DNA of 64,000 nucleotides from Dipteris shenzhenensis. Its lineage: Eukaryota. Positions 1 through 64,000 of the stretch are shown one piece after another. The translations under genes and the position numbers were made by a program. The notes beneath the pieces were generated by a model. The model saw nothing but the letters and a program-made list of their open reading frames with translations. It ran no database searches and was not told the origin of the DNA. The first letter of the stretch is position 1; each line of letters opens with the position of its first letter. The stretch is from the NCBI GenBank assembly GCA_047967505.1, contig CM106538.1, one strand, 5' to 3'.

Positions 1-128
1 ATATATATATACTACTGTGTGTACTTGGGGAGGTACCACTCATTGTTTATCCCCACCTATTGGTGTCTACTGTGGGTGTGTCTCCCCTCCTCACTCCCAA
101 ACTCCTACTCTCTCCCTCTTCTATGTCA
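1..128 (+). repeat. 5' LTR (3' part) of copia element
   Basis: Direct repeat of ~6066-6193; ends in CA just before the PBS. Confidence 0.95.
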
Positions 129-130
129 AC

Positions 131-143
131 TGGTATCAGAGCC
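131..143 (+). promoter_or_regulatory. Primer-binding site (tRNA-iMet)
   Basis: TGGTATCAGAGCC, 2 bp after the LTR end. Confidence 0.95.
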
Positions 144-1821
144 ACTGCTCTACTACTCCTCTCCCGATCCCCTCCATCCTCTCCATCCTCACGGGTCACG
201 CTTGTTCTCAGCCAGCCAACGGGCAGCGTCTTTTCCATCACGAAAGATTCAGCTCGCAACTCTCTCACTTAGCCAGCCAATGGGTGGCTTCACCATAGTG
301 AGGGAGCAGACATTCAGTGTTGCATTCAGCAGCTAGTAGCTAGCAGCTAACAACCGACAGCCAGCCATTGCCGCAGCAACAGCACGCATATGTGACAGGC
401 AAGCGAGCAACAGCACGCATATGCATCGAAGAGGCGGCAACAACCAACAGCTAACAGAACAGCTAACAGCCGGCAGATTGCAAACGTGTACGACAGACAT
501 CGTGGGAGCTTTCAGACACATCATTGCACAGGTATAAGCGTGGGTGGTGCAAGGGCATCGAGTGCCTAGGGGCATGCATTTCTGCGTTTTCTCATATCTC
601 GAGGGAAGCACACATATTGTGTTTCGTGTCTTCCTGCTTCTTGATGGTGATCTTTTTTTTGTCATCACACGTGGAGGATCTTCTACTGAGTCCTACTTGG
701 GCTCATATATCGAGGAGGGGAATTTCTTAATTTTTCGTTGTCTACGAGACAACATTACTCTATCACATTTTGCCATTGGCATTTGAGCCAGGGGTTCTAC
801 TTGTCGCAGGGCTTTTACTCGCACTGAGGCTTAGCTTATGCCGCAAACAATGTCGAGACAGGTCTATCACCTAGCCAGTGATTGTACGTCAATGAAATCA
901 TTCGAGTACAGCCATTAATGCAGTGTATGCATTTGCATGATCTGTTGATTGACACTTGCAGTGTATGCCTTTGTTGGACGCAATTCAAGGGATTTGCAGT
1001 CACATGCCTTGTATAAGCTGTGGAGGACATTTGCAGTGTTTATGCACGGAATGTGCCATCCCAACATGGGGCTTTTGATGCTACAGTGATTTGAAGTATT
1101 GTTGTATTTTTTATGTAGAGAGTACCTTCACGCAGTGGGTAGATTTGTTCAATTTTGTCCAACTTTGACTTTTGTCAAATTGGGGCTTTTGTAGCCTGAC
1201 CGACAATTTGTCCAGTGGGAGTACTCAGGATGAATTCTCTTGTCTCGTGGAGTGCATCTATGCCTTGAAAGTGCAAAATAAATTTGGGGCTTTTAGTCAA
1301 AAGTCAAATTTATCAGGTTTTACGATCAAATATCTGATTATCTTCACGCATTCAGAGGGCTTTTGAGCCACTTCACCTCTAGACTGTATATTCAGTTGGG
1401 GGGGAAGCTATTGGAACATTTGGAGGTCTAAAATCAGGGATTTTCATCAAAAATCAGAGATTTCCTGTTTTTTTTTAACAGTCCGGGACTGTCACACAAC
1501 AGGTTTGACCAGTTTTGACCATCAGAGAGCCAAAAAGTACTGCTGTTTTTTATTCGAACTGTTTTGGATTTTTTTGGAGCATCTTGACACAGCTATACCG
1601 CACTTTCGCCAGTGAAAATCACAGGAACAGCTTGCTGTACCTTTTCTGTAGCAAGTGGGAGAAAGACTTTAAGGTGGTTTTGTGCCACTGAAACAGTGAA
1701 AGATCACTTTCAACTTCACTTCCGCTGCGGGAGATTTATTTGGAGTGACTTGTGCTTTAATTGCACACCTATACAGGGAGTCAGGCAGTTCCATTGAGGA
1801 ACAAACTCTTCTTTCTTTACC

Positions 1822-4800
1822 ATGAGTTCTAGCAGCGACGTGTCGTCCTTGTTCCAGATAAAGAAGCTCAAAGGAGCTAAAAACTACGACATATGGAGGA
1901 CACAATGCTACAATGTGTTGATGCAGAAGGACCAGTACAAACCTATAAAGGAGAAGGGTGTTAAGCCCTCCAACATTACTGATGAGCAGTGGGAGAAGAT
2001 GGACAACTTGGCCATGTCAACCATAATGCTTACAGTTGTTGATTCACTGGTTGTAGGCATCAGAGATGAACCTACTGCGTGGAGAATGTGGCAGCGTCTT
2101 GAGGATACATATGCCAAGAAAAGTACCACGGGCAAAGCTTACTGGTTGAAGAAGCTTGTTGGGCTTCAGATGAAGGAGGGGACACCTATGTCCACTCATA
2201 TTATTGAGTTCAACAGCATTTTCAGCCAGGTGATCAACTAAGGGTTGAAGCTCGATGATGAGCTGAAGGCTACACTTATCCTATGTTCTCTTCCTGAGTC
2301 ATGGGATACATTCAGAACTTCTACCAGCAATTCGAATACCATACTATTATTTGCAAAGGTGGAGAGCGCTCTTCTACAGGAAGAGATGAATAGAAAGAAT
2401 AATGCTGTTGGGAAGTCAAATGCCTTGAATGCACGCAGCAGGTCAAAGACACGTGGTAAAGACAAAGAAAGAGAAAGGAGCAAGTCCCACTCGAAGAAAG
2501 ATCTTGTCTGCAATTATTGTGGCAAGAAGGGACATGTAGAGAAAAAATGTTTTCAGAAAAAGAACGACGAAAGAGCCAAAGAAGGCAAGGCTCAAGGCAA
2601 GTCAAAGGGCAAAGAAAAAGAGGAGCTGCATGTTACTTATGTTAGTGACAGTGACAGTGGACGTGAGGTATGCTTCACTTCATCACTGAAGGCTCATACA
2701 CTTCATGCTAGCTTTCCTGGATTATAGATTCAGGTGCTTCCTTTCATGTGACACCCTACAGAGATCTGTTTGTCAGATATGCAGGTGGGCAAAAGGGAGT
2801 TGTTATTCTTGGTGATAACCATGCATGTTCTATCATTGGCATAGGTGATGTCAGGCTTGTTCTTGAGAATGGCCAGCAGTTAATGCTCAAAGGGGTCAGG
2901 CATGTTCCTGAGGTGAAGAAGAACTTGATTTCCACAGGGTTGTTGGATGACGATAATTATCATACCACCTTTGGTAATCAGAAGTGGAAAATCAGCAAAG
3001 GGGCAATGGCTATAGCCAGAGGTCCTAAACTTGATACTTTTTATTCACTTCATGCAGGACATTGTCCTCATTCCGATGTAAATGCCGCCGAGCTGCCAAA
3101 GATTTCATTGTGGCATAGCCGGCTTGGCCATATGAGTGTTAAGGGAATGGAGCAACTGGCTCATTTTGGTTACTTGCCGAGTCTAAAATTTTCAGATTTA
3201 AAGAAATGTGAATTTTGTCTCTACGGTCGTCAAGTACAGATTCCTCATAAGAGGGCATCAAATCAGAAATTACAGCTCTTGGAGCTTGTCCATACCGATG
3301 TATGTGAGATGCCTACTATATCTTTAGGAGGAGCAAAGTACATTTTGTCATTTATAGATGATGCCACCCGCAAAGTGTGGGTTTACACTCTTAAAAGAAA
3401 GAGTGATACCTTTACTGCTTTCACTAAGTTTGTTGCACTGGTCGAAAATGAGACAGGCAAGAAACTGAAAGCTTTGAGGTCTGACAATGGTGGAGAGTAT
3501 TTGTCCAAAGAGTTCCAGGAATTCTGTGAGGCAAAGGGCATTCAAAGGGTGTTATCTACACTGTATGATCCACCACAGAATGGTACCGTTGAGAAAATGT
3601 TCAGGACCATTCAAGAAAAGGTCAGATCTATGTTGTCACATGCTGCGTTGCCCCACACTTTTTGGGCTGAAGCTGTAAAGACAGCTGTGCACCTTATAAA
3701 TAGGTCACCGAATAAGAGATTATGTGGTGGTGTGCCTGAAGAGGCATGGACGGGTAAGCCTCCGTCTTACAAACACCTACGGGTCTTTGGTTGTGTTGCG
3801 TATGTGCATGTACGCAGGGAGGACAGGACTAAATTAGATCCAAAGACTCTGAAATGCATTTTCCTAGGGTATGGTGACAAAGGTGAGATGGGCTACAGAC
3901 TATGGGATCCCACAAACAGAAAACTTATACGCAGCAATGATGTCGTGTTTGATGAAACCATCATGTTCAAGGAACCTGTTGTACAACAGGGACCTTTAAA
4001 AGTAACTATTGATGATGACAGGCATCATGGGCAACACAGACCGACTGTAAATCAGCCACAACAGCAGCATAATCAGCCATTAAATGATGCTGCAGCAGGT
4101 CCAAATGAACAGCCAGATATGGTAGATGATATCCCAATGGATGTACCACAGTTAGATGATCTTCCTGACATGCAAATGCAGCCAAAACTGGGTGATGAAC
4201 AGGCTGGACAGCCACCTCATGATGATGGTCATCAAGTTAGAAGGTCAACCAGACCGACACGGTAGCCAGACAGATTTATTCCTGGCTTTGATTATCTAAT
4301 GCTCACTGATTGTGGAGAGCCTTCATGCTACAGAGAGGCTAGGCAGAGGGCAGACAAGGTTCAATGGGATCTTGCTATGAAGTCTGAAATGGACAGTCTT
4401 CACAAAAATGGCACTTGGGAATTGGTACCCTTGCCTACTGGTAAGAAAGTACTGCCATGCAAATGGGTTTATCGACTTAAAGTCACACCTGGTGAAAAGC
4501 CAAGGCATAAAGCCAAACTGGTTGCCAAGGGGTTCAAGCAGGAATATGGTGTTGACTTTGATGAGATATTCTCTCCTGTCGTTAAGATGACAACTCTCAG
4601 AACTGTATTAGCATTGGTTGCACATGCAGATATGGACTTGGTCCAAATGGATGTCAAGACGGCATTTCTTCATGGTGATTTACATGAAGAGATTTTTATG
4701 CAGCAGCCAGAAGGTTTTACAGTGAAGGGAAAGGAGAAGCTTGTGTGCAGACTGAAGAAAAGTCTTTATGGTCTTAAGCAGGCACCCAGAGAATGGTATC

Positions 4801-5865
4801 ATAAGTTTGATACATTCATGCGAACCCAAGGTTATAAAAGAAGTGACATTGATCACTGCTTGTATACCAAGAAAGCTTCAGATGGCAGTTTACTGATCCT
4901 CATTTTGTATGTGGATGATATGTTGATTGCTGGAAAATCTCATAAGGAGATCGATGCCTTGAAGAAAAGATTGCACCAAACCTTTGATATGAAGGATCTT
5001 GGTGATGCCAACCATATACTGGGCATGCGGATACTTCGGGATAGGGAAAAGCGGTTGCTATACTTGTCTCAGAAGGAATACATTGGCAAGGTCTTGCAGA
5101 GATTTCACATGGAGGGGGGGAAGAGTATTGGTACTCCATTGCCTCCTTATGTGAAAATCAGTGCTTTGGACAGCCCTCAGACAGATGCTGAGAGGGCTGA
5201 AATGTCAAAGATTCCGTATGCATCAGCGTGTGGCAGTCTCATGTATGCTATGGTTGCAACCAGGCCCGATATTGCGTTTGCAGTGGGAGTGGTTAGTAGA
5301 TACATGGCTAAACCTGGCAGGAAGCATTGGGATGCAGTGAAAGGTGTCATGAGATACCTGAAGGGTACACAGGACTTGTGTATATGTTTCGGCAGTCGAT
5401 GCAAAAGTGCAGGGTTATACAGACTCTGATTATGCCGGTCACCCTGATACCCGGAAGTCTACTACCGGATATGTTTTCACTTTCACTGGAGGTGCAGTGT
5501 CGTGGGTATCTAGAATGCAGCAGTGCATTGCTCTGTCTACTACAGAAGCTGAATATATTGCAGCCACTGAGGCATGCAACGAAGCTATACGGCTATCTCG
5601 GCTAGTGGCAGATTTGGGCTACTCTAGTGATACTCCATTGTTGCATTGTGACAGTCAGAGTGCCATACAGTTGGCACGAAATCGTGTTTTTCATGCAAAG
5701 ACGAAGCACATCGACGTGAAGTATCATTTTATCAGGGAGGTGCTTGAGAACAAGCAACTTCAGCTTGTGAAAGTTCACACTGATGACAATTTAGTAGATC
5801 TGTTGACCAAAGGATTGGCTGCTGAGCGGTTTGCACATTGCAGACGGCTAATGGGTATAGGTTAA
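1822..5865 (+). pseudogene. Copia gag-pol polyprotein, disrupted
   Basis: Gag (LPESWDTF, zinc knuckle CNYCGKKGHVEKKC), protease (WIIDSGASFH at ~2718-2747), integrase (LWHSRLGH, VHTDVC, LRSDNGGEY), RT (QMDVKTAFLHG, LYVDDML), RNase H (YTDSDYAG, TEAEYIA, CDSQSA). Stops at 2239-2241 and 4263-4265; frameshifts near 2715 and 5400. Confidence 0.95.
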
Positions 5866-5955
5866 GGCCAGTCTACTGGTCTTGTATATTATGATGTATA
5901 TGCTGTTTTTTTTCTTTTCTTTCTCTTGAGGGCACATTGCCTTTAAGTGGGAGGT

Positions 5956-6193
5956 TGTTGGGGTAAGGCACTGGCCACCCTATGTAACAGTTTTTAGTCT
6001 AGTACTGCTAAGTACACTAAGTATGCATTGTACTTAGTGCCTAGTGGTCCTAGCCTTATCCAAAGATATATATATACTACTGTGTGTACTTGGGGAGGTA
6101 CCACTCATTGTTTATCCCCACCTATTGGTGTCTACTGTGGGTGTGTCTCCTCTCCTCACTCCCAAACTCCTACTCTCTCCCTCTTCTATGTCA
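5956..6193 (+). repeat. 3' LTR of copia element (238 bp)
   Basis: TGTTGG...TGTCA, preceded by the PPT. Predicted TSD AGGAG (6194-6198); its left partner is outside the window. Confidence 0.95.
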
Positions 6194-9100
6194 AGGAGTG
6201 CCATTCTCCTTTTCCAAAGTAGCCCATATATTTTCTTGTTTAGAATGAGCTGCTGGAAATTTAAGAATTGAACCTGCTTGAAACTCTGCTATTCTATTAA
6301 GTGCTCCTGTACTACTCAGCAAATCAAAGCCATCATAGCATCTTTCATTCCAAACCATTCCACCCACCTTGCTGAAAAAATTCTCACATGCATCCGATCC
6401 TGTGCAAGAAAGGGGTACGTGCAAGTGAGGATGCTTTTCCCTAAAGGTCTTTATCAAGAGAACCACAAAGTGACATGACAATTGAATGTTAATGAATGTT
6501 TCTGTTAGAATCCAAGAGCATGTGCCTAGCGTGCCCCCTGCCAAGACCGCTAGCACCTCACGGAAGTGCACAACCTTCATGGCCACTACAGAGGCTCTGG
6601 CATGTGTGTATGGCAGGTCCCCACCCCTGCCATAAGGCACCCTTGCCTAGCCAGCCCTCCAACCTCCACAAAAGGCAAGCTTGGGGGAATTGAAGATAGG
6701 AGGGGCAACTTGGACTATTTATGTCCCTTCATCTTCCACACACCTTTGTATGTGGGATAATTCAACCCTTTCTCCTTCTTCTTATCCCCTTTGTCCATGA
6801 GAGATTTGCACCTCCAACACCCCCCTCCAATCGATCATGGAGAGAGGTGGCCGGGGATCAGCATGTGCCTAGCGTGCCCCCCGCCAAGACTGCTAGCACC
6901 TCACGAAAGTGCACAACCCTCATGGCCACTACGGAGGCTCTGGCATGTGTGTATGGCAGGTCCCCACCCCTGCCATAAGGCACCCTTGCCTAGCCAGCCC
7001 TCCAACCTCCACAAAAGGCAAGCTTGGGGGAATTGAAGATAGGAGGGGCAACTTGGACTATTTATGTCCCTTCATCTTCCACACACCTTTGTATGTGGGA
7101 TAATTCAACCCTTTCTCCTTCTTCTTATCCCCTTTGTCCATGAGAGATTTGCACCTCCAACAATTTCTCTACTGATAAAGTTTTGCTTTAGGGAGTATGC
7201 ATCATGTTTAGTGATCCACATGCACCAAATCCTACATATAGAAAGAACCATGAGTATTAGCCACATAAACCTTGGAAATATGTTCAAAATCCTTTATTCA
7301 TATATCACTAATAGCAATGGTAGCAACTTCTACATACCTGAAAAAGAAAGACACCTTTCCTGCAGCTTTCACACAACCATACAAGTCTAAGGTAGGTGAT
7401 AAGAAAATATCAATGTAAGATGCTACTATTGATAAGTACATACGTGTGCCCAATGTCTGCTCTTGGTGAGCACCATAGCCTTCTTGTAATAACTTCAAAC
7501 ACTTTTGTACTTTCTTTGCAGCAATCCTTTGTGCAGCTCTCCAATTTTGTCTATCCTTCCTCTCAATATCCCCTTCTTGCAAGCCATGTTCATCAACCTT
7601 GAATAATTGATATACAATTGCTACATAATTCAAAGTCACAAGCTCTCTACCAAGTACCAACCTCCTAGATGCACTATCCAAAGGATTGATAAGTTTCTTT
7701 CCATTATGGATATAGTCTTGATCATGCAAACCACTGATACTCCCATCAAATGTGATGTGTGCTGTAAAGGGCCAACCCTTCCAAGGAATGCACAACCTGG
7801 GACCTTGACAAGAAGAGTAATCTTGCAACATCAACTTTCTGCGCCTACTATCCCCATCTGAAGCATGTCCTATCAATGGACCTACCACGTCCCTTAGAAA
7901 AATGTTCCAAGAAAGCTGAATGCTCTCCCACTGTTCTCTGACAAACATGGAATCAAACGTATTACATGTCAATTGCACCAATAGAACTAGCTTTGGCAAG
8001 CATTCAAGAAGAGGATTCACTATCAATACCCTTGCATAATGAGCAATCACATTATGTTGAAAAGCATCCACAACTCTAAGATATCCATCTTGACCATCAC
8101 CAACTTGCATGACAAAGTCTGGAATGCAAGTGTGTTCCAGCTTTTTACCACAAAATCCAACCAAAATATCATCACGTGCCACCCATCTCACCATTCTTTT
8201 CACAACTGTTTCATCCTCAGCTAGAAGAACTGGCACACTACCCAAGGGTATACCTTTCTTCATCATGTGACAAGTGTAAACTTCTCTTGCATGTTGAAAT
8301 ATATCCTCTTGTAAACTAGTTCGAAAGAAAAGTGCTTTTCTTGTGGACCTCATTGTGGTGGACATGTGTGGACCTCCAAGGTTAAGTGATAAGAAATTAT
8401 GCTACCTTGTCCCTCCCCATATCTTGACAGTCTCAAATAATTCCTTTGTTGTATTGGAATATCTCTTCCCTTGACCTACTCTTGAAATGTTTTGTGAAAT
8501 GTCAACAAAGAAGTTCCACAATGCCTTCTTTCCCTCAAATAGACATAGCTCATGAGCATTGATTATATCTTGACAAAATTTTCTAACATCTTTCCTCACC
8601 ATGGCTTCCATAGTGCTCTCCCGAAGACTTCTAACCTTCACGCTCAATGCAACAACTTCAGTTCTTGTGAATGCTATCTCCTTCTTCAATACCTGAACCA
8701 TTGTGGACTTTGTTTTTGCTACTCTCAATAACTCTAAATGAGTCAAATAATCTAACCGTCTACCACCTCCTATGTCTCTTGATCCACGAGTGTCTAAAGA
8801 TCAAATTTGTCGATACACTCGCATGCGAAAGTCTCGTTCTTTAGGAATAGTAGCACATGCACAACATTGCAAATTATCAAAGTATGTTCCCTCCAAACAT
8901 ATTCGCTTGCAATCCTTATGACGGAAAGTGCCATTAATTTCAATGAACTCTGTTGTCCCCATCATAATTGTTGCCTTAGTTGCTGGCTCATTGTGCCATT
9001 TGCCACCTCCCTTACTATCATCCAAAAAGGGCTTCAAGTCAACCACATTCCCATCATAGTTATATGACCCTTACCAAAAACCCCAACACAAGGTTGCAAG

Positions 9101-10549
9101 CAAGCTACTCTCTGTGAGCAAAGGAGGAATCTGTTAAGTTCCCAATAGACTTGATGGAGAGAGAGCCAAAAGCCATATGACTAGCTACACCTAACATCTC
9201 TATAAAAAAACAGAAATAGTGATTGAAAATAGAAGCTTGAAAATTTGCCTAATGGAGAGAGAGCCAAAAGCCATATGACTAGCTACACCTAACATCTCTA
9301 TAAAAAATCAGAAATAATGATTGAAAATAGAAGCATATGAGAAATACCTGATGGCTTTTGTGATGCATTGGCAGTTTGCAAGGTGTCATTATCTATAAGA
9401 AAACATTACAATAGAGCATAAGAAAAAATGTTCACTTGGAAAATACAAAATTGATGGAAAACACAGCTAGAACATGTGAGTTTTACCTTTAGCAGAACAT
9501 TTCTTGAAAAAACCACTTAGATCTCTTTGCTTCTTATCTATAATTGTCACCTTGGATGGGCGACCACCAGCCCTCTTCACTTGATTACTAGAATCAATGC
9601 CACTAGCCTTTGTGATATGTAGCTTGGATTTCATATGCTCAATCATGCATTGTCGTAGAGATCCTGTCTTTGGAAATAGTGGTATCCACTTGTTATCTAG
9701 CATGCAGCTTATATAGACTTTTGATAGAGTGCTATATTCTCCAATAGTCTCTGTTACTAGTTGAAACACCACATTACTCTCACTTGCAAAGGTTGAAACC
9801 TCCAACATTGCTTCATTTACTTTTTCTTTTCCTAATTCCATAATGTCATCCAATGAACCAAGGCTCACATAACCCAATAATCCTCATATGGGATGCTGAG
9901 TTGATGTGTGAGTGTGTGTAATTATACAAAGTGTCAGGACCCCCTTGACCATAAGAGTAATCACACTCCTCACACCAAATTTGAAACAATGCTTTACCAT
10001 CCTTGTCCTTTGACATGAGCTCAAATCTATCATGTCGGCCTTTTGCTCTTAACTTTTCTTTGGCTATCTTAATCTCCCTCTTCCATTTTTTGACCTCAGA
10101 TGGTGTTGCAAGGTGACTCTTCAATCGATTCTTAGAAACACTACCACACGTAGTCGAATCATCCACCATATTGTACCTCTCACACCCTTGAGCAAGATCA
10201 TGCATACATAAATCTGGAGACACTGTACACTTTGGCTGCATTTTATTGCTATCTCCAACTGAGTCCACTTTTTGGCGTTTGCCTTGTGTATCATATTCCA
10301 TTTTCAATTGGATGGTTACTTCTGCAGTATCAACTATCCATCTCTCCTCTTGCTTGGCCCCTATTGGAATTTTCCTGAATCCTCCCAAAAATATAAAATC
10401 ATCTATGATGAGATAATCAAGGATGATCTCTTCTCTCAAGTCCTTGTAGGTATCACCGGTTTTAAGATGAACATATCCCAACACGAGCGCAACACATGAT
10501 TTTCAGCCACACCCTCATCTAACACAATCACAATATCATGCCTCTCCAT
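6194..10549 (-). pseudogene. P-element/THAP9-like DDE transposase with introns, disrupted by frameshifts and two insertions
   Basis: Motifs in P-transposase order: HTH-like RYSNTTKEL...WGG...NFLSLNLGGPHMSTT; catalytic D in LLAEDET (~8214); D in HASDGD (~7857); QDYIHNGKKLINPL (DxxH, ~7717); DRQNWRAAQRI (~7555); FFFR/IWCMWI...NFISRETF; E in GSDACENFFSKV (~6384). N-terminal C2H2-like fingers (CEEC...HINSASH). GT-AG introns near 7232-7338, 9131-9347 and 9393-9486. Confidence 0.7.
6503..7162 (-). mobile_element. TRIM-like or internally deleted miniature LTR element (660 bp) inserted in the transposase
   Basis: TGTT...AACA ends. Two near-identical ~300-317-bp direct repeats (6503-6819, ~6860-7162) flank a 40-bp internal segment with a minus-strand PPT (GGAGGGGGG). 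5-bp TSD GTTTC/ATTTC. Removing it restores the reading frame NFISRE-TFINIQ. Confidence 0.85.
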
Positions 10550-11385
10550 GCTCCTATAAAAGGGCTAGATAACAAAAAAGGTGCCCAACAAGATAATCTC
10601 AAATGGACAGCAAAACCTGTTGTAAAGTAAAGAAAATGAGGAAAAAATTACAGCAAAACCATCATTAACATGTTCAAAATGAAGGATGAAATGGACATAA
10701 AACCTGGAGCAAAGTATGGAAGAATCAGAGCTGCTTCAAGCCAACAATCTCCTTTTGAAGCTTACAACTACTCTAGCAACTAGTAACAAATTACAACACC
10801 TGTAAACAAATTCCAACCAAAAATATGTGAGTTGAAGTAGAAACATAGGCCTTCTCAATGCATTATTTGCAGTAGCAGCAAAACCTATTGTAAAGTAAAG
10901 GAAATGAGGAACAAATTACAGCAAAATCATCATTAACATGTTCAAAATGAGGCATGAAATGGACATAAAACTGTTGACATGTATGGTGATATACAGCTAC
11001 AAATGTGATTATGGAAGCGTGCAGACAAGGAGTACGATTCTCAAGCCCACCTTGTCAACCACACATAAGGCCAAGCAGGCTGAGAGCACAGTAATAGCAC
11101 CAAGTCCTAGCTGAAAGCTGGCTAGTTTGAACTAAAAAGATTGCAAAAGAGTATGGAGTCATTGCCAGTTAATTGTGTAGAGAATGGGAATGCCCAAGTG
11201 GTATATATAGCTAGCTGTGGCCATTTGAAGGTCTTTTAACATGCTTTTGAAAGGATTTTCCAGCTCTCTGGCAAGTCCCCTACTCTATCAGACTCATGGG
11301 CAACATGGCATGGCTCTCTTGGACTGTATTGGACCCGAAAACATGGCATGGCTCTCTTGGAGGGGAGTAAAGTAGAGAGAGATAG

Positions 11386-13199
11386 ACATTAGTCGGACAC
11401 ATCTACGGGGACCTCAACTTAGAGGTGTGAGCTCGACACCAAAACCTTCAGCAAATGAAACTCCATGCACACGGCCTTTGACTCGGCTCCAAAACTTCTA
11501 CGACCTGCAGCCACCCGACTTTGCATATCCGAGGCACCTATCATATCCTAAGGCCTTCTGCTAAGGTCTAAGCACCTATGCAGCGCTTCTGAGCCTCCTC
11601 CATCTCCAACGCAGTCCGGCAGCCGGCAGTAGCTCTAAGGCCATCGACTCTCCAGTGCCAAACTTCCTCTCCATTGACTCCAACAGAGCTCTAGGCGGCT
11701 CATCAAGCCAAGCCACTCCTCCATTCTAGGTGTCTACTATAGCAAGCTCTCCTTTGTTGCTTCAAACAATATGTGACTCCATCTATGTCAACAAGAGCCT
11801 CCAAGGCGTGCTCCCTTGCTACACAACGAATGCGGCACGGACTCACGATACATGTTTGATCAAGCTCGTAGCAATCCCCAGGAAGCTGATTGTTGAGTTC
11901 TTGAATGGCGGACGCATCCAAGAGCTCAAAGCTCCGACAGCCTCCAAGCTTGCTCTTAAACTTTGCCCACCGACGGACCTCTCCAATAAACATCAGTCGG
12001 ATACATCTACGGGGACCTCAACTTAGAGGTGTGAGCTCGACACCAAAACCTTCAGCAAATGAAACTCCATGCACACGGCCTTTGACTTGGCTCCAAAACT
12101 TCTACGACCTGCAGCCACCCAACTTTGCATATCCGAGGCACCTATCATATCCTAAGGCCTTCTGCTAAGGTCTAAGCACCTATGCGGCTCTTCTGAGCCT
12201 CCTCCATCTCCAACATAGCCCAGCAGTCGCTAGCAGCTCTAAGGCCATTGCCTCTCCAGTGCCAAACTTCCTCTCCATTGACTCCAACAGAGCTCTAGGT
12301 GGCTCATCAAGCCAAGCCACTCCTCCATTCTAGGTGGCTACTATAGCAAGCTCTCCTTTGTTGCTTCAAACAATATGCGACTCCATCTATGTCAACAAGA
12401 GCCTCCAAGGCGTGCTCCCCTACTACACAACGAATGCAGCACGGACTCACGATACATGTTCGATCGAGCTCGTAGCAATCCCCAGGAAGCTGATTGTCGA
12501 GTTCTTGAATGGCGGACGCATCTAAGAGCTCAAAGCTCCGGCAGCCTCCAAGCTTGCTCTTAAACTTTGCCCACCGATGGACCTCTCCAACAAACATCAA
12601 TCGGATACATCTATGGGGACCTCAACTTAGAGGTGTGAGCTCGACACCAAAACCTTCAGCAAATGAAACTCCATGCACATGGCCTTTGACTCGGCTCCAA
12701 AACTTCTACGACCTGCAGCCACCCAACTTTGCATATCCGAGGCACCTATCATATCCTAAGGCCTTCTGCTAAGGTCTAAGCACCTATGCGGCTCTTCTGA
12801 GCCTCCTCCATCTCCAACAAAGTCTGGCAGTCGCCAGCAACTCTAAGGCCATCGCCTCTCCAGTGCCGAACTTCCTCTCCATTGACTCCAACAGAGCTCT
12901 AGACGGCTCATCAAGCCAAGCCACTCCTCCATTCTAGGTGGCTACTATAGCAAGCTCTCCTTTGTTGCTTCAAACAATATGCGACTCCATCTATGTCAAC
13001 AAGAGCCTCCAAGGCATGCTCCCCTGCTACACAACGAATGCAGCACGGACTCATGATACATGTTCGATCGAGCTCGTAGCAATCCCCAGGAAGCTGATCA
13101 TCGAGTTCTTGAACGGCGGACACATCCAAGAGCTCAAAGCTCCGGCAGCCTCCAAGCTTGCTCTTAAACTTTGCCCACCGACGGACCTCTCCAACAAAC
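11386..13199. repeat. Tandem array, three copies of a 604-bp unit
   Basis: Units start at 11386, 11990 and 12594 and are highly similar. The ORF track shows triplicated ORFs. Confidence 0.95.
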
Positions 13200-14579
13200 G
13201 CTTCTATCAAGCCACGATGTGCAACTTTCAACAGTAGCAGCAAACAAAGGAGAAACGATGAGCAAGGGTGTAGGGAGGCGAGGCTTGGAGGGCAAAAGCT
13301 GGGCTACTTGCCAGGGCAATGGAGGTTGAAGAGGCAAAAGTACAAGGCATAAGATAGGGCAAAAGTCATGTGCAAGATAGGAAACCCATTTTCCCGTGCT
13401 TCCCCATTTCCCCCCTCCATTTTTGGGGATAAAATTGGCTCCATTTCACCATGGTTAAGAAAACAAAGAGTATGGTCAATCGTGTGAAAAGCCCTCACTC
13501 ATGGGATAGGCCACATGTGTACACATACTTGGGAGGGCAATTAATTTCTACTTTTGTTGGCAAGCCAACCAACCTAATTACTTTATAACATCTTTTCCAA
13601 GCCCAAATATATCATGGTTTCCTTAGTTATTAGGTTCACCGCCACTGATCCATAGTGTATTAAGGCATTTGTAATGGTGTCCTTCAATGCACATCTTTGC
13701 TTTGATAGTTCTAGGTTCATCGTCTCTCATAGATTGTCCCAAGACTTACACATAGCGGTCACATGACTTCCTTCCTATCACAAATTCTAAATGAAGGGTT
13801 CTATTAAGAAATTCACTATTCAAATAGCGGTCACACAGTCGCAATATTGAAAAGACACATGTATATTACACTACTATAGACACTAGAATAAAATATTAAA
13901 CCTATATTAAAGAGAGAATGATTTAATGATATATTTGTTTTATATTATGAAAGATTGTTTATATCATGACTTACAAGGTTGGATCTCAAGTTCCTTGATT
14001 TGAACCACCCTTAAAACCAATATTCTTGGATCTACAACATTGGGACTCCATGTAGCCTTCCATTACTCCATTTTTTACTTAATCCTCTGATAGATAGTCT
14101 CTTTGTCTTTGGGTGATTGGGCAATTTTGCAAAGTGTGCAAAGCAAAGTGTACTAGAAAGATAGAGTGAATATTTACAAATGCCAAAAGAGAATAAGGAC
14201 AACTTAGGAGAACCAGCTTGTGGTCAAAATCAAAGAGTGAAAGAGTGAGAGGGTATAGGTGTGGGTGTGGTGGTGTTCATGTGGCCATGTTATGCTTAAT
14301 TTGCTTGTAGGAATGCATTACTATGGAACATTTCTTACACCTTTTTCCATAGCCTTTTCTCTTATTTTCTCTAAACATTAGCCCCTTTAATTAGCCACGA
14401 TTAGTTCTTTGATTACCATAATTAACAATAAGAATCACCATCAATGAAGGAGACCTAGTGTTAGTTTTGGGCTTAGTTCATGAACACCTAGTGACTGACT
14501 TATCAAATGAGTATTTGTGTGTCATTTCTACATCGGGTCTACATCTAGGGTAAAGATTAGTTCCCCCCCCCCCTCCCAC

Positions 14580-14719
14580 CCCCCTAACTTAAATTTAAGA
14601 TTAGCCAAAACATAAAAGGGCCCCCACCCCTAATGTATAAGCTTATGCATCATCTGCAAAAAACCCCCCTAGTGTACACTCACGTGATATCGTAAGGTTC
14701 CCCTTCTGAATCCCCCGGG
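14580..14719 (-). mobile_element. DNA-transposon terminus homologous to the left end of the MITE at 40920
   Basis: Reverse complement CCCGGGGGATTCAGAAGGGGAACCTTACGATATCACGTGAGTGTACA...AAGCTTATACATTAGGGGTGGGGGCCC aligns with 40920-41055. Confidence 0.85.
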
Positions 14720-17700
14720 AAAAGGACATTGCGCTCGACACACAAACATGACGCTAATACCCAAATCATGCGTTTTTTGGATACGAGAAAGTACAAATCC
14801 AAAGAGAGCAAACTTCCAAAAAAGATCAACTGCAAAAAGACTTACCTTGGATAGAGGTATGGAAGGTTCTTCTCCTTTTTAAAGTTGCTTCTCCTCCTTG
14901 TTTGCCCTCCTCTCCTTTAAGCTTGGAAGTAAGTGTGGGTGCCTTCCTCTTAAGTGTAAGCTTGGAAGTAAGTGTGGGTGCCTTCCTCTTAAGCGTCGAA
15001 ACTGTGGTTCTGCTAATAAGGAAGCAAGCAAGCTACGTGAAGTATAAGTAATGTGAAGAAAAGCGAAGCGAGCGCGCTAAAAGCAGGTTTAAAAGCCGTG
15101 TCTAAAAGCGCGTCTATAGGCACGTCTAAATACACAGAGTAGATGCGGTTTTAGATGCGCTTTTAGATGTGCTTTTAGATGCACACCACAGAACAAACAT
15201 CTGGACGCGATTTTAGACGCGCCTTTAGATGCGCCACAGAGTTTAAAATTAAACATTTGAAGAAGAGCAAATTTTTTTGGGTTGTTTGTTTGTAGGATGT
15301 CTTCATCTTCAACAAGTAGCTCTAGTGAGGATGAATCCCTTTGTATCCACCATCACGAAATGTGGTTGGAGCAAAAAATCAAATGTATGTGTGATCGATG
15401 TCGAGGAAACATGTATCGTGCACGCAGGATTACACGCAATCACATCTCAAAGTATGGAGAATGGGATGTGACCATAAACAGGGTAAGGGTTTGTAAGTTA
15501 AGGTTGATTGAGATACCTATGGGTATTCATATGTTTGAGTTATGATCCCGTTTTAATTTGATATAGGTTGCAGTGCCACACCCACATATGTTGCCCTATG
15601 CTCGCCATGAGGAGGCAAAGCGTCGGCAATATGAGGTGGGATCTTCAGGAGGGACCATTACGGATGCATGGAGTGATGGTGATAGTAGCCCTCCACCATT
15701 ACCTCATGAAGCCGTGGAGGAGGACGTGTTTGATGATATGGTGCGGGATTTATATGTCCATCAAGGGAGGGATGATAGCATGGAGCAGGATTATCTTTTT
15801 ACTGCAGCATCGACTCCACTGTTTGAGGGGTGCACATTCTCTGTTCTACGTGCCTCCCTTGAGTTACTAAACTTGGAAACTATCTATGGATGGAGCAATG
15901 CAAGTTTGAATGCATTACTCAAGTAAGCTTTAAAGTCTATTTTGGAAACATGGTGAATTATGCTAGTGGGTCAATTACTTGAATGCTTTTCTTCATTTAT
16001 GGTCTTCACGTGCAGGCTATTGTGTAAAATGCTTCCAAGGGAGAATAAATTACCGACCTCAAGAGATATGGCAAGGCAACATGTGACCTCTCTTGGAGGA
16101 TTAGATTACAAGCGCATCCATGCATGTATCAACGATTGCGTTTTGTTTCGTGGACTACATAAGGATGCAAGAGAGTGTCCTACTTGTGGAGAGGCAAGAT
16201 ATAGAGCAAATCTCAAAACTTTGGACGTGCCTCATAAGGTTCTGCGACATTTTCCCATAATCCCTCGCATCCAACATATGTTCAAGTGCAAATCTATTGC
16301 AGAGCTCATGTCATGGCATTCCTCCCATCGATCAACTGATGGCAAGTGGAGAACTCCCGCGGACTCTCCTGCATGGAAGCATATTGAAGACACATGGCCA
16401 AGCTTCAAGGAAGAACCTAGGAGCTTGAGACTTGGATTGGGTATGGACGGTGTGAACCCATTTGGTCTCAAAAGCACGTCTTACAGTGTATGGCCAGTGA
16501 TATTGGTGAATTATAATCTTCCACCCTCTATGGCTATTAAGAAAGGACATGTTATGCTGTCCCTTCTAATTCCAGGGAAACATAAAGTCAAAAACCCTGA
16601 TGTTTATTTGGAGCCTTTGATTGACGAGCTAGAGATACTTTGGAGAGGTATCGAGGTGCATGATGTGAGCAGGCCTCCCTCGTCACGAGACTTTAACTAC
16701 AAAGCAGTCTTGATGTGGACGATGCATGACTTCCCAGGCTATGGCGAGTGTTCAGGTAAGCATTGCACTTCTAATTATGAATAGGCAGAGGATGTGGCAC
16801 CCTAAACCCACCTTCAACTCTTAATTGCATATATTGTTCAGGTCTCACTACATCGGGCTACCATGCATGTCCTGTTTGTGGTCCTTCACTAGTTGCCTCA
16901 TAGGCAGACGCATTGAATAAGGTCATCTATGATAATCACCATCGATTTCTCCCACCTAATCATCTTAGATATGTTGCCCCTTGGAATGAAGTCCTCCCAC
17001 AATCACTCACCGTGGGAGATTGGATGAGAATTTGGGACGGTTCCACGACTCCTCCACCACTTGGCATGAGCTGGTAAGGGTTTGTAACTATTGTGTGCTA
17101 TATTGGTTGGAAATAAAGATTGTTCGCTAACACTTTATTTTGTTTAGATAATCCATCTTTTATCGTTTACCATATTGGTTCCACCTCAAGATCAATCACC
17201 TGCTTCATCCCATGCATATCTTCAAGAATGTGGCATCTACCATTTGGGAGCATTTGAATGGGACACGAGATTCTATAGGCATAAGGGAGGATCTACGTAC
17301 CACAGGAAGGATGCGTGAAGCTTGGCCACAAGAGAGACCAAATGGGCATGTTTTTTTACCTCATGCACCGTGGATGTTATCAAAGCTAGAGATGGCGACG
17401 GTGAAGCCTGCTATTACTACAATTCGTACTCCTAGTAGATGCATGAGGTGTTTGAAGGGAGCCTTTACAAAGAGTAAGAAAAGAGGTGTAGAGCAATTAT
17501 ATGGCTTGAAATCTCATGATTGTCACAAGATGCTCCAAGTATTTTATGTGCATAATATCTTTTTCCTTTCAAATTTGTGAGTGAATAATTATAAGCAACT
17601 AATCAACCACCTCCTCGTGGGTTCAGTTCATACTACCTACTAGCATTTCATGTAGTGCATCGAAGGACATGAAAGATTGTATTTACAAGATGGGCAAGCT

Positions 17701-19789
17701 TGTGAGGTACTTTACATGATGCAAAATATGATGCGTATCAATGCTGCTCGAGTTATGTCAGTGGAGGTGGTTTGTTTAGTGGAGGAGACATTTCCACGTT
17801 CTATTCTCACTAGCCGACTACATCTTATAGTGCATTTGGTGGATGAGATTGCTATATGCGGTACTATACATGCATGATGGTTGTTCTTCCTCAAGCGCTT
17901 CATGAAGAACTTGAAGGGCTTCGTGAGACAAAATGCAAGACCCGAAGGTAGCATGGCCGAGGGTTGGTTGGTACAAGAGTCACTTGTATATATTTCTGAG
18001 TTTCTTATTAATGTGGATAGCTCTCTCCCACGACTATGGAGAGATGATGAAGACCTAAGGATGACCTCTATTGTGTCTCGAGGGAAAGGATGCAACAAAG
18101 TAATAGACACGGAGTTGCATAATAGTATCAACCTCTTTTGCGTGCTTAATAGTGATGTGATGAAAAGATGGGTGACAAGATACGAGGATGCAAAGGCAAG
18201 AAGACAAGAAGAAAGGGCCCTCTTTCGTACACACCACGGATCTCGTGTGCCATACCCTCCCAAAGGATATTCATGTGGATTGGCTACTTGATGAAATGGA
18301 GAAAGCAGAGAAAGACGAGGGGATGCATATCACAATGGAAGAATGGGAGTATGCTAGGGGATGCATGAGCAAGGTCGGTGTATAGAATGTTATGCATAAG
18401 TTAGGAGCTTTCAATAATTTAGATTGCTTATTTAATTGATTTTTTCTTGGTGTAGTGCACTATGTTCAATGCTATATGGTGTGAGGGCAAGCATTTTCGA
18501 ACACAACGGGATAAGAGAAACACACAAGATTGTGGCGTCATTGCTAGCTTTGAGGGAGCCAATGGAGCCATGGATGATTATTGTGGCATAATCCAAGATA
18601 TTATTATGCTTGACTTTCGACGCTTCTTTGTGTATGTTTTGGATGTAAAGTGGTTTAAGGACGTGGTGGAAAGAGGCCCTAATGCAACAATCAAACGCCA
18701 TGCAAGTGGCTTTGTAACTATTGACTCCACAAAGTTTTGGCAAAGTAGGAAGGACACACTAGTACTACCGCAACAATGTGAACAGATACTATGCACACAT
18801 ATAAAAATACTCGCTTTTAAATATTTGATGCAAAAAAAATAACATGATTGTATTTGTGTTTGAATTAGATTGTCTATCAACCAATGGTGGATAATAATAG
18901 ATGGTGGCATGTCATACCTATTATGCCACATTCCAAAGTGATGTATAGTACATTTACTAATATGGAGCATATGGAGGATGATCATGGCCATGGACGTGAT
19001 GATGATCGTGATTTGAGAGAGGAGGATGATCATGAGATAGGAGATACAGATATTGAGGCCATTACCCGTGAGCATGAGCCTACCATTGGTGATGCTGATT
19101 TCAATGAGCACATGAGTACCACAAGTAGTAGTGGGTTAAATGTATTTGTAGATCTAAACACTTGTTTGGATTTTGAAGTAGATAGTTTGGCAACGGTTGA
19201 TCTCATTGAGGATGAGATTGAACCATATCCCATCATTGATATTGGCAAAACTATTTTACATATTGTCTCATTCTCCTCACCTCACTTAATTCTTGTATAT
19301 GTGGGCTTGCAAAAAAGCATTGATGTTTTTGTTAAAATTATGTGCTTTGGTAATCATGGGCAATGTTTGGAAAGCAATGATGTACACCAAAATCTCACTT
19401 TCTGTATTCTCTGGTTTGCGTCTATTTACGTGTCTAAATACGCGTCTGATTTTCAATGTAAATGCACAAATAAACACGCTAATACACGTGCAAATAGACG
19501 CGTTGATAAATGCCATGTTAGACGGGCCAATATTTTCTCAGTTTAGATGCGCAAATAGACGTGTTAATACATGCACAAATAGATGCACTGATAAACGCAA
19601 TGTTAAATGGGCCCGTATTTTCTCAGTTTAAACGCGCAAATAGATGTGCTATTTAGATGCGCAAGTAGACGAGTTGTTAGATGCGGTTTTAGACGCACCT
19701 GTAATTCCTGTACTTAAGCAATGCCTATAGATGCGCCCGCTATTTTATGCATCTACCAAGCGCATCTATAGTTGCTTTGTGTTGTTGTG
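14720..19789 (+). mobile_element. CACTA/EnSpm transposon, right portion (left end not seen)
   Basis: TnpD-like transposase; clusters of TAGAYGCG repeats at 15095-15235 and 19415-19770; terminus ...TGTGTTGTTGTG (19789) abuts copia RT sequence. Confidence 0.8.
15297..19270 (+). pseudogene. CACTA transposase (TnpD/Tnp2; Transposase_21 + DUF4218/DUF4216-like regions), multi-exon, with stops; 3' end approximate
   Basis: KRIHACINDCVLF, CPTCGEARY, LRHFPIIPRIQ, DSPAWKHI, LGLGMDGVNPF, WPVILVNYNLPP, DVYLEPLIDELEILW, WTMHDFPGYG, MHIFKNV, GLKSHDCH, HLIVHL, RPEGSMAEG, YCGIIQDI. In-frame stops near 16900 and 17876. Confidence 0.92.
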
Positions 19790-21700
19790 TTGACAAGCCA
19801 GAATGGCAAACTACTATGAATGAAGAAATAGAAACTTTGTACGAAAACAACACTTGGGATTTATGTGACCTTCCACTAGGAAAGAAGGCCATAACAAACA
19901 ATTGGGTTTACAAAGTGAAGTATAATCCAAATGGAAGCATTGAAAGATACAAGGCAATACTAGTTGCAAAAGGATTTGCACAACAATATGGTCAAGACTA
20001 TGATGAGACTTATGATCTTGTCGCAAAGATGGATTCCATAAGATTTTTTATATCACTAGCGACACTTAGATCGAATGTGTACCAATAACTAGATAGAATG
20101 TGTGCTAGCTAGATGTTAAGATTGCGTTCCATAAGATTTTTTATATCACGATCAAACGAAATGTGTACCAGCTAGATGTCAAGAATGCTTTTCTCAATGG
20201 TGGCTACTTAGAAGAGGAAGTCTACATGCAACAACCAACAAAGTATGTTGAACCAGGGAAAGAGCATCAGGTTTGCCATCTCAAGAAATGCCTCTACAGC
20301 TTAAAGCAAGCACTTAAAAGTTGGTACATAAGAATGGACAAGTATTTTGCTAATCTGGGATACATGAAGTCCAATGCAGATCATACTCTCTACTACAAAG
20401 TTCAAGGGAAAGAAGTTACTATTGCACTTTTGTATGTAGATTATCTGATTGTAACAGGAAGCTGCGATAGCTTCAGTAGAAACCTAAAACAAGATTGATC
20501 TGCAGAGTTCAATAGGAAAGATCTTGCACTTATGCACTATTGTCTTGAGGAATTGAGTTCTGGAGAGACTCAGACAGCACCTTCATGAGCTAACAAAAAT
20601 ATGTGGATAGTCCCCTGAAGAAGTTTCATATGGAAGATTGCAAGACTGCAGCCACTCCCATGGAACAGAGATTGAAACTTACAAAAGATCCAGGAAAGCC
20701 TGCAGTCAATGACAAGTACTATTGGTAGCTCATCGTATCTCTTATATATTTGACTATCACAAGGCCAAATATTTGTTATGCAGAAAGTTCACTTGCACAT
20801 TTTATGGAAAATCCGAAACAGTCTCACTAGAATGCATCCAAAAGAGTCTTGAGATACATCATAGGTACAATACATTTTGGGATAGAATACAGAGGAAGTC
20901 ATCCAAGGTTCCATGGATACTGTGACAGTGATTATGCAGGAGATCATGAGACCAAGAGATCCACACAAGGATATGCATGTTTCCTTGGTATCATCATGGT
21001 TGTCAAATAAACAGCCAACTGTTTCTTTGTCTTCAACAAAAGTAAAATTTAAGCCCTCACAACAGGTGCATGTGAAGGCTATATAGCTCAAAAGACTATT
21101 GTCAGAAACAGATTACTTTGATGAGACAAAGCCAACAACAATATTCTGTGATAATCAATTGGCTTAAGCATTAGCCAACAATCTAATATATCAAACCAGG
21201 ACAAAGCACATTGATGTCAAAGAACACTTAATCAGAGAAAGAGTATTACTAGGTGACATCACACTGCAACATTGCGACAGCAAAGAAAATGTTGCTGACA
21301 TCTTTACCAAACCACTTGGAAAAATAGCTTTTTGAGAAGCACTAACAAGCTCTTAGTTTGACACAGAGGAAGGACATTCCTATTCAAGGGGTGTGATGGA
21401 ATGTAATGCTCGGTCCTTCTTCAATTCCCTAAAATCATCCTCTTGAGGGAAGGTATTGAGGATTCATCTCAACATCATGTTATCATATATGCATAGCACT
21501 AACCCAAAAGAGTGCTAAAGGAAAGGGTGGGAAATCCTAACCCTAACACTAAAGGGGTTTGTATATATTTTTTATTTTCAACTAAATCTAGTGTACAGTT
21601 AGTCATTTATGATGTGCTCTCTAGCTGTGCCCTCTCCCCTCATATTCACCCTTCTCCTCTCCTCTCTCCATATTTGTTCAGACTTGACTTGGTATCAACA
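19790..21700 (+). mobile_element. Degenerate Ty1/copia 3' half (RT, RNase H, 3' LTR)
   Basis: EWQTTMNEEI, WVYKVK, LVAKGFAQ, QLDVKNAFLNG, LYVD, RTKHIDVK. PPT GAGGGAAGG then LTR 21454-21700 (TATTGA...TCAACA, decayed TG...CA). Confidence 0.88.
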
Positions 21701-21885
21701 ATTGAATTGGAGTTCACCTCTTCTTGAGCTCTTATTTGGCCAATAACCAACCTAACATTGCATTCTTTGTCACTACTCTATCAATTTACATTTGCACCAA
21801 TGGATTAAACAAATTAGAAAACCCTACCTATGTGTGCATTGGTATTTCAAGGATACTATTGGATATGGAATCACCTACCCAAGTG
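21701..21885 (+). pseudogene. Short, older copia RT C-terminal remnant
   Basis: YLANNQPNIAFFV...YFKDTIGYGITY resembles copia YLxxTRPDIAFAV...YLKGTxxYGL. Confidence 0.5.
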
Positions 21886-22554
21886 GAATCGACTTTCACA
21901 AGTATTATATCTCCTCATATCTTTACATCTGTCGCCATCCTCAAACGTAGAACGTAACCCCAAAAATCAAACCCAAAAAACAAAGCTCTCCACCCACAAT
22001 ACAACTACCAGCCTTCATGAACTGCATGTCAGCAGAGTATCTTGCACAGGCCACCAAGGTAAACCATGATGCATGCATTGGCACTACAAGGCATAGGCCA
22101 TTTTTCGACAAAAATACCGACGCTTTTTACATTAATTTTTTTTTTCCCACGGGCGCAAATGTCACTATAAGAGTCGCTAAAAGCATCGGAAAAGAACCGT
22201 CGCTATATAGCGACACTGTCAATCATCACTATATAGTGACACTAGTAAACGTCGCTATATAGCAACAATTAACAGAACTTAAAAAAAAGGGTTAGTGGGG
22301 CTAAACAGGGCTTGCTATGGCCCTGTTTAGCCCCACTAATCCTTTTTTTTTGTTGTAATTACAAAACAAAGTTTTTTTATAACAAAATTTCCCTTGTGAA
22401 AAGGGTGATACAAAATCGCTCTTGTGAAATGATGAGCAACAAAAGCATGTACATGTCGGACATATACAACACTGTTTGTACAAAATTACCCTTTCAAAAG
22501 GGCAATACAAAATTGCTCAAACGAGCGGATCTACAAAATGACATACAGGGCGAA

Positions 22555-24123
22555 GAAAATGCTACTACCACTACTACTCATCCGAATCCGAATCATCCTC
22601 ATCTTGTTGGCCTATTCCTTGGACCTCGTCAACTGTGTCTTCTCCCTCATCCTCGTCATGTGTGTTTGATCCTTGGCCCTGTTCATCACTCACCTCCGAT
22701 GATGGGACGCTTAAGCTTTGACCCTAAGAGTGAACCATATAAATCAAAAAGTAGATTGGAACTTAAATTAAAAAGTGAGATTATAAGTAGGAGTAAACTT
22801 ATACCGTGCGAGCAGCCACCTCAGCCCAATCGACCGTCGCTCCCATTGCCTCTTGCTTAATGAACCACGGCTTTGTTCCTATCCGAAATGTGCATCGCGT
22901 CTCTACATCTGTAGGAAGATGACCCATTGCAGCTTGCTGTGGATCCAATTTACGAGAGTTAGAGTTAGCTAAAGTGCATGTAATATGTAGTAAAACAAAT
23001 AGAATAATACATTAAATGAGAAGAAGTAGACTTACCACGGTTGCCTCAAATGCATACCATCTGCCTGCACCAAAGTGCGAAGTACCTACGACATCCAGCC
23101 ATCTCTTCGCAGCCCTCCTCTGACCCTCGAACAATTCAAGATGGTCCCTATTTTGCTTCTTGAAGTACTTCCAATCAGCTTTGTCTACCCAGCTGGGTTT
23201 AGCCAACCCTTTTGTGATGGAAGTACGCAAGGTTGATCTACGATGCTTCAAGACCAAACCCATGCGCTCTCGCATATAATCCTCATTAAACTCCACATTT
23301 GGCGGGTTAGGATATCTTTGTTTTAATCATCGATGACTGCCTGTTTCTTTTGGGCATCTTAATACTGCCAATCGATAGCAATGCCGCTCTTGAAGTGATG
23401 ACTCATCAACCTCCTCATGGTGGCCATCACTGCTTTGCCCTTTCTATCTTCTATTATCTCTCTGGCAGCTGTGATTTGATAGGAGAGGTCCCCTGATGAG
23501 TAAGGAGGATTGACGGTAGCAGAGTCAGAAGAAGTGGAAGTTGCACAAGCGCTTCTAGAGCAAGGAGTAGCAGTGGGAGTAGGAGAGGGAAAGGGACCTG
23601 ACTGATACTGTGTCTCCGGACCAAGTGGAGACCTGTAGGAGCGTGAGTGTGCTGACTTGTCTACATCTCCCGAGTCAGCACAACATGAGCCGCCCTTCCT
23701 ACTCTTCCTTCCCTTACGAGAGGCATGTGCAAGTGATGACCCTGCAGTCGAAGGGGCACGAGGGGACGACTGGGTAGTACGTCCCCCCGTCAGTGTAGGG
23801 GAGGGAATTGCTGAGGTCCTCTGAGATAGCAGAGAGAAGAATCTCACTGCCTCCTCATCGCTCATCTGCGCTACAAACTCGTCGGGACTCCCGACAAAGC
23901 CATGCACGGCTAGCAAAGGAGTTCCCTGAGGGGTAGTCGCAGTGCTACATGGAAGAGGCATCGGACCAGGGGTAGTCGTAGTGCTAGGTCCCAGAGGAGT
24001 CGGACCAGGGGTAGTCCTTGGGGTAGTCGCCTAAGAGAAATCAAAGTCCTCTGGAGCATAAAGATCATGAGCTCTTCTCCTGCGAGGTTGTCCGTACTCA
24101 TCAGATGAGTGACATGATCCCAT
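22555..24123 (-). pseudogene. CACTA accessory gene (TnpA/Ptta-like), spliced and frameshifted; boundaries approximate
   Basis: S/T/P-rich N-terminus, then KPSWVDKADWKYF...FEGQRRAAKR...SHFGAG, resembling En/Spm Ptta-type proteins. Splice donor near 23035; acidic tail. Confidence 0.55.
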
Positions 24124-24169
24124 GTCTAACATAGACACAAACACAAAAACAAAAAACAAAAAAACAAAC

Positions 24170-26355
24170 ATAGGCATAGGCATAGGCAAAGAGAAAGAAG
24201 AGGGAAAGGAGAGAAGAGGGAAAGGAAAGAGGGAAAGAAGAGGATTTTAGAGGGAAAAGAGAAGGGGGAAAAGAGAAGGGGGAGGAGAAGAGGAAGAACA
24301 GGGAAATAGAGAATAAGAGTTAGAGAGAATAAGAGGATAAGAGAAGGGGGAAAGAGAGAAGCATAAGCATGAGCATAAGCTCATGCTCATGCATAAGCAT
24401 GAGCTTATGCGGAAATAGAGAATAAGAGTTAGAGGAAATAGAGAAGCATAAGCTCATGCTTATGCTCATGCATGAGCATGAGCTTATGCGGAAATAGAGA
24501 ATAAGAGTTAGAGGAAATAGAGAAGGGGGAAAAAGAGAAGCATAAGCATGAGCATAAGCTCATGCTCATGCATAAGCATAAGCTCATGCTTATGCTTATG
24601 CAGAAATAGAGAATAAGAGTTAGAGGAAATAGAGAAGGGGGAAAGAGAGAAGCATAAGCATGAGCATAAGCTCATGCTTATGCTTATGCATGAGCTTATG
24701 CGGAAATAGAGAATGAGAGAAGGGGGAAATAGAGAAGGGGGAAAGAGAGAAGCATAAGCATGAGCATAAGATGCATAAGCATAAGCTCATGCTTATGCTT
24801 ATGCAGAAATAGAGAATAAGAGTTAGAGCAAATAGAGAAGGGGGAAAGAGAGAAGCATAAGCATGAGCATAAGCTCATGCTTATGCTTATGCATGAGCTT
24901 ATGCGGAAATAGAGAATAAGAGTTAGAGGAATGAGAGAAGGGGGAAATAGAGAAGGGGGAAAGAGAGAAGCATAAGCATGAGCTTATGCTTATGCTTATG
25001 CTTATGCTTAAGCATAAGCATAAGCATCAGCTCATGCTTATGCTTATGCTTAAGCATAAGCATAGGCATAAGCTCATGCTTATGCTTATGCATGAGCTTA
25101 GAGAATGAGAGAAGGGGGAAATAGAGAAGGGGGAAAGAGAGAAGCATAAGCATGAGAATAAGCTCATGCTCATGCATGAGCTTATGCTTATGCTTATGCT
25201 TAAGCATGAGCTTATGCTTATGCATGACCTTATGCAGAAATAGAAAGAGGAAATAGAGAAGGGGGAAATAGAGAAGCATAAGCATGAGCTTATGCGGAAA
25301 TAGAGAATGAGAGAAGGGGGAAAGAGAGAAGCATAAGCATGAGCTTATGCTTATGCTTATGCTTATGCATGAGCATGAGCTTATGTGGAAATAGAGAATG
25401 AGAGAAGGGGGAAATAGAGAAGCATAAGCATGAGCATAAGCTCATGCTCATGCATGAGCATAAGCTCATGCTTATGCAGAAATAGAGAATGAGAGAAGGG
25501 GGAAAGAGAGAAGCATAAGCTCATGCTCATGCATGAGCATAAGCATGAGCTTATGCATGAGCTTATGCGGAAATAGAAGAGGGAAATAGAGAAGGGGGAA
25601 ATAAAGAAGGGGGAAAGAGAGAAGCTTAAGCATGAGCATAAGCATGAGCTTATGCTTATGCTTATGCTTAAGTGTAAGCATAAGCATAAGCTCATGCTTA
25701 TGCTTATGCATGAGCTTATGCGGAAATAGAGAATGAGAGAAGGGGGAAAGAGAGAAGCATAAGCATGAGCATAAGCTCATGCTCATGCACGAGCATAAGC
25801 TCATGCTTATGCTTATGCATGAGCTTATGCGGAAATAGAAAGGGGAAATAGAGAAGGGGGAAAGAGGAAAGCATAAGCATGAGCATAAGCTCATGCTCAT
25901 GCATGAGCATAAGCATGAGCTTACGCTTATGCTTATGGTTAAGCATAAGCATAAGCATAAGCGCATGCTTATGCTTATGCATGAGCTTATGCGGAAATAG
26001 AGAATGAGAGAAGGGGGAAAGAGAGAAGCATAAGCATGAGCATAAGCTCATGCTCATGCATGAGCATAAGCATGAGCTTATGGTTATGCTTATGCTTAAG
26101 CATAAGCATAAGCATAAGCTCATGCAGATGCTTATGCATGAGCTTATGCGGAAATAGAGAATGAGAGAAGGGGGAAAGAGAGAAGCATAAGCATGAGCAT
26201 AAATGCATGAGCATAAGCTCATGCTTATGCTTATGCATGAGCTTATGCCGAAATAGAAAGGGGAAATAGAGAAGGGGAAAATAGAGAAGGGGGAAAGAGA
26301 GAAGCATAAGCATGAGCATAAGCATGAGCTTATGCTCATGCTTATGCTTATGCAT
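24170..26355. repeat. Complex satellite of GCATAA/GCATGA/GCTTAT/GCTCAT hexamers alternating with GAAATAGAGAAGGGG purine blocks
   Basis: Directly visible; it generates the spurious poly-HK/LM/CLS ORFs. Confidence 0.95.
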
Positions 26356-29300
26356 GTATGGGTGGTCGGATACAAGTGTCTCGGCCTTAATGAGGTTAGC
26401 TCTTGCATTAATTTGACTCATTATTTGGATATTGTTTGTTTTGAGAATCATCATTTGGATAGTGTCTTTGTCATAGGTTGCTCCAGAAGATGTTGCCTAC
26501 ATCAAATACCATGCCCGCATCAAGAGATGAAGCGAAAAAGATGCTAACAACGGTGGGTATGGATTATGATACCATCCATGCTTGCCGTAATGATTGTATT
26601 CTCTTTCATCGTGAGCATGGAGATTTGGCTAGTTGTCCAAAGTGTGGGGAACAATGATATAGAGATGACTTGTAGGGTGAGCGGATACCGGTAAAGGTCT
26701 TGAGACATTTTCCCATCATTGCAAGAATACAACACATGTTCCGATGCAAATCCATAGCGGAATTGATGACATGGCATGCATCTCATCGGTCCACTGATGA
26801 CACATTGTTGAGGATTCCTGCAGATTGTGCAGCTTGGAAGCACATAGATAATCAGTGGCTAGACTTTGCGAGGGAGCCACGCAACTTACATCTTGGGCTA
26901 GCCATGGACCGCGTGAATCCTTTTGGGTTACGCTCGACATCTTGGTCGACATGGCCCATAGTCATGGTGAATTACAATATCCCACCATGGCTAACAATAA
27001 AAAAGGGACACCTCATGCTTGCACTACTTGTGCCAGGAAAGTACAAGGCAAAAAACATGGACGTGTACATGGTACCTTTGATAGAGGAGTTACAGATATT
27101 ATGGAGAGGAGTGCAGGTCTTTGATATTTCCAAAGCTCCTAGACATACCAATGATATTTTGGTCAGAGGTATCTTGATGTGGACCATGCATGACTACCTA
27201 GGATATGGAGAGTGCACAGGTACGTGGTTGTATCTTTACATGTACAATGAGGGATTATGCTTTTTTGACTCTCTTTTGCACGCATGTCTTATACTAACAC
27301 ATTCATGCACGCATGTAGGACTTGTTACAAGTGGGTATCATGCTTGTCCTATTTGTGGACCAGCTCTGAAATCGCTTGCATGCTACTCCAAACATATGAG
27401 AAAAAATGTTTATGAAGGTCATGCTCCATACCTTCCGCTCGACCATCTCGCACGTGGAGGTCAGCTTGATCCACCACCATCATATTTGAAGGCAAGTGAC
27501 TGGATTCAAGCTTGGAGGGTGAATGGAGAGGAACCTCCTCCTAGTATGAAGAGGCTTTTGATCTTTCACGAGCTTCCTTATTGGGGTCAATTACAAATCA
27601 ATCATCTCTTGGATCCCATGCATATCTTCAAGAATGTGGGGGCTACTATTTGGGCACACTTGGTTGGTTCCAAGGACTCGAGAGGAGTGTGAGAAGACTT
27701 GCGTGCTATGAATAGGATGTCTCATTTGTGGCCCCAAGTGCAGGCTTCGAGAAAAGCTGCCCTCCCAAAAGCAACGTGGATCCTCTCTACGAGGGAGGAG
27801 GCAGCGGTCAAGGCAGACATTGCCTCTTTTCAAACACCGATAGGGTACATGCGTTGCTTGAAAGGAGCATTTTCAAAGGACAATAAGCTTAGTGGGCTCA
27901 AGTCCCATGATTGGCACGAGGTCTTACAGGTATTCTAAGTAGAATTAGTGTACTAATAATCGTGATGCGTTAGCATAATTATTATTATGTTATATTGTTG
28001 ACATGACTTCATTGTTGCTTTGATAGTTCATCCTCCCAATTACAATAAAAGGGTGCTTACAAGAAGATGTTAGAAATGCTATATTCAAGATCTGTGGTAT
28101 TGTGAGGTATGCTTACTATCGAATTGTATTATGTATTTTCTTCATGGACATGTGAAATAGGTGGATATCTCAAATATCTTACATATGCATGGACATGTGA
28201 AATAGGTGGATATCTCAAAAAGAGATCTCTATATCGAGCATCGAGAAGGCTAGGGTGGAATCCATCGAAGCCGTATGCTTGCTTGAGAAGCACTTTCCCT
28301 CGAGCATTATGACAGCTCAAGTCCACTTGCTTGTGCACATAGTTGATGAGGTGGCTATAGCAGGTACCGTTCATAGTCGATGGATGTTTTTTCTCGAGCG
28401 GTTTATGAAAACTTTAAAGTTATTTGTAAGACAAAGAGCAAGACCGGAAGCAAGCATGGCATAGGGATGGCTTGTGCAAGAGTCATTAGTATATATCATA
28501 GAGTTTCTTGCATCCACGGATCCCGATATGCCGCAAGCTTGGCACAACAAGGATGATGATCGCATCGTTGGCGAGGTTCCCCAAGGAAAAGGGATTGAAA
28601 GAAAGATGAGCGAAGAGCAAATGGAGAAATTCAATAAGTTTTGTATCCTCAATAGCCTTGAGATACAGAAGTGGATTGAGAGATATGAAGTGGCCAAAGC
28701 AGAAAGAATAAATGCAAGGACGAGATTCAGAGTAATGTACAGGCAATCACAACCATATCCACAGGATCTGGCTCTTCTCCCTACTCACATGTCACTTGAT
28801 TGGCTACAACTGGCTCTACGTAAAGCCGAACGTGATGGAGAGACAATAAACGAGCGCGAGCGAGAGTTATCATCTGGATGTATGGTGTATGTAAGTTTCT
28901 TACCTCTTGACGTAATTAAGTAATTATTTGTGGCAATATATGCTATAAAATAGATGCATCTTCATTGTTTTAATGATGCTCTTTTACAGTACAAAAAGTA
29001 CAGTGCATTATGGTCATATGGACGACATTTTTGTGTGGAACGCATTGATTCAAAGAGAGTCACATATGATTGTGGAGTCATGGCTAACTTCACACAAGAT
29101 AGCTGAGCAAGTGCTTCAAATACCAATCTTCTCTCCTCACAGTTGGATTATTGTGGAACCATACGCGACATCTATGAAATTGATTTCAGACGATTTACTA
29201 TTTTCATTCTTGATGTAAAATGGTTTAGAACTACTTACAATGGTCCCCATGCGACAGTGAGAAAAGATAGTAGCGGTCTCTTTGCAATAGACTCCACCAA

Positions 29301-29889
29301 ACATTGGACCGATGAAAGTGATACTTTTGTTCTTCCCGAGCACTGTGAGCAGGTGCATACTAATGATTTAATTAGTCGAAGCTTTCATTTTTAAAGTCCA
29401 TTGATACATGTACTTGAGCATAATTTCATATATATAATTGACGACATTTGGCACCCATCTTCAATAAAGGTGGTTTTTCATCCGAATCGTTCTGATCCAA
29501 GATGGTGGTACGTGATCCAAGTTGCACCACGAAGTAAGCAAATTTTTGAAGATCGAGATGTGGATATGGAGATGCCACTACCAATGCCGGATCCAATTGA
29601 TGAATCTAACGAAGAAGATGTAGATCACCATATGAGCCAAGAGGAAGATGCGCATAATGACATCGCACGGGAGGAGGATGGAGATCACGATATTGAGGAA
29701 GAAGACAACAATCATCAAGAATCACCATACTTTATTGAAGAAGATGATCAAATACTTTTAGGTGAACGTACGATGCTAGAGTACGATGATGATTTAGGAG
29801 ATCAACTCGGTATAGAGTTGGAGATAGACTTGTTTGGTGCCTTAGACTTGGCTCAAGATGAAACAGTTGATGTAAATGCTCTTATTTGA
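26356..29889 (+). pseudogene. CACTA transposase (TnpD/Tnp2), multi-exon, disrupted, N-terminus missing
   Basis: YGWSDTS exon remnant; RHFPIIARIQHMF, LGLAMDRVNPFG, WPIVMVNYNIPP, WTMHDYLGYG, DPMHIFKNV, GLKSHDWH, HSRWMFFLERFM, RPEASMA, DYCGTIRDI. Paralogous to 15297-19270. Confidence 0.92.
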
Positions 29890-31372
29890 TTTTTCTCATC
29901 TCAAACTTGGACATGAATATATGAGCTTCAAAGGCTTGATGTACATGCTCTCATTTTTTTATTCTCTATGAGCTCAAACATGTATGAAATTTTAAAAAAA
30001 TTTGTCATTGGAAAAAACTAACTTTTAAGGCCTATATTTAAAAAAAAACCTCTCTGGAAAAACATCGCTATAAAATTGTATATCAGTGTCGCTATATAGC
30101 AACACTTAAAAGTCGCTATATAGCGACCTTTATAATAGTCGCTATATAGCGACTTTTAGCAAGAGTCGCTATATAGCGACGATTTAGGAAACCCGCTTTT
30201 CATACCGACGATTAACGCTAAGCGGGCGCTAAACATCGGTACGTAAACATCGCAATAGGATCCCTGTGTAGTAGTGTGGCAGAGCAAATCATCACCATAA
30301 CAAACCCACACATGTAAAGAAAATCGAGATCACAGTGCTTCACAATGATGCATGCACTCGAATCCAAAAACACAAAATGCTCCCATAACTATGACCTTCA
30401 GAATCAATCATTTCTGTATCAAAATCATCATAGCAAGAATCGCACAAAGCATACATGACCATGACAACCTTGCAACTAAACAATCGACGACTAGCTCTAC
30501 TTATAATCACACAACAACAATGCTTACCTAGATCGTGTTAGAGTAGATAGTGATCTGCCTGACAGGATCATCCCCCATGCTTCTCTGTTTGATTCTTTGA
30601 AGAGGTGCAAGCAAAGAACAGTTGGCCTCTTCAATAATCGATACAGCCCTACATGCTACAGAACAACAAAACAAAATGGGCCTCCATCCCTACAAAAGTC
30701 CTTCATTTGAGATCTCTAGCTAGCTATACTCCCCATCGCCACGCCTGCGCACAGCAGCAAGCTGTCCTCCCCCATCACCATGCCCGTGCATAGCCATCAG
30801 GCCCTCCCGAGCAAGCCTCTCGTAATACACCATAGAGGTGCAGCAAAGATAGCCGCGATGCCCCGATCGCAGCCCCGATCGCAGGGGAGACACTCCAAGA
30901 GTAAGCAGAGCATTCAAAACTTGCAAAAGAGGACAAAACCTCTACCCTAATCCCACGGAATGAAGGTCAAATAACCCTTAACCACGAACTTAAACCAAGT
31001 CAACTTGACTCCACGCAAGCGAAAAATCCAAAAGGGCACAACTAACAACATTCACCCCTATGGACCTTTGGGGGGCGAAAAATTGCCATTGATTTGAGAA
31101 TGAGCTCATAACTTAATAGGATTGCCAAGAGTTTCACACTAGTATATTATACAAAGCCCATGTTCCATAGTGATGCAGTTTTACACTAGTATATTATACA
31201 AAGCCCATGTTCCATAGTGGCTCATCAAGCTTGAATTTCACTTGATGGCACAATGCTGTCTGCCTAAACATTGGCATAAGAAAGGGTCCACTGAACCTTG
31301 CCTATGTAACTCAGGCAGGCGAAGCTGTCGAGGAGGGGCTATGGCTGAGAGCTCATAACCCAACAGGAGCCA

Positions 31373-32445
31373 TCAGAATAACTCGGTCACGTTTCCACCA
31401 AAAACCTCTTTTGCCACAATCTCATACACACGTTGCGTTGGATGAACGGCGTCGAAGAAGAAGTACTCGCTTCTGTTAGTGCACGCTGGTGAAAGATAAA
31501 CGCACGTCGGCCCAGCAGACAAGTATCCGTCGCCGCAGCAGCCTCGGGTGGTCTCCGTGATTCCTATTCCATCGCCCAAACAACAGTTTTGTCTTCAAAA
31601 ATCTAAACTCAAGTCACCATCCCGCTTCAATCTCTCTCATATTACTTTGCTCCAACGATTTTGAGGACCAAATCGACACTTCTACGTAGCAAATTTCATT
31701 GGTTTGTGTCAAGCGTCTTTTTCACGTTAAGCTACACAAATGACTCATATAATAGGATCAATGAACATACCGTAGTATTCAGCTCGTTGAAGTATCTGAA
31801 GCGCGGTATCGTAAGTGTCAATGTAGTTCAATTTGAAACCTTTTAAGCTGGAACCAAGAGTGGACAGTAAGGCTTGAAGCCCTTCATTGAACGCTTGCGC
31901 CTCTGAATTGAATTCCTCAGCACACCCTTTGCTACCATTGAAAAGGCTCATTAGGATAGGTATACACCCCATAGGGGGTATCCCTATAATTGCTACGTTT
32001 CTTCCGCCTTCAATGTACACTTGCTGAATTCAATCCGCAGAACATATTTGTTAGAAGAAGCGAATCTCTGAAAGAACTTACGGCTTTCCTGCGATTTTGG
32101 CAAGCTGGCGTAAATTATTACCTCCAGATTTTCCTGATAGCTTTGCAATAGCAGAGTTCGAAATTCACTGATGTTGTACTGTGCTTGCATGGCGGGATCG
32201 AAGTAATAGCTGATAACGTAGTCGTTAGTTCCTGAGCTTATTACATGGAAGGCATTTGATAGATGGGTGGCAGCTCCTGTTGCGCCTAGCATTTGTTCCA
32301 GTCGATGTCGGTAGTTTCCGTACCAAATCATCTGCTTCGATAGGGGGGCTACTATCTGCACAAAACTTTCGTTCAAATTATACCTGAAAAAACTGTTGTT
32401 GTCGTCCTTGCAGATGTGTGTGTGTGTGTGTGTGTGTGTGTACAC

Positions 32446-32492
<47 letters not shown>

Positions 32493-33100
32493 GAAAGCTC
32501 ACATAACAACCCCTTAATAGTTTGCAAAACTCTGAGCACTTTGGATTCTTAATACTCATAATGCTAAAACCACAGACCTGGGCTTGGAGGCTGAAATTAA
32601 GCAATCCCGATCCTCCTGATGCCAGGTTGACGCCAGTTAGAAGTGCCAGGCCGCTAGCATTTGGATTCAAGTACGGTAAGGGAGAGTCAAAGCCCAGTGT
32701 TTCGGCTGAATTCGCAAGAATCAACGTAAGTGGTAAAAAACCAACAGCAATGTTTAACGGATATTAACTTAATGTTAGACACAATCACCTTGTAATTTGG
32801 GAAACCATACACAATGTTGAGGACAGACAAATTATTACCAAGCATATCCGGAATTATGAACCCATTGGACCAGCGCCCCGTTGCACGATGCTGAGGTAAA
32901 TCTATTCCGTAAGGATAGTGATCGCCCCTGGCGACAGTACTCAAGTAGTTGTTGTTGCCCGTATCTAAGATTGAGTCGCCAAAGAAAATGAGTGCAGAGA
33001 TATTAAGAGGGAGCTCGAAGCTGCCCCTGCAGGAAATAACGGCCGAGCTCATCAGGACGATGAATTGAAGCGCTTCAAGTCTACCAGACATATTGAACAT
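31373..33100 (-). CDS. GDSL esterase/lipase (SGNH hydrolase), 5 exons: 33100-32839, 32705-32578, 32355-32122, 32023-31771, 31563-31373; ~355 aa, apparently intact
   Basis: Block I IFFGDSILDTGNN, block II ATGRWSNG, GVNLASGGSG, block III SGTNDY, PPMGCIP, GCCG, block V FFDAVHPT. All introns are GT-AG with consistent phases (262+128+234+253+191=1068 nt). Hydrophobic N-terminal signal-like segment; alternative ATG at 33091. Confidence 0.95.
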
Positions 33101-33449
33101 AGTTGTCGGCGATAAAACGTTTGCCAATACTAATCCGGAATCAATACTGATCAGTTCAAATCAGGAGTTAACACTGATCAGTGATCATCTTCTGCTAGCT
33201 GTCAATCCTGCTCATCTTATGCTAAAGCCCAAAGATACGCGTCACAAATTGATCGTCGTTTGCGCTTCTATTATGCCCGAATCATCATCCTCCTACATAT
33301 TATATAACTTTCGTTGTATCGCCAAATCGGGCGTGAATATTGATCATCTTCATTCTTGGTTTCATTCTTCCTTGATAGCGTCGTGAATGCCTTTCACGTC
33401 TTCTATGTCCGGATGCCTTTCGTACTCCATCTACCTAAATCCTGTAGCT

Positions 33450-34075
33450 TAGTGATGGGCTACCCTGATCCCTTTCACGCGTCATGTAGAATACGACAAT
33501 AAGCTGAACGTGTGGGAGCGATTGGGGCTGATTGCACTAGGCTGTTGAGACTCGGCCCTTGGAAATGGTGTAATGGGCTGATGAACCACATGGCATTGTA
33601 GAGTAAACAATATGATAGGCCACAAGGTACACTCACACATTGTAGAGTAATGGTGGCTACACACTACTCATGTGCTTGAGGGATGGCAAGGTCTAGGCTG
33701 GAGCTTATTGGTTGAACTCTTGTCTTTTTCCCAAGTGAACCATGGTTCAAGACCTATACCCAAGGTTTTGTCCACATCTTTTTTGAGCATCCAATCATTT
33801 TTTATAGCATGGCATCCACTTCGTCCCGCGACCCTGTCTCAAGCCACTTACATACCCAATGTATAAACACCCTAAATGATATGGGCCACAGTATGCCACA
33901 AGCCATGTGGCATTGTACAAGCTTAGCACAATGAGCCACAAGCCACATGGCACCACACTCACACAAAGCACGCCATGGCTCACTTTGGGAAACCTAGGGC
34001 CTAGGGCACATGGCATGACATCACTATGGCTTTGTAAGGTACAGCGCTCAAATGGGTGTCATCCTATTATCACTA
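33450..34075. mobile_element. Possible decayed hAT-type MITE upstream of the GDSL gene
   Basis: Ends TAGTGAT...ATCACTA. The 8-bp flanks CTGTAGCT/CTACAATT differ at 4 positions, all transitions. Internal CCACATGGCA repeats. Confidence 0.3.
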
Positions 34076-34394
34076 CTACAATTGACGTCAGTTTCACCAT
34101 AAAATGACTTTTTTTTCACAAAAAATTGCCGTTATTTTGGACATAAATGACTTTTTTTTTCACATTTTGAATTAGTGATGAAATACACATCTTGAAAAGT
34201 GTCAATAAGAATTATTAAATATAGTATCAAGATAAACATTAAACATCACTATTTGTGGATTGACTTAAGATTTCAAAGCTTATAGACACTTTTATGAACA
34301 TATTTATTGATGTTGTTATACTTAGTATTTTGATGCTTAGTTTTAGGGGAAACATTTTAGGGTGATTAGGTTCTGGCCAAGTCCTTGTTCACCC

Positions 34395-34443
<49 letters not shown>

Positions 34444-34463
34444 TGTGTGCATGTGTGTGTGTG

Positions 34464-36440
34464 TAAAAAAGGAAACCTATAAACAACACGGCACACGACA
34501 CTCAGATAAAGGTGGAAAAAATTTTTCATATTGTAATATGAATATATGAGTACAAGTAGTAACAAAATGTCGAATCCATCTAGTAGTCTAGGTTCCGAGG
34601 TCGGGGTCCACTTACCTACCACCATCCAAAAAAAGCTAGTTGTTAGAACAACGGAGTTTTAAATGGGTAGACAGGTAATGCCTACACACCCTGGCTTGTT
34701 ATCGCTTTACCTAGGAAAAATAGACCCATCAGGACTCGTATTTGCAAAGTGAAACTACTAGAGAAACATTATGAAGAGATTATGAAATGTTGAAGATAGA
34801 AGTGTTGGCCTGCCATATAGGAGGCATGATGAATGGTAGTAATCTGGAAGCAAAATTACCTAGCCTTCCATATAGGGGGCATAGACCAGCATAGGAAAAG
34901 ACATTTTTTTTATAACAAACATTACTCTAGCATTTCATGGAAAAGGTGTAGCATAGGTTAGCTTTATCAGGTCAAAAAGGAAGGACAATAACAAGGATAA
35001 ATGTATTAAAACCCACTCCTCTAGCCTTCCATAGAGGAGGCATGAGATAATTGACTATGTCACTGTGTTATGCACTCATTAAAATATCAAATCACTGGTC
35101 GATGTCTATATAGGCAAAACATGCAACTGCACCTTTATGAAGATGGGACTAATTAGAGTACCAATCCAAAAGAATTTCTTAAAAAGAGTGCAAGTTGCAC
35201 TAAGTGATGCTACACACTGGGTAAACCAAAAAAAAGTTTTTTTATTAGTGGAAGAGACAGTCCCAAGTAAGGTCAATACTAGTGGATTCTTAGTTTCTCA
35301 AACTCTTGGATTTTCGAGGAAGATAGGGTCGTGTTCTAGCATTTGTATGAGCATGATGCATTGTCAATCCATCTTTGCTATCCTCTTCCAATTTTTTGTC
35401 CTCTTACAATTTTTTATTAATGAAGACAATAGCGGCAGGATCCCGATTAGTAGACATACGGGCCATCTTTTGATATGTATAAGTGCCAAATGTGTACTAA
35501 AAAGAGATGTCCATTTGTCAGTATAAAAGGTAAGATAGCGGTATCAACATAAAAATGCTAAGGGGACATCATGAAATGTTGGAGACAGAAGTGTTGGCCA
35601 ATCGTATAGGAGGCATTATGAATAGCCATATTCTAGAAGCAAAATTTACCTGGCCTTCTGTATAGGAGGCATAGAATAGCATTAACATACAATGTTTTAG
35701 CATCACACGGAAAAACTGTAACATAGGTTAAATTTTCCAATTCATAAGTATACATCCTAACCAGTCATACAATAGCATAGTCCATTGTGTCATAGCTTAG
35801 TGGTTACCTATGAATTGGTTAGGCCGAGGCTGTACTTACATTCCATGTAGAATGCATTAATAATGTATTAAAAAATCCTAGCCGTCCATAGAGGAGGCAT
35901 GATAGACTTATTAAGACTTCCATATAGGAGGTGTCTACTACATAAAGACAAGCAATGACCTAGCCCTCCATGGAGGAGGCAACTTTAGCTTAGCAAACGA
36001 GAAGTCAACAGAAGAAACAATGTATCATCTCGCCTTACATATAGGAGGCATGAAATAATTAACCGTGTTATTGTGTTAGCACCTTATTGAGAAATTATAT
36101 TACAAGCAACTGTCTCCACAAGCAACCTATGCCAGGTGGCCTAAGGACTAATTAACATACTTAAGATAAAAAATAGTATAATTACCGCCTATGCAATTGC
36201 TAAAGTAAACATACAAAATTGTAAGTTAGCCAAGACTACAGACTCACACACAAAGCAACCATACCACACGCTAGTTAGAACACTTAGCCACTAACACCAA
36301 GTACCTCCAAAGGTATGCGAGAAGGAACATTAGAAAACCTCGCCTATGAAATTAAATGCCACACAAGGTAACAAATAGGAGGCAATAGACTCATCTAACA
36401 ACCCGCTATTGAGAACCAAGGCCCAACTAACCTATGGGAT
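34464..36440 (-). repeat. Dispersed non-coding repeat abutting a (GT)n microsatellite, with internal GCCTTCCATATAGGAGGCA sub-repeats
   Basis: 34464-34932 is homologous to 45540-46002. A sub-segment is homologous (inverted) to 59530-59700 and 60125-60285. Confidence 0.8.
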
Positions 36441-36532
36441 TACATAAAAAACATAGTGCTAACACTAACCTAGAACTAACATAGTGCTAACACTACCCTA
36501 AAACTAACCTAGAACTAACATAGCGCTAACAT

Positions 36533-38527
36533 TGCCTGACCAAACCTCTTCTGGCACTTTCCCATCTAGTGCCTTGCTAGGCGATCTATTGATAAGATGT
36601 ACTGCTATCTTGATAGACTCAACCCAAAAGCCATGAGGTAGACCAGCATTAGAAAGCATGCTTATATTCCTTTCTTGAATAGTTCTATTCATCTTCTCAA
36701 CAACCCCATTCTAAGAAGGATTCTCAGGAGTAGTCAACTCCCACTTGATGCCATGTAGCTTACAAAAATTCTTAAATGCATGAGAGGTATACTCTCCTCC
36801 ATTATCAGTGTGCAAGCATTTGAGCTTCTTGCCCGACTAATTTTTAGCAAATGCTAAGAATTTTTGAAATGCATCAAAGACATCACTCTTCTTCCGAAAA
36901 GGATAGACCCACACTTTCCGTGTAGCATCATCAATGAAAGTAGCAAAGTAGGAAGCACCACCCAATGAGACAGTAGGCATAGGTCCACACACATCACTAT
37001 GAACCAACTCCAATGGTACAAGCCTCTTCTTGCCCAAAGATTTTTTATGTGAAGACCATGTTTGCTTCCCATACATGCAATGCTCACACATGCTAAAATC
37101 TGAAAAATTAAACACGGGAACATACTACAAACTAGAAAGTATCTTCATTCCTGTCATATTTATGTGTCCCAACCGACGATGCCACAAAGAAATGGATGGC
37201 TGCTCGGTCACATTGATTACATTATCTCTTATGCCTGACACATGCATTGAGTACAACGTTCCATGCTTGGAACCTCTAGCAATCACAAGTGACCCTTTGC
37301 TAATTTTCCATGTATTGTTGTTAAAAAACACATGATAGCCATCATCATCAAGCTGTCCCGTACTTGTCAAGCTCTTTTTCAGATTTGGAACATGCCTAAC
37401 ATTCTTGAGTATGAATGTAGAACCATTAGGAAGAGACAAGTGGATATCTCCCACTCTGACAATGTCACATGGATAATCATTTCCAAGTCTCACGGTTCCT
37501 TTCCTTCCTGCATCATAAATGGTAAACCACTCCCTATGTGGAGTGACATGGAAAGATGCTCCTAAGTCTAGTATATCCAATTCTGTGATAATGCATCATC
37601 ACTAGTCACAAGAAAAGCATGCTCAAACATAGAGGCATAAAGAATGTCACCCTCATCACTATTGTTACTTATGGCATTCACTTCCTCTATTTTGATCGTG
37701 GATTTCTCTTCCTTCTTGGGCTGCACATTAGCTTTGCCTTTGCCTTTATCGTTCTTCCATTTGTAGCAATCCTTTTTGAAATGGCCTTTCTTCCCACAAT
37801 AGAAGCATTGCAAATCCTTTTTGGCATGGGATTTTCCTCTAGATTTGCTTCTAGACTTGCTTGTATTTCTATCGTGGTATTTCCCCCTGGAATATGACCT
37901 CCCTCTCACATTGAAGGCACTTGAACTTTTAGTTCCAGCATTGTTCTTTCTATTTACCTCCTCAGTGAGAAGGCTACTCTCAACATCACTGCTTGTCAGG
38001 CCTCCTGCACCGGCTGAATTGCTTATAGCAATCTTAAAAGTGTCCCAACTTTCAGGAAGGGTGACCAATAACAACATTGCCTTAATTGAGTCATCAAAGG
38101 CAATTTTATGAGCTGAAAGTTGAGTGAAAATTGTGTTAAACTCATTTAAATGGCTAGACATTGAAGTCCCTTCTTCCATGCAAAGATCTATGAGTTTCTT
38201 CATCCAATACACTTGACAAGCAGCACTTTACTTCTCATAAAGATCATGCAACTTTGTCCACACACCATAGGCACCACCTGCAGTATCTTTCACATTGAAA
38301 TACACCGATTTTGATAGTGTGAGCATGATCGTGGAGCATGCAAGCTCATCCATTTCCTTCCACTCTTCATCATCTTCCCAATCCTCTAGCTTTATGCCTT
38401 TGCATTTTATAGGCTTTACTTGCTTCTTCTGCACTAGAACATTGTAGATTTGCTCCTTCCAATAGGAGAAGTTCATGCCATCCAACTTCTCAATGTTAAA
38501 CAATGCATTCTCTGATGCCAAAGCCAT
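36533..38527 (-). pseudogene. Truncated Ty1/copia gag-protease-integrase, related to the element at 1-6193
   Basis: MALASENALFNIEKLDG, LPESWDTF, CFYCGKKGHFKKDC, ILDLGASFH, LWHRRLGH, VHSDVCGP, VPEEVWSG. Breaks at a short tandem repeat (36449-36532); no RT or LTR seen. Confidence 0.92.
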
Positions 38528-39959
38528 CACAATGGATGACAGAACAACCAAGATACACTGCACCAATGTACCAAACTCAAGCCCAAAAAATATCAACTGC
38601 AATGACAATAGCCACACTGTCACTGTCACAAATACCTCACCTGTTAGCCACAGTATGACAGCAGTGAGTACTGTAGATCAAGGAGTGGCATAAGTGTTGA
38701 AGCAAGCAAGTCTCTCTCTGGAGTAAAAGTGCATACCACAGACTCACTCAAGGATTATCAGTGACAAAGGTAAACCAAGCAAGGGAGAGCAACACCACCT
38801 CCTACGATTACATTACCCACAGAATCGAGAGGAGCCAAGGCAAAGACTATTAACAGGACCAGAGAGCCCGACAAGGAACTTACGCAACCATGTAAAGGTG
38901 AGGCAAAGGCTCTCCCATCGATCTAGGAGCAAAGGACTGGAGCTATCAATGGAGGTGATGTATAGCATGCCCTCAGTTGTTGAGAAGCTTCATATAGCTA
39001 AACCGTAGCACACCCAACGCAGCTATAATGTGACCCCAGCAAGAACCCAACATGGCCAAGCGTGACTAGCAAACCATCATTCAGGTGGCAGCGCCTTATT
39101 AGAACAAAATGACCAAGCAGAGGGAGACCAAGGGAGTAGCAGATATTGTCGCAGGCATAGGTAGAAGGAATGAGAGGTCCATCAAGCTTGCCAATCATGT
39201 AGCAAGTAAGTATGTAGTATTAACAATAGAGAGATTAGGAGAGGGGCCAAACAAACTAACTTGAGAAGAGGCCATGAGTGCAAGGGAACAAGATGGGAAA
39301 GGAAGCGTAAGGTGAGGAACGAGTAGAGGAGGGAGGAACAAGATAGCTAGAAGGGGCACAAAGAACTATAGAAATAGGATACCATCTTCCCCCTAATAAA
39401 TGTCTATCACATTCACCGTAAAATAGGTATATACTGCCAACTAATCTCACCATTTTATCTAACCATGAAATGCTTAGGTAAGGTATATGTATATTCGCAC
39501 TTATTTGTTCGAATATTTATCCATATAAATACCATATATTGTCAATTATTGTACGACAGTAGCCTCCAACATATATTATTGTCATGAGTTTTAGCAATGT
39601 TTTTTAATATTCATTATCAAGAAGATCAAAATTCCACCATGGGAGAATACCTCACAACTATTAGGCAGGAAAATTGTTAGGCAAGAACCCATCTGTGTGT
39701 ATGACTAGGGTAGGGCTTAGGGGAAGCATTTTACGAGATTAACCAATACTTATGACGAGGAATTTGGCATAATTATTCATGTAGTAAGGAAAAAACATTA
39801 TAACAAGTCTGGAGTGGCCCATGTATGTCCTACCACAAATACTTATTAGCAATGCCAAAAATTACATATTGAGATTGCAGAGTTATCCCAAGTCTTATCA
39901 AAGAGTATTACTGTGTGCATATGCGAATGTGTGTGTGTATGTGATGGGGTCCAGTTACA

Positions 39960-39962
<3 letters not shown>

Positions 39963-40026
<64 letters not shown>
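39963..40026. repeat. (TG)n microsatellite
   Basis: About 32 TG units at the 5' break of the LINE. Confidence 0.95.
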
Positions 40027-40028
<2 letters not shown>

Positions 40029-42649
40029 CAATATAGCCAATGCCATGCTTGGTATTGAGTATGCCAAATACTCCAAGCAGGATGTATTGATTATACAGGT
40101 GGATGTAGCCAAGGCCTTCGATACTATCCAATGGGATTATATTTCACAAACTCTGAGCCACCTCAGGTTTGGCCCCAAAATTGTTCATGTTATTTATTGG
40201 CTCTATGCGGATGCAACAGCCCAATGTCTTTTGGGCAAACACCTTTCTTCTATTTGGCATTTGGGAAGATCGGTCCGCCAGGGTTGTCCTCTCAGTGCAC
40301 TTCTTTATGCGGTGGCTACGCATCCATTGCTTCTTCATTTGGATCACCTTTTGGAAGATGATTCCTTACATGGTTTGCACATTCCGGGCAGCAAGCCCTT
40401 TCTTGCCTAAGCCTACGCTGGTGATTCTTTCTTTATGCTCCAAAATACTCCTTCTGATGTTCAAATACTAATGGACACATTGGCTGATTTTGGCTTGGCA
40501 GTGGGGCTATTTATTAATTTCAGAAAGTCTAAATTGCTTCCCCTCACTGCTTCCGATTGGCATGCATTGTTTTGGCCAGGAGAGATTTTAGATTCACATG
40601 CTCTCATTCGCCACCTTGGTTATCCTATTGGCTGGTTTCTATCTCCCAAGCAGCATATGCAATGGTTATTCTCTCGTATGCAAAGGAAGCTACATTATTG
40701 GAAGTTGCCTACTTGGCCTCTACATGTCCGTCTGCGCATTGTCCAATCTATCTTGATGTCATATGTGCAGTTTTATTTGCCACTTCTTCCGTGGTCCAAG
40801 AAGGATACTTCCACATTCATGTCCTATGCCATGGAGATACTTTGGAAAACAAAGAACCATTGTAAAGCCCTGCGCTTACTCAAAATGCACTTGGTTTGTT
40901 CACCCAAGTCGCATGGGGGCCCGAGGGATTCACAGGGGGAAACTTATGATATCACGTGAGTGTACAATAGGGGGTTTTTTTGAAATGAGGCATAAGCTTA
41001 TACATTAGGGGTGGGGGCCCTTTTTTTTCCCCAATATTGAATTTAAGCTAGGGGGACCATGTCATATTTAAGAAGGGGGGACATAATATAGGTTACCTTG
41101 GGTAACTAGTCCAAACAAGTTTGATTTTGTGTATGGTTTTAAATAGTCATAGGGAAAGTAACCTAAATTTGCTTATTGTGTAATCTAAATGCTTGAGAAA
41201 GAATGTAGATTTAAGGAAAGGGGAGGACATAATGGAATTTTGGTGGTATCTTATAAGCTTAAATAGGGATGTTTTATCATCCTACGTGGACCTTAAATAG
41301 GGGGTTTTCTTGAAGTTCATGCACGCAGGTGACGTCCCCCTTTAATGAAGAGTGAATCCCTCGGGCATGGGGGGCTTAACATTTTGAATATTCATCTGCA
41401 TCTCTTAGCGCGAAAGGCTACCCTCCTCTCCACTTTCTTTATGCAGGATCAGCCTTGGGCTATTATGCTCGCTACCATGTGTACTACTATGCGATCACAT
41501 GTTTACGGACATTGGATTATAGATCATTGGGAAGCAGTTTTAGGCCACTTCTCTGGTAGCATTCCAGGTGCTCCATGTGCTACGGCGCTCATTCGCAATT
41601 GGAAAACTGTACTTTCCACTGCTTCTTGGACAGGTCAGCCTTCTCCACAGGGGAATTCCTTTCGCCTTGAAAGTCTACATTGGAGTGCAGTTTTTTCTCA
41701 TCCCTTAGCCTTGCGGTATCCCATCAAGGCTTATAATCTAATGAAGACAAGTATTCGTTTTGTGGGAGATGTGGTCGACCAGCAGGGTTATTTCCTTTCC
41801 TTTCCTGTCACTTGCCTCCGTTTACATCATTGCGCTCTCTAGCATGCTATTGGTCTCATGCTTGCCCCTTTTTTTTCGGCCCCTCCTTTGCAGCCTCTTC
41901 ATATTCTACAAGATTGGTGTCTCCTTCCGCGCTCCCTTTCTGGAGCTCCTATCTCTCTACAGGACCTTACTTCTCACAGGGTCTATCATGGGCTCTGTTC
42001 GGTGCCATGGATTCATGATCATGGTAATCGACTCTGGCATCTTTCAAAGCCTTTGATTTGGTGGCAACGAACTCTCGAATCTCTTTGGAAAAGTTCTTTG
42101 CCGCTCAAACAACACCTTTTCCTCTGGCATTGTTTGGTTGGAGCTCTACCGGTGGGCACTACTTTGGCTGGTTGCGGCATTGCTTCTTCTCGATGTTAGC
42201 GCTGTGCTTCTTCATTGGAGACCATCCCACATTTATTATGGTCGTGCTCCACCTCCAGGGATCTTATTCATCAGATTTCGCACTGTCTTCGGCTCTGATT
42301 TCCTTCGGTGGTTTTTTTCCGCTTCTATTGGATCTTTGGTTGCACCCCTCCCTGACTTCGCTCGTTTTCCTTGTTCCTCGCCTGGGTCCGCGTTTCTGGT
42401 CATTATGGAGCATTTGGTTGCAGAGGACTCATCTATCATTTGGCTCTGGTTCCTTTGATCCATTTTATTTCTTTCGAGGATCCCTTCGTCAATCACTCTA
42501 TGATTGTATTCAACAGGGAGATCTGGATACTTTGGTCTTGGATGTTTTTTTCCACTGCTTTTGACTTTCAAAGGTTGACTCCATCACGGAGTTCACCTTC
42601 TGTATTACATAGTCTTTGATAATTTAAGCTGTGGTTTTACAAAAAAAAA
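40027..42649 (+). mobile_element. 5'-truncated L1/Tx1-type LINE (RT + zf-RVT), disrupted, with a MITE insertion
   Basis: QVDVAKAFDTIQW, GRSVRQGCPLSALLY, AYAGDS (decayed YADD), INFRKSKL, HLGYPIG, KSHGGLNI (split by the MITE), FLWHCLVGALPV...RC*RC...HLLWSC; A-tail at 42641-42649. Confidence 0.9.
40920..41365. mobile_element. MITE, 446 bp, 14-bp perfect TIR, 8-bp TSD
   Basis: TIR CCCGAGGGATTCAC / GTGAATCCCTCGGG; TSD CATGGGGG (40912-40919, 41366-41373). Excision restores the LINE frame SPKSHGGLN. Confidence 0.95.
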
Positions 42650-42664
42650 GAAAGTGTGTGTGTG

Positions 42665-42703
<39 letters not shown>

Positions 42704-42739
42704 ACTGGGTTTAGTGTGTGTGAGTAAGAATAAGAAGTG

Positions 42740-45515
42740 TGTGTGTCCCCACCCTGACCCGGAGGGACACCATATGATGGGGGCAGGACACCCATCATAT
42801 GGTATCCTACCCCCCACCAAGAAGTGTTAGTAAGGACATAGTTTTGATACGACAACCCGGAAAGTGATTCTCATATATGAATTTAGTAATTAGCTTTTTG
42901 ATCTTACATTGAAGAAACCCATTATCGTAAAATAGTTTTATGAGTTTAGTCAAGTCTAGCTAGGTCATCTCATGATTGGATGCGCATATATGATAGGGAC
43001 AACCTCAGATAAACATACCTTGTAGCAGTTGTTCATGGGTCTATTGCTATTAAGATGAATGAAGGCAACATTGGGGACAGGTAGCTTGTCTCTTTTCCAT
43101 GCAATTGATGAAATATAGGTTCCAATCATAGGTTTCTGTAATACAAAGGTGGTAAGGTAGTATCCAGGGTAACGGATCCAATAAAATTTGAAGTAGGTTT
43201 CACGGATGCCGTAATGTTTTCCTCATTCCAACTTGTAGTCTCAAATTCATTTCCAGATATCCTATCAATAGCTAGTAGTTGGCATAATTTTTTGCACATG
43301 AATGTAGGTGTTTATGGTGATTTATCCAATCCTACTACAAACAAATGTGTAGTAAGATATTGAACTTCACCCATTATACGTTTATCTTTATACCATGGTT
43401 GGGAAGCATTCCAATTGAGACAATGTTTATCGATAATCTTAAGACATATTGTTCTAATCTTGTCTTTATGATGGGTGCTAGGTATTATATTCAAGCTCTT
43501 GCATACCTCACATCATGCCTTAAATAATTCTTCAATTGCTATTAAAGGATTAGGTGGCAATGGGGGAATATGATTCAAACCTTTAGACAAGAACTTTTTA
43601 ATCTTTGGATGATGACATATAGATATGTCTGTGATGAGCACATGTGACTCATCTATGAATCCATCTTTTAAAAAGGGCGCAAAGTGTTTGCTTTGTCGAC
43701 ATATGCATGAAGTGTTTTGAGAAGTGGTAAATGTGTCCATAGGATGATAAAACCAATTTGAGATATTTAGAGTATATGACCATGCAAATCCAATATTTTC
43801 AAACATGTATATCTTAGAACGATCAAAACTTTTAATAACTTCCAAAAAAACCAACCTGGGTGTAATAAACTCAAAAACTTTTGAAGAAAAACAAACATGG
43901 ATAAACCTCTTGGAGATCTTCCTCTCCACAAAAAGGGTTTTCATACCATTGATCTGGGTTGCTAATGATCGTTGGGGGCCATTATTCAAATGTGATTTGT
44001 TTGGCGATGTCTGAAGCATCGTTGTATCTCTTAGCTCCACACATAGGATGCTTGGAGGAGTAGGAAGATGAGGATCCATGTGGAGTAGAAAACCTAGATT
44101 TTTTTAAAGATCCCTTAGATGACTCAATGGCAAGGCTCAGTTTAAGGATTTGTTCAATAACAAGAGCAAGAGGAGTATGGTTGATTTTCAACAAAAGAGG
44201 GGAGTTGGAAGTAGCACGGGTCAAGTTACGAGCCCCTTCAAGTAGTTGTTCTTGGAAAAGGTAATATGCAATTAGACTTGTTCTACCTTCAAGGGGGAGA
44301 GAAGCGATCCAAGCAATAAAAGCATAAAACTTACCTTTTGGGGAATCAAGTCTAAAGAGATTTTGAAGGTTGTGGATCATGTACGAGAGGACTTGGTCAA
44401 GCCACATGATAGAGAAAGTACACCCAGATCCATCGCGAGTGGAACACCGACACTTGATGTATGGCCCTATGAATGTTCCAAAGAGTCTTGAGGTATTTTT
44501 TGCCTAACTTCTCTATAGGGACAACTTTGGTATGGAAGTAGACACCATGGCTTGAACATTTGGACTGGTCAAAGGTTTGGAGGGAAAACAAAGGGAGGTC
44601 ACAGCTAAGAGAAAATGCTTGCCTTGCCACACAGATACTTTGCATTGGTCAACTGCATCAAATGATACACTACATACAGTTATGAGTGAATCAAGAGTGA
44701 AGGGAGCATGGTGGTTAATAGTCTCAAAATTCCAGAGTTTGTGAAAAAGACCACTGGAATCTAACTCAAGCTATCTAGGGAGAAGAAGAGGAATGAAGGA
44801 GGCCAACTCTGCAAGAGGATTGTCAGAAGGAGCAAAATCTTGGGTAAGGCTTGTCAAGGCCTCTTTCTTAGTAGGATCAAATCCATCAACATCCACCAAG
44901 GGGTTCAGCAGAATGCAAGCAACTTGGGCAGGCAATGGAATCAAGGGTAAGTTATTTACCAGTAGGAGTTTGTTCACAATGGCCAGTAGAGCCTTGTGGT
45001 AAAACACTAAATCTTGCTCATCAGAAGAGTTGACATGAATGAGACACCGGAGAAAGGAATCAAAGGCCACATTAGCACTGTGGGGATCCTTTTGGAATAT
45101 TATGAGTAGCTGCAGCCAGACAGTCGTTAATGGAAGCAATGTTGAAGCTAAAGGTGTGTACTTTCCATTTTGCTTTTTCTTCGAACGTGATCAATTTCTA
45201 ATGAAATCCATTGTTTGGAAAGCAAGCCAATACCGTTTGGATGCCTTGGGTCGGAGGTGGGCAAATGTCATCCATAAATCCAATCTTTAATAGAAAATCA
45301 TTCCAGCATTCCTGTACATATAAATTAGCAATGTGAGAGAATATTCATCTAGTTTGGAGAGGTTAAACAGTTTTGAGTTATGCAAAAACCAGTGTTCTTG
45401 CCTAACTCGATAAGTGTTTATCAAGCAACGTGGCAGGTGACATGAAACATGTGGTAGTCCAACCAAGGATTACCAACATGATCCATGGTTAACCCCACCA
45501 AGGGTTTAACAAGGT
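42740..45515 (-). mobile_element. Penelope-like retroelement remnant (Naiad/Chlamys type), RT core deleted
   Basis: CxC linker SCICR...HVLITDISICHHPKIKKFLSKGLNHIP; VVGLDKSP*TPTFMCK (DK motif); LPPLY; then directly the RT thumb-like WKRDKLPVPNVAFIHLNSNRP..CYKVCLSEV...LIKLFYDNGF. Flanked on both sides by CA/GT/GA microsatellites. Confidence 0.7.
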
Positions 45516-45539
45516 TTGAGTGTGTGTATGTGTGTGTAT

Positions 45540-46002
45540 GTTTAAAAAAAGAAACCTATAAACAACATGGCACACAATGCTCAGATAAAGGTGGGAAAAA
45601 CTTTTTTCATATTGTAATATGGATGTATGAGTACAACTAGTAACAAAATGTCGAATCCATCCAGAAATCTAGGTTCTGAGGTCAAGGTCCACTTACTTGC
45701 CACCATCAAGAAAAAACCAATTGTTAGAACAACGGAGTTTTAAATGGGTAGATGGGTAATGCTTGCACACCCCGGCTTGTTATTGCTTTACCTAGGAAAA
45801 ATAGACCCATCAGGACTCGTATTTGCAAAGTGAAACTGCTAGGGGGACATTATGAAATGTTGAATATAGAAGTGTTGACCTACCATATAGGAGGCATTAT
45901 GAATGACAGTAATCTGGAAGCAAAATTACCTAGCCTTCCATATAGGAGGCATAGACCGGCATAGGAAAAGAATTTTTTTTAACAACAGACATTACTCTAA
46001 CA
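45540..46002 (-). repeat. Second copy of the microsatellite-associated repeat at 34464
   Basis: Colinear similarity to 34464-34932. Preceded by degenerate (GT)n; homology stops abruptly at 46002. Confidence 0.9.
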
Positions 46003-47949
46003 CTCGGGGGGGTCACTTAGTGTAATATTTCTATATTACGTGCGTTCAAGGGTTCTTTTCTAAATCCCTATGTAACCTATTTCTAGTAATTCCTAGTATC
46101 CCCTTTGTAAATTTTGGGAAATTTTATAAATCCCCTTCTGTAAGTATATTTATTTTCCTAGAGGAATTTTAAAAGTCCTTATGTGAGTCATACACTACTA
46201 CTTTTGGAGTCCCTTTAGGTAGGATGAGATATTTAGAATGCAAGATCTGTACATCACCTGCATTATTTGAATCTACACACAAAAAATTGAGGTACCGCCT
46301 GCAATAATGGGCAATGCATATAAGATGTGTTTGTGTCTTGATGATGCCATCAGGCAAGAGAAACAAAGAATAAAGACATGGATACCTTTTGTATTAGCAT
46401 ATGTTCTATGCTAGATAGTAGATGTTTTGTGCTAGGTAGCATTTCTTCTATGTTAGCATATTTTCTTTGTTGGATGTCATATGTTCCATGGTAGCATATG
46501 TTTTGTGCTAGGTAGCATATGCTCTATGCTAATTATCATATGCTAATTATCATGCATGATGTGCTAGTTATCGTGCACTGCTAACAAATAATTTTGGAGC
46601 TCCTTTAATTGTCTTTCAATTCCATTATTTTTTACAAATTTCATAAATATTGAAGACATATATTCACCTTCTCTATTTGTTTCTTACTTTGGGTATTGGT
46701 CATTGGATTGTCATTTTTTGCAGATCTTTCAATGTGTAACTCATCATCAAGAAAAATGTATGAGCGGAATGTGTTTTCATCAAGGTAGATGGAGAGCATG
46801 CCTGCAAGCAATCAAATGCACATGCAAGTAGGCAATGAAGACATATCCTCTACTACAAATTTTGCTAACATGAAGAATGTTGCTGATAGTTTACGACTTC
46901 GGCGTGGTGGTGAAGACATGGATGACTCATCACTTCATTGTTGCTACAACTGGGAATTGTAGATAAGTTGAAAGATGCAAAGGTGACAAAGGTGCAAGAT
47001 GGATATAGTGAAAGGAAGTTGAAGAATGCATTTGAGAGCCCATGAATTCAAGTGCTAGAAAAATATCAGAAATGGTTGACAACCTCATCACAAATCTTGC
47101 AAGTGTTGGTTATACCCCAAAAGAGATTGAAGATGCATAAGTTCAAGATGACTCTCCCTTGGCTCATCTACTAAAAACATTGTCGAGGAAGAAGGGACAT
47201 GACCATATAGTGAGATGAGAGACTCATGCAAAGAAATCCAAAGGCACATAAGGGGCATCAAAATCCTTGAATTTACCAAAATCCAAATCACCCCAAACCT
47301 CATGCATGCAAGAAATTATGAGGTCCATAGTTTCTTAGATGCTAGGAGGTGTCTTTTCTAAGATCCCCACCTCTAGGAGGTGTGTTTTGCAAGAGCAATG
47401 ATTAAACTCCATTTTGTCAATCACATGTATAATGAAGTATTTCCCTTTCCTATTTACACATGACTCAAAATCTTTCCTATTTATGCATGACTCAAAATCT
47501 TTTATTTTTGGCTTAAGTACTACAACTTTCTTTGTAGGGTGCTTTGCTCCTATTGGATTTATATTAGTTATCTGGCTACCTCCCTTTTAGCTCCCTTCAT
47601 ATGCATTGCCATTTGATTATTCAGCAAGGGGTGTACTGCACGTTGTGTGGGTGCCACAAATGTTTGGTTTGACATATTTGCAAGCATACATGCCTCAATT
47701 CTTTGAATCTGGCTATCTCTCATGTTGTCCCTCACTCTTGAAGACCAATTGAAATTCAGCAAGAGCTCAACTTCTCCTTGGTTACCACCTTAGTCAACAT
47801 GTCTACAAGATTTTGGCCAATGTGTATCTTTTCTAGCTTCAACTATCCATCCTCCAAAACAAATCGAATAAAATGATACCTGAGCTGCTTTCCATGTGTA
47901 CACATACCAACCATAGTGTTGCGTCAATAGTTAAAGGCATTGTTGTCTC

Positions 47950-50900
47950 CTGGGTAGCCAGAGAAAAAAAAGACACTATTGTCTCCTACAAAATCAGAGG
48001 AAAATAATATGCCACAAGAGAAAAGACTACTAGCAACAGTGGAAGACATAGAGGACATTATTCAAGTGCTACCTATCCTGGAAATTGAACAACAAGGACA
48101 ACTTGAATTTTTTTATTGTGGAGTGAGCATGCTTATACAAATTGAAGGACGGTACAGTAAAATAGTCAAACTCTTACAATCAAATGCACAATCTCAATCC
48201 AACAATACTACCAAGAATTGAAGATACAAGGTATAGTAACTTCAAATATCCATATGTATAACTCAAAGATATTACAACTCAAAGACATAGGGCTTCTAAA
48301 GGGCTTCTGTTAGGGCAAGGAGAATAGATAAGCTGAAGATGAAGCTAGAACGACTTGAACAAAGAGAAAGAATGAATGACATCAATGCTCAGCAACAACT
48401 TCTGAAAAAAGGAAGGGAAATCAGAATCTAGGAGTAAATCAAAATTCATAATGCCAAGATATATTTCAAGGAATGGTGGGTAGGAAAAGTTTATAGATCA
48501 ACTAAGGAAAATTTCATGAGGATCAGAAAAAAAGAGACACCAAGAGGAAATTCCTCTTTTATAGAACAAAGATGGTGAGGTGGCCATAACAGAAGAAGAA
48601 AATGTGGATATTATTGCCAGTCATTTCAAGAACTTGCTAAGTACAGTGGACACAAATGATGATAAGGTTCTGGAGGCTAGAGACAAATGCCAGACAGTTA
48701 GACAATGTAAAGTCTCCAACTTAGATAGGATGCAACTAGAAAATGAACTTTCTCTGCAGGAACTTAAAGAGGCAGCCTTCTCTATGGCTGATGGCAAAAC
48801 TTCGAGGGAGGATGGGCTTCTTGTAGAGTTTTACAAGCTTTTTTGGGACACATGGGACCTTTTCTATTGGCAGTTTGGAGGGAGAGTGTTGAATAGGGCT
48901 GTTTACCCAACCACTTAAATGGAGGTGTGATAAAACTCATTCCAAAAGATGGTGACAAAATAGTTTTAAAAAACTGGAGACCCCTCACCATGTTAAACTA
49001 TTCTTACAAGATCTATGCCAAAGCTATTGCATTGAGATTGAGATGTAAAATGGATAATTGGATTCTGCAGGAATAGAAAGGCTTTATAAAAAACAGGCAT
49101 CTTTTGGAGGCAATTATTAATCTATGGGAAGGTTTCACACATGTTGTGATGAGAGTAATCAAGAGGTTTGTATAGTAAAAATTGACTTTGGCAAAGCCTA
49201 TGACAGCCTTAATTATGATTTTCTTTTGCAATCTATTAATAGTTTGGGGATTGGAACCAAGTTCACGTCCTTTGTTGCCCTACTACTCTCCAATGCTTCA
49301 ACAAAAGTTTGTGTGAATGGAGAAATGTCTCAAAGCTTCATGCTTATGAGATCAATAAGACAAGGGTGCCCTTTGGCCCCTCTCTTGTTTGCTATGGCTC
49401 TGCTGATGCCTTGGGATGGCTAATAAAATATCAAGTGTCAATTGGTGAAATTAGAGGTATTGAGCTCCCTTCAATAGAGTATCTAGTGAATCAGCAATTT
49501 GCAGATGACACCACTCTCACCATTAGAAATATAGATGCAAACATCCAAAGGGCTATGGATTGTATGGACATCTTTTGTTTGGCAATATGGACATCTTTTG
49601 TTTGGCATCTAGTTCTAAAATAAACCACACAAAAACTGGCTATGCCTTGCTAATAGGTGACTCTCAAAACCTTCTGAAAACAAATGGGCTGCAAAAGAAT
49701 TCCACATGGTCAAATCTTCAAGCTATTGGGTATTCCTATGGGCTTCAAAGTAAAAATGAAAGACAGATGGGAGTGGTTTCTAGATAGATTCAAAAAAAAA
49801 TAGACAAGGCTCAGAGGTTTACAGGCAAATCTAGCAAGGAGGAGGGTTGTTCTAAACCATTGCATATACCCAATAGCTATTTTTTATCTTTCCTATTGGT
49901 GCCCTCCAAAAATAGTATTAGAAAAGTTTATAAGAGTCTGCAGATCCTTCTTGTGGGGGGGGTGAGTGATACAAGAACGAGAATATCAAAGGTCAAATGG
50001 TCCATTTGTACTAGACCCAAAAAAGAACGAGGGTTGGGAGTAATTAATATACACAGGCTTCAAAGTAAAAATGAAAGACAAATGGGAGTGGTTTCTAGAT
50101 AGATTCAAAAAAAATAGACATGCTCGGAGGTTTACAAGCAAATCTAGTAGGGAGGAGGGTTGTTCTAAACCATTGCATAAACCCAATAGATATGTTTTAT
50201 CTCTCCTATTGGTGCCCCTCCAAAAATAGGATTAGAAAAGTTTATAAGAGTCCGCAGATCCTTCTTGTGGGGGGGAGTGATACAAGAAGGAGAATATCAA
50301 AGGTCAAATGGTCCATTTGTACCAGACCCAGAAAAGAACGAGGGTTGGGAGTAATTAATATACAAACTGGTGACCACATGGATAATAAAAGCCATCACCT
50401 CTCCTAATAGTGAAGGGCCTAACCTCCTACTTAGAAAGCTTAAATTTGTTAGACCCTACAGGGCCCCTAGGTGGAAGGACTTTCCTTTACTCTGAACTAT
50501 TGGTAACCTAGAACCCTGCATGACTAAGGGGAGTTAGCTCGGAGTTAGCTTTGGAAAACCTTATGGGGGGCCTATGAACAGATCAAGAGTCACATTGTTC
50601 TCTCTAGAAAAAGGAGTTTCATGACTCTAGATTCAATCTGGATGTCTGTTTTCTTTACCAAACAACATTCAAAGGGCTATGGATTTCCTAAAAGCATGGC
50701 AACTCTCAAAGAAGGGGCTAACCAACTGGGGAGATTTGTGGGACAAAACCAACCTCAAATGGAAAGACATGGCTGGAGATAAGAAGGGAATACAGACTCA
50801 CTAATGTAGATCAAGAGATGGTTATGAGAAGATTGCAATTGTGGGAGGGAGACCTTACCTGGAAAGGGGGCAGGGTCTTAAACTTCACTAGAGAGTTCAG

Positions 50901-51846
50901 CTAGGTTGGCAGTTCATCTTTCTTACCTATACCTCCTCCTTCTGAGGGCATTGAAGGGGTTGTTTCCACACTTAGTGCCAGATGGAATCTTGCTGATGCT
51001 GAAAGAATTTGGGATATCAGGTTTTCATTGATCTAGGATAGAAGGTTACCAGAGAAAATGTCTACTCTTTTGTGGCTAATTTTGCATAAAGCTATCTGAA
51101 TTAATTGCAGAAGCCTCAGGATTGGTAAGGGAGATGGCACCTATAAATACTATTTTGGACTCAAAGAAGACATATTCCATCTGTTTATCTCATGCCGCAA
51201 GTCAAGAAAAGTCTAGAAGGTGGTTTAGTTAATGCTAGGGGAACCAATCAACTGGAAGTCACTTCTTTTCAGGGATGTACTCAAGCTGCCCTATACCACA
51301 TGGATGTACATCAGGGCACATGCTTTATGGTTTATTTGGATTGCCAGAAATGCTTATCAATTTAATGGTGAGGTCATGCATGCTGATCAGTTGTTTTTGA
51401 ATTGGTATGGAAGGTTTTTTTTTACTAAACTGATCACTACCTTCTATGATCTAGGCCAAATTCCTGTTGGATCAAGAATTCCATAACTTTAATAACAGAT
51501 TTCACAATTGCAGGCTGAACTGGAGGACCATATCAGAGATGCTGGGAGGTGCAAAAAATCCAGTGTTGATCTTCAATCACAGCTCTTACCCTCCCTTTTC
51601 TCTATCAAAGAAAAACCTACAGTCTGAAGGGACACCCTATTCTTCTGTCATAAGGCTACGTGGATGCTTCCTAGTCACTAAAAGCAGCTTTTTTTGGGCT
51701 TTTTCTTTGATCAGGAGATATCTTGGCTACAGATTGTATATTCCTCTCTTGAGAGGGTCTTTTTGTTTTTGAGGACCTTATGTGTACAAATCATATGATG
51801 ATCATTATATAAACAAACTTTTTTTTCTGCCCAAAAAAAAAAAAAG
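47950..51846 (+). mobile_element. Degenerate L1-type LINE (ORF2 RT + zf-RVT remnants) with an internal ~315-bp tandem duplication; 5' boundary approximate
   Basis: MADGKTSREDGLLVEFYKLFW, KLIPKDGDK..LKNWRPLTMLN, KIDFGKAYD, RSIRQGCPLAPLLF, QFADDT, PKKERGLGV. Duplication 49741-50055/50056-50364; poly(A) at 51833-51846. Confidence 0.9.
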
Positions 51847-52229
51847 AGATTACAAATTTGGCACTCAAAATTGTGATCAGATGGTTCAAGACAAAAATGT
51901 ATGTAACCTATCTTCACAAGAATGCCTTCATTTCCTCAATGGGTCACATTGCATATCCTCTTTTACATTGTGACTATGTAAATTTTTCAAAATCTCTCCC
52001 ATATTAGCTCTCTCCTTTGGATCAATCTTGCATTGGAAATTTTGAAAATCAAGCAAGAGTTTGATACAGTTCCTCCCTTCAATGAGTTGTCACCGAAATC
52101 TCCTGCAATGTCTCTGACACAACTGACAATTTGTTTAAATAGCCAACCCACAAAAAAGCAATCTGACTGTGGTGTCTATGCACCCTTGGGACTTGGAAGT
52201 GTATTTGGACTGGCACATAACTATGGCGT

Positions 52230-52900
52230 AAACCATGAAAATTCCTCTAGAGGAGCATGGACTGGGTCTTGCTAATACTTGTTTTTAGTCTAGTTTAGGA
52301 TTCTTCCCCAATCAATGATTCCTACTCACACCAACTCATCATCCCCTATGAAATCAAACATGTATTTGGTAGCCTGAAGATCTGTATGAGCATATCTTTG
52401 TTCATAGACTACTCCCAAAGAACTTGCAATATCAGTAGCAATAGACAAATCATGCTGACAAAACAACCATTCTCATAATTTGGTGAGTAGGGAGTTCCAT
52501 TCAAAGCGAGGTTCTTCTCTTGGATGTATAGACTTAACCCATCTTACATATGTTCCATAAAGATGTGGGAGACACATTTGCATATAGTGCACACTACCTC
52601 CTTGAAAAATGGAGTGACAGCCCAAAGATCTTAGATGTGCGAGTATCCTAAATTCTAATACATGACAGACAGCTTGATAGACCACTATCATCACTAGGTC
52701 ATTATTTAGTGCTACATGAGCACGTGCATCATCTCTATAACTCCTCTTGCCAACGTACCATGATGTTGGTCAAAGAGCTAGGACACGCACAACTTGTATC
52801 CAATAAACCTTCCCTTCCCCTCGTTTGCCCACCACCATTCATGCATTTTTAGTGCTTCCAGTGGAAAATGCATTGTTTAAGAGCACATGTCGGCATATGC
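52230..52900 (-). pseudogene. Decayed reading frame of unknown product
   Basis: About 200 codons stay in one frame through scattered stops (…GKVYWIQVVRVL…MQMCLPHLYGTYVRW…); no recognised motif. Confidence 0.3.
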
Positions 52901-53916
52901 TATAATACATAGTTGTATCTATGCCCTCCCTTCAACTTGGGATAGATTGGTGTTTGCATCTAACCCACTAGCCACCCTTGTTGAAATGGACCAAGGCACT
53001 AGCTGTCACTTTTCCTACAACCCCTTTCTCATCTATAGTTTTCCTTTGACTGGAAGCTTGTGACTCCTTCCATTCAGTGTGCAAGCTTCTCCTCTCCATT
53101 GACAGGCAAGGTGACATTCCTCACCTTAGTGAATCTTTCCCATTAATCTATCAGATATCCCAATGCTTGAGGAAAGAATTGCTCCACTATCAATTTCAAA
53201 TCAGACCTTAATATTTGGCCACGTCCTTGGTAGTGCATGTATTTGACGTTCAAGTACTTGGGCTTGCATTCGATCTCACAAATATTCTGAAGTTGCAGTG
53301 GCTCGAATATCTTCATCACTAAATCTTACCATATGTTCAATTGCTAATTGATAGATAAAAATTTGAACCTCAGCCTTCAACTTGGCTATCTCGATCTCTT
53401 GTGTTGCCATGACGAATGGATGTATAGTGATCTAAGGCACACAATAATCATTATGTAAGTGGTTAAACCACTTTAAAAGAAAGAAACACAAGAATTACAC
53501 ATCATTGTAAGCAGCTTAACATGTTATCTTATTTATGCTTATAAGAACATGTCAAGAGGTGATGTAACAAGCATAAAAATTAGCCCTTTAGTTGTTTTAC
53601 ATGTATTTGTATTTTTCCAACACAAGTGATTTGGATGATGATCAATGGCACATGAAATATAATGTAAGGCGAGGTGGTGGGTGGGTGGAATGAGTACTTT
53701 GACTACTACTTCTATCATTATTTTCGTGTGTAGAGACCTTGAAGCGTGTGTAGAGACCTTGAAGCGAGCAAAAACCAGAGAATGGCCGAAGCACAAGAGG
53801 AAAAATGTAGGCCAACTATCTGCAAGTTTGTTTATAGAAGAGGAGACAAATATGCAAATAGAAGCGAGACTCTTCAGGTGGTATCTTGTGTCACTCTATC
53901 TCAAACTTCATCAACG

Positions 53917-53962
<46 letters not shown>

Positions 53963-55977
53963 CTCCCTCTTTGCATATGCATCTCTCTCTATCACTATTT
54001 TTATTTACATGGATCTCTTTCTTGGTTGTTCATATTATATGCATGATGTTTTTGCACAGCAAGGTGGAAGGCAAGAAAGGTGGATTATCGATGACCCAAA
54101 AAAAAATCATTCACAATAATAGTTGACATAGAAGGCTAGGATCCAAAGTTGTTAAAGGAAAGTGATGTCTCAGAATCCGAATGGTTGCTGTTCAATCACA
54201 CAAAAGAAAACTGAGTCTTTGGATTAAGTACAATGATGTTCAGGTAGTGCTTTTTGAGGACGTGATGATTTTTTACCAAAAGCTATACCCAAAGCACCCT
54301 ACCAACACCACTGGAGGATGGCAGTTACATGGTAAGCTAAACAGTCGTTCATTTTGAACTCCATGTCAATGATGATCAAGTTTATTTTGTGGTGGTTATG
54401 GATTTCCATGGCAAGCTAGGTGGACAAACCTCCAGATTGATGTGGTCAACAATGATGACAATAAATCTGCTTCCTTCACATGGACGAATTAGATAGCCGC
54501 TCGCAAGCACCTCTCCCCTCATGAAGGATGGAAGCGGGGGAGTTGTAGGCACACCATGTAAGGCGTTCAAAGATCATTCACAAATCTACGAGAGGGTGCA
54601 TCAGAGAGACAACAATGAGCACTTGTGTTGATAGAAGATGTGCTTTTACAACATTGAGGGCTGCACCAACTTTCTCATTGCTCATCTTCTTAAGATTTGC
54701 TTCCTCCATTGTCTTTTGTGCAATCACAAGTGCATTCTTTGCAATGTCTTTTCTTTTTTCTATGTCTTCAATTAATTCTTATATCTTTAGGCCTCACCTT
54801 GTGGCACAAAAACTACCCTCAAATTGCGAGTGTTTTCTACTTTTGTTGACTGAGGAGTTTTTCCAATTTGGAGGTGCCCCCATGTTGTCCTCTTGGGTAT
54901 CACCTAGGTTGCCATTGTTTAGTTTCCGACACATATAATGGCTTTCAATTGAGAGTGATTATGAGGGAATTTTCTTCAAGGAATAATTTTTAACATTTTT
55001 TAAGGTAATAATAGGGGTACAAAGGGATGTCCTATGAATAAGAAAATTTATGTTATGTAAAAGTGAATGAGTGACTAGTTTGTATATTTTTATGATAAAG
55101 AGATCTAGTTCTAGTGAAAATAAAAGTGTAGAAACCATGTTTCCTAAAGAAATACAATTTTTAAATCTCTTGAAAAACATGCTCGGATAAACCTACTCAT
55201 AGGTTTTTGCTCACAAAATTGATGCATCCCCCCTGCCTTCCTTCCTTGCTCCCTCACCTCCCTTTCCTACTGTCCACCTATCTTCCTGCCTCTCAGTCTC
55301 CATTCCTAGTCCCCCGCCTCAATTCCATGCTCCCCTACCTCCCTTCCCTACTCCCTACCTCGCTTTCCCGGTCCACCTCCTCCCCTTGGCCATTTTGCTC
55401 CAAGGAAGTCCCCCCCCCCAGCCTTTTTAGTCTAAGAAGCCTTGTTGTTTGCAGCCCCTACAGATATGATGGGTAGGAAGGGCACTGAGCCCTTCTCCCC
55501 CTCATGACTCAAGGAAGAAAAGAGTACAAAAAAAGAGCAAAAGAACATGGCAAAAGAAGAGGAGGAGAAAAGGAGGACAAGTTAAAAGACTATAGCATCT
55601 AAAATAGTCGCAAACAGGACAACAAGAGGTAGATGACATCAACCACTACAAACAACTACATTAGCAGCTAAAATAGCACCAATAGGACAACAAGAGGTAT
55701 ATTATAGATTTATTAGCTTATATACACAACTACATTAGCATCAGCCCTAGATTTAGTGCCAGCATCATCCTTGGTATTATCATCTGCACCAATATCTCCT
55801 CAATCTACATACCTAATCCTCCACAAAATTTTACTTTCCCCCTTAAATTTCAATCTTAAAATTTCGTTTGTAGCTATAATTTTCTAAAAAGTGTTTAAAT
55901 TGTCCAATTAAAAAACCCCTTCTTTTAAATGCATGTGCTATCTTGCATATTCCATAGTGAGCCCTTGTGCTCTCTCA

Positions 55978-56013
<36 letters not shown>

Positions 56014-56239
56014 CCCCCCCCTCGCCACCCCTCAAAAGGACCAAGAGGATATGAGAGAAAGGCCTATTAGCTCGTAAATTATACATATATGTAGATGAAT
56101 CCATAAGCATGCACAAGTTTATCTAAAAACAATGCTAATGGGGTAGTTTCAACCTCACAAAAACAATCACAAGAGGATACAAAGAGAAAGTTCTATTAGC
56201 CCATAAATGTTTATATATATATATATATATAAAACACTA

Positions 56240-56536
56240 AATGAATGCAAAGACATGCCCAAGTTCATGTGAAAACAACATGAACTGTGTAACCTCACAC
56301 CACATAAAAAGTTGGAAATGGCACATAAACTCATTATGCACAACAAGGACTAGGTGCTATCATCATGGGGTGATAATTGTGACTCCTGAGTGTAGAACAA
56401 TGTGTAAAGATATACCTCATGCATGCACATGCGTACATATCCACATGCATGTGCATCCATATACATAAAGATCTTTATACTCATCAATCCTTGTCAAAAG
56501 TCAAGAGATGGAGGGCAAACATAGACATGACAAAGG
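56240..56536 (+). repeat. ~300-bp dispersed repeat, copy 1
   Basis: Colinear with 60516-60827 (AATGAATGCAAA...CATAGACATGACAAAGG). Confidence 0.85.
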
Positions 56537-59529
56537 GTAGCACTTAAGGCTCTCTCTCTCTCCACACACACACACATTTTCTATACTTTGCAAACACACG
56601 CATTGGAACCCATACCCCCACCCTCTCTCCTCACCTATGAATTACACAAAATTAACCCCACACCTAAAAGATTCCTTTTAATACTATTAACCTTTTTAAT
56701 ACACCCCCTCCCTTTCTTTTTTTACCTCCATCCTTAGTTGAATTAACTTGTGATACTCCTTTTAAGAACCTTAATTTCCCCTCTTTAGATCTTTAAGTAC
56801 TTATTTAGAACTTTAATACTTTAATCATATGGTACACTTCATTACATAATTTTGTTTGGGATTTGCGAACTTGGTTTTGGTAAAAAATTATATAGTGAGT
56901 AGCTTCCTTATTTGTTTTCTATAGTCTTCTCCATTTGGTAAGTGATGGCTTACTTTTTTAATTTACTGTGTTTATTTACCCCCCCTTTTTTTTGAATTGA
57001 CTTAACCTTTACTCTATTTTGGCTACTCTATATCCCCCTCACCTTAACCCTTTATTTCATCCTACTCTATGTTTCCCTCATTTTCTTTACTAACTATTCT
57101 TATCCCTATTTCCTACTTCTACGGTCCCCTAGCTCTCTTTTTCCCTGCTAACCATTCTTACCCCTAACTTGTGCAACCTTACCTGGGCTCTCCACCTAAC
57201 CTCTCTGACACCTAAACCCCGCGACCTTTACCCCTTCCTTTAGCTACATGGCGTTATTATGTGCATGCAAATAGCAATCAGGCCACTTACCTAACAACCC
57301 TCTCACTTTTTTGCCCACGACCTTGTAACTACCAGTGCCATCACCCTTGTCTTTATTTATGCTTTTCTCCCTTGAAGATTCACGACTTGGCTGCCTTAGC
57401 CTTACTTTCCTCTGCTGTACTCCTACTCACCTCAGTTGTCACGACCTTCTCTTATTGCTCCCCACTCTGCTCTCCACTGATCTTTCGTTGAGTGATTGCT
57501 GCTCCACAAGCTTCTTCTCCACAAGCGAAAAATAGGACTACGCTTCTTCTCATGGTTTGCTCTTGTCTCCCATCTGGCTACTCCCTGGCCATATGCACTT
57601 GACTACTCTGTTGATGCTCATACTATAGGTAGACGGCTAGCATGATGGCTAAATAAATTATGATAACCGGATCCTTACGGTGACAAGCCTCTCTTCTTGC
57701 TTGTCTTGCACAGCTCCTTCTTGGTGCTAAACTTCCTCTCTATTGTAACGCCTTCATAGTATCTCTGCTTGCTCTTCGCCTTTTCACTCACTGCTCTTCG
57801 CCTTACGTAAGATTTTCCTTCTTACACTTATGGTTGCTTACACTGTTTCTCGACTTGCCAGCTCTTCGCCTTGCTTCCCTCTTGCTTAGTTTGCCTAACG
57901 ATGGAGTTTCTAAGTGAACTAGGTTGTGCTTATAGCCATTGATCATGCCTTGCCTTTCTTTGCTCGCTTATCATTGCTAGCTCCTTGTAGTCGACAGAAT
58001 TAACATGGATGCTATTGGTTTCATGGATGCTTACCATTGTTGCATGTTATTGCTAGTGACACGTACTTGTTGGTAAATAGCCCGTAAGATTTGATGCTTT
58101 GGCCAGTCAACCTTAGAGTTGACTGACCCTTTTATAACTAGTTTCTTTTTTTCTCTGTGGAGGCAATCTCCTACTAGACGTGCTTTTAGCCACTCTTCCA
58201 TTCACTGTTCCTATATATATATATAGTTGTTACTTTTATATATAGATAGATAAGTATTGTTGTTTCCTTGGTAACCCTTTATCTCCAGATTGTTCATTTT
58301 TATCATTAGCTCTATTGTCTATTGGGTGTCACTTTGTGTTTTTCTTTCATTATAGTTCATTGCTTTTAGGACTGCATTGTGTTTTAATTTTTCCTTCTCC
58401 AACGGTTAAAACTTAATGTAACTTAAAATGCAACTTAATTATTATTGCTTTATTTAATTACTTAAGGTCCCTTAATAACTAGGCTTATTTAAATGCCTTA
58501 CTTAATTGATCCTTTATCCAATTAACTTTTTTTGTTCTACTAATTTCTCTTTCTATTTATCTATCCTTCTAGTTATTTGTATCTCTAATTTGTATGCTTT
58601 AAAGAATTTTCTTAGGCAAAATTTATTTTTTGTTAAAAGACTTTCGTGTCCTTCAGATAATGTGCTTAGAGCTTTTCTTGATTCATTCAACTATGTATAT
58701 TTTCCTTTATTAAGTCAATTACTCTATTCTAAGTTTTTATTCTTTTTCCTTACTTAGGATTACTGTTAATGCAGTTGCTTTAATTGGTCTTTGCTCACGC
58801 TTAGGAGTTGATTCAATTATTCCTTTTAATTTCTAGCAATTGAATTATTTTCTAAAATACATTCATGTAATTATTAACTTATAATTACTTTAGTTCCAAT
58901 AATATTACTATTCCTAATTGTAACATATGATGGCTATCACCTTGTCAATTTTCATGATACAACTTGCTTAAGTAATCTATAAGCTATCTCAGTAATGTTT
59001 TTTTAGTCTTAAAAATCTCTCTTGTGTAGGAGGATTTAGCTTTCGGCTAGCATGATTAGGAATTTTTGATACCTCATAGGCTTTTGATAGTAAGGCAATT
59101 AAAGCCTTTAATCCCTCAAAATTTTTCCAACTTGTTAAATTATTGTCCTTAATCCTAGGTGTGGCCTACCCCCCATGATTAATTATTGTATTTTATTCCT
59201 TATTTATTGATTGTAATTAAACAAATAAATTTATAATTTCTTCAAGAGTATGCAACACCCCCCTCGAGCACTAAGTCCTTCTTTCTTTATTCAAGCTATT
59301 ATTCTTTAAATTTAAGAAAATATGGGTGCGGATAAACCCCCCCGCTTTTTCAAAACTTATGTTTTCTTTGTTAGGGCATAATATTCCCCCATTTGATTGT
59401 TTTCTTGTAAGGGTGTGGAATACCGCCCTTATTATTTCACACACTTTAGTGGTGGATGATTCCCTTTTATGCTAGATTTGTGACACCAATTGTACATATG
59501 GCATGGTATTTTCAAAAAATTACTTTTGA

Positions 59530-60500
59530 ATCTTGACGGATGTCTATGTTCCTAGGTAAAGCAATAACACACCAGGGAATACAAGCATTACCCGTCTACC
59601 CAATGGAGACTATGATGTTCTAACACCTAGTTTTTCTTGGATGGTGGTAGGTAAGTGGACCTTGACCTTGGAACCTGGACAACCTGATGGATTTAACACC
59701 CTTTTCCAATCTTGTGTACCTATTTCCAATCTTGTGTTCCTATTTCAAACTCAATATGATTATAAATTCTCAAATTTGTTACAATTTTTGCAAACTCTCA
59801 ATTTCCTGCAATTCCCAACTTCGATGTCGTAAATATATGTTTGTACTTGTCTCATATATAACTTTTTATCTAATTGGTGGAATTAATTGTATGGCTCATT
59901 TATTGATGGGACTATTAAATCTAAACACACACACTTCCCCAACAATGAATTACTCTTTTATGTACCCCCCGTGAAATCTCCCCTTTGCACTCTCTTTTTA
60001 ACCATCCCACACACCAAGCATACTAATCCTCCCATACCTCCTCTAATCCCTTCTCAACCCATGCACTCATTCGCTCCTTACTCCACTTGTGACTTAAACT
60101 ATTTTTATTTATCTAACAATCCATAAGGTTGTCTATATTCCTAGGTAAAATGATAACAACCTAAGGAAAACAGGCATTACCTGTCTACCCAAACATAACT
60201 ATGATGTTCTAACACCTAATTTGTTTGGATGGTGGCAGGTAAGTGGACCTTGACCTCAAAACCTGGACTACATGAGGATTCAAAATCTTTTTTCAAATTG
60301 TGTTTGTCAAACTCAATATTATTACAAATTCTTAATTTTGGTGGAAATTTTTGCAAACTCTAGTTGTTGATGTCTCAGATAAAATTTCCTTATGTTTCCC
60401 TTTTTACTTTTTATCCAATTCATGGAATTAATTGTATGGCTCAATTATTGATGGGGCTTTTTAATCTACACACATACTTTTTTTTTTGGGTAATTCACAC
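59530..60500 (+). repeat. Two tandem ~400-bp modules related to the 34464/45540 repeat, each ending near (CA)n
   Basis: CCTAGGTAAA...CATTACCYGTCTACCCA...GATGGTGGYAGGTAAGTGGACC occurs at ~59550 and ~60140. Confidence 0.8.
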
Positions 60501-60515
60501 ACACACACACATGTA

Positions 60516-60827
60516 AATGAATGCAAAATCTTGCCCATGTTCACGTGAAAACACCGCAAACGGTGTGACCTCATGTCTCACATAAGGTTGCACATGGTAC
60601 ATAAACTACTACATTATGCATAGCAAGGACTAGGTACTATGGAATCCTCAAGAGCACATGGGGCACTGATTGTGACTCGTGAGTATAGAGTAGTGTCTAA
60701 AGATATGCCTTATGCATGCACATGCATACATATCCACATGCATGTGCATCCATATACATAAATATCTTTATACTTATTAATCCTTGCGAAAACAAGAGTT
60801 AGAGGGCAAACATAGACATGACAAAGG
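60516..60827 (+). repeat. ~300-bp dispersed repeat, copy 2
   Basis: Colinear with 56240-56536. Confidence 0.85.
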
Positions 60828-61482
60828 CCAACAATTAAGGAGAAAGCTCATCAAAAGATTAGTGAAGCTAATCTCTTGCAAAGATTGCAATTTTTATTGT
60901 AGTCTCTCTAGAAGCAAAAAAACTTTGGAGATTCTGGATATACCATTAAAAAATCTATACTTACCCTCCAAGGCTTTGGCTTAGTCGTTTGAGCACAATC
61001 TTCAAGTCACGAATTCAAATCTTGGAGGGCAGGCCTGGTGTCCTAGCTTGCGGATGGGTGTGTGTGAGTTAACCATGATTGTGGATCCTGTGCCCTCCGA
61101 GGGGTGCCCTTCGATAGAACCATGAGTGGGTGAGTGTAGTTATGTTATGTGGGACAAATTTTGCAAATGCTGCTCCACTTTCACACATGGCCATTACTAC
61201 CCTCTTAACCATTGCATCCCACATTATTTTGCCATTTGGATGGGTGGGTGGTTGCAATTGCTTGTAAGGGCAAATCTTTGAATCATATTGTTGAAAAGCT
61301 ACCCTATATCTCTCAATCTACATAGTCTCTAACACACATGCACATATGTTGGCAAACATATGACTAGCCACCAATATCCAGCCCCACCAATTAAAAGCCT
61401 TTATAGTAGCCTAAGGGGTACAGGTTATATGCTAGCCAAGTGACCTACCACATGGTTCACCCATAAGTGGAGGTATTATTGT

Positions 61483-61516
<34 letters not shown>

Positions 61517-63220
61517 GGAAGGCAATCGATGGTGCAAAATTCTGGTGAACTTGTCTGATGTCCAATCATTTTGACATAAAATTTGTCGATTAGCCTTCAA
61601 GGGAGGGAGAGGATGCTCATGAGCAACATCATGAGCATCATCGAGAAGCGAAAAAAAGAGGGGAGGTTGACGAAGGAAGGAGGAAAAGTGAGGATGCCCA
61701 TCACGATGATGATGCTGATGATGATGAATGATTTTTTACTTCATCATCGTCATCTTCATCTTCATTTTCTATCACCTTTTCTGCTCCATCGCCACCTTTT
61801 CAGCCTTCTTCTTCAACTTCACCATCTTCATTCATCTTCATCTTCATCTCCTCTGCTCTCCTCTACCTCCCTCCCCTTCCCTTTCTCCTTCTACGAATCT
61901 GCCCATTTGCCACCTTCCCAGATTTCTCTCTGCTCTCTAGCTCAACTTCTTCCTTTCCATCCTCTTCCCCCTTGGTGGCAACTCGCCCACCTCTCAACTC
62001 CCCCGCCCTCGATCTCCAACACCTTTCTTCTCCTCCTCAAGCCTTCGTCTCTCCTCTTCCTTCCGATTTAGCGATCTGGGTCCCTCAATTCCTTCACTCT
62101 TTCATCGCCAGAACCATCCCGGCCTCTTGGGTGGACTCACTTACAAAGCTTTTTCGAGTGTCGCTTCGAAAGGTGATGTCTCACTGAGTCCGCTGTGCAC
62201 CCGTTACAGCCGTATCATGACTAAGAGTTCCAGTTCAGGGACCTTCTTAGATTGTTCCAGCTATAGGCTTGTCTTAACGAAACTAGAGTTTCTTCAAGAG
62301 TATGGATTACGTCATGAAAGCGTCATCAACTAGACCTGAAGTTCCGCTTTGAACAACTTAATTGACAAGCTCAACATCTCCATAATGTGATCTGCTTTTC
62401 TTTTCTTTCCCTCAATCGCATGTAATACCACCCTTCCAGCCCGTTAAGGTGAGAGCAAGGCGGCCCCCTAGGGAGACAGAGTGAAGCAAAATTTCTGGAG
62501 ACACTTTAAAACTAATTTAGTAGCGATACGTGGCTGCCGATACACACTGAAAGGAAAATTTGTTGCTTGTCTGCTGCGCAAAACTATGTGCAAGTTGCAT
62601 CTCACATTTTAAAAACTTCTTTCCATTCATTTCATGTTTGAAAGATGGATTTAAAATGAAGTCACAAGCGTGCAGGAAATGTCTGTCCTTCTTGCATACA
62701 TGTTTACCTTTTCCTTATGTTTGACAAGGCGATTATATAGCAGGCCAGAAGCTCCTTAACAGGGTCTTGAGCAAGTGGTTAATCTGGCACAATGAGATGA
62801 CTGGAAAGGTTGGGGTTGGCACTTCATAACCATAAGGGTCTGGAGTCTTTGGAGATTAGAAGAACCAAACGACAAAGCAAAGGACTTACAGCAGCGGCAG
62901 ACAAGGCAGGGGGTGCTTTGAGATTGAAGAGAGTGCTGGATTCGTGACAGAGATATAACAGCTAGACAGTTGGACACATTTCAAGCTTTGCATTTGTTCT
63001 ACATCTTGAAAGCGGACATTTGCTGGAGCACTGGTCTAGATGTGGTTGATGGACTGAACGGCATGGCAAGCACCTGACAAGTGAGAGGATTTGAATACTT
63101 TTGACCGCATTTTGGACAAAGTGGTATCAATGGTGAGCATCAGGAAGCGGCGACATGTTGGCATACTAGGTACTGTAATACATACTGCAAGTGGTGGGCA
63201 TGCCTATTTAATTCCACGTT

Positions 63221-63274
<54 letters not shown>

Positions 63275-63399
63275 TGATTTTGATTCGATTTAATGTCCAT
63301 TGGACACCCAACAAGATCTATTTGACAGCAGTGATAACACCTCAACAAAGTGCAGTCTACAAAGAGCTTGCGTAGTGACATAATCCACATGTCATGTCC

Positions 63400-64000
63400 T
63401 AAGATTTCTTGCCAGATCCAAAACTTACCTGGTACACTGTCAGTACTCAGGTAGATCACCTGTTTGACTGGTGGTTCAAAAGAGACCTGCTTCTTTTGTT
63501 GCATACAAGTATATGCTAGCCGTGTGGTTTTGTCTCCTACTTTACTTTGCTCAAAGGCTACATACCCCCTATTTGGGATGGGGTGTGCTTCTATTGCTAT
63601 TACCACCAGTAAGGATACTATTACTGACAGTAATAAGAATAGTACCAGCAGTACTAATAATATCACTGGCAGTAATACTTCCGCCTGCGACAACTATAAA
63701 GCAAGTTCACTGGACCATTTTTACTGCTTTGGTTCGAGAGGTGATTTTCCTCTCTTATCTTAAGCCCATTTGCCCATTTCCCTTGCTTCCATAACCCTCT
63801 TGATACCTTCTTTCCGCAGTTCAATTTGTGAAAGTGTTAAGATCTTCATTAATGTGATGATTGGGGTCCCTTTGAGGCTTGCCCTCTTCATGAGGACCTC
63901 CTATCTTGCTGAGGCATGCTTAAACTTGGTCAGTGTCTTCTCCTATGTGTCATCCTTTCCCACTCTCCATGCATTCTCAATGTGGGTTTAATCCACCCCA
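63400..64000 (-). pseudogene. Possible highly decayed retroelement gag fragment
   Basis: GGL/IKPTLRMH-like segment and a decayed knuckle-like CSL*AK...HTASI; many stops. Confidence 0.25.

Follow-up and report, generated by a model that had tools for sequence, protein, structure and literature searches.

The window, the whole 64,000-nucleotide stretch of Dipteris shenzhenensis contig CM106538.1 that was analysed, carries a broken transposase gene on the minus strand of positions 6195-10549, which is interrupted by a Copia LTR retrotransposon on the plus strand (1-6194), recognised by its LTR repeat and by Pfam. The Copia element is young; its partial 5' LTR (1-129) equals 6066-6194 at 99%, the last base of its 3' LTR is 6194, its integrase and reverse transcriptase frames occupy 2712-5865, and Pfam rve, gag_pre-integrs, Pol_BBD and SH3_retrovirus match 2712-4265. 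The rest of the gene, which in relatives amounts to about 390 codons, must be located to the left of the window. The first-pass annotation had read a series of motifs from the minus strand, and translation confirmed their order: AEDET (8207-8221), SDGD (7850-7861), QDYIHNGKKL (from 7720 downwards), DRQNW (7541-7555) and SDACENFF (6374-6397). All of these motifs are part of one gene with strong relatives.

The gene is divided into several coding pieces, all on the minus strand. If an 11-nt insertion that related copies lack is discounted, the N-terminal frame starts at an ATG at position 10549. The N-terminal coding region (9489-10549; tblastn and fold) contains a ubiquitin-like domain, two C..C..H..H motifs, the second of which is degenerate in the window copy, and the sequences GRP and QRDLSGFF. 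Residues 131-343 of the related protein P0128 match 10490-9882 (E 6e-11), and residues 293-395 of P0140 match 9802-9506 (tblastn). A linker to the core follows at 9134-9488, which is poorly resolved by sequence and showed no homology by tblastn of relatives; it probably contains a mini-exon as well as one or two introns, and a 98-bp tandem duplication (9154-9334, direct repeat D5) is present in it. The transposase core (7337-9133) is a single frame supported by tblastn, translation, invariant residues and the fold of a relative, P0012. A Cys/His module (FRHKDC...CCAC) comes first, followed by a long helix, then a helix-turn-helix, and finally the N-terminal half of an RNase H domain, in which the AEDET Asp codon (8213-8215) is followed by SDGD, DQDYIH (7706-7717) and DRQNW. 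The helical segment had initially been read as a coiled-coil, and a long helix is predicted for it in a relative. Residues 1-591 of P0001 match 9103-7328 at 68% identity by tblastn, and with eight relatives as tblastn queries the window matches were limited to 9133-7337 and 6532-6206.

Downstream of the core, the frame continues only if a 104-nt segment with GT..AG ends (7233-7336), a putative intron, is taken out; this segment is retained in all contigs compared, including those of a run guessed to be RNA, and relatives such as L003 lack it. The frame resumes beyond it in a short coding piece, IWCMWITKHDAYSLKQNFISRE (7164-7232), resembling FFFR-IWKLW...NFISRE of relatives. The last coding piece within the window (6195-6498; tblastn) encodes the C-terminal half of the interrupted RNase H domain, with the catalytic Glu codon at 6383-6385 in GSDACENFF; 6532-6206 is matched by tblastn at E about 1e-25 by six relatives (P0124, P0129, P0134, P0140, P0012 and P0122). 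The several introns originally proposed stay putative: many relatives are intronless, no spliced contigs were seen, and the intron-like gap that separates the N-terminal frames proved to be a 23-bp deletion.

The window copy is dead. It cannot work because it contains three stops, two frame-breaking indels and a 665-bp insertion, and because the Copia element separates its 3' part. The in-frame stops in the core, absent from the first-pass annotation, are TAA at 9071-9073, TGA at 8801-8803 and TAG at 8402-8404; those at 9073 and 8803 are C-to-T changes on the coding strand, and that at 8403 is a transversion. All three positions are sense codons in the contigs of four of four sequencing runs, from four organisms, and four of the six checked differences that vary among those runs are silent. 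Relative to the related copies, again in all four runs, the window copy has the 23-bp deletion at 9862 and the 11-bp insertion near 10479. Inserted DNA had been recognised earlier as two insertions; it is present, as a single 665-bp insertion (6499-7163) of two tandem 343-bp repeat units, which was identified by its direct repeat (6517-6816 and 6860-7159, 98% alike) and by contig comparison. It divides the sequence of the insertion domain, and 6498 joins 7164 directly in the contigs of all four runs. Contigs 88-99% alike on 6195-10549 are numerous (553 in X1 and 223 in X3), thereby suggesting a repeated family. Taken alone, the window copy is ordinary dead transposon DNA.

The protein family to which the copy belongs is large. 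The 367-codon frame at 7298-8401 matched 135 of 1758 candidate proteins at E <= 0.001 (best 1.1e-179) and, at the same threshold, 1044 of 1.84 billion representatives. The family is known from liverworts, a fern and marine invertebrates, and it includes a land-plant clade; one member, P0128, is present on 12 contigs. Relatives extend about 390 residues further at the C-terminus. Pfam has no family dedicated to this group, and no description of it was found in the literature searched.

Structural comparison supports the P-element reading. The AlphaFold2 model was built from 64 aligned sequences for P0012, a relative 46% identical to the window frame, rather than for the window copy, and reached a pLDDT of 87.5 and a pTM of 0.86. 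In a Foldseek search against the PDB, the best match was the Drosophila P transposase (6p5a_A; E 4.2e-8, probability 1.00, TM 0.61 normalised to the target), and the next was Transib at 1.1e-2. VIA-align superposed model residues 17-459 on residues 192-566 of 6pe2_A with Z 23.6 and an rmsd of 3.4 A over 349 residues, compared with Z 11.2 for Transib, at most 9.5 for RAG1 and 7.2-7.7 for Hermes (hAT; rmsd about 8 A). A search of 48,161 chains, independent of Foldseek, returned 6p5a_A at Z 23.5 and a runner-up chain at 8.5. Across the two P chains, 349-364 residues were aligned (chain 175-566) with an rmsd of 3.4-3.5 A, and the match covers the helix-turn-helix, the split RNase H domain and the whole helical insertion domain. 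The structurally aligned positions are 12% identical to Drosophila P. The structural comparison envisaged at the outset places P transposase as the closest solved fold to the P0012 model (Z 23.5-23.6). Such a placing cannot rank Kolobok, KDZ/Zisupton, CACTA, MuDR, Dada or Novosib, because their structures are unsolved.

The catalytic residues point in the same direction. In P0012 numbering, D63, E64, D229, H232 and E424 are invariant among 64 sequences, in which D182 and D184 reach at least 90% conservation; the Glu of GSDACENFF in the window corresponds to E424. The family spacing is D-121-D-45-DxxH-195-E, whereas the available text of PMC8230255 gives 73-36-192 for P and 70-40-199 for THAP9. 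The distance from DxxH to Glu (195 versus 192-199) is almost the same as in P and THAP9, that from the second Asp to DxxH is 45 versus 36-40, and the first two Asp residues stand about 50 residues further apart (121 versus 70-73). Between these two residues lies a conserved Cys/His cluster (C84, H90, C92, C146), for which no counterpart was recognised in P.

Sequence profiles gave weaker signals on the same segments. Pfam P models reached their cut-offs in none of six window frames, matched nothing in 11 of 12 long relatives and reached the cut-off on no single-copy member. P0193 scored 49.4 bits with TNP-like_RNaseH_N (cut-off 24.6) only because the segment is present three times, and P0152 matched the same model at E 5e-4, in both cases on the AEDET segment of the family. 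Among 45 core members, four matched TNP-like_RNaseH_N at E <= 10 (best 20.8 bits against the cut-off of 24.6). The Tnp_P_element helix-turn-helix model matched P0250 (E 0.008) just ahead of the RNase H domain. TNP-like_GBD and TNP-like_RNaseH_C had no match to family members in the Pfam searches, and profiles of 64 and of 45 sequences did not find P transposase in the PDB at E <= 10. The Pfam comparison suggested in the first-pass annotation gave weak matches on the right segments that remain below threshold on single-copy members. The only Pfam families that recur, albeit weakly, are P-transposase models on homologous segments. In the ESM Atlas, nine of the ten best named clusters belong to one family or clan, and nearly all clusters among the matches listed carry TNP-like families (scores 0.82-0.89), which is a lead only. 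No hAT family, including hAT dimerisation, appeared among the 25 listed of 32 Pfam families for the 45 members (E <= 10). KDZ/Zisupton transposases have a KDZ-type RNase H domain and CxC zinc clusters for which Pfam models exist; KDZ was absent from the Pfam matches listed for 12 long relatives, 45 members and 59 proteins.

The N-terminal modules differ from those of P. Plant-clade members conserve the two C..C..H..H motifs. The C2H2-type fingers described earlier are a reading of these motifs, with no match to Pfam C2H2, BED or THAP at E <= 0.1 in 12 long relatives. As for the accompanying proposal that they stand in place of THAP, a THAP domain was detected neither in these relatives nor, at E <= 1, in the window frames. 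An H/C-x-C-x2-C module conserved throughout the family stands at the position that THAP occupies in P. The N-terminal segment of L003, homologous to 9489-10549, has a ubiquitin-like fold (Z 7.9); in the fold search of the N-terminal model this domain alone was named, and the zinc modules gave no name. THAP domains are described as confined to animals in the available part of PMC7776569.

Relatives of the window copy also retain the ends of a mobile element. L003 combines a 1520-codon open frame with 49-nt inverted ends that are 84% complementary, and an identical 8-bp flank, GTTTTCAT, lies on either side of them; of the two elements with both ends, this is the one with a target duplication, and L002 has none. 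Twelve termini in 10 loci share one terminal motif in a regular-expression scan, and 11 aligned termini (10 from these loci and one from window position 46003) have an inner box in common. The tips read CYCGGGG...CCCCGRG, with a 5'-CYCGGGG..CACT tip and the box ACGTGCGTTCA about 36-47 nt inside. Divergence among the copies L005, L006 and L007 sets in exactly where the terminus ends, and L027 and L028 are deleted derivatives. The intact 1520-codon frame with its perfect duplication, together with contigs from relatives of the host whose frames are open where the window copy has stops, may be read as signs of recent activity.

No ends were identified for the copy at 6195-10549. An nhmmer profile built from the 10 termini of related loci found two sites elsewhere in the window. 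A clear terminus of the same transposon group at 46003-46071 (plus strand; E 6.4e-11, 38.1 bits) reads CTCGGGGGGGTCACT and then TACGTGCGTTCA, with the body to the right; 100 shuffles yielded no chance match to its 24-mer, and neither a partner end nor a coding part was found for it within the window. A terminus-like sequence at 41317-41365 (minus strand; E 2e-5, 20.6 bits) reads CCCGAGGGATTCACT and then CACCTGCGTGCA, with the body to the left. A 5' end of the copy at 6195-10549 should face the same way, but the distance between them is 31 kb, and the sequence is a candidate only.

Taken together, we consider it likely that 6195-10549 is a dead copy, itself nested into, of an autonomous cut-and-paste transposon whose transposase forms a deep, unnamed branch of the P (P/THAP9) superfamily. 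A transposase of P/THAP9 type had been proposed from the motifs, and it is supported by the fold, the D/D/DxxH/E spacing, the weak P-model matches and the 8-bp duplication in one relative. The outcome named as grounds for rejecting that proposal, a best structural or profile match with another superfamily such as Kolobok, KDZ or hAT or with some host gene, did not emerge: P is the best structural match, and the weak recurring Pfam families are those of P. The identity of 12% in the structural alignment, the Pfam P models below cut-offs on single-copy members, the PDB profile searches that miss P, and the different N-terminal modules, termini and extra Cys/His cluster would also suit a separate superfamily that shares with P only an ancient ancestor and a domain plan, as do Kolobok, hAT and MuDR. 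We regard this as rather improbable, given that the gap in Z (23.5 versus 8.5-11.2) is far above that between recognised sister superfamilies in the same list, that the P match takes in the helix-turn-helix and the entire insertion domain, that the DxxH-to-Glu distance and the 8-bp duplication are as in P, and that the sole recurring weak Pfam matches are P models at homologous positions.

The repeated family suggested by the X1 and X3 contigs, the presence of P0128 on 12 contigs, the relatives with inverted ends, a target duplication and deleted derivatives, and the two family termini elsewhere in a window where the copy is nested among other transposons make it very unlikely that the sequence is a pseudogene copy of a domesticated host gene comparable to vertebrate THAP9, even though all three stops read as sense in four organisms, most of the checked differences among those runs are silent, and the gene may have introns. 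Membership of another known cut-and-paste superfamily, namely Kolobok, KDZ/Zisupton, hAT or Transib, is likewise very unlikely. The C/DxxH motif is common to hAT, MuDR, Kolobok and Dada, and an 8-bp duplication is typical of hAT and of Zisupton too. Zinc clusters within the catalytic region occur in many Kolobok lineages, according to the accessible portion of PMC9587614. However, the TTAA duplication and RR..YY tips of Kolobok differ from GTTTTCAT and the CY..RG tips found here, the fold matches of Hermes (Z 7.7) and Transib (11.2) fall well below that of P (23.5), and hAT, KDZ and other transposases are absent among the Pfam families listed for 45 members at E <= 10. Kolobok, hAT and Transib are already largely refuted.

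If the family is a branch of P, its transposition may be sketched by analogy. The N-terminal zinc modules and the helix-turn-helix would recognise the element ends, and the long helix might pair two protomers. An RNase H-like site formed by the AEDET Asp, an SDGD Asp and the SDxCExFF Glu would cut and rejoin DNA, backed by the DxxH at the start of the helical insertion domain, and integration would leave an 8-bp target duplication. The P superfamily uses GTP as a cofactor and cleaves the donor with a 17-nt stagger. D421-x-x-E424 of the family has the same spacing as D528/E531 of P, a residue matching limited to that pair, and D528 is listed as a GTP contact in the available part of PMC7776569; by the same analogy, the family may use GTP.

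P elements are a textbook animal transposon. A review of land plants lists six TIR superfamilies and, in the portion available, mentions P only twice, both times for Drosophila (PMC9033089), and the accessible part of a fungal survey records P as single occurrences only (PMC5751038). A large family of P shape with its own land-plant clade would extend both the host range and the age known for the superfamily, show that its catalytic chassis is compatible with quite different DNA-binding heads, and account for more than 1000 hypothetical proteins that are blank in current domain libraries. We put forward, tentatively and at somewhat less than even chances, the fuller reading that this is an ancient P-superfamily branch with no Pfam family and no description found, shared by land plants and marine invertebrates, with its own DNA-recognition modules replacing THAP, its own ends (CYCGGGG..CACT and ACGTGCGTTCA) and an 8-bp duplication. 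If this is true, land plants gain a seventh TIR superfamily, and the P superfamily is either older than the split between plants and animals or has crossed between them. The family would also be a candidate native transposon tool for non-seed plants. Intact members with defined ends could be tried for gene transfer in plants.

Comparison with known systems places the family closest to P. With Kolobok it shares a DDE transposase, the DxxH motif and zinc features in the catalytic region; Kolobok is described, in the part of PMC9587614 available, as having a 4-bp TTAA duplication, 5'-RR..YY-3' tips, DxxH and a wide host range, and compared with that description the family differs in its 8-bp non-TTAA duplication and CY..RG tips. 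With hAT (Hermes, 4d1q) it shares the 8-bp duplication, C/DxxH and a helical domain inserted into the RNase H domain, but Hermes fits the fold far less well (Z 7.7, rmsd about 8 A). Many hAT elements have BED-type zinc-finger N-termini. Unlike P, the family has no detected THAP, starts in plant members with a ubiquitin-like domain and two CCHH motifs, carries the family-wide H/C-x-C-x2-C module, the additional C-terminal region of about 390 residues and about 50 extra residues with a Cys/His cluster, stays below Pfam cut-offs and has land-plant hosts. P element ends are unlike CYCGGGG. Like Drosophila P (6p5a, 6pe2) and THAP9, the family has a zinc-binding N-terminus followed by a long helix, then a helix-turn-helix, and then an RNase H domain into which an all-helical domain is inserted; as in P, it has the D, D, D(2)H, E arrangement with an Asp three residues before the catalytic Glu (D528/E531 in P), inverted ends with a conserved box inside them, and a target duplication of 8 bp.

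The minus-strand stop-to-stop frames 8801–9070, 8402–8800 and 7298–8401 constitute a single reading frame split by stops. Translation from 9133 to 7337 yields a 599-codon product, which is interrupted on the minus strand by in-frame TAA (9071–9073), TGA (8801–8803) and TAG (8402–8404) and carries LLAEDETVV, HASDGDSRRRK, HDQDYIHNGKKL and KDRQNWRAAQ. A 104-nt segment with GT..AG ends follows on the same strand (7336–7233), after which the frame resumes for 22 codons (7232–7164, minus) before a 665-bp insertion; beyond the insertion, it picks up at 6498 with TGSDACENFFSKVGG and runs to about 6209. Because this translation was accompanied by tblastn matches of eight relatives that were confined, across the whole window, to 9133–7337 and 6532–6206, the motifs, order and coordinates reported by the first-pass annotation are correct.

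Sequence-based methods are almost blind to this family, and the P models supply their only recurring, weak signal. Neither the window frames nor 11 of 12 long relatives matched any Pfam family, and PDB searches with sequence profiles from two family alignments (A1 and A2) returned no transposase at E ≤ 10. At E ≤ 10, TNP-like_RNaseH_N recognised four of the 45 core members, of which P0152 scored highest (E 5e-4; 20.8 bits, the cut-off being 24.6), and the helix-turn-helix model Tnp_P_element matched one of the 45. A sea spider protein, P0193, passes the TNP-like_RNaseH_N cut-off (49.4 bits) because it contains the segment three times. BLASTP places the TNP-like_RNaseH_N hits on the family's own AEDET segment, and the ESM Atlas neighbours of the related protein P0130 were mostly clusters with P Pfam families (scores 0.82–0.89), which serves as a lead only.

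Comparison of predicted structures is the decisive test for the superfamily. An AlphaFold model of the relative P0012, built from 64 aligned sequences, reached a pLDDT of 87.5 and a pTM of 0.86. Foldseek matched it to Drosophila P transposase (E 4.2e-8 and 1.1e-7) and to nothing else below 1e-2, while VIA-align gave Z 23.6 to P transposase (rmsd 3.4 Å over 349 residues, chain 192–566) and 11.2 to Transib, at most 9.5 to RAG1, 7.8 to Tn5, 7.7 to Hermes and 6.0 to Mos1. A search of 48,161 chains, independent of Foldseek, placed P at Z 23.5 and the runner-up chain at 8.5. The aligned chain range takes in the helix-turn-helix, both RNase H halves and the GTP-binding insertion domain, the last spanning residues 339–528 of P transposase according to PMC8230255. 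The conserved residues D63/E64, D182-G-D184, D229-x-x-H232 and D421-x-x-E424 (P0012 numbering) fit the catalytic positions; together with the Foldseek and VIA-align scores, they uphold the earlier assignment to a P/THAP9-type transposase.

The left boundary of the window copy was set by another element. Positions 1–129 recur directly at 6066–6194 with 99% identity, and Copia gag, integrase and reverse-transcriptase frames sit between the two repeats; therefore, a young Copia element ending exactly at 6194 cuts the transposase gene. Relatives run about 390 residues past the cut, so the remainder of the gene must be located beyond the left edge of the window. The 665-bp insertion (6499–7163) consists of two 343-bp units of another repeat, and five letters fit both sides of its joint. 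Summed contig depth on 6499–7163 in sequencing run X1 reached thousands, far above the flanks, suggesting that the host's relatives harbour a short element in great abundance.

Logan contigs from 4 of 22 listed runs were aligned to 6195–10560. A contig joining 6498 directly to 7164 was present in every one of the four, and all three stops were sense codons there (CAA Gln, CGA Arg and TTG Leu). The four runs also carry an extra 23 nt behind 9862 that the window copy is missing, and they are missing 11 nt that it has near 10479. Restoring the 23 nt puts the N-terminal frames 9846–10502 and 9467–9883 into one frame, and removing the 11 nt connects them to an ATG at about 10549. What had been read as an intron between these two frames is really the 23-nt deletion. 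No splice joint was seen at 7233–7336 or within 9134–9488 in the four runs aligned, among which X9 is RNA only by guess. Forty differences between the window copy and the runs were listed, with 87 more beyond that listing, and 18 of the 40 could be placed in frame. Twelve of the 18 are common to all four runs (3 stop removals, 8 residue changes and 1 silent), and 4 of the 6 that vary among runs are silent. Four changes checked by eye bring the sequence closer to P0001, a relative (Q in CWGFWQ, L in GGTRLHNF, G in GLFEGK and T in SRDTGGG). For two of the stops and three of the residue changes shared by all runs, the difference is a coding-strand C-to-T change at CG (CGA->TGA, CGT->TGT, CGG->TGG) or CA (CAA->TAA, CAT->TAT). 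The stretch drew 553 contigs in X1 and 223 in run X3 at 88–99% likeness, which suggests a repeated family, depth not being copy number. Because contigs of related genomes restore the frame and show sense codons at the stops, the window copy is a decayed representative of a family that, in its common form, retains an open frame in those genomes.

With a 367-codon frame of the window copy as query, 135 proteins were found at E ≤ 0.001 among 1758 near-length candidates (best 1.1e-179, 72% identity) and 103 among 2861 longer candidates, with sizes up to 1530 residues. An exhaustive phmmer search of 1.84 billion representatives retrieved 1044 at E ≤ 0.001, 477 at ≤ 1e-10 and 118 at ≤ 1e-30. The named land-plant sources are the liverworts Riccia sorocarpa, R. 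fluitans and Calypogeia fissa and the fern Adiantum nelumboides; the named animals are a brittle star, a sea spider and a coral, and every family protein from a named source is annotated as hypothetical or uncharacterised. In a FastTree phylogeny of 63 rows picked from the proteins in hand, midpoint-rooted and with no P outgroup, the window copy falls in a 25-row clade (support 100) together with all nine named land-plant rows, and the three named animals occupy a separate 20-row clade. No account of land-plant P-type elements turned up in the literature searched, Repbase and Dfam lying outside that search.

The family termini were defined on metagenome contigs. The related protein P0128, as sole query, found no relative there; a pattern scan based on alignment A3 recovered 37 loci, and at several of these the frame is uninterrupted over about 4.5 kb. 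The intact relative L003 has a 1520-codon frame, inverted ends of 49 nt that are 84% complementary, and the same 8-bp sequence, GTTTTCAT, immediately flanking each of them. Another locus, L002, has perfect 15-nt inverted ends 8.7 kb apart, with no target duplication at these two ends. The tip 5'-CYCGGGG..CACT opens twelve termini at ten loci, and three 99%-identical copies (L005, L006 and L007) start to diverge exactly outside it. An alignment of 11 termini reveals, around position 36–47, one more conserved box, ACGTGCGTTCA, which may be the transposase binding site by analogy with P elements, for which PMC7776569 describes internal transposase-binding sites. The candidate inverted ends of L011 were set aside, as they lack a target duplication and are possibly chance. 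The left ends of L005–L008, L027 and L028 are lost within microsatellite-like sequence. L027 and L028 are internally deleted derivatives of the L005–L008 element, in which roughly 0.5 kb from the 5' region survives alongside 0.7 kb from the 3' region with the terminus, a pattern typical of non-autonomous cut-and-paste copies. At L013 (1–56), a family terminus adjoins transposase coding sequence in the interior of a second copy's frame, an arrangement resembling the insertion of one family member into another. For the window copy, the search found neither an inverted repeat within 5800–14000 nor a G-run terminus near 10.5–14.7 kb.

Two further family termini lie elsewhere in the window, at 46003–46071 (plus strand; nhmmer E 6.4e-11) and 41317–41365 (minus strand; E 2e-5). 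Their orientations are divergent, neither adjoins transposase coding, and no partner end for the 46003 terminus was found in the window. Each may be a solo end or belong to a non-autonomous copy, and 41365 may alternatively be the 5' end of the 6195–10549 copy, displaced from it. Just upstream of the element's N-terminal end, a 604-bp unit forms three tandem copies 94–95% alike (11382–12893), and two 96-nt repeats with 268 bp spacing lie at 10608–10971; these may be either subterminal repeats belonging to the element or a satellite unrelated to it. The neighbours of the copy are plant-type Copia sequences and two CACTA/EnSpm-type transposase fragments, both on the plus strand (15957–16784 and 26676–27692; Pfam Transposase_21, E about 1e-49). 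A Copia gag lies at 37568–38227 and a reverse-transcriptase piece at 39850–40410; the named relatives of the Copia integrase are angiosperm elements at about 50% identity. Among the 21 window frames of at least 170 codons, no ordinary host gene was seen.

Plant-clade proteins begin with about 430 residues that are missing from animal members. This part is kept in the window, where P0128 residues 131–343 align to 10490–9882 (E 6e-11) and residues 293–395 of the relative P0140 to 9802–9506. It holds two C-x2-C...H...H motifs, the second of which has lost one Cys in the window copy; their spacing is larger than that of a classical C2H2 finger and nearer to that of a BED finger. Additionally, FRHxxC...CxxC stands just before the long helix in all members, animals included, with three Cys invariant in 34 rows. 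A model of the L003 N-terminus had a pLDDT of 78.1 and a pTM of 0.38, the latter expected for a beads-on-a-string arrangement. Its residues 1–85 are predicted to adopt a ubiquitin-like fold (Z 7.9, rmsd 2.4 Å, 68 residues), the only part to which a fold name could be given; for residues 141–266, ribosome hibernation factors were matched at a middling level (Z 6.3–6.7). Because the fold search of this model returned no interpretable match for the zinc modules, the first-pass proposal of C2H2 fingers replacing THAP holds as a description of motifs and is unproven as a fold; THAP and BED folds did not appear in that search, an absence that does not exclude them. At the other end, the 1171-residue P0193, in which the AEDET segment occurs three times in tandem, terminates in a YqaJ/viral alkaline exonuclease-like domain, and the related protein P0195 in a PTM/DIR17-like Tudor domain; C-terminal additions thus vary among members, although these may be gene-model artefacts.

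The window element is a dead, Copia-interrupted transposon. Judged by its fold, catalytic signature, order of domains and target duplication, its transposase is deeply related to P/THAP9, either as a branch within the P superfamily or as its sister. Kolobok is excluded: PMC9587614 gives it a TTAA duplication and RR..YY tips, whereas this family has an 8-bp duplication and CY..RG tips. The family's DxxH-to-Glu distance of 195 residues is close to the 192 of P and 199 of THAP9 in PMC8230255, and the family differs from both in its DNA-binding heads and in an extra Cys/His cluster.
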